A stretch of DNA of 64,000 nucleotides, taken from NCBI GenBank assembly GCA_022340545.1, contig JAJDNV010000090.1, forward strand, positions 801 through 64,800, written 5' to 3'. The DNA is from Acidobacteriota bacterium. Lineage in GTDB: Bacteria > Acidobacteriota > Vicinamibacteria > Fen-336. The position numbers were made by a program, and so were the translations under genes. Below are positions 1 through 64,000 of this stretch, piece after piece. Each line of letters starts with the position of its first letter. Positions within the stretch are counted from its first letter, which is position 1. The notes under the pieces are model-generated. The model did no database searches. It had not been told where the DNA came from and saw only the letters and a list, made by a program, of their open reading frames with translations.

Positions 1-563
1 CCCGGATCGTCCCGAAACCAAGCGAGCCAGACGGCGGCCCAGACCACGCCCACGAGTCCATTGAGGACAAAGGTCCAGCGCCACCCGACCAGACCGATGA
101 CGAGCGGCATCGTGAAGAGCGACACCGCCGCCCCCAGGCGCGCGCCCGAGAACATGATGCCCTGCCCGATCCCACGCTCCCTGACCGGCAGCCAGCTGTA
201 GTAGGCCCGCGTGGCCCCCGGGTACGCGCCCGCCTCGCCCACGCCGAAAAGGAAACGCACGACGAGCATCGAGACCGCGCCCACCACCGCTCCGGTGAGC
301 ATGGTGAAGATGCTCCAGGCGGTGACGACCCAGGTGAGAGCCTTGCGGGGACCGAAGCGGTCGGCGAACCAGCCGGCCGGGACCTGGAAGAGCGCGTAGC
401 CCAGGGCGAAGATCCCGAAGACCCAGCCCATCATCTGGTCGGTGAGGCCCAGGTCGCGGATGATCGATGTTTTGGCCGACGAGATCGCCACCCGGTCCAT
501 GATCGTGTTGACCGAGTGGAAGAACAGCAGCCCGATGAGGATGTCGCGCTGGCGGTTTCTCAC
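1..563 (-). CDS. MFS transporter, hexuronate/glucarate-like family. The N-terminal ~187 aa are present; the C-terminus lies beyond the window start.
   Basis: Reverse-strand translation of 1-563 gives VRNRQRDILIGLLFFHSVNTIMDRVAISSAKTSIIRDLGLTDQMMGWVFGIFALGYALFQVPAGWFADRFGPRKAL..., typical MFS TM1-TM4 with a conserved DR..S motif. GTG start at 563 is preceded by GGGGAGG 9 nt upstream. Not in the ORF track because it is truncated by the window edge. Confidence 0.7.
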   Translation of the reverse strand, partial: MRNRQRDILIGLLFFHSVNTIMDRVAISSAKTSIIRDLGLTDQMMGWVFGIFALGYALFQVPAGWFADRFGPRKALTWVVTAWSIFTMLTGAVVGAVSMLVVRFLFGVGEAGAYPGATRAYYSWLPVRERGIGQGIMFSGARLGAAVSLFTMPLVIGLVGWRWTFVLNGLVGVVWAAVWLAWFRDDP

Positions 564-634
564 GCTATCGCGCCTCCCCGCGTGGGAGGCATCCTACCTG
601 CACCGCGGGGGAAACGGGAGCCGTCGCCCGCCGG

Positions 635-2299
635 CTAGCTCGACGCGCGGGCGGGGCGAGGAGGGGTGCGCAGGGCCACGCGGGCCTCGAAGGAGACCGC
701 GACCGCCAGCACGATCAGGATCGCGCACAGGCCGGCCAGGAACCAGTCAGGCCCCTCGCGACCGACCCCGGTGACCGCGCCGTGGACCTGCCACACGAGG
801 GCGCCGATGGTCGTCACGAGCATCACGAGGGCGGGGACGAGAGTGACGCGGCGCGCCTTCCCACGATCCACGAGCCAGCAGGAGACGACCAGCAGGGCCA
901 GCGCGGCCACGAGCTGGTTCGAGGCGCCGAAGGCGGGCCAGAGGACGCGCCACTGGTCGGACAGGGCCAGGGCCCCCGCCGCCACCACGACGATGATCGC
1001 CGGGGCCCACCGGCTCTCCCAGCCGGTGAGCTCGGCCAGGAGGTAGCGGCCGAGCCGGGTGGCGGTGTCGAGGGTGGTGAGGATGAAGAAGTTCAACGCC
1101 ATCAGGGCGAAGGTTGTCCCATAGCCCCCGAGCATCGAGCCGGTGAGCGAGCCGTATCCCTCGCCGAAGGCGGCGATGGCCCCCCCGGGTGCGCGCAGGA
1201 GCTCGGCGTGGCGGGCCGCGCTCAGCCCCGCCCCCACCGCGATCACCACCAGCGTCGCCACCGTCGACTCCATGATCATCGCGCCATAGCCAATGCGGCA
1301 GGCGTGGGCCTCGTTGTCGAGCTGCTTGCAGGTGGTGCCCGAAGACACGACCGAGTGGAACCCCGAGATCGCGCCGCACGCGATGGTTACGAACATGAGC
1401 GGCCACAGGGGACCCGCCAGCGGCCACTCCGCGGGCTGGAATCCGTGAAACGGCGCCGCCTGGAAGGCGGGCCCGGACACGAGAATGCCGACGAGACCGA
1501 GGCCGATCGTGGTGAAGAGCACGTAGGAGGACAGGTAGTCGCGGGGCTGGAGCAGGTACTGGACGGGAAGGACGGAGGCCACCAGGCAGTAGACGAGAAG
1601 CGCGAGGGCCCAGAATGTCTGTGGGGCGAGGCCCGCGACGTGCGGCACCGGCGGCGGGAAGGCGTGGCCGAGGGCGAGCAGGGCCACGATCGCACCCAGG
1701 CCTCCGATCGTGACCAGGGCGAGGCGCCCGCCGCCCGAGCGACCGCGGTAGAGGGCCACCCCGGCGAGGGCCGCGACGGGCAGGATGCCCCAGCTCGGCA
1801 CCACGATCTCCGGGGCCTGGACGAATGTACCCGCGGTGAGCACGGTGAAGACGGCCAGAACCAGGACGAGCGCGATCAGGATGAAGACGGAGAACAGCGT
1901 CCGAGCCCGCCGAGTGACCACACGACCCGAGACCTCGGCGATCGAGACGCCACCGTGCCGCACCGCGACCACGAGGGACGAGAAGTCGGCCACCGCACCC
2001 ATCAGCACGCCACCGAGGACGATCCACACGATGGACGGCGCCCAGCCCCAGTAGGCGACGGCGAGCGCCGGGCCCACGATCGGGCCCGCCGCACAGATCG
2101 ACGAGAAGTGGTGCCCGAAGAGGACCAGCCACTGCCGCGCCGGGACGTAGTCGACGCCGTCGTACTTCGTGTGAGCGGGAGTCGGCCGCGACGGGTCGAT
2201 GCCCAGCAGACGGGCGACGAGCCGGCCGTAGACCAGGTATCCCACCCCGAGGAGCGCGATCACGACGAGAAGGAGCGCCCGTGCGTCCATGTCCCTCAC
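635..2299 (-). CDS. cstA: Carbon starvation protein A family transporter (CstA/BtsT-like peptide or pyruvate transporter)
   Basis: 554 aa polytopic protein with the CstA signature FGHHFSSICAAGPIVGPALAVAYWGW and family-typical length. GAGGTGA sits 7 nt upstream of the ATG at 2299. Confidence 0.9.
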   Translation of the reverse strand: MRDMDARALLLVVIALLGVGYLVYGRLVARLLGIDPSRPTPAHTKYDGVDYVPARQWLVLFGHHFSSICAAGPIVGPALAVAYWGWAPSIVWIVLGGVLMGAVADFSSLVVAVRHGGVSIAEVSGRVVTRRARTLFSVFILIALVLVLAVFTVLTAGTFVQAPEIVVPSWGILPVAALAGVALYRGRSGGGRLALVTIGGLGAIVALLALGHAFPPPVPHVAGLAPQTFWALALLVYCLVASVLPVQYLLQPRDYLSSYVLFTTIGLGLVGILVSGPAFQAAPFHGFQPAEWPLAGPLWPLMFVTIACGAISGFHSVVSSGTTCKQLDNEAHACRIGYGAMIMESTVATLVVIAVGAGLSAARHAELLRAPGGAIAAFGEGYGSLTGSMLGGYGTTFALMALNFFILTTLDTATRLGRYLLAELTGWESRWAPAIIVVVAAGALALSDQWRVLWPAFGASNQLVAALALLVVSCWLVDRGKARRVTLVPALVMLVTTIGALVWQVHGAVTGVGREGPDWFLAGLCAILIVLAVAVSFEARVALRTPPRPARASS

Positions 2300-2427
2300 C
2301 TCGGCAGACGACCCCGCCCCTCCTCACGCACAGAGATCGGGGAATCTACCACGGACCGAGGCGGACGCGTGGCTTCTTCTCCGCCGGCCGCGGGGGGGCT
2401 GGGGCGGATCGCCTCCCCGGCGAGCGC

Positions 2428-2802
2428 TCAGCGATCGACGGTCTCCACCGGGCCTGAGCCCGGCGGGGCCTCACAGGGGACCTGCTGCCAGCCGGTGCGG
2501 ATCGTCGTTGCACCGCAGTAGTTCCGGCCCTGCGAGCGCGGGTCGTTCAGATAGGCGAGGATCGTGGCGCAGGTCTCGCTCTCCTCCGGACTCACCCGGC
2601 ACACCCCGCTGAAGGAGCGGTTGGTGAAGCAGCAGTCATCGCGCGGAGACGGCTCCTGCGGTGCCGCCGCGACGCCGACGCAGGCTTTCGGGTGAGCGAC
2701 GTCGGGCGCGGGTCCGGCCATCAGCGCCACCGCCGACCCGCCGACGAGGAGCGCGGCGAGACATGCCATCACAGATCTGAGCTCGGTGTGTCCTGTTCTC
2801 AC
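2428..2802 (-). CDS. Small secreted cysteine-rich hypothetical protein (8 Cys in the mature part)
   Basis: In-frame GTG at 2802 follows GGAGGAGG by 8 nt (an alternative ATG lies at 2769). Signal-peptide-like MACLAALLVGGSAVALMAGPA precedes a Cys-rich ~90 aa region (CVGV...DDCCF...GVCRV...ETCAT...NYCG...VPCE). It lies immediately downstream of the GRE gene. Confidence 0.45.
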   Translation of the reverse strand: MRTGHTELRSVMACLAALLVGGSAVALMAGPAPDVAHPKACVGVAAAPQEPSPRDDCCFTNRSFSGVCRVSPEESETCATILAYLNDPRSQGRNYCGATTIRTGWQQVPCEAPPGSGPVETVDR

Positions 2803-2836
2803 GGCACACCTCCTCCCTGAAGTATCCGACATTGCC

Positions 2837-5254
2837 CTACGCCAGGGAAGGCTTTGCCGCGACGACGGGCGCGGCGAGGGGGGTTGAGCCCGAGAGCCCG
2901 TCGTGCTCGGTGCGGGCGATGATCTCATCCTGGAGGGCCACTGAGAGGTCGCAGAAGTAGTCGCTGTAGCCGGCCACACGCACGATCAGGTCGCGGTGCT
3001 CCTCGGGCCGCGCCTGCGCCTCGCGCAGCGTCTCTGCCCGCACCACGTTGAACTGCACGTGATGCCCGTCCATCTTGAAGTACCCCCGCACGAGGTGGGC
3101 CAGGGCGTCGATGCCGGCATCGCCGTCGAGGAGAGAGGGGGCGAACTTCATGTTCAGCAGGGTGCCGCCCGTGCGGAGGTGGTCCATCTTCGCCGCCGAT
3201 CGGAGGACAGCGGTCGGTCCGCGACGGTCGGCCCCCTGCACCGGTGAGATGCCCTCGGACACTGGCCGCGTCGCTCGACGTCCGTCCGGCGTCGCCCCGG
3301 TCACCGAGCCGAAGTAGACGTGACAGGTCGTGGGCAGCATCTGGATGCGGTACCGTCCCCCGCGGGCGCTCGGGCGGCCGTCCACCGAGGAGAAGAAAGC
3401 CTCGAAGGCGCGCTGCATCAGGGCGTCGGCGCGGTCGTCATCGTTGCCGTACTTCGGCATGCGGTTGACGAGCCGCAGGCGCAGGGGCTCGTGTCCGTCG
3501 AAATCGCCGTCCAGCGCCGACACGAGCTCCTCGAGAGACACGCGCCCCTCCTCGAACACCGCGCCACGGATGGCGGCGAAGCTGTCGGTCAGCGTCCCGA
3601 TACCCACCCCCTGGATGTAGGTATTGTTGTACCGGGCGCCGCCGGCGTTGTAGTCACGGCCGCTGCGGATGCAGTCGTCGATCAGGACCGAGAGGAATGG
3701 CGCGGGCATGAGCCGCGCGTACATCCTCTGGATCACCTGGTTGCCGGCGATCTTGACGTCGAGAACGTGCCTCATCTGTGTCTCGAAGGCGCCGAAGACG
3801 GCATCGAAGTTCTTGAGGGTCCCCGGCTCGCCGGTGGCCGGGCCGAGCCGACGCCCCGAGCGCGGATCGAGTCCGTTGTGCAGGGCCAGCTCCAGCACCT
3901 TCGGCAGGTTGAAGTAGCCGGTGAGGATGTAGGCCTCCTTGCCGAAGGCCCCGACCTCCACGCAGCCCGAGCAACCGCCGGCCCGGGCGTCCTCGAGCGT
4001 CTTGCCCTGGCGTAGCTGTTCCGCGACGACGGCATCGGCGTTGAACAGCGACGGGAATCCGTAGCCCTTCCGGACGACCCTCAGGGCGTGCTTCAGGAGC
4101 GCGTCCGGCGTCTTGCCCGAGACCTGGACGTTCGAGGATGGCTGGAGGAGGTGCATCTCGTCGATGATCTCGAGGAGGAGATGCGAGACCTCGTTCGAGC
4201 CGTCGGTGCCGTCCGTCCGGAGCCCGCCGAGGTTGATGTTGGCGAAGTCGGTGTAGGTGCCGCTCTCGGCGGCGGTGACCCCCACCTTCGGCGGCGCCGG
4301 GTGGTTGTTGAACTTGATGAAGAAGCACTCGAGGATCTCCTTCGCCCGCTCCCGCGTGAGCGTCCCTTCCATCAGGCCACGCTCGTAGAACGGGAGCAGG
4401 TGCTGGTCGAGGCGTCCCGGGTTGAAGGCGTCCCAGCCGTTGAGCTCGGTGATGACGGCGAGGTGGCAGAACCAGTACGACTGGAGCGCCTCCTGGAGAT
4501 CGCGGGGGGCCTGAGCGGGCACCCGGCGGCACACGGAGGCGATCGTCTTGAGCTCGGAGCGTCGAGCGGGCTCGGGCTCGGCTTCGGCCAGGGCCTCGGC
4601 CCGCTCGGCGTGGCGCGCCGCGAAGAGCAGAACCGCGTCGCACGCGATGTCCATGGCCCGGAGCTGTTCACGTCTGTCCCAGGCCTCCCCATCGTGGAGA
4701 GGGTCCAGCGCCTCGACGGCGGCGGCGATGTCGGCCTTGAAGTCCAGTAGCCCCCGCCGGTAGATCTTGTCGTCGAGGACGGTGTGGCCCGGGGCCCGCT
4801 GCTCCATGAACTCGGTGAAGAGCCCGGCCTCGTAGCACGTGTGCCATTCCGGTGGCAGGGCCTCGAAGATCCGGTCGCGCAGCGACCGGCCTCGCCAGTA
4901 GGGGATGACGTCCCGCTCGTAGGCCAGGATCACATCGGGGTCGACCCGGTAGCTCGTCTTCTCGCGGGAGTTCAGGATGCGAAGGTCCTCGACGCTGTGG
5001 CAGGTGAGCTCCGGGAAGGTGGGGACGGCCTTGGGCGCCGGCCCCCGCTCGCCGACGATCAGCTCGCCCTCGCCCACGTGGATTCGCCTGTTCTCGCAGA
5101 GGTGCAGAAACGCGCGGGCCCGCATGACGGGCACAGAGAGGCGCCCGTCGTGGTCGCGGTAGAAGCGCGTCAACAGGAGCGCGCGCTCGGCGGAGATCGA
5201 TGGCGGGGTGTCGAGGCTCAGCCGGCGCAGGGCTTCGGTTCGGGGGGTCATCAT
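2837..5254 (-). CDS. Glycyl radical enzyme, PFL2 / glycerol-dehydratase-like (eliminase) family; substrate unknown
   Basis: 805 aa from ATG at 5254-5252 (MMTPRTEALRRL...). The C-terminal glycyl radical motif is RVAGYSDYFCDL. Active-site loop GGCSGCVEVG has the Cys-x-Glu arrangement of PFL2-type eliminases. The track's 1065-aa ORF has a low-complexity N-terminal 260 aa that overlaps the activase gene and is rejected. Confidence 0.9.
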   Translation of the reverse strand: MMTPRTEALRRLSLDTPPSISAERALLLTRFYRDHDGRLSVPVMRARAFLHLCENRRIHVGEGELIVGERGPAPKAVPTFPELTCHSVEDLRILNSREKTSYRVDPDVILAYERDVIPYWRGRSLRDRIFEALPPEWHTCYEAGLFTEFMEQRAPGHTVLDDKIYRRGLLDFKADIAAAVEALDPLHDGEAWDRREQLRAMDIACDAVLLFAARHAERAEALAEAEPEPARRSELKTIASVCRRVPAQAPRDLQEALQSYWFCHLAVITELNGWDAFNPGRLDQHLLPFYERGLMEGTLTRERAKEILECFFIKFNNHPAPPKVGVTAAESGTYTDFANINLGGLRTDGTDGSNEVSHLLLEIIDEMHLLQPSSNVQVSGKTPDALLKHALRVVRKGYGFPSLFNADAVVAEQLRQGKTLEDARAGGCSGCVEVGAFGKEAYILTGYFNLPKVLELALHNGLDPRSGRRLGPATGEPGTLKNFDAVFGAFETQMRHVLDVKIAGNQVIQRMYARLMPAPFLSVLIDDCIRSGRDYNAGGARYNNTYIQGVGIGTLTDSFAAIRGAVFEEGRVSLEELVSALDGDFDGHEPLRLRLVNRMPKYGNDDDRADALMQRAFEAFFSSVDGRPSARGGRYRIQMLPTTCHVYFGSVTGATPDGRRATRPVSEGISPVQGADRRGPTAVLRSAAKMDHLRTGGTLLNMKFAPSLLDGDAGIDALAHLVRGYFKMDGHHVQFNVVRAETLREAQARPEEHRDLIVRVAGYSDYFCDLSVALQDEIIARTEHDGLSGSTPLAAPVVAAKPSLA

Positions 5255-6147
5255 CAGGCTCCAAGCGAGACCTGGAGGCCCCGCTCGCGAAACACGACCG
5301 CGAGGGCCTCCATCCGTTCGGGGGAGGGCGGGGCGAGGGACTGGAGCGAAGACGGCCGGCCGAGTCGGCGGGCCTTGTCCACGCCGGTCCGGTGGTACGG
5401 CAGCAGGCTCACCCGGCGCACGCCGCTCAGCCCGGCAACGATCTCCGCCAGCGCGGCGAGGTCGGCTTCGCCGTCGGTGTGGCCGGGGATGATCGGGACG
5501 CGGATCCAGAGCGAGCGGTGGGCACGGCTGAGCGCCTGCAGGTTTTCGAGGATTGGCTCCGTGGGGAGGCCGGTGAACTCGCGGTGTCGGGCGTCGTCGG
5601 CGAGCTTCAGGTCGAAGAGGAAGAGGTCCACGAGCGGGACGAGGCCGAGAATCTCCTCGCGCGGTCCGAAGCCGCACGTGTCCACCGCGGTGTGGAGGTC
5701 GTGGCCCCGCGCGGCCTCGAGGAGGGCCCGGAGGAACCGAAGCTGGGCCAGAGGCTCGCCGCCGGAGAAGGTGACGCCGCCCCCCGATTCCTGGAAGAAG
5801 ACGCGGTCGCGCAGGACCTCGGCCATCACCTCGTCCACGGTCGTCTCGCGGCCGACCATCTCCCGGGCCCCGGCCGGGCACGCCTCGATGCAGGCGCCGC
5901 AGGCCGTGCACACGCCGGAGCCGGGGTCGGGGGCCCCGTGCGGGCACACCTCCTGGCACGTGCCGCACTCGATGCAGCGGCTGTCCACCCTCACGACCTC
6001 GGGCCCGAACGACTGGCTCTCCGGGTTGTGGCACCAGAGACAGCGGGCCGGGCAGCCCTTGAGGAAGACGGTGGTGCGGATGCCGGGGCCGTCATGCAAC
6101 GAGTAGCGCTGCACGTTGAAGACGCGCCCGCTCGTCAGCCCGCTCAT
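5254..6147 (-). CDS. Glycyl radical enzyme activating enzyme (radical SAM, PflA/CutD-like)
   Basis: 297 aa with a CPARCLWCHNP radical-SAM CX3CX2C cluster near the N-terminus, plus ferredoxin-like CIECGTCQEVCP and CTACGACIEACP inserts typical of GRE activases. Its stop TGA (5256-5254) overlaps the GRE ATG (TGATGATGA). Confidence 0.9.
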   Translation of the reverse strand: MSGLTSGRVFNVQRYSLHDGPGIRTTVFLKGCPARCLWCHNPESQSFGPEVVRVDSRCIECGTCQEVCPHGAPDPGSGVCTACGACIEACPAGAREMVGRETTVDEVMAEVLRDRVFFQESGGGVTFSGGEPLAQLRFLRALLEAARGHDLHTAVDTCGFGPREEILGLVPLVDLFLFDLKLADDARHREFTGLPTEPILENLQALSRAHRSLWIRVPIIPGHTDGEADLAALAEIVAGLSGVRRVSLLPYHRTGVDKARRLGRPSSLQSLAPPSPERMEALAVVFRERGLQVSLGA

Positions 6148-6833
6148 GGCGAGGCCTCGACCGCCTCTCCGAAGTAGTAGCGGTGGATGAAGGGCTCCTG
6201 GACGCCGAAGGACCAGTGCACGTCGCGAAGGTGATCGGCAGCGGCCCGCGCGTCGCCCCTCGCCACGAGCCGTACCAGAGCGGCGTGCTCCTCCAGAGAG
6301 GCAAGCTCCCAGTCCTTCACGAGCCCCTGGCGCCGGGGCCAGTCGTAGAGTCTTTGCTTCTGGATGCGCACGATCCGCACGAGGAGCTCGTTCTCGCAGC
6401 GGTCGAGGAACACGTCGTGGAAGGCGAGGTTCCGGTCGTAGTACAGGTCGAAGTCGTCGGCGAGCACGGCGCTCTTCATCTCCGCGTTCAGGCCGTTGAG
6501 GGTTCGTATCTCCGCCTCGCCAAGCTTCGGGAAGGCGGCGAGGACGGCCGTCCCCTCGAGGGCCCCGATCAGCTCGTAGAGATGGCGGATGTCCTCGAGG
6601 GTCAGTGGCCGCACCCGGACTCCCCGCCGGGGAAGGATCGCGACGAAGCCCTCCGCCTCGAGCTGGAGGAGGGCGTCCCGGAGCGGGGTGCGGCTCACGC
6701 CGAGTCGAGAGGCCAGCTCGTCCTGGTTGATGAACGACCCGGGTTGGATCTCACCGTGGGTCATGAGCAGGCGCAGGTGGTCGTAAACCTGCTCCCGGAG
6801 TGACTTGAGGACGAGCGGACCCGACGTGCCCAC
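6144..6833 (-). CDS. GntR family transcriptional regulator, FadR/FCD subfamily
   Basis: 229 aa with an N-terminal winged HTH (QDELASRLGVSRTPLRDALLQLEAEGFV) and a C-terminal FCD-like helical domain. GTG start at 6833. Its 3' end overlaps the activase start by 4 nt. Confidence 0.85.
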   Translation of the reverse strand: MGTSGPLVLKSLREQVYDHLRLLMTHGEIQPGSFINQDELASRLGVSRTPLRDALLQLEAEGFVAILPRRGVRVRPLTLEDIRHLYELIGALEGTAVLAAFPKLGEAEIRTLNGLNAEMKSAVLADDFDLYYDRNLAFHDVFLDRCENELLVRIVRIQKQRLYDWPRRQGLVKDWELASLEEHAALVRLVARGDARAAADHLRDVHWSFGVQEPFIHRYYFGEAVEASP

Positions 6834-6851
6834 GATGGCCTTCCGTGGACT

Positions 6852-6863
6852 CTGATATATCAG
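6852..6863. promoter_or_regulatory. Perfect 12-bp AT-rich palindrome CTGATATATCAG, 19 bp upstream of the gntR start; candidate GntR-type operator or promoter element
   Basis: Seen directly: ...ggactCTGATATATCAGatttcag... in an otherwise ~70% GC context. GntR/FadR-type operators are typically short AT-centred palindromes. Confidence 0.4.
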
Positions 6864-6937
6864 ATTTCAGATGCCCCCGCCAGCCTCGTGGGCGCTGGGA
6901 TGGACTTCGATGAGCCCCCGGCGGTCCCGCCGCCGGC

Positions 6938-7675
6938 CTAGCTGAGCCAGTCGATCAGACCCCGGACCGCGGAGAGGATCTCGACGTCGTGGCTCGCCGG
7001 CCGGGTGCCGGGCGCGGCGGAGAGCCTCCCCGTCATCAATCGGGCGTCAAGCTCGGCCTGGCGCAGCCGTTCCCGCTCATCCTGGAGGTCCGCCTTCTCC
7101 CGGGCCCGCGCCCGGTCCATCCCGCCCGCCCGGATGAACTCGACGATCCGCCGCAGCTCGCCCTGGTTGAGCCAGACGCCGTGCCCCTTGCAGACGTCGA
7201 CGAGAACACCCGACACCCGGGCGAAGTTGTGCCGGTTCATCAGACGCCGGCACTCGGGGCAGGGCCAGTAGCGCTGGGGCCCGGCCGGCGCGGGCGGGGC
7301 CTGGGGCCGGGACAGCGTCGCCTCCAGGACGACGGTCTGCTGCTCGGTCTCCTCGCAGATGCGGTGAAATGAGGTTGTGTCCACCCAGAGGCCGCCGCAG
7401 CGCGTGCACTCGTCGAGGGTGACCGAGCCCACCTTCGCGGGCTCGAGAGGACGCTTGCACTCCGGACAGGGGCGGGACGGACGGGACTCGGCCTCCTCGC
7501 GCACCGCCTTCGCCCCGCAGTGGGCGCAAAAACGAGTGCCCCGGAACAGCTTGGCGAAGCATGACGGGCAGGCCACGAGGGCGAGCAGGGTGCCGCAGTA
7601 TGGGCAGGCCGTCGCATCTGGCGTGGCCGGAGCTCCGCACGAGGGGCAACGGACGGTCCCCGCAGTCTTCGGCAT
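6938..7675 (-). CDS. Zinc-ribbon protein with two zf-TFIIB-like CxxC...CxxC modules
   Basis: 245 aa containing CPSCGAP...CPYCG, CPSC...CAHCG, CPECKRP...CTRCGGLWVD and CPECRRL...CKGHGVWLNQGEL. A C-terminal charged, coiled-coil-like segment follows. Confidence 0.6.
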   Translation of the reverse strand: MPKTAGTVRCPSCGAPATPDATACPYCGTLLALVACPSCFAKLFRGTRFCAHCGAKAVREEAESRPSRPCPECKRPLEPAKVGSVTLDECTRCGGLWVDTTSFHRICEETEQQTVVLEATLSRPQAPPAPAGPQRYWPCPECRRLMNRHNFARVSGVLVDVCKGHGVWLNQGELRRIVEFIRAGGMDRARAREKADLQDERERLRQAELDARLMTGRLSAAPGTRPASHDVEILSAVRGLIDWLS

Positions 7676-7795
7676 CGCCTCGATTCTATGCCCAGGGACT
7701 TCTCGTGAACGAACTCATCGCGAATGTTGGCCTGGCGAAAGACGATGCGGCGGATGCTCGGTCGGGCCCCGCGGGCGACCGGTGCCGACGGGCCC

Positions 7796-9121
7796 CTATT
7801 TCGTGACCGTGAAGACGACGCGCTCGGAACGCGTGCCGACCCCATCCTCGAGGGCGATCGCGAACTCCCCGGTCTCCGCGTCTTCGGCGAGATCGACGAG
7901 GATGGTGATCAGCGTCGGGTTCACATACTTGTGACGGAGCACGGTCACGCCCCGGGGGGCCTTCTCCAGGGGGAGAATGCGGGCCTGGAGATCGGAGCGG
8001 AACCCGGTTCCCCGCAGATCGAGCAGGACCTTGCCCGGCCGCCGCACCTCGAGCGGCGACACCGTGGAAAGGACCACCGGCTCCGCCGGCGGGGCCGGCG
8101 GCGCAACCTGGGGCGCGGGGTTCGGCGGTGGCGCCTCGACCTGGGGCGCGGGGGCGGGCGGCGCGGCGGCCGGCTCCGGGCGCGTCACCGGCTCGGGGGG
8201 TGCTGGCACCGGCGTGGGTGTGGGTGTCGGCCTGGGCGTGGGTGTGGGCGCGGGCTCGACCGCAGTCGGCGGAGGGGACACCGCCCGAGGCGGCGTGGGT
8301 GTGGGCGTTGGTCGCACGCCGGGATCCGTCATCGCCGGCGTGGGCGTTGGGATGGCCGGGACGGGCGTGGGCGCGGCGGCCGCCGGTGTGGGCGTGGGCT
8401 GGGTGGCCGTTGGCTCCACCGCTGCCGGCGTGGTGGCCGGAACCGAGGCGACGGTCGTGGGTGGCGCCGGCGTTGTCGCCGCACCCGACGAGGATGTGAG
8501 CCCGGGCCCGAGGTACTGCCAGCCCGCGCCGGCGGCAAGGCCAATGACGACGACCAGGGCGGCGAGAAGCGGCCACGTGCGTCGGGAGGGCCGCTCGGCA
8601 CTCGCCCGCGCCGGCTTCGCCGATCGTGCCGAGCGTGTGATCCGGGGCGACGTCTTCGGTCCCGCCGAGCTCTTCTGCTGAGCCGCCGCCATCTGGGCGA
8701 GGTACGTCAGGTCCTTCGGCCGCCAGTCGGCCGAGCGCTCGAGGCAGGCCATGACCGCGTCCGCCAGCTCCCGGGGCAGATCGGAGCGCACCTTGAACAG
8801 GTGGGCGGGGGAGTCACCCGCGGGACGTCCGGCCAGGATCTCCCAGGCGATCGCCCCGGCCGAGTAGACGTCGGCCAGCGCCGGCGGCGCGTCGCCGCCG
8901 GCGTCGGGTGCGGCGTAGCCGGGCGCGGGAGCGCCCTGGCGCGCCGCTGAGAGGTCGCAATCCAAGTCGGAGCCCAGCTCGATGCGAGAGGGCTCGAGGG
9001 CGGCCAGAGCCCCGCCGCGGTCGTGGACTTCGTTGACGGCCTGGCAAAGAGAGTGAACGACGCGCAGCCTCTCGTCGAGCGATCGTTCCTGCCGGAGCCA
9101 GACATCGAGCTTCATGGTCAC
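7796..9121 (-). CDS. Membrane protein with a degenerate protein-kinase C-lobe-only domain, a TM helix, a long Pro/Thr/Ala-rich linker and a ~90 aa C-terminal domain
   Basis: The N-terminal ~160 aa resemble Ser/Thr kinase subdomains VIb-XI (VHDRGG in place of HRD; DVYSAGAIAWEILAG like subdomain IX; ACLERSADWRP like XI). There is no Gly-loop/VAIK N-lobe, and no room for one upstream. A TM segment WPLLAALVVVIGLAAGAGW follows, then a PTPTP-rich linker. Confidence 0.5.
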   Translation of the reverse strand: MTMKLDVWLRQERSLDERLRVVHSLCQAVNEVHDRGGALAALEPSRIELGSDLDCDLSAARQGAPAPGYAAPDAGGDAPPALADVYSAGAIAWEILAGRPAGDSPAHLFKVRSDLPRELADAVMACLERSADWRPKDLTYLAQMAAAQQKSSAGPKTSPRITRSARSAKPARASAERPSRRTWPLLAALVVVIGLAAGAGWQYLGPGLTSSSGAATTPAPPTTVASVPATTPAAVEPTATQPTPTPAAAAPTPVPAIPTPTPAMTDPGVRPTPTPTPPRAVSPPPTAVEPAPTPTPRPTPTPTPVPAPPEPVTRPEPAAAPPAPAPQVEAPPPNPAPQVAPPAPPAEPVVLSTVSPLEVRRPGKVLLDLRGTGFRSDLQARILPLEKAPRGVTVLRHKYVNPTLITILVDLAEDAETGEFAIALEDGVGTRSERVVFTVTK

Positions 9122-9254
9122 CCAGCCGGGAAAAGTCTACACCCTTAAAGGCTCACCGTGTGGCGGCAGGGCCGCCCCGGGTCCCTCGCAGGCACGGCCC
9201 AAGCCGCCTCGAGTGTCGGAGAGCCCGAGCCCGCCGCGAGGACGCCCCCGGGGG

Positions 9255-10682
9255 CTATTGACCCAGCGGCGGAAAGCCGGCCTTCTGGGCCAACTTGTCC
9301 ACCAACGGCACCAGGTCGTTGATGCGGGGGAGCTTCTTTCCGTTGACGTAGACGGTCGGCGTCGCGTTGACTCCCAGACGCCGGGCCTCGGCGATCTGCG
9401 CCGCGAGCGCCGCCTTCGCCTGCGGATCCTCCAGGCAGCCCCGCATCGCCGCGGGGTTGAGGCCGGCCTCGCCGGCGAGGCGGATGACGTCGGCGGCTCC
9501 GGGATTGCGGAGCCCCTCGGCTGAGAACACGCGGTCGTGGTAGGCGTCGAACTTGCCCTGGTACTCGGCACAGATCGCCCCGAGGGCCAGCTGGCAGGAG
9601 CCGGGGTGGGTCGAGCGCGGCAGGCTCTCGTTGCACTCCTTGTCGAGCGGGTAGTTCTTGAAGCGAACGGCCACCCGCCCGCCGGCCTGGGGCAGGAACT
9701 GCGAGAGCCCCAGCCCCAGATTGCGGCAGAACGGACAGAGGAAATCGGAGTACTCGACCACCGTCACCGGCGCGTCGGCGGGGCCCCTCAAGGGGACGTT
9801 CTCCAGGTCGATCGTCTCCACTGGCGCGCTCTCGAACTGGGCCTGGGCCTTCCTCGCGAAGTACTGCTCGAGCTTCCGGGGATCATCGAGCGTCTCCTGA
9901 AGCTCCTGGGCTCGCTCCTTCCAGTACGCCGCCTCCTTGGAACTCTGGGAGACCTCCTCCGCCGGCGGGGCCTCCGGGGTCGGATTCGTCCCGTCCGGGG
10001 TGGTGTCGGGCGATGCGTCGTGCGGCGCGTCGGCGGGCGGCGGGGGAATGGGGGCCGGTGCGCCGAGAAGCGCGACCTGTCGCCGCTGCTCACGATAGTC
10101 GAGCGTGGACTCCGCCCCCAACACGGCCGCGGCGAGCGCGAGAGAGCCGAGCGCCCAGCCCGCGACCGCCAGCCGGCCCTCGACCCGCCGGAGGGCCCCG
10201 CCCGGATCCAGGGCCCCGCGCCACGCCGGCAGGAGAGCGACCAGGGCCAGCGCGCCCAGGACATAGGTCAGGATGCACACCGAGCAGAAGGCCTGGACCG
10301 CAAGCGTCTGGACACCGAGGAGGAACATGTCGAACAGAAGACCCAGGGCAAGGCCCACGACGACCCATCCGGTCAGCGCCGGCCGCAGCTCGTCGGGAAC
10401 GAGGAGCGTGAGCAGCAAGAGAAGGCCCAGCGACGCGTAGAAGACGATCCCCAGGGCCGCCAGGGGAACTCCCCGGATCGACGACCAGGAGCTCCGGGCC
10501 ACTATCTCGCAATCGCTGCCCGTGCCGGCGTCGCCCTCGCTGCAGACCCGGTTGACGGCGGACACCGCGCGGCCCTCTCCGTGGTGTTGGAGGAGCAGCA
10601 GGCCGGAGACCATCGTCCCGGCCAGGCAGAGAACGAGCGCGATCACGAGTCGCTTCACACTAGTTGTTCCCAATGGAGCCAA
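9255..10682 (-). CDS. Vitamin K epoxide reductase (VKOR) domain fused to a DsbA-like thioredoxin domain
   Basis: The N-terminal polytopic domain has loop cysteines (CSEGDAGTGSDC) and the CSVC redox motif typical of bacterial VKOR. The C-terminal domain has a CPFC thioredoxin-fold active site and a DsbA-like sequence. Confidence 0.8.
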   Translation of the reverse strand: MAPLGTTSVKRLVIALVLCLAGTMVSGLLLLQHHGEGRAVSAVNRVCSEGDAGTGSDCEIVARSSWSSIRGVPLAALGIVFYASLGLLLLLTLLVPDELRPALTGWVVVGLALGLLFDMFLLGVQTLAVQAFCSVCILTYVLGALALVALLPAWRGALDPGGALRRVEGRLAVAGWALGSLALAAAVLGAESTLDYREQRRQVALLGAPAPIPPPPADAPHDASPDTTPDGTNPTPEAPPAEEVSQSSKEAAYWKERAQELQETLDDPRKLEQYFARKAQAQFESAPVETIDLENVPLRGPADAPVTVVEYSDFLCPFCRNLGLGLSQFLPQAGGRVAVRFKNYPLDKECNESLPRSTHPGSCQLALGAICAEYQGKFDAYHDRVFSAEGLRNPGAADVIRLAGEAGLNPAAMRGCLEDPQAKAALAAQIAEARRLGVNATPTVYVNGKKLPRINDLVPLVDKLAQKAGFPPLGQ

Positions 10683-10913
10683 AACCTCCCTCCGCGAATG
10701 TAGCCGAGGGCCCGAGCGCGGGCAACTCGCCGCCGAATCCCCATCTCCCTCCCGGAACCGTCATCGATTTGTCCTGCCATGCCGCTCCGGCGGTGATAGG
10801 CTTCCGCGACCCAGCTCGGGTTCTCGGCGGCACGAGCCCGAGCGGGCATGGCCTGCGAGGGCGCCGCGGGGCCGAAGGGCCGTGCGGCGGCTCGCGTGGA
10901 GTGAGCGGACGTC

Positions 10914-13157
10914 GTGATCCTGCGCCTCGGCTCCGGTGATGCAGCCCAGAAGGGCTGCGGTTCGAAAGCGGCCCTGCTGGACCGCGCCGCGCGCGCCGGG
11001 CTCCCCGTGCCTCCGGGCGTCATCGTCCTCGACGAGGCGTGGCGCTCCGCGGTCGAGAGAGGTCTCGTCCGGGTGGAGCGGCTCACCGACCGCCGGCCCG
11101 TCTCCGTGCCGGACCCGTCGCTGTTGGTGCACCTCATCGGGCTGCCGCCCTTCAAGGGTCCCCTCGCCGTCCGCTCGGCCTTCTCGGCGGAAGACGGTGC
11201 GATCGACAGCCTGGCGGGAGTCTTCGTCTCGGGGTTGTTCGTCGACGGTCGGCGCCCGGCCGCCCTCGCCGCGGGGCTGGCCGGTGTCTGGGCCTCCGCT
11301 TTCCGGCGCCCCCGCGGCTTCCGTCGGGACCTGATTCTCCAGGAGATGGTTCACGCCCGCCGGGCTGGCGTCGCCTTCACCGAGCGGGAGTACGAGGACG
11401 ACCTCGTCAACATGGCCGACGGCACCGCCGAAGGCCTCGTCGGCGGCGAGCTTGCGGGCGAGCAGCTGCTCCTGCCCAAGCGTCGGGGGGCGGAGGGCCC
11501 CACCGTCGCCGACCCGATCGGGGCCCGGCTCCAGATCCTGCTACGCGACGTGCGGCGGGTATTCGACGAGGCCGACTGGGACGTGGAGTGGGCGGACGAT
11601 GGCGAGCGTGTCTGGCTCGTCCAGGTGCGGCCGGTGACCCGCCCCACCCTTCGCAACGAGCAGTTCACCTCCGCCGGGCACCGGGAGATGCTGCCCGATC
11701 CCCCCTCGCGCCTGATGACGAGCCTCATCGCCTCCTGTGCCCCCCGGTTGTTCGACGCCCTCCGCCGCTTCGACCGCGGGCTGCCCGCCGGCCGCCCCCT
11801 CGTCGAGGTCTTCCGTGGTCGGCCGTTTCTCAACCTGTCGCTCCTCACCGAGACGATGCGCCGGTGGGGCCTGCCTTCGAAGCTCGTGACCGACTCGATC
11901 GGCGGTGCCGCCGATCGAGATTTCGGTGCTCAGCCGTTGCGTTTGCTTCGCCAGGCACCTTTGTTGGCCCGCCTCGCCGCCGCCCAGCTGAGATCGGTGT
12001 CGTCGGCCGCCGCCGCCGAACGCCGGATCGAGGAGCACACCGCCTCGCCCCCGGCCGGCCTCGCGGACACGATCGAGGATCTGCGTTGGCTCTACTCCAC
12101 GCTCGTCGCCGAGATGCTCTCGTTGGCCGCGGCCATGAGCGGACCGCTCGCCCTCCTGCGCCGGGCGGGCGTTCTCGCGGGGCTGGCGTCGCGCTGGCGT
12201 TCCGCGGGAACGGAGTTTCGGGAGGACCTCGCCGCCCTGCGGGCCCTGGCGGCCGGCCAGCCGGCACTGCTCGAGTCGCTCCAGCGGGGAACCCTGCCCG
12301 ACGACGGGGTCTTCCGTGTCGAGTTCGAGGGATGGCTCGAACGCCACGGCCATCGCGGGCTGTACGAAGGCGACATCGCGTGCCCGCGGTACCGCGAGGA
12401 GCCGGAGTCGCTCCTGCGGGGCCTGGCCGCGCCGGCGGAGGAACCCCCGGCCCCGCCGCTCACGTCGCGCCGGGCGGGCCTCCTTCGACCCGTGGCCTGG
12501 CAGGCCGAGAGGACGCTTCTCGCCCGCGAGCGACTGCGCTCCGCCGCCCTGCGCGGCTTCGAGCGGCTCCGTGGGGCGCTCCTCGCCCGGGCGCGGACGC
12601 TCGCGGCCCGAGGCGTCCTGCCGTCGGTGGAAGCGTTGTTCCACCTCGACCTCGACGAGCTTCGCCGCCTGGACGAGGGGTTCCGCCCGGATGCGGCGTT
12701 TTGGAGAGCGCGAGCGGCAGAGAATGACTCCGCGCGGGCCTACGAGTTCCCGGACGTCTTCCACCGGCTGGACGACATCGAATCCTTCCGAGCCGGACCG
12801 CCCGGCGAGGCGGCCCCAGCCCGGCTGCGCGGCATCGGTCTCACGACGGGACAGGTGCGGGGCCGCGCCTGGGTGCTGACGGACCCGTCGGTCGAGCTGC
12901 CCCCGGGCCAGGTCGCCTCCGAGACCATCCTGGTCGCGCGCGCGGTGGACGCGGCCTGGGTGCCCACCTTCTCCCGGGTGGCCGGGGTAGCGGTCGAGGT
13001 CGGGGGCGACCTCTCGCACGGCTCGATCACCCTTCGAGAGATGGGCCTTCCCGCGGTCACGAACGTTCGTGGAGCGACGCGCGCCCTCCGCACCGGGGAT
13101 TCTCTGATCCTCCGCGCCGACGAGGGCACGGTCGAGCGGGTCGAGCCGGACTCCTGA
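10914..13157 (+). CDS. PEP-utilising enzyme family protein: PPDK_N ATP-grasp N-domain plus C-terminal mobile His domain (PEP synthase / rifampin-phosphotransferase-like architecture)
   Basis: N-terminus GSKAALLDRAARAGLPVPPGVIV resembles the PPDK/PEPS nucleotide-binding domain. C-terminus GIGLTTGQVRGRAWVL...VEVGGDLSHGSITLREMGLPAVTNV is the PEP-utilisers mobile domain with the catalytic His. The middle ~350 aa are of unknown function. Confidence 0.75.
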   Translation: MILRLGSGDAAQKGCGSKAALLDRAARAGLPVPPGVIVLDEAWRSAVERGLVRVERLTDRRPVSVPDPSLLVHLIGLPPFKGPLAVRSAFSAEDGAIDSLAGVFVSGLFVDGRRPAALAAGLAGVWASAFRRPRGFRRDLILQEMVHARRAGVAFTEREYEDDLVNMADGTAEGLVGGELAGEQLLLPKRRGAEGPTVADPIGARLQILLRDVRRVFDEADWDVEWADDGERVWLVQVRPVTRPTLRNEQFTSAGHREMLPDPPSRLMTSLIASCAPRLFDALRRFDRGLPAGRPLVEVFRGRPFLNLSLLTETMRRWGLPSKLVTDSIGGAADRDFGAQPLRLLRQAPLLARLAAAQLRSVSSAAAAERRIEEHTASPPAGLADTIEDLRWLYSTLVAEMLSLAAAMSGPLALLRRAGVLAGLASRWRSAGTEFREDLAALRALAAGQPALLESLQRGTLPDDGVFRVEFEGWLERHGHRGLYEGDIACPRYREEPESLLRGLAAPAEEPPAPPLTSRRAGLLRPVAWQAERTLLARERLRSAALRGFERLRGALLARARTLAARGVLPSVEALFHLDLDELRRLDEGFRPDAAFWRARAAENDSARAYEFPDVFHRLDDIESFRAGPPGEAAPARLRGIGLTTGQVRGRAWVLTDPSVELPPGQVASETILVARAVDAAWVPTFSRVAGVAVEVGGDLSHGSITLREMGLPAVTNVRGATRALRTGDSLILRADEGTVERVEPDS

Positions 13158-13172
13158 GGGAGGCCGGGTCGC

Positions 13173-13919
13173 TCAGAAGCCGACCAGCAGCCCCGCCGTC
13201 ACGTGGATGTCGTGCTCGGATCTTCCGGACACGAAGTGGTCGAGCACGAGGTGGTCGATCACATCGATGCGCGCCCCGACCCTGCCGAAGAGGATCTTGA
13301 GCCCGGCGCCGAACCGGAGCTCGAAGTCCGTCTCCGTGCCGCCCGAGCCGCTCCAGGACACTCCCCCCGCGCCGAACACGAGCACCGGCCGGACATCGCC
13401 GCCCGTCATGTCGTAGGCCAGCCCCCCGCCGTAGTGCCAGGCCGTGACTCGGCGGCCCGCCTGGCGCCGGAAGTCGCGCTCAGGCTGGCCCAGCCCCGGG
13501 ATCTCGGGCCAGCTGTCCCCGCCGAAGCAGCGGTCGGAGACGCAGAGATCGCCGCCCGCGTCGAGGTCGTGGGTCGGCGCGACCTCGAAGTCCGCCTCCA
13601 CCGCCAGGCGGCCCTTGATGAAGCGGGAGTAGCGGAACCCCAAGAGCGCGCTCTGACCCAGGGAGGTACGCGTTTGCAGGTCCACTCGGGGGTCGTCCTC
13701 GAGGCCCGGCCAGCCCGGCCCGCGGGGGAATCCCCGGGCGGCGGGCAGGGGAAGGACCCAGCTGCGGGTCTCGTCCCGCGAGGCGTCGAGGATCGAGATC
13801 CCGCCGAAGACGACGATCTGGTTCCCGGGGTCACGATCATCCTCGGCAGCCAGGGGCGTCGCTGCCAGCAGAAGCAGAGGGATGAACAATTGCAGGGCAC
13901 GAGGTGAGGTCATGAGCAT
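13173..13919 (-). CDS. Outer-membrane beta-barrel protein (OmpW/OmpA-like porin family)
   Basis: Signal peptide MTSPRALQLFIPLLLLAATPLAAE, alternating beta-strand pattern and C-terminal ...HVTAGLLVGF ending in Phe. Start chosen at ATG 13919 after GAGGAGAAG; GTG at 13931 is also possible. Confidence 0.6.
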   Translation of the reverse strand: MLMTSPRALQLFIPLLLLAATPLAAEDDRDPGNQIVVFGGISILDASRDETRSWVLPLPAARGFPRGPGWPGLEDDPRVDLQTRTSLGQSALLGFRYSRFIKGRLAVEADFEVAPTHDLDAGGDLCVSDRCFGGDSWPEIPGLGQPERDFRRQAGRRVTAWHYGGGLAYDMTGGDVRPVLVFGAGGVSWSGSGGTETDFELRFGAGLKILFGRVGARIDVIDHLVLDHFVSGRSEHDIHVTAGLLVGF

Positions 13920-14019
13920 TCTTCTCCTCACCCGATCATGCCACGCGGTCGGCGGGACTGATGTGAGGGCAACGTAAGACAGCTGAAAGAAGGGGATGCA
14001 GCGAGTGCGGCCGTGTGCG

Positions 14020-15903
14020 TCAGCGGCCGACGTGGGCCGCCTCGGAATCCCCCATCTCCACGCCCCCGTCCGGGAAGTACTCCCGCCAACGGCGGGTGAC
14101 GAGGGCGGCAGTCTCCGGGTCGCAGGACACCTCTTTCGGGAAGGAGGGCCGGCGGCGGGCGTCGATCAGCACCGGTGGCTCGTGGACTATGTGGTGCCGC
14201 ACGACCCGGGTGGCCGCGGCGTGGAGATCGGCCGCCGGCTCGAAGCGCGTGAAGGTGGTCCAGAGGAAGCTCGTGGGGGTCGCCGCCGCACGCCTCGGCT
14301 CGTCGGTCAGCACCAGGAGCGGCCATCCCTGGAAGGCGGGGTGGCGGGCGACCCGGGCGGCGTCTCCCGGATCCTCGCCTGCCGGCGGCCCTCCCACCAC
14401 GAGGCAGCCGCCGCAGAACACCTGCACGTCGGTCACCCCCGGCGGTGTGGGCACGGGAGGCCGGAACTCGCGGGGCAGCTCGCGCACCGGGTCGCCGAGG
14501 CCCAGCCACACACCCTTCGACCCTTCGTTCACCGCTGGTCCCGTGTAGTCGAGGGTGTCCATCGAGAGGTTGGACAGGACATACAGATCGGTCTGCGGGT
14601 CCGTGCGGGCCAGCACGTGCTCCAGCGTCGCCCGGAAGTCGCGGAGGTCCACCGCTCGATCGGTGACGAGCAGGAACTTGGTGAGTGACAGCTGGCCCTC
14701 GCCGAGGATGCGAAAGGCCGACACCATCGCCTCGCGCTTGTACCGCTCCTTGACCACCGCCGCCGCCAGCGAGTGGTAGCCCGTCTCCCCGTAGGACCAG
14801 AGATCAACCACCGACGGCATCACCAGGGGGAAGAGAGGTGCGAGCAGCTCCTGCAGGAGATCGCCGACGAAGAAATCCTCCTGCCGGGGCTTGCCGACGA
14901 CCGTGGCCGGGTAGATCGCGTCGCGGCGCCGGCAGAGGTGCTCGACCCGGAAGATCGGATAGTCGTGACGGAGCGAGTAGTAGCCGTAGTGATCACCGAA
15001 CGGGCCCTCGGCCTGCCTTGCCCTCGGCGGCACGTGGCCCACGAGAGCGATCTCCGCGCTCGCGACGAGGGGATGACGGCCGGGGCCGGGGCACCGCTCG
15101 AGACGGCGTCCGGCGATGAGGGAGGCGAGAAGCATCTCCGGCACGTTCTCGGGGAGCGGCGCGATCGCCGCGAGGACGAGCGCGGGTGGGCCGCCGAGGA
15201 AGACGGTCACGGGGAGGCTCTCGTCGCGGGCCTCGGCGACCGAGTAGTGGAAGCCGCCGCCCTTGCCGATCTGCCAGTGCATCCCGGTGGTGCGGGGATC
15301 GTGCACCTGGAGACGGTACATACCCAGATTGCTGCGGGACCGTGCGAGGCCGGCTCCCGCAGCATCATGGTGTCGGCGCCCCGGGTCGCGGCCGCGACGC
15401 GCCGGGCTCGTGGGGGGCTCTTCGGTGTAGACGAGCGGCAGGGTCAAGAACGGCCCCCCGTCGCCTGGCCAGCAGGTGAGAACGGGCAGGCGGTCCAGAC
15501 GCACGTCCGCGGTCACGATCTCGGTCACCGGACCGCTCGCGTGCCGCTTGTGGCCGATCCTCAACCCCTCGAGCGCGAGGTCCCGCGCTCTCCAGAGCTT
15601 GCCCGGAGTCGGCGGAAGCATGGTCTCCGCGACGTCGACGAGCCTCCGGATCAGACGACCCGGGCGAGTCCCGAAGGCTCGCTCCGCCCGCCGCGCCGTG
15701 CCGAAGAGATTGGTGACGAGGGGAACCTCCGCGCCCCGCACCCGGGGGAACAAGAGGGCCGGCCCGCCCGCCGCGATGACCCGGCGGTGGATCTCCGCGG
15801 TCTCGAGCCGCGCGTCGACCTCGGCCTCGACCACGGTGAGGTCGCCGTCGCGCCGCAGCTGTTCGAGGAAGGCGCGAAGGTCGGGAAACGTGGGCTCGTT
15901 CAA
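14020..15903 (-). CDS. UbiD family (prFMN-dependent) decarboxylase
   Basis: 627 aa with UbiD N-terminal motifs (LLFPRVRGAEVPLVTNLFGTARR) and the central GDGGPFLTLPLV...NLGMYRLQV region. It carries a ~25-30 aa low-complexity insertion (EEPPTSPARRGRDPGRRHHDAAGAGLARSRS) relative to E. coli UbiD as I recall it. Confidence 0.85.
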   Translation of the reverse strand: MNEPTFPDLRAFLEQLRRDGDLTVVEAEVDARLETAEIHRRVIAAGGPALLFPRVRGAEVPLVTNLFGTARRAERAFGTRPGRLIRRLVDVAETMLPPTPGKLWRARDLALEGLRIGHKRHASGPVTEIVTADVRLDRLPVLTCWPGDGGPFLTLPLVYTEEPPTSPARRGRDPGRRHHDAAGAGLARSRSNLGMYRLQVHDPRTTGMHWQIGKGGGFHYSVAEARDESLPVTVFLGGPPALVLAAIAPLPENVPEMLLASLIAGRRLERCPGPGRHPLVASAEIALVGHVPPRARQAEGPFGDHYGYYSLRHDYPIFRVEHLCRRRDAIYPATVVGKPRQEDFFVGDLLQELLAPLFPLVMPSVVDLWSYGETGYHSLAAAVVKERYKREAMVSAFRILGEGQLSLTKFLLVTDRAVDLRDFRATLEHVLARTDPQTDLYVLSNLSMDTLDYTGPAVNEGSKGVWLGLGDPVRELPREFRPPVPTPPGVTDVQVFCGGCLVVGGPPAGEDPGDAARVARHPAFQGWPLLVLTDEPRRAAATPTSFLWTTFTRFEPAADLHAAATRVVRHHIVHEPPVLIDARRRPSFPKEVSCDPETAALVTRRWREYFPDGGVEMGDSEAAHVGR

Positions 15904-15949
15904 GGCGGCGCTCCTCCCGTGCCCTGGTCAGCTCGCGGCCGAAAACCCG

Positions 15950-16522
15950 TCAGGCCGTGCGAGCGGCGTGGGCCCCGGCTCTCGGGTCGGGCCGCGGCGT
16001 CCCCGGTGACCCTCGCTCGACCTCCACCCGCCACGCCTTCAGTACCTCGACGACGTGGCCGGGGAAGGCCAGCGCGGTCGGCAGGTCGTCGGGGGCGAAC
16101 CAGCCGATCTCCGCGACCTCGTTCGGATCCAGGCGCTGCTCGGCGGCGTCCGTCGGCGTGGCGTGGAAGTAGACGTTGAGAGTCACCTTGTCGGCGTCGG
16201 GACCGCTCGGGGCGTAGGTGTCGATCCACATGCCCAGGATTCCGGTCGTGCGGACGGCGAGCCCGGTCTCCTCTTTCACCTCGCGCACCGCGGCGTCCGC
16301 CGGATGCTCGCGCGGCCCGCAGAATCCGCCCGGCACGTCCCAGCACCCGCGCCACGGATCGTGAGCACGCCGCACGAGGAGCAGCTTGCCGTCGCGAGCG
16401 ACGAGGGCACCGGCGCACGGCTTCGCGTCGAGCCAGTGGCTGGTGTCACACGCGGGACAGGTGACGGGCGGGGGGCCGGGCAATGGCGCGGAGCAGTGAG
16501 AGCAGTACCGGGGAATCGCCAT
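15950..16522 (-). CDS. NUDIX hydrolase with N-terminal zinc-ribbon
   Basis: From ATG 16522 (MAIPRYCSHCSAPL...CPACD). Nudix box GGFCGPREHPADAAVREVKEETG matches GX5EX7REUXEEXGU. The track's longer ORF has an unlikely Arg/Pro-rich N-terminus. Confidence 0.7.
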   Translation of the reverse strand: MAIPRYCSHCSAPLPGPPPVTCPACDTSHWLDAKPCAGALVARDGKLLLVRRAHDPWRGCWDVPGGFCGPREHPADAAVREVKEETGLAVRTTGILGMWIDTYAPSGPDADKVTLNVYFHATPTDAAEQRLDPNEVAEIGWFAPDDLPTALAFPGHVVEVLKAWRVEVERGSPGTPRPDPRAGAHAARTA

Positions 16523-16628
16523 GAGCCGTTCGCCGATCGGCACCCCAACTCTCTGCGCCGGAAGTCTCCGTGTCAAGCCGGGACGGCGAGGCCTTGATCG
16601 GTGTCCGTAAGCGGGGGAGACTCGGACC

Positions 16629-17015
16629 ATGTCCGAGTGGGCTCGCACGTTCCTCGTGGGTGCCGGCGGCTTCGTTGGTGCGTCGCTGAGGTATCACATG
16701 GGCGGGCTCGTGCACCGGTTCGTCTCGCCCCAGTTCCCCTGGGGGACCTTCCTGGTCAACGCCAGTGGCTGCTTCCTGATCGGGGTCCTGGCGATCCTCA
16801 CCGAGGGGCGCGGCCCCATCGGACCGACCGGCCGGCTGTTCCTGCTGGTGGGCGTCCTCGGTGGCTACACGACGTTCTCGACCTTTGGCTACGAGACGCT
16901 GACCCTGGCCCGCGAGGGCAGCTTTGTGCTCGCCGCAGCCAACGCGGTGGGGCAGATCCTTCTCGGCCTCGCCGCGGTCTGGGCCGGCATCGCCGTGGCA
17001 CGGGGGATCGGATGA
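16629..17015 (+). CDS. crcB: Fluoride ion channel CrcB/FluC
   Basis: 128 aa with GAGGFVGASLRY...PWGTFLVNASGCFLIG...GGYTTFSTF, the CrcB family signature. Confidence 0.85.
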   Translation: MSEWARTFLVGAGGFVGASLRYHMGGLVHRFVSPQFPWGTFLVNASGCFLIGVLAILTEGRGPIGPTGRLFLLVGVLGGYTTFSTFGYETLTLAREGSFVLAAANAVGQILLGLAAVWAGIAVARGIG

Positions 17016-17362
17016 GGATACCGCGCGAGGGACAGCTGCTGCGCATCTTCGTGGGTGAGTCCGACCGCTGGAAAGGACATCCGCTCTTCGAGGCCATCGT
17101 CCAGGAGGCCCGCCGCCAGGGCCTCGCCGGGGCAACGGTCTTCCGGGGGTTCGAGGGCTTCGGGGCGAACAGCCGGATCCACACGAGCCGCATCCTGCGT
17201 CTCAGCGAGGACCTTCCCATCCTGATCGAGATCGTCGACGCCGAGGAGAAGATCCAGTCCTTCCTCCCCGTTCTCGACGGCATGGTCCAGGAGGGGCTCG
17301 TCACGATCGAGAAGGCGACGGTCATCTTCTACCGCGCCAGTGAGCCCCCCGCCGAGACCTGA
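17012..17362 (+). CDS. DUF190 / nitrogen-regulatory P-II-like protein commonly linked to crcB
   Basis: From ATG 17012, which overlaps the crcB stop as ATGA. MRIPREGQLLRIFVGESDRWKGHPLFEAIVQEARRQGLAGATVFRGFEGFG... matches DUF190. Confidence 0.7.
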   Translation: MRIPREGQLLRIFVGESDRWKGHPLFEAIVQEARRQGLAGATVFRGFEGFGANSRIHTSRILRLSEDLPILIEIVDAEEKIQSFLPVLDGMVQEGLVTIEKATVIFYRASEPPAET

Positions 17363-17382
17363 TCGCCCCCCGGCGAGGCGAC

Positions 17383-18180
17383 ATGCCCGAGCTTCCCGAG
17401 GTCGAGACCGCGCGTCGGCGCGCCGAGCACCAACTCAAGGGGCGTCGGATCGTGAGCGTACGGGTCGCCCCCGACCCCCTCGTCTTCGAGGGGATCAGCC
17501 CGAGCCGCTTCGCCACCGCCCTCCGCGCCCGTCGAGTCGTGGCGGTGCGCCGCCGGGGCAAGCATCTCTGGATGGAGCTCGACCGGCGACCGTTTCCCAT
17601 GTTCCACTTCGGCATGAGCGGTGCCTTCGCGCTCTACCGTGACGGCGATCCACGACCGCGCTTCTGGAAGGTGGAGCTCGCGGCTGAAGGGGGCCGCCGT
17701 CTGACCTTCACCGACCCCCGGCGCCTGGGACGAGTCCGTTTGCGGCGGAACCCGGAGCACGAGGCCCCGCTCGCCAAGCTCGGCTTTGACGTGCTCGACG
17801 ATCTCCCTGACGCCCCGGCCCTTGCCGCGATCCTCAGCCGCCACGGTGCCCCGGTGAAGGCAGTGCTGCTCGATCAGTCGCTCTTCGCCGGAGTGGGCAA
17901 CTGGATCGCCGACGAGGTGTTGTACCAGGCCGGCCTCGACCCCCGCCGGCCGGCGTCGTCGCTCTCGCGGGAAGAGGTGGGCCAGCTCCGCCTGCGCCTC
18001 CGCGACGTCGTGCGCCGCGCGGTCGCGGTGAACGCGGACTCGGCGCGTTTCCCCCGCACCTGGCTCTTCCACCGCCGCTGGGGCCGAAAGGAAGGGGCCC
18101 ACACCGCCCGGGGCGAGCCCATCGTCCACCTCACCGTGGGGGGGCGGACGACCGCCTGGGTTCCCTCACGCCAGCGTTAG
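17383..18180 (+). CDS. mutM: Formamidopyrimidine-DNA glycosylase (Fpg/Nei family)
   Basis: Starts MPELPEVE (catalytic Pro2/Glu3), has a H2TH region and an Fpg-type C-terminal region; 265 aa. Confidence 0.85.
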   Translation: MPELPEVETARRRAEHQLKGRRIVSVRVAPDPLVFEGISPSRFATALRARRVVAVRRRGKHLWMELDRRPFPMFHFGMSGAFALYRDGDPRPRFWKVELAAEGGRRLTFTDPRRLGRVRLRRNPEHEAPLAKLGFDVLDDLPDAPALAAILSRHGAPVKAVLLDQSLFAGVGNWIADEVLYQAGLDPRRPASSLSREEVGQLRLRLRDVVRRAVAVNADSARFPRTWLFHRRWGRKEGAHTARGEPIVHLTVGGRTTAWVPSRQR

Positions 18181-18205
18181 GAGCGACAGGCCGACAGGCC
18201 CAGCT

Positions 18206-18395
18206 TCACCCGCGTGTCCCTTCCCGTGAGGACACGCGGGTGTCCGAGGCCTGTCTCAAGGCTTTTCCTGGCCTGTCGGAGGCGACGCTGGCGCGTCGCG
18301 GCGTCCACTCGGGGTCGACGCTCGTCTCGCAAGCTCGACTTCGCGTCCCCTGAGCCCCCTCCGTGGGGAGGGATAGGGTGGGGGGTCGGTGAATG
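18206..18395 (+). repeat. Structured intergenic repeat, long form, copy 1 of 4
   Basis: Shares with the copies at 39278 and 48805 a 5' hairpin module (cccgcgtgtccc..ggacacgcggg), GCCTnTCTCAAG, an internal ~120-bp hairpin-rich module (GCGACGCtggcGCGTCGC etc.), and a 3' core CCCTCCGTGGGGAGGGATAGGGTGGGGGGTC. Confidence 0.8.
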
Positions 18396-18726
18396 ATGAC
18401 GAGACCCACGCGTCCACGATGGAGCCGGCCCACAAGGCGACGATGGCGAGGGTGATCCACAGGAAGAATTCGGCGTTGTCGCGATGAATCTCGCGGGCCA
18501 GGCGGAAGGGGAGAAGGGGATCGATCTGGGCCGGATCAGTGGGCAGCCGGGCGAGCGTCTCCGCGGCGACCCGGCGAATGAGGGCCACAACCGCGACCAG
18601 GCTTCCGGTGGCGAAGGCGAGGCCGCGAACGGGGTGGCCGCTCATCAGCTGGCCGAGCCCCGGGAACACGAGACCCGACAGCAGCACGGACCGCCACGGG
18701 CGGCGGGGATTCGGGCGGGGCTCCAC
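18256..18726 (-). CDS. Small membrane protein (FPGLGQLMSG motif) whose C-terminal ~45 aa are encoded by repeat copy 1
   Basis: Candidate GTG at 18726 or ATG at 18645. The TM-rich core is ...WRSVLLSGLVFPGLGQLMSGHPVRGLAFATGSLVAVVALI...FFLWITLAIVALWAGSIV. The tail FTDPPPYPSPRRGLRGREVELARRAS... is the same peptide produced by reverse translation of repeat copy 3. Confidence 0.45.
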   Translation of the reverse strand: MEPRPNPRRPWRSVLLSGLVFPGLGQLMSGHPVRGLAFATGSLVAVVALIRRVAAETLARLPTDPAQIDPLLPFRLAREIHRDNAEFFLWITLAIVALWAGSIVDAWVSSSFTDPPPYPSPRRGLRGREVELARRASTPSGRRDAPASPPTGQEKP

Positions 18727-18810
18727 CGGGCTCACCGCCACGCCTCGTCCTTCCGTGCCGTGATATCCCGCACTCGCTCCCGCGTGCTCCGGACCGTATG
18801 ATGCGCTTCC

Positions 18811-19689
18811 GTGTCCACGGGGACTATAGACCGCGCGTCCCGGCCGTACCAGGACGTCCCACCGGCGGAGGCGGAGAGGCTGCTGGCTGGAGGGGCGGTG
18901 GCGCTCGACGTGCGGTCGGCGCGGGAGCACGAGGAGGCCGGGCACATCCCCGGCTCCCTCCTCCTGCCGCTGGCGTTTCTGGCTTCCGCTCCCGCCGTTC
19001 TTCCTGACGGCGGGCGGCCGGTGGTGTTGTGCTGCTCGGACGGGGTCCGCTCGCATCGTGCGGCTCGGCGTCTGGCCGAGGCCGGCGTCGAGAATCTCTT
19101 CGTCATCACCGGGGGAATGGAGGGGTGGACCGGACCGGTCGAGACCGGTCCGTCACCGATCTCCGGTCCCTCTTCGTGGCTGGTCGCCAATACGTCGCTC
19201 GTCCCTCCCGGTGCGCGGACGCTCGACGTGGCCTGCGGGCGAGGACGCCACGCCCTTCTGCTCGCCAGCGCCGGCTACATGGTGCGGGCGGTCGACCGGG
19301 ACGCGGCCCGCGTGGAGCAGCTCGCCGCCCTCGCCCGCCGGCTCCGTCTCCCGCTGGACGCCGAGGTCGTGGACCTCGAGAAGGGAGACGTCGATCTCGG
19401 AGACGGAGAGTGGGGGCTGGTGCTCGTCTTCCGCTACCTTCATCGACCGCTCTTTCCGGCGCTCGTCCGGGCGCTGCGCCCCGGGGGAGTCCTTCTCTGT
19501 GAGACGTTCACGAGGGGGCAGGAGCCGCAGCGGTCTCCGTCGAACCCCGTGTTCCTCCTCGAGCCGGGTGAACTGCCGGAGCTGGTGGCGCCCCTCGAGG
19601 TGGTCCGACAGCGGGAAGGGGAGTACGACGGGCGACGTGTGGCCGCGGTGGCTGCTCGCAAGCCGGCCCATCTTCCGCCCCGTCCCTGA
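18811..19689 (+). CDS. Rhodanese-domain / class I SAM-dependent methyltransferase fusion protein
   Basis: N-terminal rhodanese fold with catalytic-Cys loop (VVLCCSDGVRSHRAAR). C-terminal half LDVACGRGRHALLLASAGYMVRAVDRD is a glycine-rich SAM-binding motif I, followed by a TehB-like MTase fold. Confidence 0.7.
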   Translation: MSTGTIDRASRPYQDVPPAEAERLLAGGAVALDVRSAREHEEAGHIPGSLLLPLAFLASAPAVLPDGGRPVVLCCSDGVRSHRAARRLAEAGVENLFVITGGMEGWTGPVETGPSPISGPSSWLVANTSLVPPGARTLDVACGRGRHALLLASAGYMVRAVDRDAARVEQLAALARRLRLPLDAEVVDLEKGDVDLGDGEWGLVLVFRYLHRPLFPALVRALRPGGVLLCETFTRGQEPQRSPSNPVFLLEPGELPELVAPLEVVRQREGEYDGRRVAAVAARKPAHLPPRP

Positions 19690-19699
19690 CCGCCGAGCC

Positions 19700-20914
19700 T
19701 CAGCCGGTGTCGGCGACACGCCCGCGCGCCGCGCGCACGCCGTCGCGCAGCAGCTCGCCGAGCCAGGCGGCAGACACCACGAGCGTCACACCGACCCCCA
19801 GGACCCAGAGCCGCCCCGCCCCGACTGCGGCCGGCCCTTCCAGGGGCTGGGGCAGGAGGACGCCCGGCGCGAGGAAGAGATAGAAGCCGACGAGTCCCGC
19901 GGTGGCCCCCGCCGCGTGCGCGGCAAGCATCCGGCCCGGCCACAGCACGCCGAACGGCACGACCCAGAGGAGATACTGGGCGCTGAGCGAGCCGTAGAGA
20001 ACGTGGAAGGCCAGAAACGTGACGAGGCAGGCCCGCGCCGGGGAAAGGGCGAGCCAACCTCGGCGCGTCGCGACGGCGAGCCCGACCCAGGACACGAGGA
20101 AGAGCATCCTCGAAACGACCGAGGCAACGGGCCAGAAGCGGGCCTCGCTTCGCGCCAGATCGCCGCTCCCGAGCCAGGAGAGGCCCCGCACGAGCCCGGT
20201 CCAGCCGAAGTCGGCGATCCCGGCGTAGGCGAACAGCTCGCGCCGAAGAGCGGTGAGATCCGCGATCGCGAATGGCAAGAGGACGAGGGCCACCGGGGTC
20301 AGGGCGAGAAACGCGTAGCGCAAGGCCCGTCGCCAGGACGCTTCTCCCGCGAAGGCGAGGAACGGGAGGACCAGCACCGGGAAGGACTTCGTCCCGATCG
20401 CGGCGGCCAGCGACAACGCGGAGAGGTCGCGCCGTCCGCGGGCGAGGGCGGCGAGCGCGAGCAGGACCAGCAGGAGGGCAATCGCGTCGAACTGTCCGTG
20501 GGCGCCGGTGATGAGCACGCTCACCGGGTGGGCGGCGTAGATCCAGGCCGCCGCCGGCGGGGCGCGTCCGGCGCGTCCGGCCACGACGAGCGCGGCCACG
20601 ATGAGCAGATCGGCGAGCAGGGCCGGCAGCTTGACGTTGACGGGGAAGGTGCCCACGCCGCGCCGGGATAGCCACTCCGCCCCCGCCTCGGCAAGGGACC
20701 AGAGGGGCGGGTACGGATACAGGCGAGTCGTCTCGTACGGGTTCCAGGAGACGTCGAGTAGGTGGCGGCCCACGCGCTGGTACCGCTCGACATCGGCCAC
20801 GACGCGGTCCAGGACGAGGACCGGGGCCAGACGAAGCGCGAGGGCCAGCAGAACGGGGCCGGCGAGCGCCCGGCTCAACGGCGCGCCCTCGCTTTCGCGC
20901 GGCGTCCCCTCAAC
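19700..20914 (-). CDS. Polytopic membrane protein, putative GT-C-type glycosyltransferase (DUF2029/GT87-like)
   Basis: About 400 aa with more than 10 TM helices and the YPYPPLWSL motif in the first loop. Start is uncertain: TTG at 20879 overlaps the CHAT stop, and GTG at 20914 is the alternative. The N-terminal 130 aa of the track ORF are low-complexity and antisense to the CHAT gene. Confidence 0.5.
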   Translation of the reverse strand, partial: VEGTPRESEGAPLSRALAGPVLLALALRLAPVLVLDRVVADVERYQRVGRHLLDVSWNPYETTRLYPYPPLWSLAEAGAEWLSRRGVGTFPVNVKLPALLADLLIVAALVVAGRAGRAPPAAAWIYAAHPVSVLITGAHGQFDAIALLLVLLALAALARGRRDLSALSLAAAIGTKSFPVLVLPFLAFAGEASWRRALRYAFLALTPVALVLLPFAIADLTALRRELFAYAGIADFGWTGLVRGLSWLGSGDLARSEARFWPVASVVSRMLFLVSWVGLAVATRRGWLALSPARACLVTFLAFHVLYGSLSAQYLLWVVPFGVLWPGRMLAAHAAGATAGLVGFYLFLAPGVLLPQPLEGPAAVGAGRLWVLGVGVTLVVSAAWLGELLRDGVRAARGRVADTG

Positions 20915-22086
20915 GGCGGCCGCAGCGTCGCACCCGGGTCGCGGGCGAAGAGCACCGGCACCGCCCAGTCGAGGGCCGCGGTGCCCATCGAGTGCGCGAG
21001 GGCCACCCGGGCCTCGCGGGCGGCATCCCCCAACCCGCGTCCGAGGGCGAGGGCGGCGTAGAGCTCGCGCGCGAACGTGGTGGCCGCGGTGTCGAGGACC
21101 GCGTATTGGTTGGCCACCACCGCCGGGACCCCGGCCGCGACGAGGGCGGGGGCCATCCCCCGGTTGAAATCCACGCGCCCCCCTCGTCCGCTCTCGCAGG
21201 CGTTGAGGAAGACGAGGTCGGTGCCTCGTCGCCCGACGATCTGCCGAAAGGCCGCTGCGTCCACCGCCCTGGGTCGTCCCCTCCCATCCTCGAGGAAGAG
21301 GCATCCCTCGCGGGCGTCATCGTCGTAACTCCCGTGTCCGATGTAGTGAAGCACGTCGACCGCCTGGTCGCTCAGACGGCGGTGGAGGGCCTCGGGGGTC
21401 GCCCGGGCCACCACGCTGACCGAGGCGAGCCCGGCGTCGACGAGCGGCCGGAAACCCCGCCGCACGAGCGCGGCCTCCTCCCGGGCCGCGACCGGGGCCG
21501 CCCCCTCCGGCTCGGCGGTGGCGACGAGGATCCGAAGCCGCTCGCGTCGTCGGGAGCGGACCTCGGCGGGGACGGCGGTGAAGACGTTGCGCACGAAGTT
21601 GACGTCCGACGTGGCGAGGTGCGACCGGCGCACTGGATCGTAGGCGAGCTCCCACGGCTTGTCCGCCACCCAGTCGATCATCGAGGTGAACACGAGGTCG
21701 AGAACGCCGTCCGGCTGGAGCGAGCGGGCGACGTCGTAGAGCCGGCGGACGTCCCCGGGGAAGAGGAGCTCGAACAGGTCCCGCCCCCACGCGCGCAGCT
21801 CGCGCCCGCGGGGGAGCGTCCGGCCCCGCCCCCGGCCCTCGAGCACGGCGAGCGTCCGCTCATGCGCGCGGATGATCCTCTGCCACCTCGCCCCGGCCTC
21901 GCCACCCCGACGCGGGAACGGCGCGACGGCCCGAGCGTTGCGGAACGAAGCGAGGAGTGTCGCACTCTCGGCGGCCGGGTCGGAGGAGAGGACGAAGAGC
22001 TCGAGAACGTCGCCAGGCCCGGCGTCGGACGGGGGACGGGCGGAGGGTCGGGAGCGAGGAGACGAGGCGGCGCGGCGCGTGCTCAT
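20875..22086 (-). CDS. CHAT domain (caspase-like Cys protease) protein with an uncharacterised ~190 aa N-terminal region
   Basis: The C-terminal half has the His-Cys dyad context VLHYIGHGSYDDDAREGCLFLEDG and DLVFLNACESGRG, typical of the CHAT/caspase fold. Confidence 0.75.
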   Translation of the reverse strand: MSTRRAASSPRSRPSARPPSDAGPGDVLELFVLSSDPAAESATLLASFRNARAVAPFPRRGGEAGARWQRIIRAHERTLAVLEGRGRGRTLPRGRELRAWGRDLFELLFPGDVRRLYDVARSLQPDGVLDLVFTSMIDWVADKPWELAYDPVRRSHLATSDVNFVRNVFTAVPAEVRSRRRERLRILVATAEPEGAAPVAAREEAALVRRGFRPLVDAGLASVSVVARATPEALHRRLSDQAVDVLHYIGHGSYDDDAREGCLFLEDGRGRPRAVDAAAFRQIVGRRGTDLVFLNACESGRGGRVDFNRGMAPALVAAGVPAVVANQYAVLDTAATTFARELYAALALGRGLGDAAREARVALAHSMGTAALDWAVPVLFARDPGATLRPPLRGRRAKARARR

Positions 22087-22107
22087 GGCCCGATCTTCAC
22101 CGCACCA

Positions 22108-22124
22108 GGGTCCCCGGGGGGACC
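22108..22124 (-). terminator. GC hairpin (GGGTCCCCGGGGGGACC) just downstream of the DUF349 gene; possible terminator separating it from the CHAT operon
   Basis: 6-bp stem with a 4-nt loop, seen directly. No U-tract follows, but that is common in GC-rich genomes. Confidence 0.3.
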
Positions 22125-22144
22125 GCCCGCAAGCCCCAGGCGCC

Positions 22145-24838
22145 TCAGCCGCGCTTCCGGGACGGGCGTCGCGCCCCCGATCGGGTCCGCTCCGGTCGCG
22201 GCCTCAGCTCGAAGAACCTCTGGCAGGCACGGTTGAAGCGCTCGGCGAGGCCGCGGCCGTCCGCGCCCGGCATCGGGCCGAGGCGTCGCCATCCGGACTG
22301 CGCCGCCTCGACCTCGCTCGTGGCGGAGTGCCACCGGGCCTCCGCGGCCTCACGCCCGCCGATGGTGTTGGCGGCTAGGGCGTCGCGGAGCCGGGCCGCC
22401 AGCTCCTCGGTGCTGCCGATGGTGGCCGATCCGCCTTCCGGGGCGAGCTCCCCGAGCAGGTTCTCCACCCGGGCGATCAGCTTCTCCGCCTTCCGCCGGC
22501 TCGCCTCGGGGTCGAGCTCCGTGCCGGCGAAAGCCTGGGGATAGAGCTCCACGAGCCGGTCCCGCACCCGGGAAAATCGCTCGGCGAACGGGGTCATCAT
22601 GTCGCGAGGGAGCTCGCCGGCTTGACGCCACGCCGTCTGCGCCGTCTGGACCCGGGCCACCAGATCCTCCGGCGGAGACCCTTCGCTGCCTTCGGGGGGA
22701 AGGAGGGCTTCCAGCTCGGAGCAGATCCCCCCCCGCGTCTCCTGGACGGCCTGCAGGGCGAGGGCGTCGCGGTGCTTGTAGCGATCGAAGAAATGATCGC
22801 AGGCCTTGCGGAAGCGCTTCCACACCGCCTCCGAGCGGCTCTTCTTGACCGACCCGATCTTGCGCCATTCCGCTTGCAGTCCCTTGAGCTCGGAGGCGGT
22901 GGTCTCCCAGTCGGTCGACTCCATCATCGCCTCGGCGCGCTCGCAGAGGGCCTCTTTCTTCTCGAGGTTTGCCGCCCACTCCTTGCCGCGCTTTTCCCGC
23001 TGCTCATGCCAGCGCGTGAAGAAGCGGTCGCAGGGCTGTCGAAAGCGGTCCCAGATTCTGCGCGAGTGGGCTCGCGGCACGGGACCGACCTGCTTCCACT
23101 CGGCCTGCAGGCGGCGCAGCTCGTCCGCGGTCTTCACCCATTCCGTCGAATCGGCGAGAGACTCGGCCTTCTCGCAGAGAGATTCCTTCTTCCGGAGGTT
23201 CTCCTCCAGCTCCTCTGCCTGCTTGGCGAAGAACGCGTCGACCCGGCCCTTGACCACGTCGCGCGCGGCCTTGAACCGCGTCCAGAGCTCCTCGGCGTTT
23301 TCCTTCGGTGCCTCCTTGGCCTGCTTCCAGCGTGCGTCGAGATCCTTCAGCTTGCGTGCGGCCCGGGCCGTGTCCCGCTCTTCGATGAGGGCCTCGGCGC
23401 GCGCGCAGAGGTCCTCCTGCACAGACTCGTTGGCCCAGCGTTTCCACTCTGCATCTTCGCGCAGCTGCTGCAGCACGGGGTAGAGGGCCTTGCGGGCGGC
23501 CTCGAGCCGGGCCAGGGTCTGCTCGCGATCGAGACGCGAGGGAAAGTGTCCGGGGCGGTCGAGGGCGGAGCGGATCTCTCGCGACACGTGGTCGACGTCC
23601 CGCAGGCCGGGGTTCTCCCTGGCGAGCAGCGACTCGGCTCTTTCCACGAGGGTGGTGAGGTGTGCGAGGTTCTCACGATCCCTTCGCTCGCGCTCCTCGC
23701 GGGCGGCACGTTGGCGCCCGTGCATTCGCGCCGCCGCGTCATCGAAGCGGGTGCGGAGGTCCGGCTGGTCCTCCGAAGCCGCGAGCTCGTTCCATCGCTG
23801 CTCCACCTCCCCCCAGGCGGAGCGGTCCTCGCCGTCGGCGAGCGCCTCCGCTTTCGCCACGAGCGCGGCGAGCTCGTCACGGCGGGCGAGGCCGGTCAAG
23901 TAGGCCTGGTGGCGACGCTCGGCGGCGGCGATCGCCGCCTCGAAGCGCGCCGCGGCGCGCGCGGCTTCCTCGCCGGTGTTGGGCTCGAGTGCGTCCCACG
24001 CCGCTCGCGCCTGCTCGAGGGCGGTCGTGATGGCCTCCCCTTCCGCTCCCTCGACCGACTCGCAGAGGCGGGCTCGTGCCTCGAGGGCTACCCCTCGCTC
24101 CTTCGCCTTCTCTTCTTGTTCCGCTCGTGCCCGCTCGTAGACCTCTCGCTCCCTCTCGTTCTGCTCGATGGTGGTGGACGCCGCCGTGGGGCGGTTGGTC
24201 GCCGGCTTCTCCTGGTCGAGCCGGGCCCGCGCCCGGCGGGCGGCGGCGCCGAGTCGCGACTTCTCGGCCACGGTCTCGATCGCGCCGTAATCCTCCAGCC
24301 GGTCCACCGCCGCCACCGCGATCGCCTTCTGGTCGGATTTGAGGGCGAAGGACAGGAGGGTGGGCTCGTCGTCGATTCGGCCCAGGGCCAGAAGCCGGGT
24401 CGCCCCGTCGTCGGCTTCCCGGACGACGCTGGCGAGGGCCCGGGGGTCGTTCAATGCCTCGACCGCGGCCCCGCGCACCGCGGGCAGAACCGCCGAACGC
24501 GCCACTGACGAGAGGTGTCGAGGCTCGCTCAGGGCGGCGAGCGCGGCCCGGGTCTCCTCCTCCTCGGTGGCGTGAACGACCAGGTGCACCAGGCGTGTCG
24601 TGGCCTCCTCGCGGACGCCATCGTCGTCGTCGGTGCGGGCGAGGTCGATGAGGACCTCGGCGTCAGTCAGTTTCTTCGCCGCCGCGCGGCGGACGCGCGG
24701 CTCGTCATCCTCCCGGGCGATGGCGAGCAGGGTCTCGCGCTCGGAAGACGGGAGACGCAGGACGGCCGCGGCCCGGACCGCGGGATCGGGATCCTGCCAC
24801 TCGGGCTTGTTGAGCAGACGGTCGATGATGCCCTTCAC
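22145..24838 (-). CDS. DUF349 repeat protein with N-terminal HEAT/PBS-lyase-like repeats
   Basis: 897 aa. Multiple ~75-aa repeats carry the W..R...F...FF.RW signature (EELWTRFKAARDVVKGRVDAFFAKQ; RIWDRFRQPCDRFFTRW; AVWKRFRKACDHFFDRY), characteristic of DUF349. Confidence 0.75.
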   Translation of the reverse strand: MKGIIDRLLNKPEWQDPDPAVRAAAVLRLPSSERETLLAIAREDDEPRVRRAAAKKLTDAEVLIDLARTDDDDGVREEATTRLVHLVVHATEEEETRAALAALSEPRHLSSVARSAVLPAVRGAAVEALNDPRALASVVREADDGATRLLALGRIDDEPTLLSFALKSDQKAIAVAAVDRLEDYGAIETVAEKSRLGAAARRARARLDQEKPATNRPTAASTTIEQNEREREVYERARAEQEEKAKERGVALEARARLCESVEGAEGEAITTALEQARAAWDALEPNTGEEAARAAARFEAAIAAAERRHQAYLTGLARRDELAALVAKAEALADGEDRSAWGEVEQRWNELAASEDQPDLRTRFDDAAARMHGRQRAAREERERRDRENLAHLTTLVERAESLLARENPGLRDVDHVSREIRSALDRPGHFPSRLDREQTLARLEAARKALYPVLQQLREDAEWKRWANESVQEDLCARAEALIEERDTARAARKLKDLDARWKQAKEAPKENAEELWTRFKAARDVVKGRVDAFFAKQAEELEENLRKKESLCEKAESLADSTEWVKTADELRRLQAEWKQVGPVPRAHSRRIWDRFRQPCDRFFTRWHEQREKRGKEWAANLEKKEALCERAEAMMESTDWETTASELKGLQAEWRKIGSVKKSRSEAVWKRFRKACDHFFDRYKHRDALALQAVQETRGGICSELEALLPPEGSEGSPPEDLVARVQTAQTAWRQAGELPRDMMTPFAERFSRVRDRLVELYPQAFAGTELDPEASRRKAEKLIARVENLLGELAPEGGSATIGSTEELAARLRDALAANTIGGREAAEARWHSATSEVEAAQSGWRRLGPMPGADGRGLAERFNRACQRFFELRPRPERTRSGARRPSRKRG

Positions 24839-24914
24839 GGTCGTCTCCTGGATGCACGGCCCCGAAACCCCGACTATACCCCAACCGGCCAGGAGCCCGT
24901 CGGCGCGGACAGCT

Positions 24915-26186
24915 TCACCGACGGGGGCCCGACGGGTGGCCGTCGAGGGCCTCGATCGTGGCGGTCGAGGCCGGGCGCTCCTGCTGCAGCCGGGCCGCGA
25001 CCGCCTCCGCCTGCTTCATGACGCGGAGGATGTTGCCATTGGCCAGCTTCGCGAGGTCGGCCTCGCTCCAACCCCGCCGGATCAGCTCGGCGAAGAGGTT
25101 CGGGTACGTCGAGACGTCGTCGAGCCCCTCGGGCCATGACTCGTTGCCGTCGAAGTCGCCCCCGAGGCCGACGTGGTCGACCCCGGCCACCCGGCGCACG
25201 TGCTCGACGTGGTCGGCGACCTCGCCGATGGTGACGCGGGGCAGACGGGCCCTGATCTCGCTCCGGATCCGTTCGCGCTCCCTGGGGTCGCGAATGTCCT
25301 TCGTCCGCTCCTCGTACTCGTTCGAGAGGGGCAGGCTCGCTGCGGCGTACTCCGGCGATATGAAGCTGGCCACGAACGTGACCATGACCACGCCCCCGTT
25401 CTCCGGCAGCCGGCGAAGGATGGCGTCGGGCACGTTGCGGTGGTGGTCACACAGCGCGCGCGCCGAAGAGTGCGAGAAGATGACCGGCGCCTCGGCGACC
25501 CGCAGCGCGTCCGCCATCGTATCCGGGGAGGTGTGTGAGAGATCAACCAGCATGCCGAGGCGGTTCATCTCCCGCACCACTTCCTCGCCGAACCGGGTGA
25601 GGCCGCCGTGGCGCGGCTCCTGTCCGGAGGCGTCCGCCCAGTCGAGGGTCGCGCTGTGCGTCAGCGTCATGTAGCCCGCTCCGAGTGAGTGGAAGGCCCG
25701 CAGCGCACCCAGAGAGTTCTCAATGGCGTGACCGCCCTCGATGCCGAGGAGCGACGCCACCCGGCCCGCCTCGATGATGCGCTCGACGTCGGCCGCGCTC
25801 GTGGCCGGGGTGAGGCGCTCGGGGTAACGGGCGATCATCCGCCGGGCGAGGTCGATCTGCTCCAGCTCAAGGCGGGCCGCCCCGGCCCCGGTGGTTGCGG
25901 GCACGTAGACGGACCAGAACTGCCCACCCACGCCACCGGCACGGAGCCGCTCGAGGTCGGTGTCCCCGCTCGTGCGACGGCGGAGGTCGTAGGCCTCCAC
26001 GTCCCCGGGGGCACCCGTGCTCTCGCGGATGGCCCACGGGAGGTCGTTGTGCCCGTCGACGACGGGATGTCGGGCCACCAGCTTCCGGGCCTGGACGAGT
26101 GCGGCATCCTCCGCGCGGGCCGTGCCGGCCTGAAGGATTCCGAGGAAAGGAAGACACGAGATGGCGGTGACAAGCGTCTTGAACAT
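24915..26186 (-). CDS. Membrane dipeptidase (peptidase family M19, renal dipeptidase-like), secreted
   Basis: VDGHNDLPWAIR motif, an HSxxxDH-type metal ligands pattern and a signal peptide; 423 aa. Confidence 0.85.
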   Translation of the reverse strand: MFKTLVTAISCLPFLGILQAGTARAEDAALVQARKLVARHPVVDGHNDLPWAIRESTGAPGDVEAYDLRRRTSGDTDLERLRAGGVGGQFWSVYVPATTGAGAARLELEQIDLARRMIARYPERLTPATSAADVERIIEAGRVASLLGIEGGHAIENSLGALRAFHSLGAGYMTLTHSATLDWADASGQEPRHGGLTRFGEEVVREMNRLGMLVDLSHTSPDTMADALRVAEAPVIFSHSSARALCDHHRNVPDAILRRLPENGGVVMVTFVASFISPEYAAASLPLSNEYEERTKDIRDPRERERIRSEIRARLPRVTIGEVADHVEHVRRVAGVDHVGLGGDFDGNESWPEGLDDVSTYPNLFAELIRRGWSEADLAKLANGNILRVMKQAEAVAARLQQERPASTATIEALDGHPSGPRR

Positions 26187-26266
26187 CTGAGGACAACCTC
26201 GCAGGACAGCGTATTATGCCCCGTCCATCCAATCGGGTGGACGATGGACCAGCGCTGACGACCGGG

Positions 26267-27388
26267 TCAGGGCGCGGCGGTCGCCGGCTTCGGCATCACG
26301 CCCCGCTCGTCGAGGAGCGAGACGAGGTCCTCGGCCGCCGCACGGTGCTCGCTCGGGCCCCAGTGTCCCCGCCGACGGAGCCGCTGCCCACTCCGCGTAC
26401 GCTCGAGAAAGCTCGGCCGAAGGTTCAGGCAAGTGAGGCCCGAGTCGTGGCAGCTGGCCTCGAAGAAGCGCTCGCCCGGTGAGGGCTCAGGGGCGCCGAT
26501 CTCGTCGAGGATGGGCAGGTAGACGAACATCGCCCGCGCGCCGACCTCCCGGGCCTCGTCGCGGAGGGCCTCGAGCAGCGCCCGGCCGAGGGTGTCCCGG
26601 GCCCTGGCCTCCAGGCCGGTGCGGTCGCGCAGCCGGGCGCGGAGCATCGACAGCAGGTCGACGAACTTCGAACGCCACACCTCGCGGTCGCGGAGCTCCT
26701 CGGGCGTGGGTACCGGGACGTTGCGGAGCACGAGACGACCATCGTCGAGGTCGAAGCGGGGCTTGGCGTAGTCGAAGAAGCCGGTGCGGTTGCGCTCGAG
26801 GTCGATGTGCACGAAGCCCACGAGCACGAGGTCCGGTCGGAGCCACGGGCCTTCTTCCCGGAGCGTCAGCAACATCTGGTCGTGCCCGTACGCGTGGACG
26901 CCCAGATTGACCGGCTCCAGCGCGGGACGAAGGACGCCGAGCTGGTGCACCCACGTCTCCTCGTCGCCGACGCCCTCGCCGAACGTGAAGGAATCGCCAA
27001 GGACGGCGACTCGCACTCGCCCCGGGGGCTTCTCCGCGGGGACCTCATGCTGCCCGCGATAGCCGCGCGCCGTCGAGCTGAGCCTCTTGCCGTCGAAGGC
27101 CGGAACCCCGCTCAGCCCCGGGGCCAGGGTCCAGCCCCGGACGGGGTGGTAGACGTCGAACGGCTGGACGAGCGGCCGTCGCTCCTGCCGCCGAGCCCAG
27201 CGGAGGCGAGACGACGCCTGGTCGACGCCGGCCACGAGGCGAAAGAAGCCCTTGTGGGACAAGGCGGCGCGCGAGGCCAGCTCGAGGAAACCGAACACCG
27301 CGACGAGGTAGACCGCGAGCACCACCAGCCGGCGGACGCGCGACCGTGGCCCGGGCCCGGCCCCATCTTCGGCGGATCGCGGGCGCAA
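26267..27388 (-). CDS. Membrane-anchored SGNH/GDSL-like hydrolase family protein
   Basis: N-terminal TM anchor followed by VAVLGDSFTFGEGV (SGNH block I, catalytic Ser) and a downstream GHDQ-like block. Confidence 0.55.
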   Translation of the reverse strand: MRPRSAEDGAGPGPRSRVRRLVVLAVYLVAVFGFLELASRAALSHKGFFRLVAGVDQASSRLRWARRQERRPLVQPFDVYHPVRGWTLAPGLSGVPAFDGKRLSSTARGYRGQHEVPAEKPPGRVRVAVLGDSFTFGEGVGDEETWVHQLGVLRPALEPVNLGVHAYGHDQMLLTLREEGPWLRPDLVLVGFVHIDLERNRTGFFDYAKPRFDLDDGRLVLRNVPVPTPEELRDREVWRSKFVDLLSMLRARLRDRTGLEARARDTLGRALLEALRDEAREVGARAMFVYLPILDEIGAPEPSPGERFFEASCHDSGLTCLNLRPSFLERTRSGQRLRRRGHWGPSEHRAAAEDLVSLLDERGVMPKPATAAP

Positions 27389-27400
27389 GGAACGGCCCGA

Positions 27401-27796
27401 TCAGCGACGCGACGCCCGCCCTGACTTCCACCAGGGCAGCATGAAGGGTGGCGTCTGAGTGGGCGTGGGTTGCGGCACGGGGGGCGGAGTGGCGTCCACG
27501 TAGCCGAGGACCGGGACCGGCGGCTGGGGGCGCGGGCCAAAGATGAGCCAGCCGAGCCCCAGCACCGCCACCAGGCCCACCCCGGCCACGAGCGCCTTGA
27601 CGTCACGCGGCAGCGGGGCCGGTGGCGTCCGCAGGCCGGGCCGAGCTGGGCGCGGCGCCGGGCGCTCGGCGGCGGCATGCGCCTCGGCCATGACCTCGGC
27701 TCGCTCGCGCGTCATGCCGCAGTGACACGCCGAGACGCGCATGGGCACGCGCCGACCGCAGGCCGGACATTGCCACGTGTGCGCCATCGTTCCCAT
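27401..27796 (-). CDS. Zinc-ribbon plus single-TM hypothetical protein
   Basis: From ATG 27796 (GGAGA 6 nt upstream): MGTMAHTWQCPACGRRVPMRVSACHCG..., then TM VAGVGLVAVLGLGWLIF and a Pro-rich tail. The longer track start at 27829 would sit 8 bp from the divergent MEMO1 start. Confidence 0.45.
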   Translation of the reverse strand: MGTMAHTWQCPACGRRVPMRVSACHCGMTRERAEVMAEAHAAAERPAPRPARPGLRTPPAPLPRDVKALVAGVGLVAVLGLGWLIFGPRPQPPVPVLGYVDATPPPVPQPTPTQTPPFMLPWWKSGRASRR

Positions 27797-27837
27797 ACTA
27801 CATCTCCGAAAGGGGGGGCGGTGTACCATGGCTCTCC

Positions 27838-29094
27838 ATGTCCCGTCGCCTGGCTCCCCTGCGTCGCGGCCTCGACGCGATGCCCTCCCCCGTGAAGGAT
27901 CGGCCCGGGGTCCTGCTGCGCGATCCCTTCGGATACGCGGAGGAGGTGGTCATCGTCCCTCCCCCGCTCGTTCCCTTCCTCCGCTTCTTCGACGGGGGAC
28001 ACGAGGAGGGCGACCTCGCCGCCGCGCTCTACCGGGCCAGCGGCGAGCTCGGAGCGGGGGCCTACGCCCGTGGCCTGGCCGAATCCCTCGCCCGCAGTGG
28101 GTTCCTCGAGGACGACGAACTCGATCGGAGAAGAGCCGCCCGCCACCGGGCCTTCGCCGCGGCCCCCCGGCGCGAGGCCTCTCACGCGGGGGCGGCCTAC
28201 CCCGAGGATCCGGGCGAGCTCGCGGCGACACTCGACGAGTGCCTTCACAACGCCCTTCCGGACGAAGCCACGCCTCCGGACGAAGTCTTCGCGGTTGCGG
28301 CGCCGCACGTCAGCTTCGAGGGGGGCCGCCACTCGTACGCATCCGCCTATCGCGCGTTGCCGGGTGACGCGTCGGACCGGACCGTCGTGGTCCTCGGGAC
28401 CTCGCACTACGGAGCCTCGGGCCGCTTCGGGCTCACGCGCAAGCCGTACCGCACGCCGCTCGGCGAGACCACGGTGAACGTGCCCTTCGTGGACCGGCTG
28501 GTCACCGACGGCGGCGAGGCGGTGGTCGTCGAAGACTATTGCCACGCCGTCGAGCACGCCGTGGAGTTCCAGGTCCTGTTCCTCCAGCACCTGCTCGGCC
28601 CCGGCGCCCGCGTCGTTCCCATCCTCTGTGGACCCTTTGCGGAGGCGACGCTCGGCCCCGGGCGTCCCGAGGACGACCCGCACGTGGCACGATTCCTGGA
28701 TGCGCTGGCCGGCGCCGCGGCGGACGAGGGCCGGCGGCTCCTCTGGGTCCTCGGAGTCGACCTGGCCCACGTCGGTCGGCGCTACGGGGACGAGATGGCC
28801 GCCGAAGCGCGACAGGGACACCTGCGGAACGTGGAGACACAGGACCGCCGCCGCCTCGCCGCGGTCGTCGCCGGGGACGCCGACGGCTTCTGGAGGCAGG
28901 TGCAGGAAGGCGAAGACGATCTCCGCTGGTGTGGGGCCTCCGCCCTCTATGCCTTCCTGCGGGCGACGGGCTCCCCGCGTGGCACCCTGCTACGCTATGA
29001 GCAGTGGAACATCGACCCCGAGAGCGTCGTGAGCTTTGGTGCCCTGGCCTTCGGTGAGACGCCGTCGGAGGGGGATGGAGGAGTGCACGCATGA
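27838..29094 (+). CDS. MEMO1 family protein (AmmeMemoRadiSam system protein B-like)
   Basis: Motifs ASHAGAAYPEDPGEL, VVVLGTSHY and VLGVDLAHVG match the MEMO1/DODA-type extradiol-dioxygenase-like fold. An alternative start at 27880 is possible. Confidence 0.8.
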   Translation: MSRRLAPLRRGLDAMPSPVKDRPGVLLRDPFGYAEEVVIVPPPLVPFLRFFDGGHEEGDLAAALYRASGELGAGAYARGLAESLARSGFLEDDELDRRRAARHRAFAAAPRREASHAGAAYPEDPGELAATLDECLHNALPDEATPPDEVFAVAAPHVSFEGGRHSYASAYRALPGDASDRTVVVLGTSHYGASGRFGLTRKPYRTPLGETTVNVPFVDRLVTDGGEAVVVEDYCHAVEHAVEFQVLFLQHLLGPGARVVPILCGPFAEATLGPGRPEDDPHVARFLDALAGAAADEGRRLLWVLGVDLAHVGRRYGDEMAAEARQGHLRNVETQDRRRLAAVVAGDADGFWRQVQEGEDDLRWCGASALYAFLRATGSPRGTLLRYEQWNIDPESVVSFGALAFGETPSEGDGGVHA

Positions 29095-30131
29095 TCCAGA
29101 AACTCGGCCTGATCGCCGTACCGACAGTCGTCATGGCCCTCGGGCTTGCGCCGACGGCCGGCGTGGCGGAGGAGGCGTCGGTGGTGGCGATCGTCGACGG
29201 GACCCCGATCACGGCGGAGGCCCTCGACGACGTGATCCAGTCCGAGCTGATTGCGCTGCGGCACCGCGAGGATCAGCTGCGACGCCAGGGTCTGAACAAC
29301 CTGATCGCAGAGGTCCTCCTTGCCCGGGAGGCCCAGGGACGTGGCGTGAGCGTCGAGGAGCTCACGAAAATCGAGATCGAGGACAAGGCCCGGGTGACGC
29401 CGGCGGAGGCCAGGGCCTTCTACGAGGCAAACCGCGCCCGGTTCGGAGAGTCCGACGAGGCGACGGCCATCCAGCAGATCGTGGAGGGGTTGGGTCGACA
29501 ACGTGAGCGCGAGCGCCGCGCCGTCTTCGCGCGCGAGCTGCGGAGCAAGTACCCGGTGGAGGTGCGCCTCGAGCCATTCCGCGTCGAGGTCGGGACCGGT
29601 GCGGCGCCGCCGCGGGGAAACCCCGAGGCCCCCGTCACCATCGTCGAGTTCTCGGACTTCCAGTGCCCCTACTGCGTCCACGCCCGTCCCATCGTCAACC
29701 GGGTTCGCGAGGTGTACGGCGACCAGGTCCGCTACGCCTTTCGGCATTTTCCGCTCGCCTTCCACGGGCTGGCCGAGAAGGCCGGGGAGGCGGCGGCCTG
29801 CGCGGGAGACCAGGGCCGCTTCTGGGACATGCACGACCGGCTCTGGAAAAACCAGAGCAAGCTCACCGTCCCAGACCTGAAACAACACGCGGATGCCCTG
29901 GGTCTGGACACGGCGGCCTTCGCACAGTGTCTCGACTCGGGACGTCATGCCGCGCTCGTGAAGAGCGACGCCGAGGCGGGTGAGCGCCTCGGGGTGACGG
30001 GCACCCCGGCCTTCTTCATCAACGGGCGGGCCATCTTGGGGGCGCAGTCGTTCGAGGCGTTCGCCCAGGTGATCGACGACGAGCTGAAACGCGCCGGCCG
30101 AACCCCGACCAAGGCGTCGCTGGCCCCGTGA
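29091..30131 (+). CDS. Secreted DsbA-family thiol:disulfide oxidoreductase with an N-terminal helical (SurA-N-like) domain
   Basis: Signal peptide; CPYC active site in VTIVEFSDFQCPYCVHARP; DsbA-like C-terminal region. The ATG overlaps the MEMO1 stop as ATGA. Confidence 0.75.
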   Translation: MIQKLGLIAVPTVVMALGLAPTAGVAEEASVVAIVDGTPITAEALDDVIQSELIALRHREDQLRRQGLNNLIAEVLLAREAQGRGVSVEELTKIEIEDKARVTPAEARAFYEANRARFGESDEATAIQQIVEGLGRQRERERRAVFARELRSKYPVEVRLEPFRVEVGTGAAPPRGNPEAPVTIVEFSDFQCPYCVHARPIVNRVREVYGDQVRYAFRHFPLAFHGLAEKAGEAAACAGDQGRFWDMHDRLWKNQSKLTVPDLKQHADALGLDTAAFAQCLDSGRHAALVKSDAEAGERLGVTGTPAFFINGRAILGAQSFEAFAQVIDDELKRAGRTPTKASLAP

Positions 30132-30763
30132 GCGGAGACGGGGACCGCCGTCCGGACTGGCTGCGCTGGGCCCAGAGGATCCAGTCGATTGCCCAGACCG
30201 GCCTCGCCTACGCGGGCGACCCGTACGACCGCGAGCGCTACGAGCAGCTGCGCGAGATCGCGGTCGAGATGGCGGCGGTCGGCTTTGCCGAGGACGCCGA
30301 CGTCCTGCGTCCGGTCTTCGCCGCCGGGATGGGCTACCCGACGCCCAAGGTGGACGTGCGTGCGGTCGTGTTCCGTGGGGACGAGCTTCTGCTCGTGCGC
30401 GAGCTGCGCACGCAGCGGTGGACGTTTCCCGGGGGGTGGGCCGACGTCGGCGACACGCCGGCCGCCGCCGCCGAGCGCGAGACGCTGGAGGAGAGCGGGT
30501 ACCGGGTCCGCGCGGAGAAGGTGCTCGCGGTCCTGGACAAGACGCGCCACGAGCACCCGCCCTCGCTCGACTACACGTACAAGATCCTGATCCATTGCCG
30601 GCTCGAGGGGGGCGAGCCGCGCACGTCCCACGAGGTGGACGAGGTCGGCTTCTTCGCCGAACACGCGATCCCGGACCTCGACATCGATCGCACGACGCCG
30701 GGCCAGATCGTCCTCGCCTTCGCCCACCACCGGGACCCCGCCCGTCCCACCGCCTTCGACTGA
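30128..30763 (+). CDS. NUDIX hydrolase with an N-terminal helical domain
   Basis: Nudix box GGWADVGDTPAAAAERETLEESG. GTG start overlaps the DsbA stop as GTGA. Confidence 0.75.
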   Translation: MSGDGDRRPDWLRWAQRIQSIAQTGLAYAGDPYDRERYEQLREIAVEMAAVGFAEDADVLRPVFAAGMGYPTPKVDVRAVVFRGDELLLVRELRTQRWTFPGGWADVGDTPAAAAERETLEESGYRVRAEKVLAVLDKTRHEHPPSLDYTYKILIHCRLEGGEPRTSHEVDEVGFFAEHAIPDLDIDRTTPGQIVLAFAHHRDPARPTAFD

Positions 30764-31205
30764 GACCCGGAGGGTCGAGGTGGTTGCCCTCCTGCTCTTG
30801 AGGCTTCCAGCTCGGTTTGGCACCACGGGTGCGGCCGCGGCGGCCACCCGTCTGCGGTCCTCGCGGTGCGCAGTGTCGGACGCTGCGGTCCTCGTCGGGT
30901 CCCGCCCGCCGCGGCCTGGACCGGCCCTGTGCTCCAGGTTCCCGCTCGCCTCCTGCGCCGGGGCGCGCCGCTTTCTGTGAACTGAGGGCTTCGACCTTCG
31001 CGCCGGGTGCCTCAGCTCGTGGCCGGGGCCAGGCCCCTTCATCCCGAGTCGGCAGCCGTTTGCAGCCGGTCGCCTTGGGTGTGGGACCACGAGAGCAAGG
31101 TCGTCGCGGCCTCGGGCGGGCCTCTGAAGCGCGGCGCCGCGCGGTCCCAGGGCAACGGAGTGACTGTCCCGGGTCGGGGAGTCCGGAAGGCCGATCAGCC
31201 GCCTG

Positions 31206-31946
31206 TCATGTCTGAAGCGAGAACGGGGTGAAGTTCGTGTCCCGGTCGAAGTAGTCCTCGCGCTCGGCGCGCTTGAGGAAGTTCACGATGCGGTACGTGA
31301 ACGGGGTCATCAGGGCCTCCCAGAGGACCTTCAGGAGGTAGTTGCTCACCATCACGCGCCACACGAGCTCGGTCTCCCAGACGAAGAGGAAGGCCGCCGG
31401 GTAGAAGATGACCGAGTCGACGGCCTCGCCGACGATCGTCGAGCCGATGGTTCGGGTCCAGAGCGCCCGACCCGCGGTGGACACCTTCATCCTTGCCAGC
31501 ACGTACGAGTTGCAGAATTCCCCGCTGAAGTACGCGACGAGCGAGGCGAGGACGATGCGGGGAGTGGAGCCGAAGACCGTCTGGTAGGCCTCCTGGTGCG
31601 GCCAGCCCGGCGCCGGGGGGAAGGCGAGGATGGCCCAACTCATGAACGAGGCGAAGGCGAGGGCCCCGAACCCCGCCCACACCACCTTGCGGGCCCGGGC
31701 ATAGCCGTACACCTCGGTCAGGATGTCGCCGAAGAGATAGCTGATCGGGAAGAAGAGGACTCCGGCTCCGAAGGCGAAGCCTCCGATCTCGGCCACCTTG
31801 GCCGCTCCGATCACGTTCGCGCACAGCAGGACGGTGACGAAGGCCGCCATCACCAGGTCGTAGTAGCGATACGAGCGTCGCGGACGCGGTCCGTCCGGCG
31901 GGCCCTCCGGCGTCGGCGCCGCTCGGGGATCGGAGCGATTCGTCAA
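31206..31946 (-). CDS. yhhQ: Queuosine-precursor transporter YhhQ/DUF165 family
   Basis: RRSYRYYDLVMAAFVTVLLCANVIGAAKV...FPISYLFGDILTEVYGY... aligns with E. coli YhhQ as I recall it. Start is uncertain: TTG 31946 covers the conserved N-terminus, ATG 31850 would truncate it. The track ORF extends into the tRNA. Confidence 0.7.
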   Translation of the reverse strand: MTNRSDPRAAPTPEGPPDGPRPRRSYRYYDLVMAAFVTVLLCANVIGAAKVAEIGGFAFGAGVLFFPISYLFGDILTEVYGYARARKVVWAGFGALAFASFMSWAILAFPPAPGWPHQEAYQTVFGSTPRIVLASLVAYFSGEFCNSYVLARMKVSTAGRALWTRTIGSTIVGEAVDSVIFYPAAFLFVWETELVWRVMVSNYLLKVLWEALMTPFTYRIVNFLKRAEREDYFDRDTNFTPFSLQT

Positions 31947-31974
31947 GGCTGGACCGGTTGGATTCGGGGTGGGT

Positions 31975-32050
31975 TGGTGGGCGCTGCAGGATTCGAACCT
32001 GCGACTTCCACCGTGTGAAGGTGGCACTCTACCGCTGAGTTAAGCGCCCG
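31975..32050 (-). tRNA. tRNA-Val (anticodon CAC), CCA encoded
   Basis: Reverse strand reads GGGCGCUUAACUCAGCGGUAGAGUGCCACCUUCACACGGUGGAAGUCGCAGGUUCGAAUCCUGCAGCGCCCACCA. This gives a 7-bp acceptor stem, anticodon loop UUCACAC with anticodon CAC, and T-loop GGUUCGAAUCC. Confidence 0.8.
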
Positions 32051-32091
32051 CGGCCCGAGTCCGTTGAGGTTAAACCCGGCCCCGAGTGGGG

Positions 32092-34455
32092 TCAAGGCCG
32101 GCGAAGGGGGGCGAGGGGGGCCTCGGTTACGCCCTCCGGCTCGCTGAGCGGTCGCCACTCCACCGTGTGCGCCTGGCAGCGAACGCGCGGCTCCGTCCCG
32201 GCGATGAAGGCCTCGGAGCGGACGTTCGGGCACAGCGGGGTCGCGAGCAGGCCCGTGTCCGCGTCGATGTCGACGAAGATCACGTTCTCCGGGGGGACGG
32301 TGAAGGGGAGCGGCTCCTTCCCGCTGAGGGCGGCCTTCATGAACTCCACCCAGATCGGCAGCGCGGCCCGGGCGCCGGACAACCCGACCGGGGTGTTGTC
32401 GTCGAAGCCCACCCAGACGACGCAGAGCATGTCCGGGGTGTAGCCGGCGAACCAGGCGTCGCGGTAGTCGTTCGTGGTGCCGGTCTTGCCCGCGGCCTCG
32501 GCGGTGAAGCCTCGAGCCCGCGCCGAGACGCCCGTCCCTTCGTTCATCACGCTCTGGAGCATGCTGGTCAGGAGGAAGGCCGACTCCCGGCGGATCACGC
32601 GCTCGGGGACTGGCGCGTAGTGCTGCTCGAGGACACGCCCGCCCTCGTCGGTCACGCGGAGGACGGTGACCGGCTCGATCTTGTAGCCGCCGCTGGCGAG
32701 GACGTTGTATGCGGTGGCCATCTCGTAGGGCGTCACCTCGAAGGCCCCGAGGGCGACCGCGGGATAGGCCTCGATCGGGGCGCCGCTGCCGAGCTTCTCC
32801 GACCACAGCCGGGCGATACGGTCGTAGCCGACCATCTCCGCCACCTTCACCGTGGCCACGTTCAGGCTCTTGGCCAGGGCTCGTCGCAGGGTCACGAAGC
32901 CGAAGTACTTGTCCTCGTAGTTGCGGGGGATGTACTCCTTGTCCTCATAGAAGAAGACAGCGGGGGCGTCCTCGACCACGGTGGCCGGCGTGATCGGGGG
33001 CAGAGTCGGGTCCTCGAAGGTCGCCTCGAAAGCGGCCAGATACACGAAGGGCTTGAAGGTGCTCCCGGGCTGGCGCCGGGCCTGCATCACGCGGTTGTAC
33101 TGGCTCGCTCCGTAGGAGCGGCCCCCGACGAGAGCCACCACCTTCCCGCTGAGTGGCTCGATGGCGATGAGCGATCCCTGCACCCTCTTCGTCGTTCGCT
33201 TCTTGACGATCTCCTGGACCTCGTCGAGGCCCCGCTCGAGCGCCTGCTGGGCCAGCGCCTGAAGGTGGAGGTCGAGCGTGGTGTAGATCGAGAGGTTCTG
33301 CGTCGTGAGGTCGTTCGGGTCGTAGTGCTGGGCGAGCTGCTGCCGAACCAGGTCCACGAAGTAGGGGGCGTCGGTAAGGTCGACGGTCGTCGACTCCACC
33401 ATGAGCGGAGCGGCCAGCGCCGCCTCCATCGTCTCGGCGTCGATGAATCCGGCGTCGTTCATGAAGCGGATCACGAGGTTGCGCCGGGCGGTGGCGCGCT
33501 CGGGGTGGCGGAAGGGGTTGTAGCGGTTCGGGAGCTGGATCATGCCGGCCAGAAGCGCCGACTCCGGGAGGGTGAGGTTGCCCACGTCCTTGCGGAAGTA
33601 GCGGCTCGCCGCCTGACCCACGCCGTTCAGGCTGAATGAACCCCCCTGGCCGAGGTAGACCTCGTTGAGATAGAGCTCGAGGATCTCCTGCTTCGAGGCG
33701 CGGCGCTCGAGGACGAAGGCGAGCAGCGCCTCCTGCATCTTGCGCTTCAGCGTGCGCTCCGGGGTCAGGAAGAAGTTCTTGCAGAGCTGCTGGGTGATGG
33801 TGCTGGCGCCCTGGGGGATCGAGCTGTCGGTCCGGATGTTGCGGATGACGGCGCTCACGAAGCGGAACGGGTCCAGCCCGGGGTGGCTGAAGAAGCGCCG
33901 GTCCTCGATCGCGAGGACGGCCTGCACGAGGTGCTCCGGCAGATCCTCGTAGCGGATCCGACGCCGCTTCTCCCGGCTCTCGTCGAAGAGGTACGTGATC
34001 AGCTCGGGCTCGAGGTCCTGCTCCGCGTAGATTTGCTGCTCCGCGCCCCGGATCTCCTTGATCTGCCCCTCCCCGAAAGCCACGAGCAGTGGCTCGTCCG
34101 CCCCGCCCGGTACCGGACGCGGCCAGACGAGCACGCCGTTCTCGACGACCGAGAACTCACCCGCCGCCGTCGGCTCCGTTTCACGCTGCGTGTAGCGCAG
34201 GCCGTTCAGGATCTCGGCGAGCCCGTTCGCGTCGAGCACGAGGCCGGGGCGGAGGGTGAGGGGGCGGGCGTAGACGCGGGAGGGGATCTGCCATCGCTCG
34301 CCCTGCAGGCGCTGCTCCACCAGGACGCTGAACCGAACGTAGTGGTAGATGAGCACGGAGGCGCCCACGACGATTGGCAGGAAGATGAGGGTGAGCAACG
34401 CCACCACCAGACGGAAGCGCTGCGGTGAGTACACCCGGCCTGCAGTCTCGCTCAT
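32092..34455 (-). CDS. mrcA: Class A penicillin-binding protein (bifunctional transglycosylase/transpeptidase, PBP1A-like)
   Basis: 787 aa from ATG 34455 (MSETAGRV...). N-terminal TM, GT51 motifs (EDRRFFSHPG, GASTITQQL), transpeptidase STFK, SLN and KTGTT motifs. The track's upstream 370 aa are low-complexity and rejected. Confidence 0.9.
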   Translation of the reverse strand: MSETAGRVYSPQRFRLVVALLTLIFLPIVVGASVLIYHYVRFSVLVEQRLQGERWQIPSRVYARPLTLRPGLVLDANGLAEILNGLRYTQRETEPTAAGEFSVVENGVLVWPRPVPGGADEPLLVAFGEGQIKEIRGAEQQIYAEQDLEPELITYLFDESREKRRRIRYEDLPEHLVQAVLAIEDRRFFSHPGLDPFRFVSAVIRNIRTDSSIPQGASTITQQLCKNFFLTPERTLKRKMQEALLAFVLERRASKQEILELYLNEVYLGQGGSFSLNGVGQAASRYFRKDVGNLTLPESALLAGMIQLPNRYNPFRHPERATARRNLVIRFMNDAGFIDAETMEAALAAPLMVESTTVDLTDAPYFVDLVRQQLAQHYDPNDLTTQNLSIYTTLDLHLQALAQQALERGLDEVQEIVKKRTTKRVQGSLIAIEPLSGKVVALVGGRSYGASQYNRVMQARRQPGSTFKPFVYLAAFEATFEDPTLPPITPATVVEDAPAVFFYEDKEYIPRNYEDKYFGFVTLRRALAKSLNVATVKVAEMVGYDRIARLWSEKLGSGAPIEAYPAVALGAFEVTPYEMATAYNVLASGGYKIEPVTVLRVTDEGGRVLEQHYAPVPERVIRRESAFLLTSMLQSVMNEGTGVSARARGFTAEAAGKTGTTNDYRDAWFAGYTPDMLCVVWVGFDDNTPVGLSGARAALPIWVEFMKAALSGKEPLPFTVPPENVIFVDIDADTGLLATPLCPNVRSEAFIAGTEPRVRCQAHTVEWRPLSEPEGVTEAPLAPLRRP

Positions 34456-34536
34456 CCCCGGATCCAATCGAGTATACCCGGCATTGCTGCGCGCGGGCGG
34501 TCGCGGTAGGCTCGCAGAAAGAGCGGGAGGCCCTGA

Positions 34537-35742
34537 ATGAAGCGCCTTTATGTCGCTGCCTACCATCAGTCGAAGTTCGGGAAGCTCATGGACACGGACG
34601 TGCCCACCGTCGTTCGCCAGGCGGTCGAGGGGGCGTGCGGGGAGATCGGCGTCGAGCCGCGTGCGATGGACCTGGGCGCGATCGGGGCCGTCTGCAACTT
34701 CTCCCTGAACCGGCAGGGTCTGCTCTCGGGCCTCATGGCGATGGTGCCCGGTCTCGAAGCCAAGCCGCTCCACGCGGTCGAGAACGCCTGCGCCTCCGGC
34801 GGCCAGGCCATCCTCTCCGTGGCCGAGAAGCTGCTCCTCGGCGAGGGCGAGGTGGGGATCGCCGTGGGCTACGAGAAGATGCGCAACGACCAGGGCAAGA
34901 TGGACGGCAAGCTCATCGGGGAGGTCCTCGGCTATTTCTCCCATCCGGACGAGCGCGAGGGCAAGGTCTTCGTCTTCCCCCACCTCTTCGCCGAGGTGAT
35001 GGACTGCTACATGAAGACCCACCGGGTCACCGAGGAGGACCTGGCCCGTATTGCGGTCATGGAGTACGCCAACGCCAACAAGAACCCGTATGCCCAGATG
35101 CAGAAGGTCCAGGTGAGCCTCGAGCAGGCGACGACGATCGAAGGCATCAACCGCTACATCGTGGAAGGACTGCCCCTCAAGACCTACGACTGCTCCCAGA
35201 TCTCCGACGGCTACGCCGCTCTGATCCTCGCCACGGAGGAGGGTCTGTCGAAGCTGGGGGTGAAGAAGAGCGAGACCGTCGAGCTCGCGGGCTGGGGCCA
35301 GGCCACCGACCCCTTGAAGAAGGAAGGTCGGGACATCCTGCGGCCGGCGGGCGCCCACCGGGCCATGGAGACCGCGTACGAACGCGCCGGGGTCTCCGCC
35401 GCCGACGTTGGCGTGGCCGAGATCCACGACTGCTTCTCCGTGATGGGGGCACTCGGCACCGAGGTGCTCGGCAAGGCCAGCTACGGCCAGGGCGCCCGCT
35501 ACTGGGCGGAGGGGAAGGCCGCGGTGGACGGGGAGTGCGCCATCAACACGTCGGGAGGCCTCATCGCCAAGGGGCACCCGATCGGGGCCACTGGGGTCGC
35601 CATGGTGGGGTGGAGCGCGTGGCAGCTCCAGGGCAAGGTTCCCGCCGAGCTGCAGGTGAAGGAGCCTCGCGTCGCCGCCACCTTCAACATCGGCGGTCCC
35701 ATCTGCGCTTCCGTCTGCACCGTCCTCAAGCCCACCTCTTGA
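34537..35742 (+). CDS. Thiolase-like protein (acetyl-CoA C-acyltransferase / SCP-x-type thiolase family)
   Basis: 401 aa. Catalytic Cys context VENACASGGQAI, C-terminal GHPIGATGV and Cys near the C-terminus (ICASVC) are typical of the thiolase superfamily. Confidence 0.8.
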   Translation: MKRLYVAAYHQSKFGKLMDTDVPTVVRQAVEGACGEIGVEPRAMDLGAIGAVCNFSLNRQGLLSGLMAMVPGLEAKPLHAVENACASGGQAILSVAEKLLLGEGEVGIAVGYEKMRNDQGKMDGKLIGEVLGYFSHPDEREGKVFVFPHLFAEVMDCYMKTHRVTEEDLARIAVMEYANANKNPYAQMQKVQVSLEQATTIEGINRYIVEGLPLKTYDCSQISDGYAALILATEEGLSKLGVKKSETVELAGWGQATDPLKKEGRDILRPAGAHRAMETAYERAGVSAADVGVAEIHDCFSVMGALGTEVLGKASYGQGARYWAEGKAAVDGECAINTSGGLIAKGHPIGATGVAMVGWSAWQLQGKVPAELQVKEPRVAATFNIGGPICASVCTVLKPTS

Positions 35743-36146
35743 TCGACTACCGCGCCGGAGACGACCTCGACCTCGATGAGGTGATCGACGTCTACGTCGA
35801 CTCGACGCTGGGGAAGCGTCGTCCGGTCGACGACCGGGCGCGAATGGACGGCATGCTCCGCTGCGCCAACCTCGTGGTCACCGCCTGGGACGCAGACCGC
35901 CTGATCGGGCTCGCCCGCTCGGTCAGCGACTTCCACTACGCGACGTACCTGTCCGATCTCGCGGTCCGCCTCTCGTACCAGAAGCGCGGGATCGGGATCG
36001 AGCTCATCCGCAGGACGCAGCAGGCTGCGCCCCAGGCAACGATCATCCTGCTCGCGGCCCCGGCGGCGGTGGAGTACTACCCGCGTATCGGGTTCACGCA
36101 GCACCAGAGCGCGTGGATCCTCCGCCCGGGAGAGGCCCTTCGATAG
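35738..36146 (+). CDS. GNAT family N-acetyltransferase
   Basis: C-terminal YQKRGIGIELIRR (acetyl-CoA binding R/Q-x-x-G-x-G/A) and overall GNAT length. TTG start overlaps the thiolase stop (TTGA); start is uncertain. Confidence 0.6.
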
Positions 36147-36255
36147 CCTTCTTCACGGCCCGCACCGGGGACACCTGCCACCGGGCAGAGGAGGCAGGTG
36201 CCGACCCGAGGCCAGTCTGGCACCCGCCTTCGGAGGGCTGAAAGCCCTGTGCCCT

Positions 36256-37212
36256 TCAGCGCCGCCGGACGGCGAGGAAGACGATGCCGCCGGTCTCCTC
36301 AGCAAAGGTGCGGCGGTCGGCGATCTCGCCCTCGGGGAGCCCCCCGGTCAGCGCGAACATCTCGGCGGCGTCGCGGTGGTGGATCTTCCAGTCCATGAAT
36401 GCGTCCATGTAGCCGACGTCCTTGATCCCCTCGAGGAAATTCGTGACGAGAAGGAGGCCCCCGGGTCGGGTGGCCTGGAAGAGGGCGTTCGTGAGGCGGA
36501 CCGCGGCGGGACGCGGCAGCAGGTCGTAGGGCCCGGCCGCGTAGACCAGGTTGAACGTCCCGAGATCGGGGGCGGCGGCGACGAGCTCGTTGACCGTGCT
36601 CTCCTTGATCTCGACCCCGAACGGACCCCACTTCTCCCGCACGACCCGCAGACTGTCGGCATCGCGATCCACGGCGAGGAACCGCTCGATTCGCCGGTTC
36701 CGGACGGCCTCACTGAGGGCGGCCTCGCGGAGGTGCCCGCAGCCGATCGTCATGACGTGCGTCTCGCGGCGGGTGTCGGAGGCCTGGTCGATCATCTTGG
36801 CCAGGATCTCCTTGCGCCGGCGGAGCGCGGTGGCCGCCATTCCCGCGCTGGTGTACCTGTAAATCTCCTGCCCGAGCGGGGTGGCCTCGTCGACGTAGGG
36901 TCGGACACCATCCTCCCCGTAGAAGAGATCGAGGAGCACGGCATCTCCGGGGAAGCCCCGCGGCTTGAAGTAGGCCCGCTCGGTCAGGGGGTCCTGGTGA
37001 ACCAGAAACCGAACCGGGTGTCCCACGCAGTCGACCCGGCAGAAGGCGTCCCAGTCGTCCCCGCTCGCCCGGCGGCGCATCTCGGCCAGGCTGTTGACGA
37101 GATGGTCCATCTCCTCGTAAACGCGGGCCTCGCTGGAGAAGGCGTCGTAGGCCCGGTCCAAAATGGCCCGACCCTGGGTCGCGTCTGCCACGATGTCCTC
37201 GAAGGGCCTCAT
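36256..37212 (-). CDS. Class I SAM-dependent methyltransferase
   Basis: From ATG 37212 (MRPFEDIVADA...). Motif I-like VMTIGCGHLRE, motif post-I FLAVDRDADS, and LLLVTNF downstream. Confidence 0.7.
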   Translation of the reverse strand: MRPFEDIVADATQGRAILDRAYDAFSSEARVYEEMDHLVNSLAEMRRRASGDDWDAFCRVDCVGHPVRFLVHQDPLTERAYFKPRGFPGDAVLLDLFYGEDGVRPYVDEATPLGQEIYRYTSAGMAATALRRRKEILAKMIDQASDTRRETHVMTIGCGHLREAALSEAVRNRRIERFLAVDRDADSLRVVREKWGPFGVEIKESTVNELVAAAPDLGTFNLVYAAGPYDLLPRPAAVRLTNALFQATRPGGLLLVTNFLEGIKDVGYMDAFMDWKIHHRDAAEMFALTGGLPEGEIADRRTFAEETGGIVFLAVRRR

Positions 37213-37304
37213 TGTAGACCGGTTGGGTCGGTGCGGACGGGTATTTCGCGTGCCCCACCCCGGATCGGGCAAACCGGAGACGAATTGGCGGGCGTCCGTG
37301 GCCT

Positions 37305-37360
37305 ATCTCAAGCATTTTCCTCCCCCTACGTGGGGAGGGATAGGGTGGGGGGTCATTGAA
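37305..37360 (+). repeat. Structured intergenic repeat, short form, copy 2 of 4
   Basis: GCCTATCTCAAGCATTTTCCTCCCCCTACGTGGGGAGGGATAGGGTGGGGGGTC. Lacks the 5' hairpin module and the ~120-bp internal module. Confidence 0.75.
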
Positions 37361-37369
37361 TAGCCAGGT

Positions 37370-37813
37370 CTACCGCACGACCTCGAGCCGCACCTTGCCC
37401 GTGCCGGGCCCAATGAGGCCGATGGCCCTGGCGGTGCCGCGGGAGACGTCGATCACTCTCCCTTTGTAGGCGGGGAAGCGGTCGTTGATGGTCACGACCG
37501 TGCTCTTCCCGGTCGAAAGCAACGTCACCTTCACCCGGGTGCCGAACGCCCAGTAGGGGTGGGCGGCGGTCATGGCGTCCTGGTTGTACCTCTCCCCGCT
37601 CGCCGTCGTCTTGCCGTGGAAGCCCGGCCCATACCAGGAGGCGATCCCCTCCGCAATCGTGCCCACCGCCGGGGCCTCAGGAGGCGGGAACTTGTAGGCC
37701 TTCGGGTCGGGATGGCGCGAGCACGCCCAGAACGTGCCCAGCATTGCCAGCACTGCGAGGGCGGCGGAGATATGGAGGCGCCGGACCGAAGCGGTCGGGG
37801 TCTGCCGTTGCAT
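37370..37813 (-). CDS. rlpA: RlpA-like double-psi beta-barrel (septal ring lytic transglycosylase RlpA family) lipoprotein
   Basis: From ATG 37813 (MQRQTPTASVRRLHISAALAVLAMLGTFWACS: lipobox-like). ASWYGPGFHGKTTASGERYN...HPYWAFGTRVKVT matches the DPBB/RlpA signature. The ATG overlaps the pyk stop (TGATG). Confidence 0.75.
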   Translation of the reverse strand: MQRQTPTASVRRLHISAALAVLAMLGTFWACSRHPDPKAYKFPPPEAPAVGTIAEGIASWYGPGFHGKTTASGERYNQDAMTAAHPYWAFGTRVKVTLLSTGKSTVVTINDRFPAYKGRVIDVSRGTARAIGLIGPGTGKVRLEVVR

Positions 37814-39231
37814 CACGACACCTCGTGCACCCGGAGCATGTTGGTGGCGGCGGCCACGTGCGAGTGGCCGGAGAGTATCAGGACCGTGTCCCCGCCCTTG
37901 ACCAGCCCCCGGGCCCGCAGACGCTCCTCCCCTCTGGCCAGGAGCTCGTCGCTGCTCTGCGCGGACTCCGCCCGCACCGGGACAACGCCCCACCAGAGTG
38001 CGAGCTGGTGGTAGACCCGCTCGTCACCGGTCACCGCGACCACCGGGACGCGCGGACGGAAGCCGGAGACGAGCCGGGCAGTGTTTCCCGATTCGGTAAA
38101 CGCGACGATCAGCTCGCAGCCGAGCTCCTGGGCCACCGAGGCCGCGACCCGGGCCAGGCTCCGCGCGACCCGCGAGCCCGGGCCCCGGGGGGCGTGGTCG
38201 GTGGCCACCGACGCGGCGTGCTCTTCGGTGTAGTCCGCGATCCGGGCCATCGTCGCAACTGCCTGGACCGGGAAGCGGCCCACCGCGCTCTCGCCCGAGA
38301 GCATCACCGCGTCCGTTCCGTCGAGGATGGCGTTGGCCACGTCGGAGGCCTCGGCACGGGTGGGACGGGGGTTGTCGATCATGCTCTCCAGCATCTGGGT
38401 CGCGGTGATGACCACGCGGCCCGCGGTGTTGGCGGCGGCGATGATCTTCTTCTGGACGGTCGGGACCTCCTCGGTGCCGATCTCCACCCCGAGGTCGCCC
38501 CGAGCCACCATCACCCCGTCGGCGATCTCCAGGATGGCGGCCAGGTTCTCCACTGCCTCCGGCTTCTCGATCTTGGCGATCACCGGCACGTCGTGGTCGA
38601 GCTCGAAGGTCCTGATGAGTGCCTTGATCTCCTCGATGTCGGCGGCCTCACGGACGAACGAGAGAGCCACGTAGTCGACGCCCTGCTCCAGGCCGAAGGC
38701 GAGATCCCGACGGTCCTTCTCGGTCAAGGCGGGGACGGACATCTTGATCCCGGGAAGGTTCATGCCCTTGTGGGACCGGAGCGGCCCGCCGTCCACGACC
38801 GCGCACTCGACACGACCCTGCGAGGCCTCGATCACCCGCAGCTCCAGGTTCCCGTCGTCGAGGAGGATCCGGTCACCCTCCTTCACGTCGAGGGGAAGGA
38901 CGTCGTAGGTCGTCGAGATCAGCTCCGGTGTGCCTTCGACCGATTCGTCGGTGGTGATGGCCACGCGAGCCCCGTCGCGGAGCTCGATCTCGCCTCCGGC
39001 CACCCGGCCGGTCCGGATCTTCGGCCCCGACAGGTCCTGGAGGAGCGCCAGCGGCTGGCCCAGTTGCGCCTCGATCTCACGAGCGGCTTTCACGACCCGG
39101 GCGTGTTCCTCGTGCGTCCCGTGGGAGAAGTTGAGGCGGAGCACGTTGACGCCGGCCTCGACGAGGTGCTCGAGCACTCGACGGTCCCGCGAGGCGGGAC
39201 CGATGGTAGCGACGATCTTCGTGCGGCGCAT
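37813..39231 (-). CDS. pyk: Pyruvate kinase
   Basis: From ATG 39231 (MRRTKIVATIGPAS...), with NFSHG, MVARGDLG and the full PK fold; about 472 aa. Confidence 0.9.
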   Translation of the reverse strand: MRRTKIVATIGPASRDRRVLEHLVEAGVNVLRLNFSHGTHEEHARVVKAAREIEAQLGQPLALLQDLSGPKIRTGRVAGGEIELRDGARVAITTDESVEGTPELISTTYDVLPLDVKEGDRILLDDGNLELRVIEASQGRVECAVVDGGPLRSHKGMNLPGIKMSVPALTEKDRRDLAFGLEQGVDYVALSFVREAADIEEIKALIRTFELDHDVPVIAKIEKPEAVENLAAILEIADGVMVARGDLGVEIGTEEVPTVQKKIIAAANTAGRVVITATQMLESMIDNPRPTRAEASDVANAILDGTDAVMLSGESAVGRFPVQAVATMARIADYTEEHAASVATDHAPRGPGSRVARSLARVAASVAQELGCELIVAFTESGNTARLVSGFRPRVPVVAVTGDERVYHQLALWWGVVPVRAESAQSSDELLARGEERLRARGLVKGGDTVLILSGHSHVAAATNMLRVHEVS

Positions 39232-39277
39232 GGGTCCCGCCGAGTATACGGCAGTGCGGCTGGCCATCAGGCCGAGA

Positions 39278-39485
39278 CTCGCCCGCGTGTCCCTTCCTTG
39301 GGGACCCGCGGGTGGACGGGGCCTATCTCAAGACGCCTCGCGGCCTGTGGGAGGCGACGCTGGCGCGTCGCAGCGTACACTCGGGGTCGACGCTCGTCTC
39401 GCCAGCTCGACTTCGCGTCCCCCGAGCCCCCTCCGTGGGGAGGGATAGGGTGGGGGGTCGATGAACGATTGTGGCCGCTGAGCGT
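39278..39485 (+). repeat. Structured intergenic repeat, long form, copy 3 of 4; lies between the divergent pyk and nuoA
   Basis: Near-identical module order to copy 1. It shares its 3' tail (GATGAaCGATTGTGGCCGC) with copy 4. Confidence 0.8.
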
Positions 39486-39641
39486 AGAACTCTCTCTCCT
39501 CACGGGGCTTGCGTGTCCTCGGGGCGTTTGACACCCCGCGAGGCCGGAAGCTATATTCCGGCGTCGATCACCATCTGCCGTCGCCGCCGTTCTTCAATCG
39601 TTAGACCAGGACCCTTCGCCCGACCGCCAGACGCTCCGATC

Positions 39642-39992
39642 ATGCCCAGCTACCTTCCGATCGTGATCCTGGGGGCGATCGCCCTGGGCTTCGGTGTCTT
39701 CGTGCTGGCGGCCTCCCACATCATCGGGCGCCCTCGCCCCGACGCCCGGAAGCTGTCCACCTACGAGTGCGGCATGCCGCCGGTCGGGACCGCCCGCGAG
39801 CGGTTTCCGATCAAGTTCTACCTCGTGTGCATGCTCTTCATCCTCTTCGACGTGGAGACCGCGTTCTTCTATCCGTGGGCGCTCGTCATGGACACGCTGG
39901 GGATCTACGGTCTGATGGCCATGGGGACATTCTTCCTCGTCCTGGCCGTGGGCTTCGTCTACGAGTGGAAGGTCGGAGCGATGGACTGGTAG
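39642..39992 (+). CDS. nuoA: NADH-quinone oxidoreductase subunit A
   Basis: 116 aa, three TM helices; ...STYECGMPPVG...FDVETAFFYPWA matches the NuoA/ND3 signature. Confidence 0.85.
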   Translation: MPSYLPIVILGAIALGFGVFVLAASHIIGRPRPDARKLSTYECGMPPVGTARERFPIKFYLVCMLFILFDVETAFFYPWALVMDTLGIYGLMAMGTFFLVLAVGFVYEWKVGAMDW

Positions 39993-39996
39993 CGGC

Positions 39997-41817
39997 ATGG
40001 AGCTCACCCCCGACAACCTGAAGGCCTTCGAAGAGATCGTCGCCCGCTACCCCGTCAAGCGCTCCGCCCTCCTGCCGACGTTGCGGCTCGTGCAGGAGCA
40101 GGAGGGCTGGATCAGCCGCGAGGCGATGGAGTACATCGCGAAGCTCCTGGACCTCAGTCCGGCCCAGGTGAAGGACACCGCCAGCTTCTACACGATGTTC
40201 CATCTCGAGCCGAAGGGGAAGACGGTCATCGAGGTGTGCACGACGCTCTCCTGTGCCCTCGGCGGGGCGGAGAAGCTGCTCGGGCACACGTGCAGGAAGC
40301 TCGGGATCGAGCCCGGGGGCACGACCGCGGACGGTAGGTTCACGGTCAAAGAGGTGGAGTGCCTCGCCGCCTGCGGGGGCGCTCCCGCGGTCCAGGTGAA
40401 CGGGGAGTGGCTCGAGCACGCCACCGAGGCCGACCTCGATCGGGTGCTGGCCGGGGAGACCGTGCGCCGGACCTTCGAGTGGCCGAAGAGCCCGGGCGAG
40501 CACCTACTCTTCCAGAACGTCTGGAAGGAGAACTCCACCTCGATCGACGTCTACAAGGCCTCCGGTGGCTACGCGAAGCTCGGCGAGTGGCTGAGGTTCG
40601 AGCCCGAGATCCTCATCGAGGAGGTCAAGAAGTCGAACCTGCGCGGCCGCGGCGGCGCAGGGTTCCCGACCGGGATGAAGTGGGGGTTTCTTCCCAAGGA
40701 GAGCCCCAGGCCCCGGTACATGTGTGTCAACGCCGACGAGAGCGAGCCCGGGACCTACAAGGACCGGGTCATCATCGAGCGCGATCCCCACCGCCTGATC
40801 GAGTCGATCGTGGTGTCCTGCCATGCGATCCGATCGAAGACCGCCTACATCTACATCCGCGGCGAGTTCCATGAGGGCGCGCGAACGCTCGAGAAGGCCC
40901 TGGCCGAGGCGAGGGCGGCGGGCTACGTCGGCAAGGACATCCTGGGCACCGGCATCGACGTCGATATCTGGGTCCACCGCGGCGCCGGCTCCTACGAGTG
41001 CGGGGAGGAGACGGCCCTCATCGAGTCGCTCGAGGGGAGGCGGGGCCAGCCCCGCATCAAGCCCCCGTTCCCGGCGGTGGTGGGGGTGTACGGCTGCCCG
41101 ACGATCGTGAACAACGTCGAGACCCTGGTCAACGTGCCGCTCATCCTCGAGCGCGGAGCGGAGTGGTTCGCAAGCTACGGCACCGAGAAGAACGGCGGAC
41201 CCAAGCTCTACTCGATCAGCGGTCACGTCGTCCGTCCTGGCAGCTACGAGGCCCCGATGGGGCGGATCACACTGCGTGACCTCATCTACGGCGAGGGGTA
41301 TGCGCAGGGGATCAAGGACGGCCGCAAGCTCAAGGCGGTCGTCCCCGGGGGCTCCTCGACGCCCGTCCTCACCGCGGACGAAATCGACATCGCGATGGAC
41401 TTCGACGGCGTGGCCAAGGCGGGATCGATGCTCGGCTCCGCTGGCACCGTCGTGATGGACGACTCGACCTGCATGGTGTGGATGGCGAAGAACCTCATCT
41501 ACTTCTACAAGCACGAGTCCTGCGGCAAGTGCTCCCCCTGCCGGGAGGGGACGGGCTGGATGTTGCGGCTCCTCGAGCGCATCGAGGCGGGGGAGGCCCA
41601 GGAGAAGGACCTGGATCTCCTCTGGAAGGTCACGGACTCGATCTCGGGCAAGACCGTGTGCCCGTTCGGCGACGCCGCGATCGCCCCGCCCCAGTCGACG
41701 CTCCAGAAGTTCCGTGAGGAGTTCGAGTACCACGTCCGCGAGGGACGCTGCTGGAAGTCGGTGGCGCCCACCTTTGAAGAGGCGAAGGCGAAGTCGGGCA
41801 GGGCGGTGTCTGCGTGA
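39997..41817 (+). CDS. nuoEF: NADH-quinone oxidoreductase fused subunits E and F (NuoE-NuoF fusion)
   Basis: The N-terminal ~160 aa carry the NuoE thioredoxin-like 2Fe-2S cysteines (CTTLSC...ECLAACGGAP). The remainder is NuoF: GRGGAGFPTGMKW FMN/NADH site and ESCGKCSPCREG 4Fe-4S. It follows nuoA directly with no nuoB/C/D between. Confidence 0.85.
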   Translation: MELTPDNLKAFEEIVARYPVKRSALLPTLRLVQEQEGWISREAMEYIAKLLDLSPAQVKDTASFYTMFHLEPKGKTVIEVCTTLSCALGGAEKLLGHTCRKLGIEPGGTTADGRFTVKEVECLAACGGAPAVQVNGEWLEHATEADLDRVLAGETVRRTFEWPKSPGEHLLFQNVWKENSTSIDVYKASGGYAKLGEWLRFEPEILIEEVKKSNLRGRGGAGFPTGMKWGFLPKESPRPRYMCVNADESEPGTYKDRVIIERDPHRLIESIVVSCHAIRSKTAYIYIRGEFHEGARTLEKALAEARAAGYVGKDILGTGIDVDIWVHRGAGSYECGEETALIESLEGRRGQPRIKPPFPAVVGVYGCPTIVNNVETLVNVPLILERGAEWFASYGTEKNGGPKLYSISGHVVRPGSYEAPMGRITLRDLIYGEGYAQGIKDGRKLKAVVPGGSSTPVLTADEIDIAMDFDGVAKAGSMLGSAGTVVMDDSTCMVWMAKNLIYFYKHESCGKCSPCREGTGWMLRLLERIEAGEAQEKDLDLLWKVTDSISGKTVCPFGDAAIAPPQSTLQKFREEFEYHVREGRCWKSVAPTFEEAKAKSGRAVSA

Positions 41818-42857
41818 CGCCCCTCGCCGAGGAGCTGCTCGTCACGTTCGTCAAGATCGTGATCGTCGTGGGGGCGCTCCTGGGTGGTTTCTCCGTCATG
41901 ACCTGGGTGGAGCGGCGGAGCCTCGCCTTCATGCAATACCGCCTCGGCCCCAACCGGACCGGGCCTTTCGGGATCCTCCAGCCCATCGCCGACGGCATCA
42001 AGCTGTTCTTCAAGGAAGAGGTGATGCCGGTCGCTGCGAACAAGTGGACCTTCCTCGCCGCCCCGGTGGTCGCGGTGGCGACGGCGCTCTTGGCGACGGC
42101 GGTGATCCCCTACGGGCCGCCCTTCGAGGCGTTCGGAAGGACCCTGCAGATCCAGATTGCCGACATCGAGGTGGGGCTCCTCTTCATCTTTGCCGTCACC
42201 GCCCTCGGCGTCTACGGGGTCGTCCTGGCCGGCTGGGCGGCCAACAACAAGTACTCGCTCCTCGGCGGGCTCCGCTCCTCGGCCCAGATGTTCTCGTACG
42301 AGCTGGCGCTGGGCTTCTCGTGGGTCACCCTGATCCTTGCCGCGCGCTCCTTCCGGATCAATGACATCGTGGACACCCAGGCGGGCGGATTCTGGCACTG
42401 GAACGTCGTCGTGCACTTCCCGGCCTTCATCGTCTACTTCCTGGCCGCCACCGCCGAGGTGGCCCGGATCCCGTTCGACCTCCCGGAGGGTGAGAGCGAG
42501 ATCGTGGCCGGATTCCACACCGAGTATGCGTCCATGCGGTTCGCCCTCATCCAGATGGCCGAGTACATCAACATGATCACGGTGACCGTTCTCCTCGCGA
42601 ACCTCTTCTTCGGGGGCTGGCACTCCGGCGTCCCGGGGATGCCGGAGAGCCTGGGTGGCTTCCCGCTGGGCTTCGTGTGGTGGGGCCTCAAGGTGGCCTT
42701 CTTCCTCTTCGTCTTCATCTGGCTTCGGGGGACGCTGCCGCGCTTCCGCTACGATCAGCTCATGCAGTTCGGCTGGAAGGTCCTGATCCCGGTGGCCGCG
42801 GTCTGGGTCATGACCTTCGCGGTCCTGTGGGTCGTCGTCGGTGGTGGTCCGCGATGA
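41814..42857 (+). CDS. nuoH: NADH-quinone oxidoreductase subunit H
   Basis: 347 aa polytopic with the ND1 signature (...AEYINM..., RYDQLM). GTG start overlaps the nuoEF stop (GTGA). Confidence 0.9.
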   Translation: MTPLAEELLVTFVKIVIVVGALLGGFSVMTWVERRSLAFMQYRLGPNRTGPFGILQPIADGIKLFFKEEVMPVAANKWTFLAAPVVAVATALLATAVIPYGPPFEAFGRTLQIQIADIEVGLLFIFAVTALGVYGVVLAGWAANNKYSLLGGLRSSAQMFSYELALGFSWVTLILAARSFRINDIVDTQAGGFWHWNVVVHFPAFIVYFLAATAEVARIPFDLPEGESEIVAGFHTEYASMRFALIQMAEYINMITVTVLLANLFFGGWHSGVPGMPESLGGFPLGFVWWGLKVAFFLFVFIWLRGTLPRFRYDQLMQFGWKVLIPVAAVWVMTFAVLWVVVGGGPR

Positions 42858-43351
42858 TGATCGACGCCGTCCTCTTCTACGTCTTCGCCGCCATCGCGGT
42901 CGCGTCGGCCGTGGTCGTCATTGGCCAGCGCAACCCCATGTACTCGGCCTTTGCCCTGGTGGTGACGCTGTGCTCGGTCGCCGTCATCTTCGGCCTGCTC
43001 GGCTCCCCGTTCATCGCCGTTCTGCAGGTGATCGTGTACGCGGGCGCGATCATGGTCCTCTTCCTGTTCGTGCTGATGCTCCTCAACGTGAAGCGCGAGA
43101 AGGACTCGCCGAGCAGGGGCCAGCGCACCCTCAGCGGGGTTGCCCTCGCCCTGGTGACGGTGCTGGTTCTCCAGGCGGGGGCCGTCCTGCTCCGCTCGAG
43201 GCCGACCCCGGCCCCGGACTACGACGCCTCGACCTTCGAGATGGCGAAGATCCTCTTCTCGCCGCACTTCCTCTACGCCTTCGAGGCGACCTCCATCCTC
43301 ATCCTCGCCGCCCTGGTGGGAGCGGTGGTGCTGGCGAAGAAGGAGCTCTAG
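42854..43351 (+). CDS. nuoJ: NADH-quinone oxidoreductase subunit J
   Basis: 165 aa ND6-like from ATG 42854, overlapping the nuoH stop as ATGA. No nuoI lies between nuoH and nuoJ. Confidence 0.85.
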
Positions 43352-43355
43352 CGCG

Positions 43356-43667
43356 ATGGAGAACCCCGCCTTCGTGCACCACGCCGTCGTGCTGAGCCTC
43401 ATCCTCTTCGCCCTCGGCACCCTCGGTGTCTTCCTGCGCCGCAACGTCATCACCGTGCTCATGTGCGTCGAGCTGATGCTGAACGGCGTCAACCTGGCCT
43501 TCGTGGCCTTCAGCCGGGCCCAGGGTACGCTCGACGGCCAGGTCCTAGTGTTCTTCGTGATGGTGGTGGCGGCGGCGGAGGCCGCAGTCGGGCTGGCCAT
43601 CGTCATCGCCCTCCACCGGCACCGGGACACGCTGGACCTGGACGCCTTCAACCTCATGAAGGGATAG
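43356..43667 (+). CDS. nuoK: NADH-quinone oxidoreductase subunit K
   Basis: 103 aa, ND4L signature ([17 protein letters not shown]). Confidence 0.85.
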
Positions 43668-43670
43668 GTC

Positions 43671-45584
43671 GTGCTCGACGATCCACTGCTCAAGATCCTG
43701 CCCTTCGCCATCCTGCTCCTGCCCCTCGGCGGGTTCGTCGTTCTCGCCCTCTTTGGCGACTGGATCAAGCGGGACAAGGAGGAGACGGGCGCCGCCTGGC
43801 TCGCCTGCGCCACCGTAATCATCTCCTTCGGCCTCGCGGCCTGGACGACGGTGCGGCTCTACGGCCTGGTGGCGGGCGAGGGCGGGCTCCGGTTCTTCCA
43901 GCCGTACCTCGGTTATGAGTGGATGGAGGCGGGCGGGTTCAGCGTGCCCTACAGCCTCCTGGTGGATCCCCTCTCCTGCGTGATGATGCTGGTGGTCACC
44001 GGGGTGGGCTCTCTCATCCACGTCTACTCGGTGGGCTACATGGCCCACGACGAGGACCGGGTCCCCTACTTCTCGTATCTGAACCTCTTCACCTTCTTCA
44101 TGCTGCTGCTCGTGCTGGGCGGCAACCTCCCGCTGATGTTCGTCGGCTGGGAGGGGGTGGGGCTGTGCTCCTACCTCCTCATCGGGTTCTGGTACCGCAA
44201 GGACAGCGCCGCCGCCGCCGGCCTCAAGGCGTTCATCGTCAACCGGATCGGCGACGCGGGGCTCATCCTGGGCATGATCTTCGTCTTCCACGCCTTCGGG
44301 AGCCTCGACCTGGTGGACATCGCCGACAACGCGGGGTCGCTGGCCCCCGAGGGCCTGTGGGAGTTCGGGCCGGCGACGATCGCCGCCCTCCTTCTCTTCG
44401 TCGGCGCCACCGGGAAGAGCGCCCAGATCCCCCTCCACGTGTGGCTGCCTGATGCCATGGAGGGCCCCACGCCGGTCTCCGCCCTCATCCACGCCGCCAC
44501 CATGGTGACCGCGGGCGTCTACATGGTGGCGCGCCTCGGGCCGCTCTACCACGTCTCGGAGACCGCGATGATGACGGTCGCGGTCGTCGGCGCGGTGACG
44601 GCCCTCATGGCCGCGACCATCGCCCTCGTCCAGACCGACATCAAGCGGGTGCTGGCCTACTCCACGGTGAGCCAGCTCGGCTACATGTTCCTGGCCTGTG
44701 GGGTGGGGGCGTTCGGGGTCGGCATCTTCCACCTCTACACCCACGCCTTCTTCAAGGCGCTCCTCTTCCTCGGCTCGGGCTCCGTGATCCACGCGATGTC
44801 GGGGGAGCAGGACATGCAGAGGATGGGCGGCCTCCGAAAGAGAATCCCCTGGACCTTCTGGACGTTCCTCGCGGGAACGCTCGCAATCGCCGGGATCCCC
44901 TTCTTCGCCGGCTTCTTCAGCAAGGACGAGATCCTCGCCGCGGCCCTGGGCCACCCCGTGCTCCTCGGGATCGGTCTCTTCACCGCGCTCCTGACCGCCT
45001 TCTATATGGCCCGTCTGCTCTTCCTGACGTTCTTCGGGGATTTCCGCGGAGGGGAGGAGGCCGAGCACCACCTGCACGAGTCGCCGTGGGTCATGCTTGT
45101 GCCGCTCATCCTGCTCGCCATCGGCTCCGCCGCGGGGGGCTTCGTCAAGATCCCGGAGATCGTCCAGCCCGTCTTCCGCCTGGGCCACGGGCATATCCCC
45201 CACGTGGCGTGGCTCCCGGTAGCGGCCACGCTCAGCGCGATCGCCGGCATCCTCGGCGCCTACTATCTCTACCTGGCGATGCCCGAGCTGCGGGCGGGGC
45301 TCGCCTCCACGTTCCGGCCCGCCCTCCGCGTCTTCGCCGCCAAGTACTACTGGGATGACGTCTATAACGGTTTCGTCCGGCGGGTGGTCGTGAGGGGCAG
45401 TGACCTGGTGCTCTGGCAGGGCGTCGACAACCGCGTGGTCGACGGTGCGGTCAACCGGACCGCCACCATCACCGGGGCGCTCGCCGAGATGCTTCGCCCC
45501 CTGCAGACCGGCTTCGTGCGGCAATACGCGCTACTCATCCTCGCCGGGGCGGTCGCGCTCCTCGGGTACCTCCTCTGGCCATGA
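43671..45584 (+). CDS. nuoL: NADH-quinone oxidoreductase subunit L
   Basis: 637 aa ND5-like antiporter subunit, GTG start. Confidence 0.9.
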   Translation: MLDDPLLKILPFAILLLPLGGFVVLALFGDWIKRDKEETGAAWLACATVIISFGLAAWTTVRLYGLVAGEGGLRFFQPYLGYEWMEAGGFSVPYSLLVDPLSCVMMLVVTGVGSLIHVYSVGYMAHDEDRVPYFSYLNLFTFFMLLLVLGGNLPLMFVGWEGVGLCSYLLIGFWYRKDSAAAAGLKAFIVNRIGDAGLILGMIFVFHAFGSLDLVDIADNAGSLAPEGLWEFGPATIAALLLFVGATGKSAQIPLHVWLPDAMEGPTPVSALIHAATMVTAGVYMVARLGPLYHVSETAMMTVAVVGAVTALMAATIALVQTDIKRVLAYSTVSQLGYMFLACGVGAFGVGIFHLYTHAFFKALLFLGSGSVIHAMSGEQDMQRMGGLRKRIPWTFWTFLAGTLAIAGIPFFAGFFSKDEILAAALGHPVLLGIGLFTALLTAFYMARLLFLTFFGDFRGGEEAEHHLHESPWVMLVPLILLAIGSAAGGFVKIPEIVQPVFRLGHGHIPHVAWLPVAATLSAIAGILGAYYLYLAMPELRAGLASTFRPALRVFAAKYYWDDVYNGFVRRVVVRGSDLVLWQGVDNRVVDGAVNRTATITGALAEMLRPLQTGFVRQYALLILAGAVALLGYLLWP

Positions 45585-47140
45585 GCGTCCTGAACCAGCA
45601 CCTGCTCAGCGTCCTCATCTTCCTGCCCGTGGTGGGTGCGGTCGCCATCGCCCTCAGCCGGCGCGAGTCGGAGACGCTCCAGAAGATCCTCGGCCTCGTC
45701 TTCTCGACCGCGGGCTTCGCCCTGTCCCTCCTCCTGGTGCGGGGCTTCCAGGACGTGGCCGGCATGCAGTTCGTGGAGAGGGGGCGGTGGATCCCGGCCT
45801 GGGGAATCTCCTACGCCGTCGGCGTGGACGGCCTGTCTCTGTGGCTGGTGATCCTGACCACGTTCCTCACCCCGCTCGCCCTCTTGGGCTCCTGGAGCTC
45901 CATCGACCGGCGGGTCAAGGAGTTCGTCGTCTTCATGCTGCTGCTCGAGGCGGGGATGATCGGGGTCTTCGTGGCCCTCGACCTCTTCCTCTTCTACGTC
46001 TTCTGGGAGGCGATGCTGATCCCGATGTACTTCCTCATCGGGATCTGGGGGCACGAGAGGCGCATCTACGCCGCGGTGAAGTTCTTCCTCTTCACCTTCG
46101 CCGGCAGCGTGCTCATGCTGGTCGCGTTCCTGGTCCTATACCGGACCGCTGGCGTGGGCAGCTTCGATCTCGCGGTGCTCGTCGCTGCGCCCGTCGACCC
46201 CGCCCTGCAGGTCTGGCTGTTCCTCGCCTGCGCGCTGGCCTTCGCCATCAAGGTTCCGATGTTCCCGTTCCACACGTGGCTCCCCGACGCCCACGTCGAG
46301 GCCCCCACCGCGGGCTCGGTGATCCTGGCCGGGGTGCTGCTCAAGATGGGGGGCTACGGCTTCCTGCGGATCGCCATCCCGCTCTTTCCCGAGGCGGCGG
46401 TGCGTTTCGCCCCCCTGATCGGCGTCCTGGCCGTCATCGGGATCATCTACGGGGCCCTCGTCGCGCTGGTGCAGCCCGACCTCAAGAAGCTCGTGGCGTA
46501 CTCGTCGGTCGCCCACCTCGGCTTCGTGATGCTCGGCATCGCCGCCTTCACGACCACCGGTCTGGTTGGATCCGTCTACCAGATGCTGAACCATGGTATC
46601 TCGACCGGGGCGCTCTTCTTCCTGGTGGGGATGCTCTACGACCGACGCCACACCCGGCTCATCTCGGAGTTCGGGGGCCTCAAGGCGATCATCCCCTGGT
46701 ACACCGCGGTCTTTCTCATGATCAGCCTCTCCTCGATCGCCATGCCCGGTTTCAACGGCTTCGTGGGCGAGTTCCTGATCCTCGTGGGCTCCTGGCCCTT
46801 CAGCCCGACGCTGGTGGTGCTTGCCTCCCTGGGCGTCATCCTGGCCGCCGGCTACATCCTCTGGATGGTGAAGCGCGTGTTCTACGGTGAGCCCACCAAC
46901 CCGAAGAACGAGAAGCTCCCCGACCTCAGTCTCCGGGAGGCGGCCGTCCTCGTGCCCCTCGTCGCCCTCGCCTTCTTCATGGGCGTGGCGAGCCCCCTCT
47001 TCACGAAGCGCATCGAGCCCGCCGCGGACGCCCTCGTGGTGCAGGTGCAGGAGAGGACCCGGCCCATCGCCGCCGCGAGCCTGGGCCCCGTCGCACCGCC
47101 CCGGGCGTCCCGCGCCGACCCCGCGGAGGCCCAGCGGTGA
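45581..47140 (+). CDS. nuoM: NADH-quinone oxidoreductase subunit M
   Basis: 519 aa ND4-like; overlaps nuoL by 4 nt. Confidence 0.9.
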   Translation: MSVLNQHLLSVLIFLPVVGAVAIALSRRESETLQKILGLVFSTAGFALSLLLVRGFQDVAGMQFVERGRWIPAWGISYAVGVDGLSLWLVILTTFLTPLALLGSWSSIDRRVKEFVVFMLLLEAGMIGVFVALDLFLFYVFWEAMLIPMYFLIGIWGHERRIYAAVKFFLFTFAGSVLMLVAFLVLYRTAGVGSFDLAVLVAAPVDPALQVWLFLACALAFAIKVPMFPFHTWLPDAHVEAPTAGSVILAGVLLKMGGYGFLRIAIPLFPEAAVRFAPLIGVLAVIGIIYGALVALVQPDLKKLVAYSSVAHLGFVMLGIAAFTTTGLVGSVYQMLNHGISTGALFFLVGMLYDRRHTRLISEFGGLKAIIPWYTAVFLMISLSSIAMPGFNGFVGEFLILVGSWPFSPTLVVLASLGVILAAGYILWMVKRVFYGEPTNPKNEKLPDLSLREAAVLVPLVALAFFMGVASPLFTKRIEPAADALVVQVQERTRPIAAASLGPVAPPRASRADPAEAQR

Positions 47141-48588
47141 GCGGCGAGCTCGATCTCCGTCCCCTCGTCCCGGCGATCATCGTCGGCGTCACCGGCCTCG
47201 TGGTCCTCCTCGCCCAGGCGTTCACGCCGAAGGACAGGCGGGCTCCCTCGGCGCCGCTCAGCCTCACCGGCCTCCTCGCCGCCCTCGCTGCGGTGTGGCT
47301 CCTGGCCAGCGGGGGCGGCCGCGGGGCGGTCCTGGCGAACGCGGTGAGCGCAGACGCGTACTCCCTCTTCTTCCAGGCACTCCTCCTCGGGATCGCCGCG
47401 GTGGCGGTGCTGCTGTCGCCGTCCTACTTGCGCGCGAACGGGCTCGATCGCGGCGAGTACTACGCGCTGCTGCTCTTCTCGGTGGTGGGGATGCTCGGCC
47501 TGGTGTCGAGCCTCGAGCTCGTGTCGATGTTCGTGGCCCTCGAGATCATGTCCATCGCCCTGTACGGGATGGCGGGGTTGTACCGCAGCCGGATGGAGAG
47601 CCAGGAGGCCGCGCTCAAGTACTTCGTCACCGGGGCGTTCTCTTCTGCCTTCTTCCTGTATGGCGTCGCGCTTCTCTACGGCGTGAGCGGCAGCACGTCG
47701 CTCGACCGCCTGGAGTGGGCGGTGAGCACGCTCACGACGGATTCGGCCGCCCTCGCCCTCCTCGGCGCGGGGATGCTCCTCGTTGGCTTCGGCTTCAAGA
47801 TCGCGAGCGTTCCCTTCCACATGTGGGCGCCCGACGTCTACGAGGGAGCCCCCACCCCCGCGACCGCCCTCATGTCGGCCGGGGTCAAGGCCGCGGCCTT
47901 CGGCGCGCTGCTGCGGGTGTTCGGCTCTGCGCTCCACGCGCTCGCCGGCGAGTGGCAGCCGCTGGTGGCCTCGTTGGCGGTCATCACCATGGTCGTCGGG
48001 AACCTCGCAGCGCTGGCCCAGGGCAACCTGAAGCGCATGCTCGCCTTCTCGTCGGTCGCCCATGCCGGCTACGTGCTCACCGCGCTCGTGGCCAGCCCCG
48101 GCCAGGCCGGGGAGGCGGTGCTGTTCTACCTGGTCGTCTACGGGGCCGTGAACCTCGGCGCCTTCGGGACGATCGCCGCCCTCTCCCGGGAGGGACGCGA
48201 GCCGCTCTCCCTGGGCGACGTGGCCGGAATGGCCGAGCGCCGACCCGCGCTGGCCGCCGCCCTCGCCGTGTTCCTCGTGTCGCTCACCGGCATCCCCGTG
48301 ACCGCGGGGTTCGTGGGCAAGTTCTACCTGTTCAATGCCGCCGTGACCGCGGGCTGGGTGGGGCTCGCCCTCGTGGGCGTGCTGATGAGCGTCGTCTCCG
48401 CCTACTACTACCTGCGGGTCGTGGTGGCGATGTACATGCGCGACCCGCTGGGTGAGGACACCTGGGCGCGCGTGTCGCCATCGGCCACGGTGGCTCTCGC
48501 CCTCTCCGCCGTGATCACGCTCGTCCTCGGGATCTACCCGGCGCCGGTCCTGACCCTGGCCCGCATCGCCGCCCGGTCGCTCCTGTAG
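47137..48588 (+). CDS. nuoN: NADH-quinone oxidoreductase subunit N
   Basis: 483 aa ND2-like; GTG start overlaps nuoM by 4 nt. Confidence 0.9.
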   Translation: MSGELDLRPLVPAIIVGVTGLVVLLAQAFTPKDRRAPSAPLSLTGLLAALAAVWLLASGGGRGAVLANAVSADAYSLFFQALLLGIAAVAVLLSPSYLRANGLDRGEYYALLLFSVVGMLGLVSSLELVSMFVALEIMSIALYGMAGLYRSRMESQEAALKYFVTGAFSSAFFLYGVALLYGVSGSTSLDRLEWAVSTLTTDSAALALLGAGMLLVGFGFKIASVPFHMWAPDVYEGAPTPATALMSAGVKAAAFGALLRVFGSALHALAGEWQPLVASLAVITMVVGNLAALAQGNLKRMLAFSSVAHAGYVLTALVASPGQAGEAVLFYLVVYGAVNLGAFGTIAALSREGREPLSLGDVAGMAERRPALAAALAVFLVSLTGIPVTAGFVGKFYLFNAAVTAGWVGLALVGVLMSVVSAYYYLRVVVAMYMRDPLGEDTWARVSPSATVALALSAVITLVLGIYPAPVLTLARIAARSLL

Positions 48589-48804
48589 GCGGGCTGGTCC
48601 GCGGAGGGGCGCTCCAGAGGTCCGCTACGCGGGGACGCTCGGTTGGGCGTTGGCCTCTTCAACCGGAAGGTGCGCCCGCCCTCGCTCGAATCGCCCCCCA
48701 CGCTTCACGGACATTTCATTGAGGGAGGGGGGCTCCACGCCCCGCTTCGCGGACCCCTGGCGCGCCGGGGCGACGAAAAGGTTGGGCTGGCCACCAGGCC
48801 TAGG

Positions 48805-48925
48805 CTCGCCCGCGTGTCCCCTCCCTGAGGACACGCGGGAGTACGAGGCCTATCTCAAGCATTCCCCTCCCCCTACGTGGGGAGGGATAGGGTGGGGGGT
48901 CGATGACCGATTGTGGCCGCCGAGC
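48805..48925 (+). repeat. Structured intergenic repeat, intermediate form, copy 4 of 4; downstream of nuoN
   Basis: Has the 5' hairpin module plus GCCTATCTCAAG plus the short 3' core (CCCCTCCCCCTACGTGGGGAGGGATAGGGTGGGGGGTCGATGACCGATTGTGGCCGC). Lacks the internal module. Confidence 0.8.
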
Positions 48926-48952
48926 CGCAGGCCTGCGACTGCGCGCGGCGAT

Positions 48953-50353
48953 CTACTGGCTTCGCGAGGCGGCGAGCAGCGCGTCGAGGAGCACCTGCTC
49001 GTCGTCTGGCCGTACAGTGCGCAGGTCCACCAGCAGGCGGTCCTCGGCGACGCGCACGACAACGGGCGGCTTCCCGGCGCGGAGCACGGCGGCGATGCGA
49101 TCCGGGGACAGGGTCGGGTGGGTGAGAGCGATCAGCACCGTCGGAACCCCCACCGTGGGGGCCGCGCCGCCGCCCACCGCGGAGTGGGCCTCGTCCAGCG
49201 AGGGCTGCAGCTCGGTGTCCGCCTCGGCGAGCCGGGAGACGAGGCCCTCGGCGCGTGCGCGGATCTCGTCGACCGGAGTGTGAACCATCCGCAACACGGG
49301 GATGGTGGAGGCCGCCCGCCCCGCCTCGTGCTCGACGAGGGTCGCGTCGAGAGCGGCCAGCGTCATCTTGTCGACACGCAGGGCGCGGTAGAGAGGGTTC
49401 CGCCGCATCGGCTCGACGAGGGCCCGCTGACCGGCCACGAGCCCGGCCTGGGGACCTCCCAGCAGCTTGTCACCGCTGAAGGTCAGGACCCCGGCCCCCC
49501 CGCGCAGCGCCGCCGGTGCGGTGGCCTCCGGAGCCAGCGCGCCGGGAAGCGGATCCATGAGCCCGCTTCCCTGGTCCTCCATGAGGGGGATGCCGACCTC
49601 CTTCGCCAGGTCGGCCAACTCCTCGATCGAGGGTGCCGCGGTGAAACCCACGATGCGGAAGTTGCTGGGATGCACCTTGAGGATCAACCCCGTCTCGGAG
49701 GTGAGGGCGGCCCGAAAATCGGTGATGCGGGTCCGGTTGGTGGTCCCCACCTCGCGCAGCCGGGCCCCGCCCTTGCCGAGGACCTCGGGGATGCGGAAGG
49801 ACCCCCCGATCTCGACCAGCTCTCCCCGGCTCACGAGAACCTCGCGACCTTCGGCGAGCGTGTTCACCGCGAGCAGGACCGCGGCCGCGCAGTTGTTCAC
49901 GACGACGGTGCTCTCAACCCCGAGCATCTCCCGCAGCCGCGACTCGGCATGGACCTCGCGGTTGCCCCGCTCGCCCCGCTCGAGGTCGTACTCGAGGTTG
50001 GAGTAGGAGGAAGCGACGTCCGCGACCCGGGCCGCCGCCGCCGCGGAGAGGGGTGCCCGGCCCAGATTGGTGTGGACCACGACTCCGGTGGCGTTGAGGA
50101 CCGTATCGAGAGAAGGCCGCATTGCCGCCTCGACCCGGGTCCCCACATCGGCCGGGAGCGAGTCCGCAGCCTTCTCGAGCCCCTCCTCTCCCGCATTCGC
50201 ACGGCGGCGCAGCTCCTCGAGGGCGGCGCGGACGTGCCGCAGAACGACCCGTCGGCCATGACGGTCGGCCAGCGCCTGGATCTCCTGGCGCTGCATCACC
50301 TGGTCGACCGCCGGGACGCGGCGGCGAGGGTCGACGTCCGTGGGCGACGCCAT
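48953..50353 (-). CDS. selA: L-seryl-tRNA(Sec) selenium transferase
   Basis: 466 aa from ATG 50353 (MASPTDVDP...). PLP-fold with GSFRIPEVLGKGG and the SelA-characteristic LxxFSGDKLLGGPQAG lysine region. The long track ORF upstream of Met is rejected. Confidence 0.9.
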   Translation of the reverse strand: MASPTDVDPRRRVPAVDQVMQRQEIQALADRHGRRVVLRHVRAALEELRRRANAGEEGLEKAADSLPADVGTRVEAAMRPSLDTVLNATGVVVHTNLGRAPLSAAAAARVADVASSYSNLEYDLERGERGNREVHAESRLREMLGVESTVVVNNCAAAVLLAVNTLAEGREVLVSRGELVEIGGSFRIPEVLGKGGARLREVGTTNRTRITDFRAALTSETGLILKVHPSNFRIVGFTAAPSIEELADLAKEVGIPLMEDQGSGLMDPLPGALAPEATAPAALRGGAGVLTFSGDKLLGGPQAGLVAGQRALVEPMRRNPLYRALRVDKMTLAALDATLVEHEAGRAASTIPVLRMVHTPVDEIRARAEGLVSRLAEADTELQPSLDEAHSAVGGGAAPTVGVPTVLIALTHPTLSPDRIAAVLRAGKPPVVVRVAEDRLLVDLRTVRPDDEQVLLDALLAASRSQ

Positions 50354-50467
50354 GGCATGACTATACACGGAGGCGCGAAGCGGCATCGTTCGTCCGAGCG
50401 GGACGGACCCCTCCGGCGCCCCCGGGGCCGCTCGGGGGGACGCCGCCCCCGTGGTATCCTCGCCGCG

Positions 50468-50875
50468 ATGCGTCGGGAGCGCCCGCAGGACTTCGCGGAT
50501 CGCCTGCCGCGGGTCGTTCCGCGTGCCGAGGACGACGTTTCTCACCTCTCCGACGAGATGGTGGACCTCCTCTATCCTGGTCGCCGGCCCCGGCCCTTCA
50601 GCCTGGGCCTGAGCTTCGAAGCCTTCGAGGGCCCGGGCTACGCGACCGCGGTCGAGCTCGCGCGCCTCTCTCCTGGCTACCGCGAGGAGGACAGCCACGG
50701 GAGCCTGGTCCACCACGCCGAGTTCGACCCCGGCGCCGCGCGAACCCTCCGCGACCTCTTCGATCTGGTGGGGCGGCAGCCCGGCACCGAGGTGCGGGTC
50801 GACGGCAAGAGGGCTCCCTACGGCCACGAGCTCTGGCTGCCGCTGTTCTGGATCTTCGTAGGCGGGGAGGCCTGA
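50468..50875 (+). CDS. Hypothetical protein (135 aa), uncertain
   Basis: ATG 50468 to TGA 50875. It is the only part of the long plus-strand ORF 48650..50875 that is not antisense to selA. No recognisable domain. Confidence 0.3.
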   Translation: MRRERPQDFADRLPRVVPRAEDDVSHLSDEMVDLLYPGRRPRPFSLGLSFEAFEGPGYATAVELARLSPGYREEDSHGSLVHHAEFDPGAARTLRDLFDLVGRQPGTEVRVDGKRAPYGHELWLPLFWIFVGGEA

Positions 50876-50881
50876 TCGACG

Positions 50882-51472
50882 ATGCCCCTCTCCGACGACC
50901 TCGACCAGCTCAACAGCACGATCCGCCAGCTGCAGACGAAGTGGGAGATGTTCTTCACCGGCGTCGAGAAGAAGCCGCCGACCGAGCTGCAGCGGAAGGT
51001 CGAGGGGATCATCCGCCAGTACGCCTTCCAGGAGATCCGCAACAACACCGAGCGGTTCCGGTACCAGAGCCTCACCGCGCGCTACAACACGTTCAACGAG
51101 CTCTGGCAGAAACGCCTGCGCGCACGGGAGGAGGGCAAGGCCTTCGGCGTTCACGGGATGAAGGCGGATGTCCTGCCGCCGCCCGCTCCCGAGCGCGAGC
51201 ACCGAATGCCCGTGGGGGGCGGGGGAACCGGCCGCGAGTTCCGCGTCGCGAACCCGGACGGCGACGACAACGCGGTGCGGGCGCTCTACGATCGCTACGT
51301 TGAAGAGCGCCAGCGCCTCGGCGAGGGGGGTGCCCCTCCCTACGAGAGCTTCCGTCAGCTCATCGGTCAGCAGACCTCGAAGATCCTCGGCGACAAGGAC
51401 GCCAAGGCGGTGGACTTCCGCCTCGATTCCAGCCACGGGAAGGTGTCGCTCAAGGCGCGGATCGTGAAGTGA
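50882..51472 (+). CDS. Conserved hypothetical protein (196 aa), cytoplasmic
   Basis: Clean ATG and non-biased composition (MPLSDDLDQLNSTIRQLQTKWEMFFTGVEKK...ERFRYQSLTARYNTFNELWQKRL). No domain I can name confidently. Confidence 0.5.
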   Translation: MPLSDDLDQLNSTIRQLQTKWEMFFTGVEKKPPTELQRKVEGIIRQYAFQEIRNNTERFRYQSLTARYNTFNELWQKRLRAREEGKAFGVHGMKADVLPPPAPEREHRMPVGGGGTGREFRVANPDGDDNAVRALYDRYVEERQRLGEGGAPPYESFRQLIGQQTSKILGDKDAKAVDFRLDSSHGKVSLKARIVK

Positions 51473-52278
51473 GGGCGGTGAGGCGCGCGCTCCTTCCGAT
51501 CGTCCTGCTCGCCGTGCTTCCCACCGCGGCCACGGCCTGGTCCGTGGAGACGATGACCGCGCTCTCCCGCGACGCCCGCCGCCTCCTGCCCCGCTCCCTT
51601 TCGCGGCTGCTCGGGGAACGCGAGCCACAGATCCAGATCGAGATCGGACGGTTTCCCCCGGACATCGCGAGGGCACTGGCCGCCGACATCCCGGCGGGCC
51701 GGCTGAGACCGGACACGCTGGCCGCCCTGGACTACGAGACGGCCCGCGTCGTGGAGCTGCTGCAGGAGGGTCGGGTGAGCGAAGGACTGGTGCGGCTCGG
51801 AGGCCTGCTCCGGGTGCCGGCCGACCTGGCCGATCCCATTCTGGTGGGCGTGCCCGGGGGATGGCCGCCCGGCGTGTCGCGCGAGTACTACGCGCTCTTC
51901 GACGCCAACCTGGAGAAGGTGCCGGTCGTGCTCGAAGACACGGAGGCGCTCGAGGTCGCACGAGCCGACCTTCCCGCGCTGTGGCAGTCCATTCTCGAAC
52001 GAAGCCGGCCCCAGGCGGTGGTGATCCGCTCCGAGTTCTTTCGCGAAGGCCGTCTGGTGGACCACCGCGGGCTCGACTACCGCTCGCCGGCCTGGGCGGT
52101 GGCCTCGCTCTCCTACTCACGCGCGGTCACCGGCATCGCCGCGACCTGGCTCGCGGTCTGGCGGGAGGCCCGGGGCGACACGACCGGGATGCGGCGCCCC
52201 CGCGAGGTCTCTCCCCGCGATCGCGAGATCACCGCCGAGACCACCATCCCCGAGAACCGGAGGAACGATGACCGCTAG
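51469..52278 (+). CDS. Secreted hypothetical protein with signal peptide
   Basis: GTG start overlaps the previous stop (GTGA). MRAVRRALLPIVLLAVLPTAATAWS signal peptide; 269 aa. Confidence 0.5.
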   Translation: MRAVRRALLPIVLLAVLPTAATAWSVETMTALSRDARRLLPRSLSRLLGEREPQIQIEIGRFPPDIARALAADIPAGRLRPDTLAALDYETARVVELLQEGRVSEGLVRLGGLLRVPADLADPILVGVPGGWPPGVSREYYALFDANLEKVPVVLEDTEALEVARADLPALWQSILERSRPQAVVIRSEFFREGRLVDHRGLDYRSPAWAVASLSYSRAVTGIAATWLAVWREARGDTTGMRRPREVSPRDREITAETTIPENRRNDDR

Positions 52279-53839
52279 AAGAGCGCTCCTGTCCGTGTAC
52301 CGCAAGGAGGGCGTCGTCGACCTCGCCCGCGGCCTGACCGAGAGGGGCTACGAGCTTCTTTCAACCGGGGGCACCGCCGCCGAGCTCAAGAAGGCGGGAG
52401 TGAAGGTGGCCGGAGTCTCGAAGGTGACCGGCTTTCCCGAGATCCTGGACGGTCGCGTGAAGACGCTGCACCCCAAGATCCACGGCGGCATCCTCGCCCG
52501 CCGAGATGTTCCCGTCCATCTCGAGGCGCTGGAGAAGCAGAAGATCGTGCCGATCGACGTGGTAGTGGTCAACCTCTACCCGTTCGAGGACCGGGTGTCG
52601 AAGGGGTGCACCTTCGACGAGGCGGTCGAGAACGTCGACATCGGTGGCCCGACGATGGTGCGGGCGGCGGCCAAGAACTTCGCCCACGTGGCGGTCGTCG
52701 TCGACCCTGCCGACTACGGCCTGCTCCTCGAGCAGCTGGATCGCCCCGACGGGATCGACGCCGCCACCCGCCTCTATCTCGCCCAGAAGGCCTTCCGTCA
52801 CACCGCCCGCTACGAGGCCGCAATCGCTGGCTACTTCGCCCAGGTCGAGGTGAAGGACGGGGCCTACGTGCCGGCGGAGAACGACGACACATTCCCCTAC
52901 CGCCTCAACCCCACCTTCGAGAAGGTGCAGGACCTGCGCTACGGCGAGAACCCCCACCAGAGGGCCGCCTTCTACACCGACCTCGGCTCGACGCTCTACT
53001 CGGTGGCCTCCGCCCGCAAGCTCCAGGGCAAGGAGCTCTCCTTCAACAACATCCTCGACCTCGACGCCGCCTGGCGTCTCGCCACCGAGATGGACGAGAC
53101 GGCCTGCGTGATCGTCAAGCACACCAACCCCTGCGGCACCGGCCTCGGGGAGACCCCGGTCGAGGCCTGCGAGCGGGCCTGGGCCTGCGACCCCACGTCC
53201 GCCTTCGGCGGGATCATCGCGTTCAACGAGCGCGTCGACGAGGCGGCCGCCCGCAAGGCCACCGCCCACTTCGTGGAGGCCATCATCGCCCCCGGCTTCG
53301 ACGCGGCGGCGGTCGAGGTCCTCAAGAAGAAGACCAACCTCCGCGTGATGAACATGGACACCACCAGCATCCACAAGGTGAGCGGCTTCGACCTGCGCCG
53401 GGTCATGGGCGGACTGCTCGCCCAGCAGTGGGACCTCCACCAGCTCGAGCGGGAGCGCTGTGAGGTGGTGACCAAGCGGCCTCCGACCGACGAGGAGTGG
53501 AAGGCACTTCTGTTCGCGTGGACGGTGGTCAAGCACGTCAAGTCCAACGCCATCGTCTACGCCAACGCGGTGCAGACGGTGGGCGTCGGCGCGGGCCAGA
53601 TGAGCCGCGTCGACGCCGCCCGCTTTGCGGCGGCCAAGGCAGAGCTGCCCCTGGCCGGGACGGTGGTCGCCTCGGACGCGTTCTTCCCCTTCCGGGACGG
53701 GATCGACGAGATCGCGAAGGCCGGCGCCACAGCGATCATTCAACCCGGTGGCTCGGTCCGCGACGAGGAGACGATCGCCGCCGCCGACGAGCACGGCCTG
53801 GCCATGGCGTTCACCGGCGTGCGCCACTTTCGACACTAG
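52268..53839 (+). CDS. purH: Bifunctional AICAR transformylase / IMP cyclohydrolase
   Basis: 523 aa. N-terminal MGS-like domain [32 protein letters not shown]-terminal AICARFT domain. Confidence 0.9.
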
Positions 53840-53876
53840 CGTCGTGTCGGTGCAGGCGCCCTCCGCGACTTCCTAG

Positions 53877-56288
53877 ATGGACCGCAAATGGCGACGGGCG
53901 GACGGCCTCGCCCTCCTCGCGCTCGTGGCGCTGGTCGTCGTCCTCTTCCGCGAGTCGCTGCTCGCGGGCGGGGTGTTCTTCAAACGTGACATCCACCTGA
54001 TCTGGCATCCGCAGATCCAGGGCTTCCTGCGCGCGGTCCGTGGGGGGGCCTGGCCGCTCTGGGACCCGAGCCCCGCCTTCGGACAACCGCTGCTCGCCGA
54101 CCCCGGCTCGCAGGTCCTCTATCCGCCGACCTGGTTGTGCCTGGCGCTGCGGCCCTGGACCTACTACACGCTGTTCGCCTTCGGCCACGTGCTCCTCTCG
54201 GGGCTCGCCTTCTACGCTCTGGTGCGGCGTCTTCGCGCCGGCCCGGTGGCCGCGCTCACCGGCGCCTCGCTGTGGGTGCTCGGCGGCCCCTTCCTGTCGC
54301 TCGTGGACCTCTGGCACCACTTCGCGAGCGCGGCGTGGATTCCCGCGGTGTTCCTGGCCGCCGAGCGCGCAATCGACCGACGGAGGCTTCGAGACGTCGT
54401 GATCCTGGCCCTGGCCTTTGGGCTCCAGATCCTGGCCGGGTCCGGCGACATGTGCGCCATCACGCTTCTGGCCCTCGCGATCTGGGTGGCGGTCCTGCAC
54501 GTTCCCTGGCGGAGCGGGTGGGCGGCGTGTCGCCCGGTGCTCGTTGCCGGGACGCTTGCGGTGTCCCTGGCCGTCGCCCTGTCCGCGGCGCTCTGGCTCA
54601 GCGCCCTCGACGCGGTGTCCCGGTCGGCTCGGCGCGACCTTCCGGAGGCCGTCCGGACCTACTGGTCCGTCCACCCGCTCGAACTCGTCGAGACCATGGC
54701 CCCCGGGGTGCCGGGCTGGCTGCCTCTTGCCCCCGCGGCGCGCGAGGCCCTCGGTCGAACCCGCGAGCCTTTCCTCACCTCGCTCTATCTCGGTCTTCCC
54801 GCGGTGGCGCTCGTGGCCGCCGGCATCTTCGGCTCGAGCATTCCCACACGTCGGCGCCTGCTCCTGGTCGGCTTCGGCGTCGCCGCCGTCCTCGTGGCCC
54901 TGGGTCACCACGCCCCGTTCTTCGACCTGATCACGACACTCGCGCTGCCGCTGCGACTGCTCCGCTACCCGGTCAAGGCCATGGTCCTCGCCGCGTTCGC
55001 CTGGGCGCTGCTGGGCGCTCTGGGGACGGAGGTCTGGCGCAGTGCCGGGGCCTCGGGCCGCCCGCTACGGGCGGCGGTGGTGGCGCTGGCCGTCCTGGGC
55101 GGGGCGAGCGCGTGCGCGGCCGCCGATCTCTTTCTCTGGCCCGAGGCCTGGCGCGGCCTGCTGGAGCCTGGCCGCGCCGGGGGTGGAGCCGAGACCGTGC
55201 TGCGGCTCGTGGCCGTCGCCCTCGCCTCACGCGCGGCCCTGGCGGTGGCGGCCCTGAGCCTCCTCTGGACGGCGCGGGCCGGGAAGGTGAGATCGTCGCT
55301 TCTCGCTGCGGGACTGGCCACCATCGCGGTCGCCGACCTCGCCCTCGTGCACCCCCGGCCCAACCCGGTGGCGCCCCCCACCTTCTACACCCACCGTCCC
55401 GACGTGCTCGACGCCCTCACCCCCGTCTCCTCGACCCGGGTCTACTCCTACGACTACAGCGAGACCGGGGTGGCCGAGCGCCGGCTCGGCCATCGCAGTG
55501 CCCACACCCTGGCCCGCGTTCCCGTTGGCTGGCGGATGGACGTGGCCCAGGCCCTGGGAATGCAGATGAGCCTCGAGCCCCAGACCGCGGGGCGCTGGGG
55601 CCTTCGACAGGCCTTCGACACCGACTACCGGGGCCTACAGCCCGAATCGCTCGCGCGCCTGACCCGGCTCGTCCGCCTCGCCGAGGACTGGCCGGGCGCC
55701 CTCGTCCGCTTGCTGCGGCTCGGGGCGGTGACCCACGTCGTAGGTCTTCACCGCGTTGGCGGCGACGATCTCGACACGGTCGCGACCATTCCCGGCCTCT
55801 TCGAGGACCCGATCCAGGTTCGGGTCGTACCCGACACGCTGCCGCGCACCTTCGTCGTGGGCGGGGTGCGCACAGCCGATTCCTGGGAGGACGCCCTGGA
55901 GGCACTCCTCGATCCCGCGTTCGAGCCGAGGCACGAGGTTCTCCTCTCTACGGGAGACGTCCGGCGTGCGCCGCCTGGCTTCTCGGGCACCAGCCGGATC
56001 CTGGAAGAGACGGCCGACCGCGTCCGCATCGAGGCGGAGCTCTCGTCCCACGGACACGTCGTCCTCGTCGACGGCTACGACCCCGGCTGGCGGGCCAGCG
56101 TCGACGGCCGGCCCGCTTCAGTGCTCCGGGCCAACGTCGCCTTTCGTGCGGTCGCGGTGTCTGCCGGTCGCCACGTGATCGAGATGGTCTACCGGCCTCC
56201 CCTCACCATGGCCGGGCTCGTCCTGAGCGGGATCAGCCTTCTCCTGATCGTCGCCTTGCTTCTCTGGTCTCTCCGAATGGCCGCCTGA
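53877..56288 (+). CDS. YfhO-like polytopic membrane protein (putative GT-C glycosyltransferase) with a large C-terminal periplasmic domain
   Basis: 803 aa, more than 12 TM helices in the N-terminal 450 aa, a C-terminal beta-rich domain and a final TM; the architecture matches the YfhO family. Confidence 0.65.
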   Translation: MDRKWRRADGLALLALVALVVVLFRESLLAGGVFFKRDIHLIWHPQIQGFLRAVRGGAWPLWDPSPAFGQPLLADPGSQVLYPPTWLCLALRPWTYYTLFAFGHVLLSGLAFYALVRRLRAGPVAALTGASLWVLGGPFLSLVDLWHHFASAAWIPAVFLAAERAIDRRRLRDVVILALAFGLQILAGSGDMCAITLLALAIWVAVLHVPWRSGWAACRPVLVAGTLAVSLAVALSAALWLSALDAVSRSARRDLPEAVRTYWSVHPLELVETMAPGVPGWLPLAPAAREALGRTREPFLTSLYLGLPAVALVAAGIFGSSIPTRRRLLLVGFGVAAVLVALGHHAPFFDLITTLALPLRLLRYPVKAMVLAAFAWALLGALGTEVWRSAGASGRPLRAAVVALAVLGGASACAAADLFLWPEAWRGLLEPGRAGGGAETVLRLVAVALASRAALAVAALSLLWTARAGKVRSSLLAAGLATIAVADLALVHPRPNPVAPPTFYTHRPDVLDALTPVSSTRVYSYDYSETGVAERRLGHRSAHTLARVPVGWRMDVAQALGMQMSLEPQTAGRWGLRQAFDTDYRGLQPESLARLTRLVRLAEDWPGALVRLLRLGAVTHVVGLHRVGGDDLDTVATIPGLFEDPIQVRVVPDTLPRTFVVGGVRTADSWEDALEALLDPAFEPRHEVLLSTGDVRRAPPGFSGTSRILEETADRVRIEAELSSHGHVVLVDGYDPGWRASVDGRPASVLRANVAFRAVAVSAGRHVIEMVYRPPLTMAGLVLSGISLLLIVALLLWSLRMAA

Positions 56289-56357
56289 CGGGATTCAACC
56301 CTCGGGGGCCCGGTCCGTTCCAATGAAACAGGGGGAAGAGGAAACGGGGAGAAGACC

Positions 56358-56840
56358 ATGAAGAGACTCATCGGAACGGTGATACTGGGAGCGGCTGTCG
56401 GTGCCGTGCCCGCCGTGGCCCAGCCGGCCGGGCCGGGGAGCGGAGAAGGACGACGGGGGAACCGGGGCCGGGCGCTCGTCGAGTACCTTGGCCTGAGCGC
56501 CGAGCAGGCGCAGCAGTGGCGTGCGCTCCAAGAGCAGCATCGCGAGGAGATGAAGCCCCTCTTCGAGGAGGGCCGGGCCCTGCGGCAGAGAGTCAAGGAA
56601 GCGCTCGAGGCCGGGGAGAACGAGTTCGCGGTGGGCGAGGCGGTGAAGGCGGTCCATGCCCACCGTCAGCGCATGCAGCAGGAGCGAGAGGCCTTCCAGG
56701 AGCAGCTGAAATCATCTCTCAACGAAAAGCAGAAGGAGAAGTTCGAGGCCTTCAAGGCCGCCCGCCGGGCCGGCCGGGGAAACCGCCGCGGTGGGCGCTC
56801 CGGGCGTGGCCCGGCACCTCCGCAGCCTATCGAAGGCTGA
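56358..56840 (+). CDS. Periplasmic Spy/CpxP/ZraP-like (LTXXQ-motif) stress protein
   Basis: Signal peptide, helical, LSAEQAQQWRAL (LTXXQ-like) repeats, Gly/Arg-rich tail. Strong RBS GGGGGAAGAGGAAACGGGGAG. Confidence 0.6.
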   Translation: MKRLIGTVILGAAVGAVPAVAQPAGPGSGEGRRGNRGRALVEYLGLSAEQAQQWRALQEQHREEMKPLFEEGRALRQRVKEALEAGENEFAVGEAVKAVHAHRQRMQQEREAFQEQLKSSLNEKQKEKFEAFKAARRAGRGNRRGGRSGRGPAPPQPIEG

Positions 56841-56863
56841 ACCCGGGTCCACCCGGACGTCCT

Positions 56864-56900
56864 GGCCGCGGGTCTTCGCCCCGCGGCCTTCGTTTGCCCT
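56864..56900 (+). terminator. Putative intrinsic terminator after the Spy-like gene (GGCCGCGGGtcttcgCCCCGCGGCC followed by TTCGTTTG)
   Basis: 9-bp GC stem with a short loop followed by a T-containing tract. It lies in a convergent intergenic region. Confidence 0.35.
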
Positions 56901-56947
56901 GCGGCGCCGAGCCGGAACGTCGGTTTGGCCCGGAGTAGCGCTCGCGC

Positions 56948-57922
56948 TCAGCGACCGGCACGCAGCGCGGCGACGACCTCATCGGGCGTGGCCGGTGCGG
57001 TCCCGACCTTCCCGACCACGACACCGGCCGCGCAGTTGGCGAGGGCCGCCGCCTCGGGCAGGGTCGCCCCGGCCGCCACGGCGAGGGCCATGGTGGCGAT
57101 GACGCTGTCCCCGGCTCCGGTCACGTCGAAGACCTCGCGGGTGGCGGAAGGGACGTGGACCGGCTTCCGTCTCCGCTCGAACAGGCTCATCCCGTGCTCG
57201 CCACGCGTGACGAGGGCAGCCCGGCAGCCCAGCAGCGAGAGGATGCGCCGCCCGGCGATGACCAGATCATCCTCGTCCCGAACGGGGAGGCCGGTGGCCT
57301 GCTCGGCCTCGATCTGGTTCGGTGTCACCAGCGTCACTCCGCGGTAGCGTCGGAAGTGTCGCTGCTTGGGATCGACGAAGACCGGTAGGCGCCGGCGCCG
57401 GGCGAGGGGAAGCACCTTGCGGAGCAGCGAGGCGGTGACCGCCCCTTTCTCGTAGTCCGAGATCACCAGCGCCTCGGCGGAGGGAAGCTCGCGCCGCACC
57501 GAGGCGACGAGCGCGCGTTCGGCGTCCGCGGGGATGTCGCCCTTCTCCTCGCGGTCCGTGCGCACCACCTGCTGGTTGTGAGCGATGACACGGGTCTTCA
57601 CCGTTGTCGGGCGCCCCGAGTCCGAGCTCTCGAGGCATGACGCGATCCCGGCCCTTTGCAGCGCCTCCTCGATCCGCCGTCCGGCGTCGTCGCGACCGAT
57701 CACCCCGGCGAGGGCGGGCTCCCCGCCGAGGGAGCGCACGTTCGCGGCAACGTTGCCGGCACCCCCGAGGTGATCGCTCTGGCCCGTGACCTCCACGACG
57801 GGCACCGGGGCCTCCGGAGAGATGCGACCCACGCGGCCCCAGATGAACTCGTCCAGCATCACGTCGCCGAGCACGAGGACGCGTCGCCCACGCATGGTGT
57901 CGAGGAGTGCCGCACCGCGCAT
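56948..57922 (-). CDS. hldE: D-glycero-beta-D-manno-heptose-7-phosphate kinase (HldE domain I / RfaE-like, PfkB family)
   Basis: From ATG 57922. RVLVLGDVMLDEFIWG, GGAGNVAAN and C-terminal DVTGAGDSVIA match the PfkB sugar kinase / RfaE domain I fold. No adenylyltransferase domain II. Confidence 0.8.
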   Translation of the reverse strand: MRGAALLDTMRGRRVLVLGDVMLDEFIWGRVGRISPEAPVPVVEVTGQSDHLGGAGNVAANVRSLGGEPALAGVIGRDDAGRRIEEALQRAGIASCLESSDSGRPTTVKTRVIAHNQQVVRTDREEKGDIPADAERALVASVRRELPSAEALVISDYEKGAVTASLLRKVLPLARRRRLPVFVDPKQRHFRRYRGVTLVTPNQIEAEQATGLPVRDEDDLVIAGRRILSLLGCRAALVTRGEHGMSLFERRRKPVHVPSATREVFDVTGAGDSVIATMALAVAAGATLPEAAALANCAAGVVVGKVGTAPATPDEVVAALRAGR

Positions 57923-57942
57923 GGGGGAGAGCAGCGGCACGG

Positions 57943-59271
57943 TCAGACGCCGCCTCCGGCACGCTCGCGCCGCCGCGCGAACGGCAGGGAAGTGAGAAGA
58001 AGCGCGAGCATCAGGACTTCTGAATCGCCGAGATTGTACTCGAACAGCCCCGCGACCAGGAACGCCACGAGCCCGCCCAGGGCCGCAACGGCAGGCCAGC
58101 CCGCCGAGGACTCCACCTTCGCCCGCCGGGCCTCCGCGAGCGCGGTGGCCAGAGCCACCAGGACCCACCACGTAAAGAACGCGAGCCCGGGCAATCCTCG
58201 TGTGGCCGCGATCTGCAGCGCGTTGTTGTGGAGGTGGGGCGTCGTCGGGTTCGGGGCCTCGGGCCAGCGGTACTGCGGGTAGACCGCGAGAATCATGCCC
58301 GGACCCTGTCCGAACACCGGTTTGTCGAGGACCATGTCCACGCCCGCCTGCCACATGTAGTAGCGGTCAACCGTGCTTGCGTCGCTCACGGTGAGCCGCG
58401 AGGACACGGCAGTGGGCCGCACCAGAAGGAGCGCGGCCAGCACCGCGGCGAGTCCCCAGAGGAGTCGCGGGGTCCGCACGACCGCAACCAGACCCAGGCC
58501 GGCCACGACCCCGATCCAGGCGTTGCGCGTCTGCGACACCACGAGCGCCCACGCCCCGAGCGGAACCGCGACCCAGGGAAGCAGAGCCGCCGCCGCACGG
58601 ACCGACGCTCGGTCCGAGAGGGCCACTGCGGCGCCCGCTGCAGCGAGGCCGGCAACGAACAGCCGGGTCGGCAGCACCCCCGCGCCGGGGGCGACCACTC
58701 CGAGCGCCGCCACTGCCGCAACGCCGGTGACGAGCGCCCCGACGAGCCACGTGTTGCTCAGTCGTGGCCGCTCGAGACGCCCGAGCGCGAGGCGTGAGGC
58801 CGCCGCGACCACCACCCCCATGAGGACGCCCGACGAGGACATGTAGTGTCCGAGGAACCCGCCGGGGCGGCGGTTCAAGCTGTCGTACCCGAGGGCGTGG
58901 TACTGCAGGACCACGAGGGTGGCCAAGGCGACCCCGCCCATGAAGAGAGCGGAAATGACGCCCTCGCGGGCCCGGCCGCAGGTGAGGGTGCTGACCGCCA
59001 GGTAGAAGAGCAAGAAGAGGAGGAGCTCCTTCGCGTCCTCGTGGGCGGCCGCAGGATCGGTGGCGAAAGAGGCGGACATCAGCGTCCAGACCGCGTAGGC
59101 CAGGAGGGGGGCGTCGAGGGGGGTGGGCGCGAGGCGGATCTCGCGTCGCAGAAGCCGAACCGCGAAGACCGCCGCCCCGAGTGCAAGCGCGACCTCGGCG
59201 GCGAAGATCGAGACCGGGATCGTGGCCGCGAGGGCAGCGAGCAGTCCGAGCTGCGTACGCTCCATCCTCAC
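57943..59271 (-). CDS. O-antigen ligase family (WaaL/Wzy_C) polytopic membrane protein
   Basis: 442 aa, about 12 TM helices, with a periplasmic loop containing ...NAWIGVVAGLGL... and ...HNNALQIAATRGLPG (O-antigen ligase-like His region). Confidence 0.65.
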   Translation of the reverse strand: MRMERTQLGLLAALAATIPVSIFAAEVALALGAAVFAVRLLRREIRLAPTPLDAPLLAYAVWTLMSASFATDPAAAHEDAKELLLFLLFYLAVSTLTCGRAREGVISALFMGGVALATLVVLQYHALGYDSLNRRPGGFLGHYMSSSGVLMGVVVAAASRLALGRLERPRLSNTWLVGALVTGVAAVAALGVVAPGAGVLPTRLFVAGLAAAGAAVALSDRASVRAAAALLPWVAVPLGAWALVVSQTRNAWIGVVAGLGLVAVVRTPRLLWGLAAVLAALLLVRPTAVSSRLTVSDASTVDRYYMWQAGVDMVLDKPVFGQGPGMILAVYPQYRWPEAPNPTTPHLHNNALQIAATRGLPGLAFFTWWVLVALATALAEARRAKVESSAGWPAVAALGGLVAFLVAGLFEYNLGDSEVLMLALLLTSLPFARRRERAGGGV

Positions 59272-59293
59272 TCGGCCAGGCTCCGGGTTCCGG

Positions 59294-59464
59294 CTATTCC
59301 TCGACCGAGGCCTCTTCGACGAGCATCACCGGGATGTCGTCCTGGACGGGGTAGACCCGCTTGCACTGGGCGCAGCGGAGCCCGGCTCCATCCTTCACGA
59401 CCTCGACGGGGGTCTTGCACACGGGGCAGGCGAGGATCTCGAGCAGCTCCGGGTCGATGGGCAT
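59294..59464 (-). CDS. Trm112/YcaR-like zinc-ribbon protein (56 aa)
   Basis: MPIDPELLEILACPVCKTPVEVVKDGAGLRCAQCKRVYPVQDDIPVMLVEEASVEE is a classic Trm112 (DUF343) pattern. It is below the ORF-track length cutoff, so I found it by hand translation. Confidence 0.6.
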   Translation of the reverse strand: MPIDPELLEILACPVCKTPVEVVKDGAGLRCAQCKRVYPVQDDIPVMLVEEASVEE

Positions 59465-59607
59465 GGCCGAGTCTAGCGCACCGATCCGCCTCTGCGGTAG
59501 CGGTCGGACGCACCGGACCTGTCCCGGTACCCTCCTGGCGTAGGGTGGAGCCGCTGGACAGACCGCCGGGCCTCTCCCACCGGCGCATCACGCTGAGGAG
59601 GAAGACG

Positions 59608-59901
59608 ATGCGCGTGGTTTTCGTGGAGAAGTCGAACGGGCCCCAGAGGCTCGTGTGCGAGGCCGAGGTCGTGTTCGAGGCGGAGGCGGGTCCGCTCGCC
59701 GGGATGAAGCTCGTGGGCTTTTCGCTCTGGCGCACGTCCGAAGGGGACGTGTTCGTGAGCCTGCCGGCGCGCCCGTTCAATGCCGGCGGGGAGCGCCGCT
59801 TCTTCGATCTGCTACGCTCGGTCGAAGGAGATCCCGCCGACGGCAAGCGGGTGAAGGGCTGGATTCTCGAGCAGTTCCAGACGAACACCGCAGCCGCCTG
59901 A
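59608..59901 (+). CDS. Divergent SpoVG-family protein (97 aa)
   Basis: Strong RBS GAGGAGGAAGACG. RLVCEAEVVFEAEAGPLAGMKLVGFSLWRTSEGDVFVSLPARPFNAGGERRFFDLLRSV parallels the SpoVG pattern (..ASITLD..FVVHDIRVI.G..GLFVAMPS.R...G.FRDIAHP). Confidence 0.5.
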   Translation: MRVVFVEKSNGPQRLVCEAEVVFEAEAGPLAGMKLVGFSLWRTSEGDVFVSLPARPFNAGGERRFFDLLRSVEGDPADGKRVKGWILEQFQTNTAAA

Positions 59902-60030
59902 GTCGCACAGGCCCCGTCCCGCCGGCCCCGTCCGGCCGCCGGGACGGGACCTCAGGCGCAACTCCGGCCAGCTTTGACTCCCCCGGAAACCGCGTGGGAC
60001 AATCGTCGACAGGGGGTTTCCTCGTCCGAC

Positions 60031-62010
60031 ATGCCGACACTGCTCGTCCTTGTTCTTGCCATCCTGCCGTCCGCAGCGCTGGAGGAACCCCCGGTTCCTA
60101 CACTTCCCGGACCCGACGGCCACGCCGAGTCCTACTTCCACTACAGCCTCGGGCTGCAGGCGCGCCTGGCCGGCGACACCGACACCGCGCTCGCCGAGTT
60201 CCAGCGTGCCCGGGAGGTCGATCCCTCCGCCGCTCCGGTGCGCGTCGAGACGGCGCGCCTCTACCGGGAGATGGGGCGGCTCGACGAGGCCACTGCGGAG
60301 GCCGTCGAGGCTGTCCGGCTCGACCATGACGACGCCGACGCGCACCTCATCCTCGCCCAGCTCTACCAGATCCAGGCGGTCGGCCCCGAGGCCGAGGCCG
60401 TCATCCGCAAGGCGGCCGCCGAGTACGAGGAGGTGGCGCGGTTACGGCCGACCGACGGACACTCGCTCCTCAACCTGGCCGGCATCTACGGCCAGCTCCA
60501 GGAGCACGCGGACGCCGCCCGTGCCTGGGAGATGTACCTTGCCCTCGACCCCGGCAACTTCGAGGCCCACGTCCAGAGGGGCACGCAGCTGCTGCTCTCC
60601 GGTGAGTCCGAGGCCGCCGCGGCCGTGCTCCGCACGGCCCTCGAGCTGCAGCCCGACTCGGCCCGGGCCTACCAGATCCTCGGGGAGATCTACCAGCGCA
60701 GCGAGCAGTGGGACCAGGCGATCGAGCACTACGGCAAGGCGGTCGAGAAGGAGCCCGACAACGTCCGCTTGCGTCTGGCCCTTGGCGAAACCCTCTTGCA
60801 GGCGGAGCGCCTCGACGAGACGCTGGAGCAGGCGTCGGCGGTCTTGAAGCTCGACCCGAAGAATCGCTTCGCGCTCGACCTGGAGGGCCGGGCGCTGCGC
60901 GACCTGCGCCGGTTCGACGAGGCCGACGCGGTGGCCGACCGGCTGATCGCCGGGGACCCCAACGATCTCAAATCGGCCTACCTGAAGGTCACGATCGCCG
61001 AGAGGCGGGGTGACTACGAGGCGGCAGCGGCACTGCTCGAGGACCTCGTGGCCCCCCGCGAGGACGAAGGGGAAGAGCCCCCGGAGAACATGCGGGCGTT
61101 CCTCGTGCACCTCGGCTTTGCCTATCAGCGTCTGGGCCGTTTCGCCGAAGCCGCCGAGGTGTTCAGGCAGGCGAATGAGGCGGGCTCGCCTCCCGGCGCC
61201 GACCTATTGAGCTTCCACGCCGAGGCGCTCTACCAGGCCAAGGAGCTCGACGCGTCCCTGGCCGCAGTCCGCGAGGCCCGGCAACGCTTCCCCGACGACC
61301 CCGATCTCACCGGACTCCAGGCGACCCTGCTGCGCGAGACGGGGGACGAGGCGGCGGCGGTGGCCCTCATCGAGGGGCTGCGGCAGCAGGCCCCGGAGGA
61401 CGTCCGAGTGCTCGGGCGCGTGGCCGACTACTATCGGAGGGCGGGGGGATTCGCCCAGGCCGAGCAGGCGCTCCGACAGGCGCTGGAGATCGAGCCCGAG
61501 AGCCTGCCCGTCCTCTTCCAGCTCGGGGCGGTGCTGGAGCGGCAAAGGCGTCATGACGAGGCGGAGGTCGTTTTCCGCGAGGCCCTCCGGCTGGAGCCCG
61601 AGTCCGCCCCCGTGCTCAACTACCTCGGCTACATGAACGCGGACCGGAACACCCGCGTCGAAGAGGCGCTCGCCCTCATCGAGAAGGCGGTCGAGATCGA
61701 TCCCTCGAGCCCCGCCTACCTCGACAGCATGGGCTGGGCGCTGTACCGCCTCAATCGACTCGAGGCCGCGGAAGAGTCCGTGCGCAAGGCCCTCGAGCGG
61801 GACGACAAGAACGCGGTGATCCTCGACCACCTCGGCGACATCCTCTCCAAGCGCGGCCGCGTGGCCGAGGCCCTGCTCTACTGGCAGAGGGCGCTCGAAG
61901 GAGAGGACGAGGAGAACGAGCTGGACCGTCCGCACGTGGAGGCCAAGATCCGTGAGGCACAAGGCGTCCTTCGGGCCCAGCAGCGGGAGCCGGCCCCGCC
62001 GAACCCCTAG
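60031..62010 (+). CDS. Secreted tetratricopeptide-repeat (TPR) protein
   Basis: Signal peptide MPTLLVLVLAILPSAAL, then more than 14 TPR-like helical repeats (AL..DP....A...LG.IY...G....A...Y.KAL). Confidence 0.7.
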   Translation: MPTLLVLVLAILPSAALEEPPVPTLPGPDGHAESYFHYSLGLQARLAGDTDTALAEFQRAREVDPSAAPVRVETARLYREMGRLDEATAEAVEAVRLDHDDADAHLILAQLYQIQAVGPEAEAVIRKAAAEYEEVARLRPTDGHSLLNLAGIYGQLQEHADAARAWEMYLALDPGNFEAHVQRGTQLLLSGESEAAAAVLRTALELQPDSARAYQILGEIYQRSEQWDQAIEHYGKAVEKEPDNVRLRLALGETLLQAERLDETLEQASAVLKLDPKNRFALDLEGRALRDLRRFDEADAVADRLIAGDPNDLKSAYLKVTIAERRGDYEAAAALLEDLVAPREDEGEEPPENMRAFLVHLGFAYQRLGRFAEAAEVFRQANEAGSPPGADLLSFHAEALYQAKELDASLAAVREARQRFPDDPDLTGLQATLLRETGDEAAAVALIEGLRQQAPEDVRVLGRVADYYRRAGGFAQAEQALRQALEIEPESLPVLFQLGAVLERQRRHDEAEVVFREALRLEPESAPVLNYLGYMNADRNTRVEEALALIEKAVEIDPSSPAYLDSMGWALYRLNRLEAAEESVRKALERDDKNAVILDHLGDILSKRGRVAEALLYWQRALEGEDEENELDRPHVEAKIREAQGVLRAQQREPAPPNP

Positions 62011-62596
62011 AGTCGTCCTCGTCGGCCTCCTGCTCGCGTCCGCGGGCTGCGCCACCTGGAACCCGGCGCCACCGATGGCCGCCGAGCGGGCCGCCGCCGC
62101 CAACAGCTACCGGGGGAATCTCCGAGTGTCCGTCAAGGGCGAGGACCTCCGGGGGCGGAGCGATGCGATCGTGGCCTTCCACCGCCCGTCGCAGATGAGG
62201 ATCGAGATCCCGGGCCATGCCGGGGCCCGCCTGGTGGCGGTCGTGCGGGGCGAGCGCCTCACCGCGGTGCTACCCGCCCACCGGGCGGTGCTCGAGGCGC
62301 CGGCGACCGCGGCCGACTTCGACGCGCTGCTGGGCGTGGCGCTGGTACCAGCGGAGCTCATGGACATGCTGGTGGGCGTGGCGCCGCCCCGGCTGCGGTC
62401 CTACCGGGCCGGATGGGGCGAACGCCTGCCCGAGCGGATCGAGGCGGTGCTGCCCGACGGGACCCGTTTCAAGGCGAGCGTGGACGACCCCGAGATCGGG
62501 ATCTCGCTTCCCGCCGCCGCCTTCGAGTTTCCCCCGCACCCCGGCTACCGGCCGGTGGACGCTGCCGAGGCGCGGCGCCTCCTGGTGGGGCGCTGA
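61952..62596 (+). CDS. LolB-like outer-membrane lipoprotein (DUF4292-type), upstream of ispE
   Basis: Lipoprotein signal ...RVVLVGLLLASAGC. Position immediately 5' of ispE mirrors the lolB-ispE arrangement of Proteobacteria. Its 5' end overlaps the TPR gene by 59 nt. Confidence 0.5.
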   Translation: MRHKASFGPSSGSRPRRTPRVVLVGLLLASAGCATWNPAPPMAAERAAAANSYRGNLRVSVKGEDLRGRSDAIVAFHRPSQMRIEIPGHAGARLVAVVRGERLTAVLPAHRAVLEAPATAADFDALLGVALVPAELMDMLVGVAPPRLRSYRAGWGERLPERIEAVLPDGTRFKASVDDPEIGISLPAAAFEFPPHPGYRPVDAAEARRLLVGR

Positions 62597-63507
62597 TGCC
62601 CCGCGCCCGGCGGGTGAAGAGCTACGCCAAGATCAACCTCGGGCTCGAGGTGCTCGGGCTGCGCGAGGACGGCCACCACGAGCTGAGGACGCTCTTCCAG
62701 ACGATCGATCTTCACGACGACGTCGTGCTGCGGCCCCGTCCCCGAGCGGTCTCGGTCCGGTGTCGCCATCCCCGGGTCCCCCGCGACGAGACAAACCTGG
62801 CGGTGCGAGCAGCGGAGGCGCTGCGCCGCTACGCGAAGGTGTCGACCGGGGTCGAGATCGAGATCACCAAGCGCATCCCGGTGGCCGCGGGACTCGGGGG
62901 AGGGAGCAGCAACGCGGCGGCGGTCCTCATGGCGCTGGACCGTATGTGGCGCCTCGGCCTCGGCCCCGACGGTCTGCACCGACTGGCCCGTCGTCTCGGC
63001 GCCGACGTGCCGTACTTCCTCCTCGGTGGCACCGCGCTCGGGCTGGGCCGGGGGGACGAGGTCTATCCGCTCCGCCGCCAGCTCCGGGCCTGGGTGGTGC
63101 TGGTCGACCCCGGCCTCCCGGTCTCGACGGCGGCGGTGTTCTCCAGGATCGACAGAAGTTTGACACCCCGAGAAAACAGTACTAGCATCTTCTACTTTGT
63201 ATCGAGGGAGTTGGAGGGAGTCGGCGGGTATCGGCTCCTCGTCAATGATCTCGAGGAGGCGGCCATGGAGGAGGCGCCGGCCCTTCGTGATCGGGTCGTG
63301 CGCGTCCGGGACGTGCTCCGTGGGGAGGGTGCGCGGCTGGCGGCTCTCACCGGGAGCGGGTCGAGTTTCTTCGGGCTGTTCGACGGCGCACGCGCGGCGC
63401 GTCGGGCGGGGGTAGCGCTCGAGTCGCACGGCTTCCCCGCTCTCGTCGCCCGCACGCTGACGCTCGAGCAGTACCGAAGGGCGTGGTCTTCGCCCCGGGC
63501 TCGCTGA
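62596..63507 (+). CDS. ispE: 4-diphosphocytidyl-2-C-methyl-D-erythritol kinase
   Basis: KINLGLEVLG, IPVAAGLGGGSSNAAAV (GHMP kinase motif). ATG overlaps the upstream stop (TGATG). Confidence 0.9.
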   Translation: MPRARRVKSYAKINLGLEVLGLREDGHHELRTLFQTIDLHDDVVLRPRPRAVSVRCRHPRVPRDETNLAVRAAEALRRYAKVSTGVEIEITKRIPVAAGLGGGSSNAAAVLMALDRMWRLGLGPDGLHRLARRLGADVPYFLLGGTALGLGRGDEVYPLRRQLRAWVVLVDPGLPVSTAAVFSRIDRSLTPRENSTSIFYFVSRELEGVGGYRLLVNDLEEAAMEEAPALRDRVVRVRDVLRGEGARLAALTGSGSSFFGLFDGARAARRAGVALESHGFPALVARTLTLEQYRRAWSSPRAR

Positions 63508-63544
63508 TGAAGGCGACCCTCGAGCCGCGAGAGGAGCGCACACC

Positions 63545-64000
63545 ATGGAGATCACCGACGTCAAAGTCATCCCGGTGGACGACGAGAAGCTCAAGGCCTT
63601 CGTGTCGATCGTCTTCGACCACTGCTTCGTGGTCACGGACATCAAGGTCATCCATGGGCCGAAGGGCCTGTTCGTCTCCATGCCCAGCAAGAAGCGAAAG
63701 GACGGGACGTTCAAGGACATAGCCCACCCGCTCAACAACCAGACGCGGCAATACCTGGAAGAGAAGGTCCTGGGGGTGTACCGCCAGCAGGTGGCCTCGG
63801 AGCCGGCGCCCGCTCCGTCTCCGGCGTCTCCGGAGCCAGCGCCTCCCGCGCCGGCTGCGGCCGCGCCGGCCGAGTCCCCGGCACCCGCGCCATCCGCACC
63901 CGAGGCGCCCGCGCCGGCGGCCCCTCCCGCCGAACCCGCCCCGCCCGCACCCGAGCCGGCCGCACCCGAGCCGCCTCCCGCGGACCCGGAGGCCACAGGC
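63545..64000 (+). CDS. spoVG: SpoVG family protein with a Pro/Ala-rich C-terminal extension (3' end beyond the window)
   Basis: MEITDVKVIPVDDEKLKAFVSIVFDHCFVVTDIKVIHGPKGLFVSMPSKKRKDGTFKDIAHPLNNQTRQ is a near-canonical SpoVG. It continues into APAPSPASPEPAPPAPAAAAP... to the window end. Not in the ORF track because it runs off the end. Confidence 0.8.
   Translation, partial: MEITDVKVIPVDDEKLKAFVSIVFDHCFVVTDIKVIHGPKGLFVSMPSKKRKDGTFKDIAHPLNNQTRQYLEEKVLGVYRQQVASEPAPAPSPASPEPAPPAPAAAAPAESPAPAPSAPEAPAPAAPPAEPAPPAPEPAAPEPPPADPEATG

Follow-up and report, generated by a model that had tools for sequence, protein, structure and literature searches.

The window, by which we mean the whole stretch of 64,000 nucleotides analysed here, belongs to an Acidobacteriota bacterium and has a GC content of about 0.70 throughout. 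Its minus strand carries, in the order of transcription, a gntR gene, a gene for a glycyl radical enzyme (GRE) activase and a gene for the GRE itself (Table 1), three open reading frames located just where a first-pass annotation of this DNA had proposed an operon. The stop and start codons overlap as had been claimed, by 4 nt between gntR and the activase gene (ccATGAgc) and by 1 nt between the activase and GRE genes (TGATG; context gccTGATGATGAcc). Also present downstream are the Cys-rich ORF of secreted type, the cstA gene and the MFS gene that had been listed there, the last two supported by Pfam matches to CstA and MFS_1. A complex I module had been placed beside the operon: nuo genes do exist in the window, but the first of them begins at 39471, at a distance of over 32 kb. 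Between positions 500 and 7100, a consensus promoter scan returned no sigma-70-like promoter, the region of the candidate operator included, and is uninformative on operon boundaries; a terminator scan over the same interval gave a single terminator-like site, inside hypD and on the wrong strand.

Table 1. Features of the hypD locus, in coordinates of the window.
Feature	Position	Strand	Basis
hypD (GRE, 805 aa)	2837..5254	minus	NF043068 equivalog, 6VXC/6VXE alignment, 15 conserved active-site residues
hypD activating enzyme (radical SAM GRE activase, 297 aa)	5254..6147	minus	TIGR02494, position
gntR (FadR subfamily, GntR wHTH + FCD)	6144..6833	minus	Pfam; coupled translationally to activase
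Candidate operator box GAAATCTGATATATCAGA	6851..6868	minus	conservation across gntR loci
Glycyl radical loop RVAGY (Gly762 = C. difficile Gly765)	2966..2980	minus	Pfam Gly_radical, alignment
Cys loop G-C431-V-E433, CXE (= C. difficile Cys434/Glu436)	3956..3967	minus	alignment; residue roles PMC7077986
Small Cys-rich ORF, 113 aa	2428..2769	minus	ORF call; signal-peptide-like N-terminus
CstA-family transporter	635..2299	minus	Pfam CstA
MFS_1 transporter, N-terminal part (cut by window edge)	3..593	minus	Pfam MFS_1

The GRE can be placed with precision. Against the NCBIfam equivalog NF043068 (‘glycl_HYPD’, trans-4-hydroxy-L-proline dehydratase), it scores 1227 bits over model positions 3-782 of 784, the curated cutoff being 1100 bits, and every other GRE equivalog model remains far under its own cutoff. 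In Pfam, it matches PFL-like and Gly_radical (121 bits for the latter). Among solved GRE structures the best match is Clostridioides difficile HypD (PDB 6VXC) with 1024 bits, followed at a distance by glycerol dehydratase (GD, 502), CutC (481), PD (467), HpyG (8ID1, 434), HpzG (8IOF, 418), HplG (7VUA, 406) and IslA (397). The alignment with the HypD crystal structure (6VXC/6VXE) is gapless over 780 residues at 53.7% identity, and against this substrate-bound structure the residues can be mapped directly. Fifteen active-site positions, the catalytic or substrate-contact roles of which were established in C. difficile HypD by structure and mutagenesis (PMC7077986), are all kept: F152, R156, H160, W277, D278, K326, S334, D339, F340, C434, V435, E436, Y450, T645 and G765. 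The acid/base residues His160, Asp278 and Asp339 correspond to H157, D275 and D336 in the window enzyme, where the substrate-binding equivalents are S331, Y447, T642, F337, F149, W274, R153 and K323. Conservation of Asp278 and Asp339 is strict in HypD but does not extend to other eliminases, in which a Phe stands where HypD has Ser334 (PMC7077986). All fifteen residues are invariant in 120 sequences (the query and its 119 closest cluster representatives), and relatives at 74-80% identity carry the NCBI name ‘trans-4-hydroxy-L-proline dehydratase’. The window enzyme shares with C. difficile HypD (PMC7077986) its fold family, the 780-residue core, the Gly and CXE loops and the 15 residues.

Several of the early impressions thus stand. 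The glycyl loop (RVAGYSDYF, with G762) and the Cys loop (GCSGCVE, with C431 and E433) read from the sequence were confirmed on the alignment as RVAGY and GCVE, and the enzyme is of the Cys-x-Glu eliminase type that had been proposed. A classical pyruvate formate-lyase was rejected (TIGR01255, 135 bits for a cutoff of 994; GCVE loop with a single Cys), as were CutC, GD/PD, IslA, HpsG/HpfG, IAD, HPAD, Bss, HplG, HpyG and HpzG, which all score far below HypD. Hydroxyproline (Hyp) was among the substrates considered at that stage, and it is the one that matches the assignment. By contrast, the views that the substrate could not be assigned and that the specificity might be uncharacterised have to be abandoned: the equivalog score (1227 for a cutoff of 1100), the structural alignment (1024 against 502) and the conservation of 15 of 15 residues place the enzyme firmly within HypD, contact residues included, the outcome that the first-pass annotation itself had named as refuting them. 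The window GRE is an ordinary HypD ortholog, with trans-4-hydroxy-L-proline dehydratase as its predicted activity. This closes the lead of a possible new GRE specificity, and the gain for enzymology is small, HypD being already characterised structurally and mechanistically and standard annotation models being sufficient to name the present protein.

A more discrete change, a HypD-like GRE with specificity shifted to another isomer or derivative of hydroxyproline, such as N-methyl-cis-4-hydroxyproline (the HpyG/HpzG case) or trans-4-hydroxy-D-proline (that of HplG), has some appeal. Hyp derivatives are already known as substrates of several GREs (PMC13450708), identity to the characterised HypD is just the 53.7% given above, and the window enzyme ends in a tail of about 20 residues that is missing in C. 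difficile HypD. HpyG, HpzG and HplG are indeed, as it is, PFL2-type enzymes with a CXE loop and a Hyp-derivative chemistry (PMC13450708). They are, however, much more distant (406-434 bits versus 1024) and have other substrates, HplG departing from HypD even in its chemistry, a C-N cleavage. With the residues specific to HypD all kept, Asp278, Asp339 and Ser334 among them, and a score over the curated equivalog cutoff, we consider such a shift improbable.

In most of 80 related loci, the activase gene immediately precedes hypD. Its product scores 339 bits against TIGR02494, the general GRE-activase subfamily (cutoff 174), and displays a CX3CX2C motif at C32/C36/C39 together with two ferredoxin-like Cys4 motifs. 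NF043069, the activase of the T4HP dehydratase, is the best specific model, with 324 bits, under its cutoff of 425, so that this putative partner is assigned to HypD by position and subfamily model only. The mechanism may then be carried over from the characterised C. difficile HypD, the participating residues being all conserved here. In anoxia, the radical-SAM activase would cleave S-adenosylmethionine, and the resulting 5′-deoxyadenosyl radical would take a hydrogen from Gly762; the glycyl radical would in turn generate a thiyl radical at Cys431, able to abstract a hydrogen from C5 of Hyp. Asp275 would take a proton from the amine and give one to the leaving C4 hydroxyl, with His157, Glu433 and Asp336 involved in substrate positioning and proton relay, the carboxylate held by Ser331, Tyr447 and Thr642, and Phe337 stacked on the ring. 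Water loss and return of the hydrogen to C4 would yield (S)-delta1-pyrroline-5-carboxylate (P5C), which presumably joins proline or glutamate metabolism via enzymes encoded elsewhere. No proC, putA or P5C dehydrogenase gene was seen in the window (43 ORFs scanned of 45 called), nor did these 64 kb show any P5C-consuming enzyme or dedicated Hyp transporter. A proC gene adjoining hypD is typical of Clostridiales, not defining, and its absence is normal. HypD may serve to provide a carbon or nitrogen source, to supply proline or as an electron sink, and we favour none of these roles.

Compared with the C. difficile HypD/HypD-AE system, the window likewise has a dedicated radical-SAM activase gene next to hypD. 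It differs in having this gene upstream and translationally coupled, in the GntR regulator encoded in the operon, in the high-GC Acidobacteriota host, in the C-terminal tail of the enzyme, and in having neither an adjacent proC nor the Stickland prd context. We hold with high confidence that the best explanation of the locus is a HypD with its radical-SAM activase in a GntR-regulated operon, using the mechanism of C. difficile HypD.

The sole new detail at this hypD locus is a conserved palindromic box in front of the regulator gene. The regulator combines a GntR wHTH domain (PF00392, 58.6 bits) with an FCD domain (PF07729, 64.8 bits), its closest solved structure being Thermotoga maritima TM0439 (3SXY/3FMS). 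Its orthologs, at 41-86% identity, are found upstream of activase-hypD in about 14 loci, mostly from Acidobacteriota, a phylum where the cassette recurs with a constant gntR-activase-hypD order between variable flanks. The box, with the consensus (GAAAT)CTGATATAT(C/T)AG, precedes the start codon of gntR by some 18 nt, and positions 6852-6863 within it form a perfect palindrome, CTGATATATCAG. Every gntR-bearing locus for which the upstream sequence could be read, 13 in all, has the box, and the 71 other loci all lack it; ten columns of the box are invariant over these 13 loci, the flanks of which are not conserved. In the 64-kb window the box is single at one mismatch or less, for 0.02 expected. 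It is probably the operator of GntR, as far as conservation can tell. The box also overlaps an A/T-rich, −10-like element, and its composition could instead reflect merely the −10 region of a promoter. If it is an operator, a GntR dimer would bind CTGATATATCAG, at a position overlapping the promoter that immediately precedes gntR, and would repress the operon until Hyp or a metabolite derived from it occupies the FCD domain. A search relaxed to three mismatches gave 4 matches for 4.09 expected, and this chance level gives no sign that the small ORF or cstA is co-regulated. One of these matches falls at 2817-2828, between hypD and the small ORF.

The genes downstream had been linked to the GRE, and from this linkage came the idea of a small substrate imported by CstA and MFS transporters for an enzyme of uncharacterised specificity. 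The two transporter genes do lie directly downstream on the same strand, and cstA follows hypD in the closest relative as well (L002). On substrate the idea is refuted, the enzyme being HypD by every sequence test; as to linkage, it fails in the neighbourhoods. A cstA gene is found near hypD only in L002 and L001, the latter the window's own metagenome contig, and is absent from 82 of 84 loci; no locus other than the window's own has the MFS gene close to hypD. Another relative (L082), 84% identical and with the same upstream synteny as the window, has different genes downstream, and operator-like boxes before cstA do not exceed chance level. Further, an L-lactate permease gene lies directly before cstA in L002, and this spacing of 5 nt suggests that the pair forms a monocarboxylate uptake unit. 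We consider a GRE of uncharacterised specificity supplied by these two transporters very unlikely. The CstA-family protein (PF02554, 420 bits) reaches 220 bits against the pyruvate/H+ symporter equivalog, far under the cutoff of 1188, and is probably a neighbour outside the hypD unit; the MFS_1 protein (120 bits) is a neighbour only. The small ORF, rich in Cys, has no Pfam or NCBIfam match, its only ortholog among related loci (65% identity) is in L002, and its membership of the operon is uncertain. Gene calls on the JGI metagenome contig include it too. An exact-protein look-up gave only this contig, 8.3 kb long.

What is broadly conserved around hypD is the activase-hypD pair only. ORF clustering around hypD in 80 loci was polluted by spurious opposite-strand ORFs, a feature of high-GC DNA, and the neighbourhood counts come from targeted tblastn and from the pre-called genes of the relatives' contigs. 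Counted at species level, at least 575 genomes of Acidobacteriota, Verrucomicrobiota, Planctomycetota and Geomonas encode a HypD ortholog, with identities of 68-89%. The argument that such an enzyme is unusual in a respiratory, high-GC genome is accordingly weak, close orthologs being common in these four groups; moreover, complex I also serves anaerobic respiration. HypD with an intact active site is common in environmental members of these groups, which widens the view of anaerobic hydroxyproline use well past gut Firmicutes and Bacteroidetes. Some of the relatives are labelled Vicinamibacteria, a class the known cultured members of which are aerobes, and no downstream pathway genes adjoin the operon, but that the GRE is a decayed, non-functional remnant in an aerobic organism is hardly credible when the reading frames are intact, translationally coupled and of high GC3, the catalytic residues invariant and the regulatory box conserved, which together point to purifying selection.

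The regulator calls for comparison with HypR, the FadR-type GntR repressors of aerobic Hyp catabolism in Sinorhizobium meliloti, Proteobacteria and Streptomyces coelicolor (SCO6294), which control their own genes through sites that span the −10 region, their regulons also including proline peptidases and peptide permeases (PMC5343134, PMC6608401). Like HypR, the window regulator has GntR wHTH and FCD domains, is encoded with Hyp-catabolic genes and is likely autoregulated, judging from the candidate site at its own promoter. In contrast to HypR, it would control the anaerobic, radical HypD route and not the epimerase/oxidase route, and its candidate operator CTGATATATCAG differs from the S. 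coelicolor HypR motif CTNTGC(A/C)ATGTCAC (PMC6608401). The GntR regulators of Hyp catabolism retrieved by our literature search all belong to the aerobic pathway, and a search combining hydroxyproline, glycyl radical and Acidobacteria retrieved no paper on HypD in Acidobacteria. A testable prediction follows, with a FadR-type GntR and a conserved palindrome of 12-18 nt as candidate regulation of the anaerobic HypD route. We tentatively go one step further, at somewhat less than even chances, and propose that this GntR is an undescribed, Acidobacteriota-specific sensor of hydroxyproline (or of a Hyp-peptide or P5C), with its own operator CTGATATAT(C/T)AG, which activates the oxygen-sensitive HypD route. 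Were this true, soil phyla usually deemed to be aerobic heterotrophs would widely scavenge Hyp in anoxic microsites, Verrucomicrobiota and Planctomycetota sharing the enzyme, and collagen or plant Hyp-rich glycoproteins would be the source.

The Hyp itself would probably be derived from peptides of these proteins. This is suggested by one locus (L081) where a Xaa-Pro aminopeptidase and a POT peptide permease share the box-headed operon, in the order box, M24/AMP_N peptidase, GntR, POT permease, activase, HypD, an association of gntR with peptidase and permease that recalls the proteobacterial HypR regulons. M24 peptidases are found near hypD in 7 of the 84 loci.

The glycyl radical enzyme (GRE) of the window is, as read from its sequence along four agreeing lines (curated model, solved structures, alignment and active site), a trans-4-hydroxy-L-proline dehydratase, HypD. 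The NCBIfam equivalog model NF043068 matches it end to end with 1227 bits, for a curated cutoff of 1100. The closest solved structure is HypD of C. difficile (6VXC/6VXE, 1024 bits), with glycerol dehydratase (502 bits), CutC (481) and propanediol dehydratase (467) as runners-up. Other GREs acting on hydroxyproline (Hyp) score 434 (HpyG, 8ID1), 418 (HpzG, 8IOF) and 406 bits (HplG, 7VUA), and IslA 397 bits. Specific models for sulfopropanediol dehydratase, CutC, indoleacetate and hydroxyphenylacetate decarboxylases and PFL were tried as well, and each stayed far under its own cutoff. Identity with C. difficile HypD is 53.7% over 780 residues without gaps, so that each residue of the window GRE is numbered 3 below its C. 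difficile counterpart. In that enzyme the active site was defined through structure and mutagenesis: a CXE motif (Cys434/Val435/Glu436), the glycyl radical residue Gly765, an acid/base network (His160, Asp278, Asp339), carboxylate binders (Ser334, Tyr450, Thr645), aromatic contacts (Phe152, Trp277, Phe340) and charge partners (Arg156, Lys326) (PMC7077986). All 15 residues are kept in the window GRE, and they are invariant across 120 sequences, namely this protein and its 119 closest cluster representatives. A first-pass annotation had left the substrate unknown, with perhaps a new GRE specificity. The model score above cutoff, the 1024 against 502 bits and the 15 of 15 residues rule this out: the enzyme falls clearly within a clade whose specificity is known, and every substrate-contact residue is kept.

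By homology and full residue conservation, the mechanism would be that of the C. difficile enzyme (PMC7077986). The activase would form the radical on Gly762, and the Cys431 thiyl radical would take hydrogen from C5 of Hyp. Asp275, with His157, Glu433 and Asp336, would deprotonate the amine and protonate the leaving group; water would then depart, hydrogen be given back to C4, and delta1-pyrroline-5-carboxylate (P5C) be released. Enzymes with genes elsewhere would then turn P5C into proline or glutamate. The absence of an adjacent proC is normal, since a 2018 survey that found HypD in more than 850 genomes of eleven phyla saw a neighbouring proC only in a small subset (PMC6219649).

The minus-strand anatomy first proposed, gntR followed by the activase and the GRE, was recovered in full: open reading frames, overlaps, and the RVAGY and GCVE loops. 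The overlap of gntR with the activase gene is ATGA, and the stop codon of the activase gene shares a single base with the start codon of the GRE gene, within gccTGATGATGAcc. The glycyl loop of the GRE reads RVAGYSDYF and its Cys loop GCSGCVE, while the activase has a CX3CX2C motif at C32/C36/C39 and two Cys4 ferredoxin motifs. GC content is about 0.70 over the whole window, hence no compositional sign of recent transfer.

Features of the window discussed in the text
Feature	Position	Strand	Basis
MFS_1 protein, N-terminus only (gene cut by window edge)	3-593	minus	Pfam
CstA-family gene	635-2299	minus	Pfam
Cys-rich ORF, 113 aa, signal-peptide-like N-terminus	2428-2769	minus	no Pfam/NCBIfam match
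Glycyl radical enzyme (HypD), 805 aa	2837-5254	minus	Pfam PFL-like + Gly_radical
Radical-SAM GRE activase, 297 aa	5254-6147	minus	gene call; TIGR02494 threshold cleared (NCBIfam profile search)
GntR/FCD regulator, 229 aa	6144-6833	minus	gene call
Palindromic box	6852-6863		perfect palindrome
Double zinc-ribbon protein	6938-7675	minus	DZR/Zn_ribbon_TFIIB
441-aa ORF	7796-9121	minus	no Pfam match
VKOR-DsbA fusion	9255-10682
CHAT-domain protein and DUF349-repeat protein	20875-24838	minus
Membrane dipeptidase	24915-26186	minus	Peptidase_M19, 385 bits
nuo cluster	39471-48588	plus
NuoL	43671-45584		Pfam

Conservation of the surroundings was followed by tblastn of window proteins against fetched hypD-bearing loci, three more (L082-L084) being added from gene calls around close homologs. 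In most loci hypD is directly preceded by the activase gene, and in about a dozen, mostly from Acidobacteriota, gntR is found upstream. Around three close homologs (80-84% identity) pre-called genes have the same gntR-activase-hypD order within unrelated flanks. Because order is constant while flanks vary, the three-gene cassette is best seen as the functional module. The CstA and MFS transporters once proposed to supply the GRE find no support here: cstA and the small Cys-rich ORF occur near hypD in two cases only, the window's own contig and its closest relative, L002, and the window's MFS gene in no other compared locus. In L002 (10867-14335) an L-lactate permease gene (602 aa) lies 5 nt upstream of a cstA 92% identical to the window's; it is missing from the window, where only 128 nt separate the small ORF from cstA. 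This indel suggests that cstA belongs to a monocarboxylate-uptake unit, rather than being an accessory of hypD. The small ORF, 67 nt downstream of hypD, has 8 Cys in its mature part and an ortholog (65% identical, same place) only in L002. Directly upstream of gntR come, in turn, the zinc-ribbon protein, the 441-aa ORF and the VKOR-DsbA fusion, the first two syntenic in L002, L003 and L082. On the upstream side L082 is syntenic with the window (Zn-ribbon protein, VKOR-DsbA, UbiD, NUDIX, Fpg); downstream of hypD it has sugar oxidoreductases in place of cstA.

The gap of 104 nt that precedes gntR contains a perfect palindrome, CTGATATATCAG, extended on the coding strand as GAAATCTGATATATCAGA. 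Between the end of this box and the GTG start are 18 nt, which include a ribosome-binding-like GGAAGG. With up to one mismatch allowed, the 64-kb window of 70% GC has a single copy of the box (0.02 expected). The box, or CTGATATATTAG/CTGATATTTTAG, is found in the corresponding position wherever a locus carries gntR and its upstream region is available (L002, L003, L004, L006, L012, L017, L024, L066, L082, L083, L084), and is absent from all 71 loci lacking this gntR. In 13 aligned upstream regions ten box columns are invariant and the flanks unrelated. Position, invariance and co-occurrence with gntR are as expected for an autoregulated dimeric repressor, and we infer that the box is a candidate operator of such a FadR-type GntR protein, overlapping an A/T-rich -10 element; bound there, GntR would repress the cassette until an effector binds. 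HypR, of the same GntR subfamily, represses aerobic Hyp catabolism in S. meliloti, in many Proteobacteria (PMC5343134) and in S. coelicolor (PMC6608401). HypR proteins are commonly autoregulated, and the S. coelicolor site covers the -10 region (PMC6608401), although its published motif differs from the window's box. The closest solved structure to the window GntR, T. maritima TM0439, was also the template for HypR of S. coelicolor. Two residues of the window protein, His139 and His183, line up on inspection with histidines of TM0439 that likely bind its metal, and close to them is a third His (201 or 206).

In Alteromonadales and Aeromonas, proline peptidases and a di/tripeptide permease are members of HypR regulons (PMC5343134). 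One locus makes exception to the usual box position: in L081 (3678-10361), from an Acidobacteria groundwater MAG, the box ACTGATATATTAGATATCAAG heads a longer operon coding for an M24/AMP_N Xaa-Pro aminopeptidase, GntR/FCD, a POT/PTR2 peptide permease, the activase and HypD. This content suggests that Hyp is gained from imported X-Hyp peptides. Of 84 loci, 7 have an M24 peptidase no more than a few kb away from hypD. In the window, Hyp might likewise come from imported or periplasmically released peptides. The Peptidase_M19 dipeptidase, some 20 kb from hypD and unlinked to it, is a possible source of free imino acids. In one further Acidobacteriota MAG (L084:17161-19803), a weak GH127-like gene and an arginase-family gene are found about 5-7 kb downstream of hypD. 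GH127 includes beta-L-arabinofuranosidases that cut the Hyp-linked arabinosides of plant extensins, and plant Hyp-rich glycoproteins may, on this single-locus hint, be a Hyp source.

The identical protein is carried by one 8.3-kb JGI metagenome contig, and at least 575 relatives appeared in a scan of species-representative genomes. The best 80 of these are 68-89% identical and belong to Acidobacteriota (Vicinamibacteria, Thermoanaerobaculia, Holophagales), Verrucomicrobiota, Planctomycetota, Gemmatimonadota and Lentisphaerae, with Geomonas and Aeoliella as cultured genera. The name trans-4-hydroxy-L-proline dehydratase already stands at NCBI on 74-80%-identical proteins of Vicinamibacteria and Thermoanaerobaculaceae MAGs; JGI labels are older and generic (e.g. 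formate C-acetyltransferase). A literature search for hydroxyproline, glycyl radical and Acidobacteria together found no paper in the library searched. The enzyme itself belongs, by sequence, to a well-known type; what is mildly new is how widely intact HypD is spread among phyla of soil and sediment, together with the Acidobacteriota-type cassette and its conserved box.

A GRE beside complex I had also been thought unusual. Complex I is indeed encoded in the window, but not beside the GRE: the nuo genes begin more than 32 kb off. Such company in one genome is unremarkable: complex I works in anaerobic respiration too, and both are present in facultative anaerobes, E. coli among them. Gene order in the nuo cluster is unusual, with NuoA, a fused NuoE-NuoF (606 aa; 2Fe-2S thioredoxin-like, 51K FMN and NADH_4Fe-4S domains), NuoH and NuoL; intervening or following ORFs are tentatively labelled J, K, M and N from their position. 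Between A and E-F there is no B, C, D, G or I gene, and these subunits are presumably encoded elsewhere. Finally, a CHAT-domain protein (403 aa) adjoins an 897-aa protein with four DUF349 repeats.

Follow-up and report, generated by a model that had tools for sequence, protein, structure and literature searches.

The perfect 12-bp palindrome CTGATA-TATCAG (CTGATATATCAG) in front of a gntR gene in the stretch of Acidobacteriota DNA analyzed here, a window of 64 kb, is probably the operator core of the adjacent FCD-type GntR regulator, which would autoregulate by this site a gntR-activase-hypD operon for the anaerobic dehydration of trans-4-hydroxy-L-proline. An autoregulatory operator of a glycyl radical enzyme (GRE) operon had been named as plausible in the original prediction, and this proposal is supported computationally by a phylogenetic footprint in several phyla and by a motif that tracks the regulator, with the binding event itself predicted. 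The assignment as an operator rests on the co-occurrence of motif and regulator because the core is without the canonical GT/AC dinucleotides.

The palindrome is surrounded by genes and elements on the minus strand:

2837..5251, minus strand: hypD, encoding the 804-aa glycyl radical enzyme trans-4-hydroxy-L-proline dehydratase (NCBIfam equivalog NF043068).
5254..6147, minus strand: glycyl-radical-enzyme activating radical-SAM enzyme (activase; TIGR02494, 339 bits versus a cutoff of 174).
6144..6833, minus strand: gntR, FadR-subfamily GntR regulator of 229 aa with a GTG start, with wHTH and FCD domains, predicted to bind the operator.
6839..6844, minus strand: Shine-Dalgarno-like GGAAGG, 5 nt ahead of the gntR GTG, as read from the sequence.
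6918..6936, minus strand: GC hairpin with the arms CCGGCGG and CCGCCGG and the loop cggga, directly past the stop of the zinc-ribbon gene, without a T-tract.
6938..7675, minus strand: zinc-ribbon protein of 245 aa, the upstream neighbor.

The gntR product possesses a GntR-type wHTH at its N terminus (PF00392, E = 4.7e-16, residues 13-74) and an all-helical FCD/FadR_C effector domain at its C terminus (PF07729, E = 1.4e-17, residues 85-204). The nearest solved structures, 3sxy and 3fms, were both deposited as "Transcriptional regulator, GntR family", and no NCBIfam equivalog was reached by the protein, the best being phnR_burk with 104 bits versus a cutoff of 271. The ATG of the activase gene overlaps the TGA of gntR (ATGA), and the ATG of hypD begins 2 nt past the activase stop; as judged from this gene layout, gntR-activase-hypD is a translationally coupled operon headed by gntR. 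The dehydratase was identified as HypD by 1227 bits against NF043068 (cutoff 1100) and by its best PDB match, 6vxc (HypD), with 1024 bits, while the activase scored 324 bits against the HypD-activase equivalog, under the cutoff of 425. A listed open reading frame of 1065 aa is the hypD frame extended upstream over the activase gene, and identical metagenome contigs have the gene called in its shorter version. Located 3' of hypD on the same strand are a small Cys-rich open reading frame and a gene for a CstA-like transporter. The GntR regulator at the head of a GRE operon that had been read from the open reading frames was thus recovered with both its domains, followed by the coupled activase and by HypD as the GRE. 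The GC hairpin at 6918-6936 could be a transcript-end structure and is separate from the operator.

Around the palindrome, the predicted operator is composed of the following parts:

6852-6863: core 12-bp perfect palindrome, which makes up the central pair of half-sites in the predicted operator.
6851-6864: perfect 14-mer TCTGATATATCAGA, the 12-mer extended by 1 base on each side, with 71% AT.
6864..6870, minus strand: third half-site CTGAAAT, which repeats CTGATAT in direct orientation at a 7-bp phase to the core.
6845..6870: 26-bp frame of four half-sites, three of them good and the gene-proximal fourth (AGTCCAC) degenerate, with a PWM score of 32.6 bits.

The sequence context on the plus strand is ggactCTGATATATCAGatttcagatg. 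The palindrome lies in an intergenic region of 104 bp (6834-6937) with minus-strand genes on both sides, and it is separated from the gntR GTG by a spacer of 18 nt, which on the coding strand consists of AGTCCAC, GGAAGG, and CCATC before the GTG. The features noticed at the outset were reproduced on this level: the palindrome just 5' of the GntR GTG, which grows to a 14-mer; the length of the intergenic region in surroundings of about 70% GC, measured as 70.3% for the 64-kb window; and the AT content that sets the palindrome apart. It is the sole palindrome of at least 12 bp with at least 60% AT in the window, for which first-order simulations of the window gave an expectation of 0.115 and a maximum of 2 in 200 simulations, and the most AT-rich 20-mer of the 64 kb (15/20, at 6853) falls into it.

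Evaluation of these values needs to consider how frequent palindromes are in such DNA. Perfect palindromes of at least 12 bp occurred 41 times in the window versus 40 expected from first-order Markov simulations, and palindromy by itself was discarded as evidence since such palindromes appear at chance frequency; the case is built on AT-richness and conservation. No further copy of the 14-mer was present in the window, even with up to 3 mismatches, while at least one such match was found in 20 of 100 shuffles. Taken alone, the AT-rich palindrome is only mildly improbable, with a p of roughly 0.1. The significance of the site comes from its conservation in relatives.

For this comparison, the GntR protein was searched against one genome per species plus the JGI metagenomes, which yielded about 120 loci with orthologs of 38 to 100% identity; the top matches in public genomes were Acidobacteriota/Vicinamibacteria MAGs, and the DNA is not actinobacterial. 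The scanned sequence comprised 3 to 4 kb on either side of each ortholog plus the one 64-kb window. Directly upstream of gntR, the exact 12-mer was present in all close relatives, at a distance of 4 to 45 nt before gntR in loci L006 to L010. A k-mer count that was given no motif in advance ranked ATATATCAG, ATATCAGAT, and GAAATCTGA first, and in this unbiased count ATATATCAG appeared in 43 of 107 non-redundant upstream regions versus 0 coding controls. In a MAFFT alignment of 18 upstream regions, those of orthologs with 66 to 100% protein identity, the mean column identity was 43%, and all 14 invariant columns were found in the single block GAAATCTGATATATCAG between otherwise unconserved flanks. 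This invariant block is a classical phylogenetic footprint.

A symmetrised 26-bp PWM was refined on the upstream regions, and a site was called when it scored at least 12 bits within 200 nt upstream of gntR. There were 58 non-redundant loci with gntR directly followed by the activase gene, and hypD came next wherever the contig continued. A PWM site was present at 56 of these 58 loci versus 6 of the 43 loci without an adjacent activase gene (Fisher p = 7e-19), although both the p value and the 56/58 overstate the independent support, many of the positive loci being related and not phylogenetically independent. Three of the six sites without an adjacent activase gene (L009, L135, and L109) belong to loci that do carry activase and HypD genes, and the two exceptions among the 58, L028 and L148, display recognizable variants of the site, in L028 with a 1-nt insertion. 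The 58 loci come from Acidobacteriota, Gemmatimonadota, Aminicenantes, Synergistota, and others.

The PWM revealed a larger architecture than the palindrome. Its consensus CTGAAATCTGATATATCAGATTTCAG contains the four half-sites CTGAAAT, CTGATA, TATCAG, and ATTTCAG in a 7-bp phasing around the dyad, and the sites follow the general form [CTGAnAT][CTGATA-TATCAG][ATnTCAG] with a length of 19 to 26 bp and three to four half-sites. On the coding strand, the site of the window reads CTGAAAT-CTGATA-TATCAG (6852-6870). The third half-site at 6864-6870 corresponds to the second related element (cagatttcag) that had been suspected next to the palindrome, and it turned out to be conserved: G, A, A, and T of this half-site are invariant in the alignment of the 18 upstream regions of orthologs. 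Most loci contain three half-sites. The extra one is gene-distal in the Acidobacteriota clade that holds the window and gene-proximal in the clade of 50 to 60% identity (TATTAGATATCAG at the end of the site). Four complete half-sites were found in L009, L093, and L100 (CTGACATCTGATATATCAGATGTCAG), in L016 (CTAATATCTGATATATTAGATATCAG), and in L017 (CTGATATCTGATATATCATATATCTG).

The motif follows the regulator also to other genes. In Synergistaceae orthologs that are located away from hypD, AAGATATGTGATGTATTAGATATCTT is positioned about 2.5 kb downstream of gntR, ahead of a serine-dehydratase-like gene. Sites of the CTGATGTATCAGATATCAG type accompany the deltaproteobacterial orthologs (L035, L037, L038, and L164), and the neighbors in the two annotated loci of this group, L035 and L038, are genes for a TPP-enzyme, a class-III aminotransferase, and an aldehyde dehydrogenase. 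A distance of 3 kb separates gntR from the activase gene in L034, where the site is 35 nt upstream of that separate activase gene. On the protein side, recognition helix and wing (S(K/R)TPLRDAL.QLEAEGFV...PRRG) hardly vary among the motif-bearing orthologs and are different in distant paralogs, around which no site of at least 12 bits was found in 39 loci (L047 to L085, about 330 kb). A subclade with a changed wing (PRRK/PRRM) is without the motif and has GTCTAGAC-like palindromes in its place. This change of the wing together with the swap of the motif would fit a co-evolution of the regulator with its site. Within the 64 kb of the window, the PWM gave a single independent match, the 32.6-bit site, while 10 shuffled windows reached at most 8.8, and the scan of these 64 kb did not reveal a second site or another regulon member.

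The position of the site with respect to the promoter may be described by two elements:

6854..6862, minus strand: putative extended -10 site, TG-a-TATATC, inside the palindrome, as deduced from the orthologs.
6877..6882, minus strand: weak -35-like hexamer TGGCGG, 17 bp upstream of TATATC, a candidate by its alignment with the better TTGCCG/TTCCCA of relatives.

The operator most likely overlaps the -10 site, and this overlap is weakest in the sequence of the window itself. A sigma-70 consensus scan of the window called no promoter, so that a canonical sigma-70 promoter was rejected for the window and the promoter overlap is deduced from the orthologs only. The -35 hexamer of the window is poor, with 2 of 6 positions, and TATATC has a C at -7 instead of the usual T; the TG and A-11 are present. 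The members of the Acidobacteriota clade share a -35-like CTTGCC, 17 bp ahead of the core (alignment consensus GGGGCTTGCC, T at least 90%).

Sigma-70-like promoters were recognizable in the AT-richer genomes. Here, the site is located immediately past TTGACA-17-TAGACT in L029 and within the spacer of TTGCAA-16-TACAAT in L025, and in L016 it coincides with TG-a-TATATT (TTGATA-17), which was called by the sigma-70 scan as a TG-extended -10 site. Such a varying placement is expected of an operator, and all three would be typical repressor positions. In at least seven orthologs (L091, L094, L096, L097, L102, L103, and L104), the sole in-frame start is a GTG 4 nt past the palindrome, with a TGA inside the palindrome closing the frame. 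With this GTG as the only start, the mRNAs should be leaderless or nearly so, which would place the TSS 7 nt past TATATC and the -10 site inside the operator. The gntR gene of the window differs from these leaderless orthologs by its 18-nt spacer with a Shine-Dalgarno sequence. A -10-like element had been considered as the other possibility besides an operator. This is partly right, as the core reads TG-a-TATATC and the leaderless orthologs agree with it; the window itself fails the promoter scan. Operator and -10-like element are most likely not competing, and both readings would apply to the site.

Four other explanations for the palindrome have to be weighed against an operator that represses via the adjacent GntR protein. 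A pure promoter element, an extended -10 site or AT-rich melting region read by RNA polymerase and not by GntR, would account for the TG-a-TATATC core with the CTTGCC conserved 17 bp upstream in the Acidobacteriota clade, for the -10 site that the leaderless-type starts of at least seven orthologs imply within the palindrome, and for the equivalent in L016 that was called an extended -10 site. This explanation is nevertheless improbable: the dyad is kept at positions without relevance for a -10 site (the 3' CAG and the 5' GAAAT) and accompanied by extra half-sites in a 7-bp phase, the Synergistota motif is found downstream of, or between, separate good -35 and -10 hexamers, a generic promoter element should recur and not occur once in 64 kb, and the motif accompanies GntR orthologs to unrelated operons. 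A T at -7 is also missing from the hexamer, and the sigma-70 scan called no promoter in the window. The probability is similarly small that the site serves a different transcription factor, for instance a global anaerobic or amino-acid regulator, with the adjacency to gntR being a coincidence. The dissimilarity between the motif and the canonical GT/AC boxes of the FadR subfamily would fit such a factor, but the motif co-occurs with this clade of GntR proteins in at least five phyla and at three kinds of target operon. It is, moreover, absent around the distant GntR paralogs, members with a PRRK/PRRM wing carry other palindromes, and a global regulator should have more than one site in 64 kb.

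An element acting on the RNA level, such as a 5'-UTR hairpin, an attenuator, or a terminator of the upstream gene, or alternatively a mobile or repeat element, is highly improbable. The intergenic RNA of the window folds better than shuffled sequences (z = -4.2), and the palindrome sits between the arms of a long inverted repeat, which pairs with the region of the Shine-Dalgarno sequence and the start codon. This flanking pairing is not conserved, however; 25 orthologs gave a mean z of -0.6 with heterogeneous structures, and the palindrome alone would form an AU-rich stem of only 4 to 5 bp. An Rfam search with a permissive E-value over 800 nt produced no match to the palindrome and a single sub-threshold match elsewhere (7196-7262). 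With no Rfam match to the palindrome and a fold that is not conserved in the 25 orthologs, an RNA element was rejected, and so was a terminator of the upstream zinc-ribbon gene, as no terminator-like site was called by the scan and the GC hairpin at 6918-6936 is separate and was likewise uncalled. In the leaderless orthologs, the palindrome would lie outside the operon transcript, and a repeat element does not agree with the lack of other copies in the window. Closer to the preferred explanation, the palindrome may be an operator of GntR that is used by an activator or dual regulator, or that responds to another signal such as P5C/proline, a hydroxyproline-containing peptide, or a metal ion, which is unlikely but the most serious competitor. 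FadR both represses and activates, depending on the position of its site. Binding of HypR from Streptomyces coelicolor to DNA is abolished by Zn2+ (PMC6608401), and orthologs with the same motif control operons other than hypD, so that the ligand specificity should vary within the clade. Wherever a promoter is recognizable, however, the site is found overlapping the -10 site or immediately past it, which is the position of a repressor and speaks against an activator, and hypD, the activase gene, and the CstA-like transporter gene point to the metabolism of hydroxyproline or hydroxyproline-containing peptides.

An operator of the GntR repressor could function as follows. A dimer of GntR would bind to the central CTGATA-TATCAG, and the flanking half-sites may serve to recruit another dimer or provide additional contacts. 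The bound regulator would exclude RNA polymerase and repress gntR-activase-hypD, until an effector in the FCD domain leads to release of the regulator and induction of hypD. A candidate for this effector, by analogy with the HypR regulators, is hydroxyproline or a close metabolite. From the content of the operon and this analogy, hydroxyproline is most likely the inducer. The orthologs beside other operons suggest an effector that varies within the clade, and hydroxyproline as the inducer is thus deduced from the operon content only.

A farther-reaching interpretation is offered tentatively, with a probability clearly below that of the operator assignment and somewhat short of even. Acidobacteriota, Gemmatimonadota, Aminicenantes, Synergistota, and Deltaproteobacteria might share a clade-wide, non-canonical grammar of CTGATA-type half-sites in a 7-bp phase, with three or four half-sites per site and no GT/AC, which may represent an unusual binding mode in the FadR subfamily by two interdigitated dimers or a tetramer. 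The regulator of the window could then be the first transcriptional sensor that is dedicated to the glycyl-radical hydroxyproline pathway, and its relatives might re-use the code with other effectors.

Among the glycyl radical enzymes of anaerobic microbiomes, HypD ranks with the most abundant, and no description of its transcriptional control was found in the literature searched. The conserved pair of regulator and operator would provide a testable model for the switch to fermentation of hydroxyproline and collagen-derived amino acids in Acidobacteriota, Synergistota, and others. The PWM may be used to find more members of the regulon in MAGs, and the pair is a candidate part for a hydroxyproline-responsive biosensor. 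For the catalogue of DNA recognition by the FadR subfamily, the motif with multiple half-sites in a 7-bp phase and without GT/AC adds an atypical case. Conceptually, the predicted arrangement is very probably a standard local repressor/operator pair and a fairly ordinary gene switch.

The pathway has a counterpart in the hypD (pflD)-pflE-proC locus of Clostridioides difficile and gut Clostridia, which encodes the same pair of enzymes, HypD and its activase. Neither a GntR regulator nor such a palindrome is known to have been described for these loci. The literature searched contained no link between a GntR regulator or the palindrome sequence and the glycyl-radical HypD, and the exact 12-mer appeared there only within a PCR primer of an unrelated paper.

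Regulation of hydroxyproline catabolism by autoregulated GntR repressors of the FadR subfamily is represented by the HypR proteins, which are alike in this respect. HypR of S. coelicolor (SCO6294) is a FadR-subfamily autorepressor with a site that covers its own -10 (PMC6608401), and HypR of Sinorhizobium meliloti is induced by 4-hydroxy-L-proline, by the account of White et al. (2012) as cited in PMC5343134. Control of genes for hydroxyproline catabolism is also predicted for the regulator of the window, by way of a HypD above the equivalog cutoff. The HypR regulators control the aerobic epimerase/oxidase route (hypE/hypO), whereas the operon of the window encodes the anaerobic glycyl-radical HypD route, and the motif of S. 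coelicolor HypR, CTNTGC(A/C)ATGTCAC, is unrelated to CTGATATATCAG (PMC6608401). Compared by function and motif only, the regulator of the window may be regarded as functionally analogous to HypR.

A/T-rich palindromes are the binding sites of FadR-subfamily regulators, for which autoregulation is common (PMC4494728, Suvorova et al. 2015). The combination of wHTH and FCD domains, an A/T-rich palindrome at the regulator's own promoter, a local catabolic operon, and a repressor-type position of the site is shared with FadR, PdhR, and LldR of Escherichia coli and GntR of Bacillus subtilis. An A/T-rich dyad in the promoter region of the regulator is present here as the conserved 14-bp palindrome, and the regulator thus agrees with the subfamily in protein architecture and site placement; it departs from it in the TKGT/ACMA motif. 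These canonical boxes with their GT-N2-3-AC spacing (PMC4494728) do not appear in CTGATA-TATCAG, and the site has additional half-sites in a 7-bp phase. A canonical FadR GT/AC box was rejected, as the core contains no GT/AC pair and is non-canonical like the motifs of NanR and BioR. The closest likeness in architecture is the SdhR motif TCTTATGTCTTATATAAGACATAAGA of the HutC subfamily (PMC4494728), with the same four half-sites, 7-bp phase, and central dyad, while the sequences of the half-sites and the subfamily of the effector domain differ. NanR, a member of the FadR subfamily, uses direct repeats of TGGTATAW, which are likewise tandem half-sites with another half-site sequence (PMC4494728). 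Unlike the sites of SdhR and NanR, many of the sites described here contain three of the four half-sites, with the extra one on either side of the core.

The predicted operator, an AT-rich palindrome with the core CTGATA|TATCAG upstream of gntR, the gene of a FadR-subfamily regulator, is embedded in an intergenic region with two further repeats:

6828-6839 and c. 6884-6894, long inverted repeat bracketing the operator, in which GCCCACGAGGC pairs with GCCATCGTGGGC
6918-6936, minus strand, GC-rich hairpin CCGGCGG-cggga-CCGCCGG, directly 3' of the Zn-ribbon stop codon

The inverted-repeat pairing takes in the gntR GTG and the stretch immediately before this start codon, with an RNA fold z of -4.2 in the window, and it was not kept across 25 orthologs, with a mean z of -0.6. 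The hairpin at 6918-6936, which is without a T-tract, could mark where transcripts end independently of a factor, in a high-GC type of terminus, or mean nothing.

Among the loci with gntR orthologs from public genomes and JGI metagenomes, a GTG 4 nt after TATCAG is the sole in-frame gntR start in L091, L094, L096, L097, L102, L103, and L104, and likewise in L095, L098, and L101. A 4-nt gap leaves no space for a ribosome-binding site, so these Acidobacteriota relatives probably make a leaderless mRNA for the regulator.

The 1065-aa glycyl radical enzyme at 2837-6034 (minus strand) in the mechanical ORF list was rejected, since its first 261 codons overlap the activase gene out of frame; the true start of HypD, the trans-4-hydroxy-L-proline dehydratase, is at 5251, which gives 804 aa. 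Two features follow hypD:

c. 2428-2800, minus strand, small Cys-rich ORF lying between 2837, where hypD stops, and the CstA-like gene (635..2299, minus strand)
635-2299, minus strand as hypD and downstream of it, CstA-family gene (carbon starvation / peptide-pyruvate transporter)

The N-terminus of the small ORF resembles a signal peptide (MACLAALLVGGSAVALMAG...CCFTNRSFSGVCRV...); Pfam and NCBIfam gave no match for it, and a counterpart 3' of hypD in L006 is 63% conserved. The CstA-family product could import hydroxyproline or Hyp-peptides, and no operator-like site was found upstream of its gene.

The CTGATATATCAG motif is absent upstream of gntR in L011, L120, L121, L124, L134, and L138, the orthologs of which are 55-58% identical and carry the wing sequence PRRK or PRRM in place of PRRG. 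Palindromes similar to GTCTAGAC or GTCAAATTGAC replace it in L011, L134, and L138, and the DNA specificity may have switched together with the wing substitution. The operator motif is also present, at the following positions and loci, with orthologous regulators that stand beside other genes:

L035, 3894-3919 and 4830-4855
L038, 558-583
L015, 6566-6591
further loci L018-L021, L024, L026, L129, L132, L133, L144, and L145

In Deltaproteobacteria, the motif adjoins genes for TPP enzymes, class-III aminotransferases, and aldehyde dehydrogenases, and in Synergistaceae a serine-dehydratase-like gene. Because the same motif stands beside such other genes, one DNA code appears to be common to the regulator clade, the effectors of which probably differ.

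Follow-up and report, generated by a model that had tools for sequence, protein, structure and literature searches.

The locus analysed here raises the question of why a protein that resembles only half of a protein kinase should be encoded next to an enzyme of disulfide-bond formation. The window, i.e. the whole stretch of 64,000 nucleotides that was analysed, belongs to the genome of a soil Acidobacteriota bacterium. Its initial annotation placed a kinase-like open reading frame (7796-9121) directly downstream of a VKOR-DsbA fusion gene, on the same strand and after a gap of 133 bp, an arrangement confirmed by the positions of the reading frames. The pair, whose downstream member we refer to as the half-kinase, is laid out as follows:

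9255..10682, minus strand: VKOR-DsbA fusion gene, 475 aa, upstream member of the conserved pair, assigned from its open reading frame and the Pfam families VKOR, Thioredoxin_4 and DSBA
9116..9254, minus strand: intergenic gap of 139 nt from the VKOR-DsbA stop to the half-kinase ATG
7796..9115, minus strand: half-kinase gene, 439 aa from the ATG at 9115 (the mechanically called reading frame begins at GTG 9121)

The upstream gene had been described as a fusion of VKOR (CSVC) with a DsbA-like domain (CPFC), and both its Pfam domains and its cysteine motifs bear this out. Residues 14-148 match Pfam VKOR (E 9.8e-17) and residues 297-452 match Thioredoxin_4 and DSBA (E 3e-20 and 4e-15, respectively), while the protein as a whole contains five hydrophobic segments, CSVC at 133-136, CPFC at 316-319 and loop cysteines at 47 and 58. 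Sequence matches in the PDB comprise the Synechococcus VKOR/thioredoxin protein (4nv2) and the DsbA-like proteins 3gyk, BdbD and 4pwp. The gene can be divided into these parts:

10239..10643, minus strand: VKOR domain (residues 14-148) with four transmembrane segments, the loop pair Cys47/Cys58 and the active site C133-S-V-C136
10116..10172, minus strand: fifth hydrophobic segment (residues ~171-189), from hydropathy
9327..9794, minus strand: DsbA-like thioredoxin-fold domain (residues 297-452) with C316-P-F-C319, from Pfam and PDB sequence matches

Judged by its sequence, this open reading frame is a bacterial VKOR-DsbA/Trx fusion with predicted quinone-dependent disulfide oxidase activity. 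The Synechococcus VKOR-Trx protein spans the membrane five times, and by analogy the fifth hydrophobic segment would place the DsbA domain that follows it in the periplasm.

For the downstream gene, the ATG at 9115 is the likely start rather than the GTG at 9121, since the homologs all begin with MKLD or MRLD (31/31 aligned homologs, 400-460 aa long). A kinase N-lobe comprises about 85-95 aa, for which the 139-nt gap is too short. Moreover, N-lobes taken from full-length relatives and used as tblastn queries matched nothing elsewhere in the 64-kb window, and in our family sample of 174 relatives with the same C-terminal domain, 157 were C-lobe-only with the same start point, not one of them keeping HRD, N and DFG. 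The short gap, the negative search of the window and the shared start together substantiate the proposal that the protein has no N-lobe. We considered that the N-lobe could be concealed by a frameshift, a wrongly called start or a split gene, or that it could be supplied in trans to a split active kinase. Long-read MAG assemblies do contain frame breaks in certain orthologs (L003, L014/L075, L108), within the GC-rich linker; however, the 157 homologs sharing the start derive from independent assemblies, and with the catalytic residues replaced (A39, E41 and R44), not even an N-lobe in trans could make the protein active. Both the hidden N-lobe and the split active kinase were thus rejected, and we give an artefact of this kind next to no credence. 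Within the gap, simple scans revealed no promoter-like or terminator-like site, and its RNA fold was no better than that of shuffles (z -0.19). At orthologous loci the two genes lie 41-326 bp apart, mostly 41-120 bp and on the same strand, and they may be co-transcribed.

Having defined the limits of the gene, we turn to its N-terminal part, which contains the following features:

8666..9115, minus strand: kinase C-lobe-only domain (residues 1-150) with helices αD-αI, presumably cytoplasmic
within 8666..9115, minus strand: C-lobe motifs L37AALEPSR44 (degenerate catalytic loop), D54-L-S (DFG position) and Y67AAPD
within 8666..9115, minus strand: C-lobe motifs D82/G87 (subdomain IX) and R132 in WRPKDLTY (subdomain XI)

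The initial annotation had suggested checking the kinase likeness with the Pkinase HMM and by structure prediction. The Pfam scan returned no family at E <= 1, leaving the half-kinase below the Pkinase (PF00069) gathering threshold, and the NCBIfam kinase models matched only weakly, always over their C-lobe portion, with scores of 14-26 bits where the cut-offs are 450-990. Similarity to a C-lobe was instead revealed by a profile search, which matched PknB residues 116-228 (E 1.2e-8), and structure prediction returned the C-lobe fold, with confident predictions for both this domain and the C-terminal one. The closest matches in sequence and structure are the bacterial kinases PknB and PknS. The half-kinase begins at αD and lacks the N-lobe with its Gly-rich loop, VAIK lysine and αC glutamate, and it keeps the C-lobe core of a Hanks-type kinase, that is αE-αI, the APE motif, the subdomain IX Asp and the subdomain XI Arg. 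Its activation segment is ~13 aa shorter and αG is down to one turn. A residue-level alignment with PknB sets LAALEPSR on HRDVKPAN and DLS on DFG. In the HRDxKxxN loop, which not one of the 157 C-lobe-only members has kept, Asp is changed to Ala (A39), Lys to Glu (E41) and Asn to Arg (R44); at the DFG position, Asp is invariant in the alignment, and Phe and Gly are gone. The motif previously read as HDR in place of HRD was mis-registered, as VHDRG aligns with the end of αE in PknB (SHQNG). The reported absence of DFG holds for Phe and Gly but not for Asp, the position reading D54-L-S, whereas the subdomain IX and XI motifs are indeed retained (D82...G87 and R132), together with an APE-like YAAPD. 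With a C-lobe fold, no N-lobe and replaced catalytic Asp, Lys and Asn, the protein should be unable to phosphorylate, as had been argued. We consider it highly probable that the half-kinase is a C-lobe-only, non-catalytic kinase descendant conserved beside VKOR-DsbA.

The remainder of the protein leads across the membrane:

8579..8665, minus strand: basic juxtamembrane segment (residues 151-179), rich in Arg and Lys
8522..8578, minus strand: single transmembrane helix (residues 180-198, TWPLLAALVVVIGLAAGAG), highest 19-residue Kyte-Doolittle window (1.94), conserved in the alignment
8081..8500, minus strand: Pro/Ala/Thr-rich periplasmic stalk (residues 206-345), from composition and alignment
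7799..8080, minus strand: C-terminal extracytoplasmic IPT/TIG-like Ig-fold domain (residues 346-439), without cysteine

Given the Arg/Lys-rich juxtamembrane segment and the positive-inside rule, the N-terminus should be cytoplasmic. Hydropathy (residues 180-198) and composition (residues 206-345) agree with the transmembrane helix and long Pro-rich linker described before; the stalk of ~140 aa consists of 36% Pro, 20% Ala and 18% Thr, and its length and sequence differ among homologs. Its DNA had been called tandem low-complexity sequence (8100-8520); the arrays that TRF recovered there are all short (8144-8182 and 8210-8255), and a long tandem repeat was rejected. The extracytoplasmic domain, estimated at ~90 aa, corresponds to a folded C-terminal part of ~94 aa (pLDDT 93.4), predicted to adopt the E-set Ig-like beta-sandwich of IPT/TIG domains. 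Pfam TIG (PF01833) was matched by just 2/23 family members (best E 0.0075) and Qn_am_d_aIII, weakly, by 9/23. A search with this domain alone retrieved no new architectures; its matches were short pieces of family members, stemming from split gene calls or short contigs. The periplasmic part is free of cysteine, as it is in 141/157 family members, so that the half-kinase itself is not expected to serve as a substrate of DsbA or as a sensor of thiols or redox state. Nothing points to the redox sensing suggested earlier, and a redox-sensing ectodomain was rejected.

We next consider how the N-lobe came to be lost. The sample also contains full-length relatives with the same transmembrane helix, Pro-rich stalk and IPT domain, five with intact motifs and six degenerate. 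The five active ones (P0298, P0316, P0341, P0358 and P0363) carry GxGxxG, VAIK, HRDLKPxN and DFG. Because active and degenerate full-length relatives both exist, intermediate stages of decay survive. A neighbour-joining tree (computed without support values) grouped all non-catalytic members in a single clade, with the active members as its sister group. The non-catalytic members have the DWRPKDL motif, which the active ones lack, and the window clade has in addition a ~14-aa deletion at αG. The ancestor would have been a receptor-type Hanks Ser/Thr kinase with an extracytoplasmic IPT/TIG domain, whose lineage probably lost its catalytic residues first and the whole N-lobe afterwards. Since active, degenerate full-length and truncated forms of shared architecture coexist, the path from enzyme to pseudoenzyme to half-domain can be traced. 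Half of the ancestral domain and all catalytic motifs being gone, the gene could be taken for a decaying, functionless remnant. Measured against orthologs, however, dN/dS ranges from 0.13 to 0.39 along the gene (L075, with a frame break in that assembly, was left out of the comparison), and the C-lobe is its most constrained stretch (0.13-0.21). The gene is under purifying selection, ectodomain and transmembrane helix included. The family further displays 28 invariant columns in an alignment of 23 sequences, confident fold predictions and hundreds of intact orthologs, which makes a mere remnant exceedingly improbable.

What, then, is the significance of the neighbouring gene? In 17/17 genome loci and in 65 of the 73 informative metagenome loci, the half-kinase gene is preceded by VKOR-DsbA in the same orientation, and, reciprocally, the half-kinase follows in 3/3 independently chosen VKOR-DsbA orthologs, from a listing that comprised close orthologs only (>= 58% identity). 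The two genes stay together even where the half-kinases are no more than ~43% identical, with repeated changes in the genes that flank the pair on either side; the Zn-ribbon, GntR and glycyl-radical genes found downstream, which are shared with no genomes beyond the three closest, were rejected as members of the unit. As the pairing is reciprocal and conserved while other neighbours change, it is reasonable to infer a functional unit. The paired loci all come from MAGs of one class, Vicinamibacteria/Acidobacteriota, none of the 17 genome loci deriving from a cultured strain, and part of the synteny signal must therefore reflect shared ancestry. One could accordingly picture two genes co-inherited within Vicinamibacteria that act independently, the half-kinase being an envelope-binding anchor or structural protein unrelated to disulfide formation. 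The restriction to one class speaks for this possibility, as do the missing periplasmic cysteines, the unpaired family members (the distant C-lobe-only P0254 and L104 and the full-length degenerate L019, L103 and L105) and the fact that an unrelated gene, encoding a fatty-acid hydroxylase, can sit between the two (17/65 metagenome and 4/17 genome loci). Mere historical adjacency would nevertheless not be expected to persist to such divergence with changing flanks, mostly short same-strand gaps and linkage in both directions, and even the full-length degenerate relative L021 has a VKOR-DsbA homolog upstream. We regard it as rather improbable. With its gene almost always directly behind that of a disulfide-forming enzyme, the half-kinase suggests itself as a so far undescribed, non-catalytic partner in cell-envelope biology.

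The explanation that we favour, and to which we assign a probability of about one half, combines kinase descent, a C-lobe binding module and an adaptor role for VKOR-DsbA. The half-kinase would be a bitopic inner-membrane protein whose cytoplasmic remnant, a stably folded C-lobe, neither binds ATP nor transfers phosphate and most likely serves as a protein-binding module similar to metazoan KIND; candidate sites for docking are the region of the reduced αG and the DWRPKDL(T/S)Y surface peculiar to the family. The ~140-residue Pro/Ala/Thr stalk would space the IPT/TIG domain from the membrane, and the probable ligand of this domain is a protein or polymer of the envelope. In view of the conserved two-gene cassette, we propose that the half-kinase is a non-catalytic transmembrane adaptor of the VKOR-DsbA module that either organizes this module or links it to a partner in the cytoplasm. 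This last step is tentative, and we would sooner bet against it than for it: VKOR-DsbA is predicted to expose only short cytoplasmic loops, which should leave the C-lobe little to contact. The binding functions, the topology and a physical or regulatory link between the two proteins are all deduced rather than observed. The most far-reaching version, in which the C-lobe is an independently evolved bacterial counterpart of KIND that regulates or organizes periplasmic disulfide formation in Vicinamibacteria from within a transmembrane complex with VKOR-DsbA, seems doubtful.

The active relatives point to a further alternative. The half-kinase could act as a decoy or co-receptor that associates, by way of its IPT domain, transmembrane helix or C-lobe, with an active Hanks kinase paralog bearing an IPT domain and modulates this paralog, much as truncated or pseudokinase receptors do in eukaryotes; the VKOR-DsbA adjacency would then say little about mechanism. 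Such a role would be in line with the five active full-length relatives that share the extracytoplasmic domain, with the purifying selection on ectodomain and transmembrane helix, and with reviews that describe the usual roles of pseudokinases as non-catalytic and allosteric. Active relatives are rare, though (5/174 in the sample, none in the 64-kb window), the αG region used in front-to-front kinase contacts is deleted, and the near-universal, reciprocal linkage to VKOR-DsbA would be left unexplained. We deem a decoy unlikely. Under the adaptor reading, the pairing yields a testable hypothesis, namely that the half-kinase assists or regulates the formation of disulfide bonds in a soil phylum that is abundant yet little studied, and a complex with VKOR-DsbA, if real, would connect oxidative protein folding to a signalling architecture of the Hanks-kinase type, a link so far undescribed. 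Should the pairing be merely historical, the evolutionary case would stay and the physiological interest would drop.

Compared to known systems, the enzyme is the ordinary member of the pair. Bacterial VKOR-thioredoxin/DsbA fusions are already established (PMC13486548). Like these fusions, exemplified by Synechococcus VKOR (PDB 4nv2/3kp9) and mycobacterial VKOR + DsbA, the enzyme has the VKOR core with the loop cysteine pair and CXXC, a fifth transmembrane segment and a predicted periplasmic Trx-fold domain, here with CPFC. The novelty lies in its conserved kinase-derived neighbour. In architecture, the half-kinase resembles the receptor-type Hanks kinases PknB and PknE of M. tuberculosis and PknS of Xanthomonas, with a kinase-derived cytoplasmic domain, one transmembrane helix and an extracytoplasmic sensor domain. 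The PknB ectodomain is of the PASTA type. All three kinases are active and two-lobed, whereas the half-kinase lacks N-lobe and catalytic residues and carries an IPT/TIG ectodomain. PknE, with its DsbG-like ectodomain, provides a precedent for linking a Hanks kinase to a thiol-oxidoreductase fold (PMC1847690); here, in contrast, the Dsb-type protein is encoded by a separate neighbouring gene and is not a fused sensor domain.

The cataloguing of bacterial pseudokinases is recent. Those described (ActPs1-3, GLW, DLHK, CP1 and DYD, the pseudokinase domain of MviN/MurJ, and EssB/YukC) are likewise non-catalytic descendants of Ser/Thr kinases, several of them membrane-associated, and ActPs1 is often devoid of the G-helix (bioRxiv 10.1101/2025.01.12.632604). 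According to their descriptions they keep both lobes, in contrast to the half-kinase, and none has been reported from Acidobacteriota or beside VKOR. The 2025 atlas of bacterial Ser/Thr kinases and a pseudokinase review cover two-lobed families only and contain no account of the half-kinase family, consistent with the initial view of an undescribed unit. Since the atlas set was defined by homology to Pfam Pkinase (PF00069) in RefSeq and UniProt (bioRxiv 10.1101/2025.01.12.632604) and the family falls below the Pkinase threshold, the atlas may have missed it.

The nearest likeness is to metazoan KIND, a protein-interaction module that, like the half-kinase domain, is a stand-alone C-lobe without N-lobe or catalytic residues. 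Spir KIND lacks the G-helix, in place of which a partner peptide binds (PMC3415841), and αG is reduced by the ~14-aa deletion in the window clade. Different from KIND, the half-kinase domain is bacterial, membrane-anchored, N-terminal and derived from bacterial Hanks kinases, and no Pfam-A family matched it at E <= 1, in a copy assumed to hold the KIND model. As it shows no KIND-family sequence match and its closest relatives, PknB and PknS, are bacterial, its origin appears to be independent of KIND, i.e. convergent. The family represents a bacterial kinase reduced to its C-lobe, a form so far confined to metazoan KIND, and would show that a C-lobe is viable as an independent interaction module in bacteria too.

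The VKOR-DsbA gene and the half-kinase gene, which encodes a kinase C-lobe anchored in the membrane, lie head to tail on the minus strand. The G+C content of the window is ~70%, and its closest relatives are Acidobacteriota/Vicinamibacteria MAGs. The surrounding features are as follows:

2837-6034 (-), ORF of the mechanical list, merging a PFL-like glycyl radical enzyme (residues from 2837-5200; Pfam PFL-like, E 7e-218) with an upstream out-of-gene extension
5254-6147 (-), glycyl-radical-enzyme activase (radical SAM, Fer4)
6144-6833 (-), GntR/FCD regulator, further downstream on the half-kinase strand
6938-7675 (-), multi-zinc-ribbon protein, 245 aa (DZR, Zn_ribbon_3, two Zn_ribbon_TFIIB), directly downstream of the half-kinase
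7796-9121 (-), half-kinase ORF in its longest form, 441 aa from the first GTG
9255-10682 (-), VKOR-DsbA, ORF of 475 aa
10914-13157 (+), PEP-utilising/PPDK-like protein, 747 aa, divergent from VKOR-DsbA
13173-13931 (-), 252-aa protein without Pfam match, after the PPDK-like gene

Because all aligned homologs begin with MKLD or MRLD at the position equivalent to the ATG at 9115, the half-kinase most likely comprises 439 aa, and residues are numbered from this codon. A Pfam scan of the protein found no family, and its NCBIfam matches were weak and confined to the C-lobe part of kinase families. When 23 homologs were used to build a profile of residues 1-151, it matched residues 116-228 of PknB, a receptor-type Hanks kinase of M. 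tuberculosis (E 1.2e-8), and, more weakly, several hundred other kinase chains. Together with an AF2 model of high confidence (pLDDT 93.5, pTM 0.91), this match identifies the cytoplasmic domain as a kinase C-lobe running from αD to αI, the fold that the initial annotation had proposed. HMM alignment with PknB corrected the motif register: the VHDRG previously read as HDR in place of HRD pairs with SHQNG at the end of αE, and HRDVKPAN aligns with L37-A-A-L-E-P-S-R44. The DFG, described as missing, corresponds to D54-L-S, such that the motif is indeed altered and its Asp kept and invariant. Therefore, the catalytic Asp, Lys and metal-binding Asn are replaced and the DFG Asp is retained. The subdomain motifs thought to persist are present as conserved D82/G87 (subdomain IX) and R132 (subdomain XI), and YAAPD (APE motif) is likewise conserved. 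The protein does not belong to the active-kinase family, as it lacks the N-lobe, HRD and DFG.

The missing N-lobe is genuine. The gap between the VKOR-DsbA stop and ATG 9115 is 139 nt, too small for the ~90 residues of an N-lobe; when kinase domains taken from full-length relatives were run against the window by tblastn, they matched from their C-lobes onward only, and the start is conserved in 157 homologs, refuting an artefact that hides the N-lobe. Among 1.8 billion representative proteins, 41 relatives scored below 1e-30, mostly aligned from their own residue 1. C-lobe-only architectures account for 157 of the 174 proteins in which the C-lobe occurs together with the IPT-like domain, and none of the 157 retains HRD, N and DFG. 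A decaying remnant or pseudogene was refuted because dN/dS against two orthologs is low, lowest in the C-lobe (0.13-0.21, versus 0.23-0.39 elsewhere).

Full-length relatives of identical layout (kinase, TM helix, Pro-rich stalk, same IPT domain) also came out of the search of 1.8 billion proteins. Five carry Gly-loop, VAIK, HRDLKPxN, DFG and APE and, judged by these motifs, look active; six are degenerate, their catalytic loop reading HRALKPGN, HGRLTPER or HGGLEPSA and their DFG position SFG, GFG or DLG. An NJ tree (no support values) grouped all non-catalytic members in a single clade whose sister group is the active kinases; the window's clade is derived. Loss of catalysis is accompanied by a motif that active relatives lack, DWRPKDL(T/S)Y where αH meets αI, by an activation segment ~13 residues shorter and, for the window clade, by a deletion of ~14 residues that leaves αG as a single turn. 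The truncated proteins begin two residues ahead of the conserved αD L-x-x-W, just after the hinge. That the half-kinase serves as decoy or co-receptor for active paralogs is a less likely reading.

Beyond the C-lobe, a basic segment precedes the one clear TM helix (residues 180-198), which by the positive-inside rule would place the C-lobe in the cytoplasm and the IPT domain outside. The long Pro-rich linker of the initial annotation was found at residues 206-345 (36% Pro, 20% Ala, 18% Thr); the tandem DNA ascribed to it is limited to short arrays. The last 94 residues form a confidently predicted eight-strand sandwich (pLDDT 93.4). In several long-read MAG assemblies (L003, L014/L075, L108), the frame breaks within this GC-rich Pro/Thr linker, and many database 'proteins' of 57-170 aa (P0121-P0233), products of split gene calls or contig ends, are the C-terminal IPT domain alone. 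Family counts from gene calls will be distorted by both.

The partner is a VKOR plus DsbA-like fusion, as first read. Pfam placed VKOR at residues 14-148 (E 9.8e-17) and Thioredoxin_4 and DSBA at 297-452; the protein has five hydrophobic segments, loop cysteines C47 and C58, active site C133SVC136, and C316PFC319 in the DsbA domain. Among its sequence matches in the PDB are DsbA-like proteins and the VKOR/thioredoxin protein of Synechococcus. Such fusions are already established (PMC13486548), and the enzyme itself is ordinary. JGI labels orthologs P0433 and P0455 'serine/threonine-protein kinase', a name perhaps carried over from kinases that, like PknE, have Dsb-like ectodomains; half-kinase homologs P0060 and P0100 are named likewise, though they lack everything that catalysis needs.

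The half-kinase gene is preceded by a same-strand VKOR-DsbA ortholog at 17/17 loci of species-representative genomes (all Acidobacteriota/Vicinamibacteria MAGs) and at 65 of 73 informative metagenome loci. Half-kinase identity across the 17 falls to ~43%, and the outer flanks of the pair vary from locus to locus. All loci and sequences come from MAGs and metagenomes of one class. A purely historical synteny is a less likely reading of the pairing. In a reverse check of close rather than distant VKOR-DsbA genes, picked solely for long contigs, three of three were followed by the half-kinase. Gaps measured 41-326 bp in 48 of the metagenome pairs and 774-1021 bp in 17, the long type being a minority (L004, L006, L016, L017 and these 17, among L026-L105). 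The L004 gap is occupied by the ORF of a His-box membrane protein of ~260 aa (7118-7906, +; Pfam FA_hydroxylase, E 1.9e-12). FA_hydroxylase is the sterol-desaturase family. From gap size, a similar ORF probably fills the other long gaps, the ORF having been read in L004 alone. In giant viruses, VKOR is reported to stand beside sterol-desaturase genes in a 2026 paper, which proposes a redox module based on vitamin K that would serve lipid modification (PMC13486548); the Acidobacteriota adjacency could merit attention for this reason. Five of the eight metagenome negatives may be of this insertion type because their upstream sequence is <920 bp. The clearly unpaired cases are a basal C-lobe-only member and two full-length degenerate ones; in another full-length degenerate relative, a VKOR-DsbA homolog does lie upstream, separated from it by a DUF1684 gene, and no VKOR-DsbA neighbour was found at the loci of one active relative and one distant C-lobe-only member. 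This pattern places the origin of the linkage within the non-catalytic clade, with near fixation in the window's clade. At L024 2083-2673 and L025 1876-2466 (homolog P0271), a distant C-lobe-only member that has no VKOR-DsbA beside it is followed instead by a same-strand Sod_Cu gene, of the Cu/Zn superoxide dismutase family.

The remaining neighbours are less constant. The zinc-ribbon gene was rejected as part of the conserved pair because it is kept in L001, L002 and L005 only; the downstream zinc-ribbon, GntR and glycyl-radical genes are common to just these three closest genomes. GntR/FCD regulator, activase and PFL-like enzyme form a cluster (2837-6833, -). The PPDK-like gene occupies the same divergent position in L001, L002, L014, L016 and L108. 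Homologs of the 13173-13931 protein, which ends in Phe and whose hydrophobic N-terminal stretch could be a signal peptide, are also encoded upstream of the gene pair in L001, L007, L008, L011 and L015. The L106 pair has two large, divergently encoded Pkinase plus PD40/Tricorn-type proteins upstream (1-3916, -; 854 and 863 aa) and a hybrid histidine kinase after it; these genes could form a signalling neighbourhood or have come together by chance.

The half-kinase is incapable of catalysis. Its conserved parts are a folded C-lobe that has a new family-specific surface and a reduced αG, the TM helix, the long stalk and the Ig-fold ectodomain. The protein was rejected as a thiol sensor by itself because cysteines beyond the TM helix are absent in 141 of the 157 members. 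Taken with the KIND analogy, the excluded catalysis and conserved parts point tentatively (probability roughly 0.35) to a non-catalytic transmembrane adaptor working with the VKOR-DsbA oxidase, which it would organise or couple to a cytoplasmic partner.

KIND, a metazoan module, is the nearest functional analogue: like the half-kinase it is a stand-alone C-lobe, and it binds partners. Spir KIND has no G-helix, and a formin peptide is bound at that site (PMC3415841). By sequence, the half-kinase is not a KIND member; the C-lobe-only principle is common to both. The 2025 bacterial Ser/Thr kinase atlas (10.1101/2025.01.12.632604) and its accompanying review defined seven pseudokinase families, all two-lobed and none from Acidobacteriota, in contrast to the C-lobe-only half-kinase, and neither text mentions VKOR. 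The omission could be explained by the atlas set being defined by homology to Pfam Pkinase (PF00069), a model that the half-kinase family does not reach. The half-kinase is classed here as a bacterial pseudokinase of Hanks descent that has been reduced to the C-lobe and has a genomic partner both conserved and undescribed.
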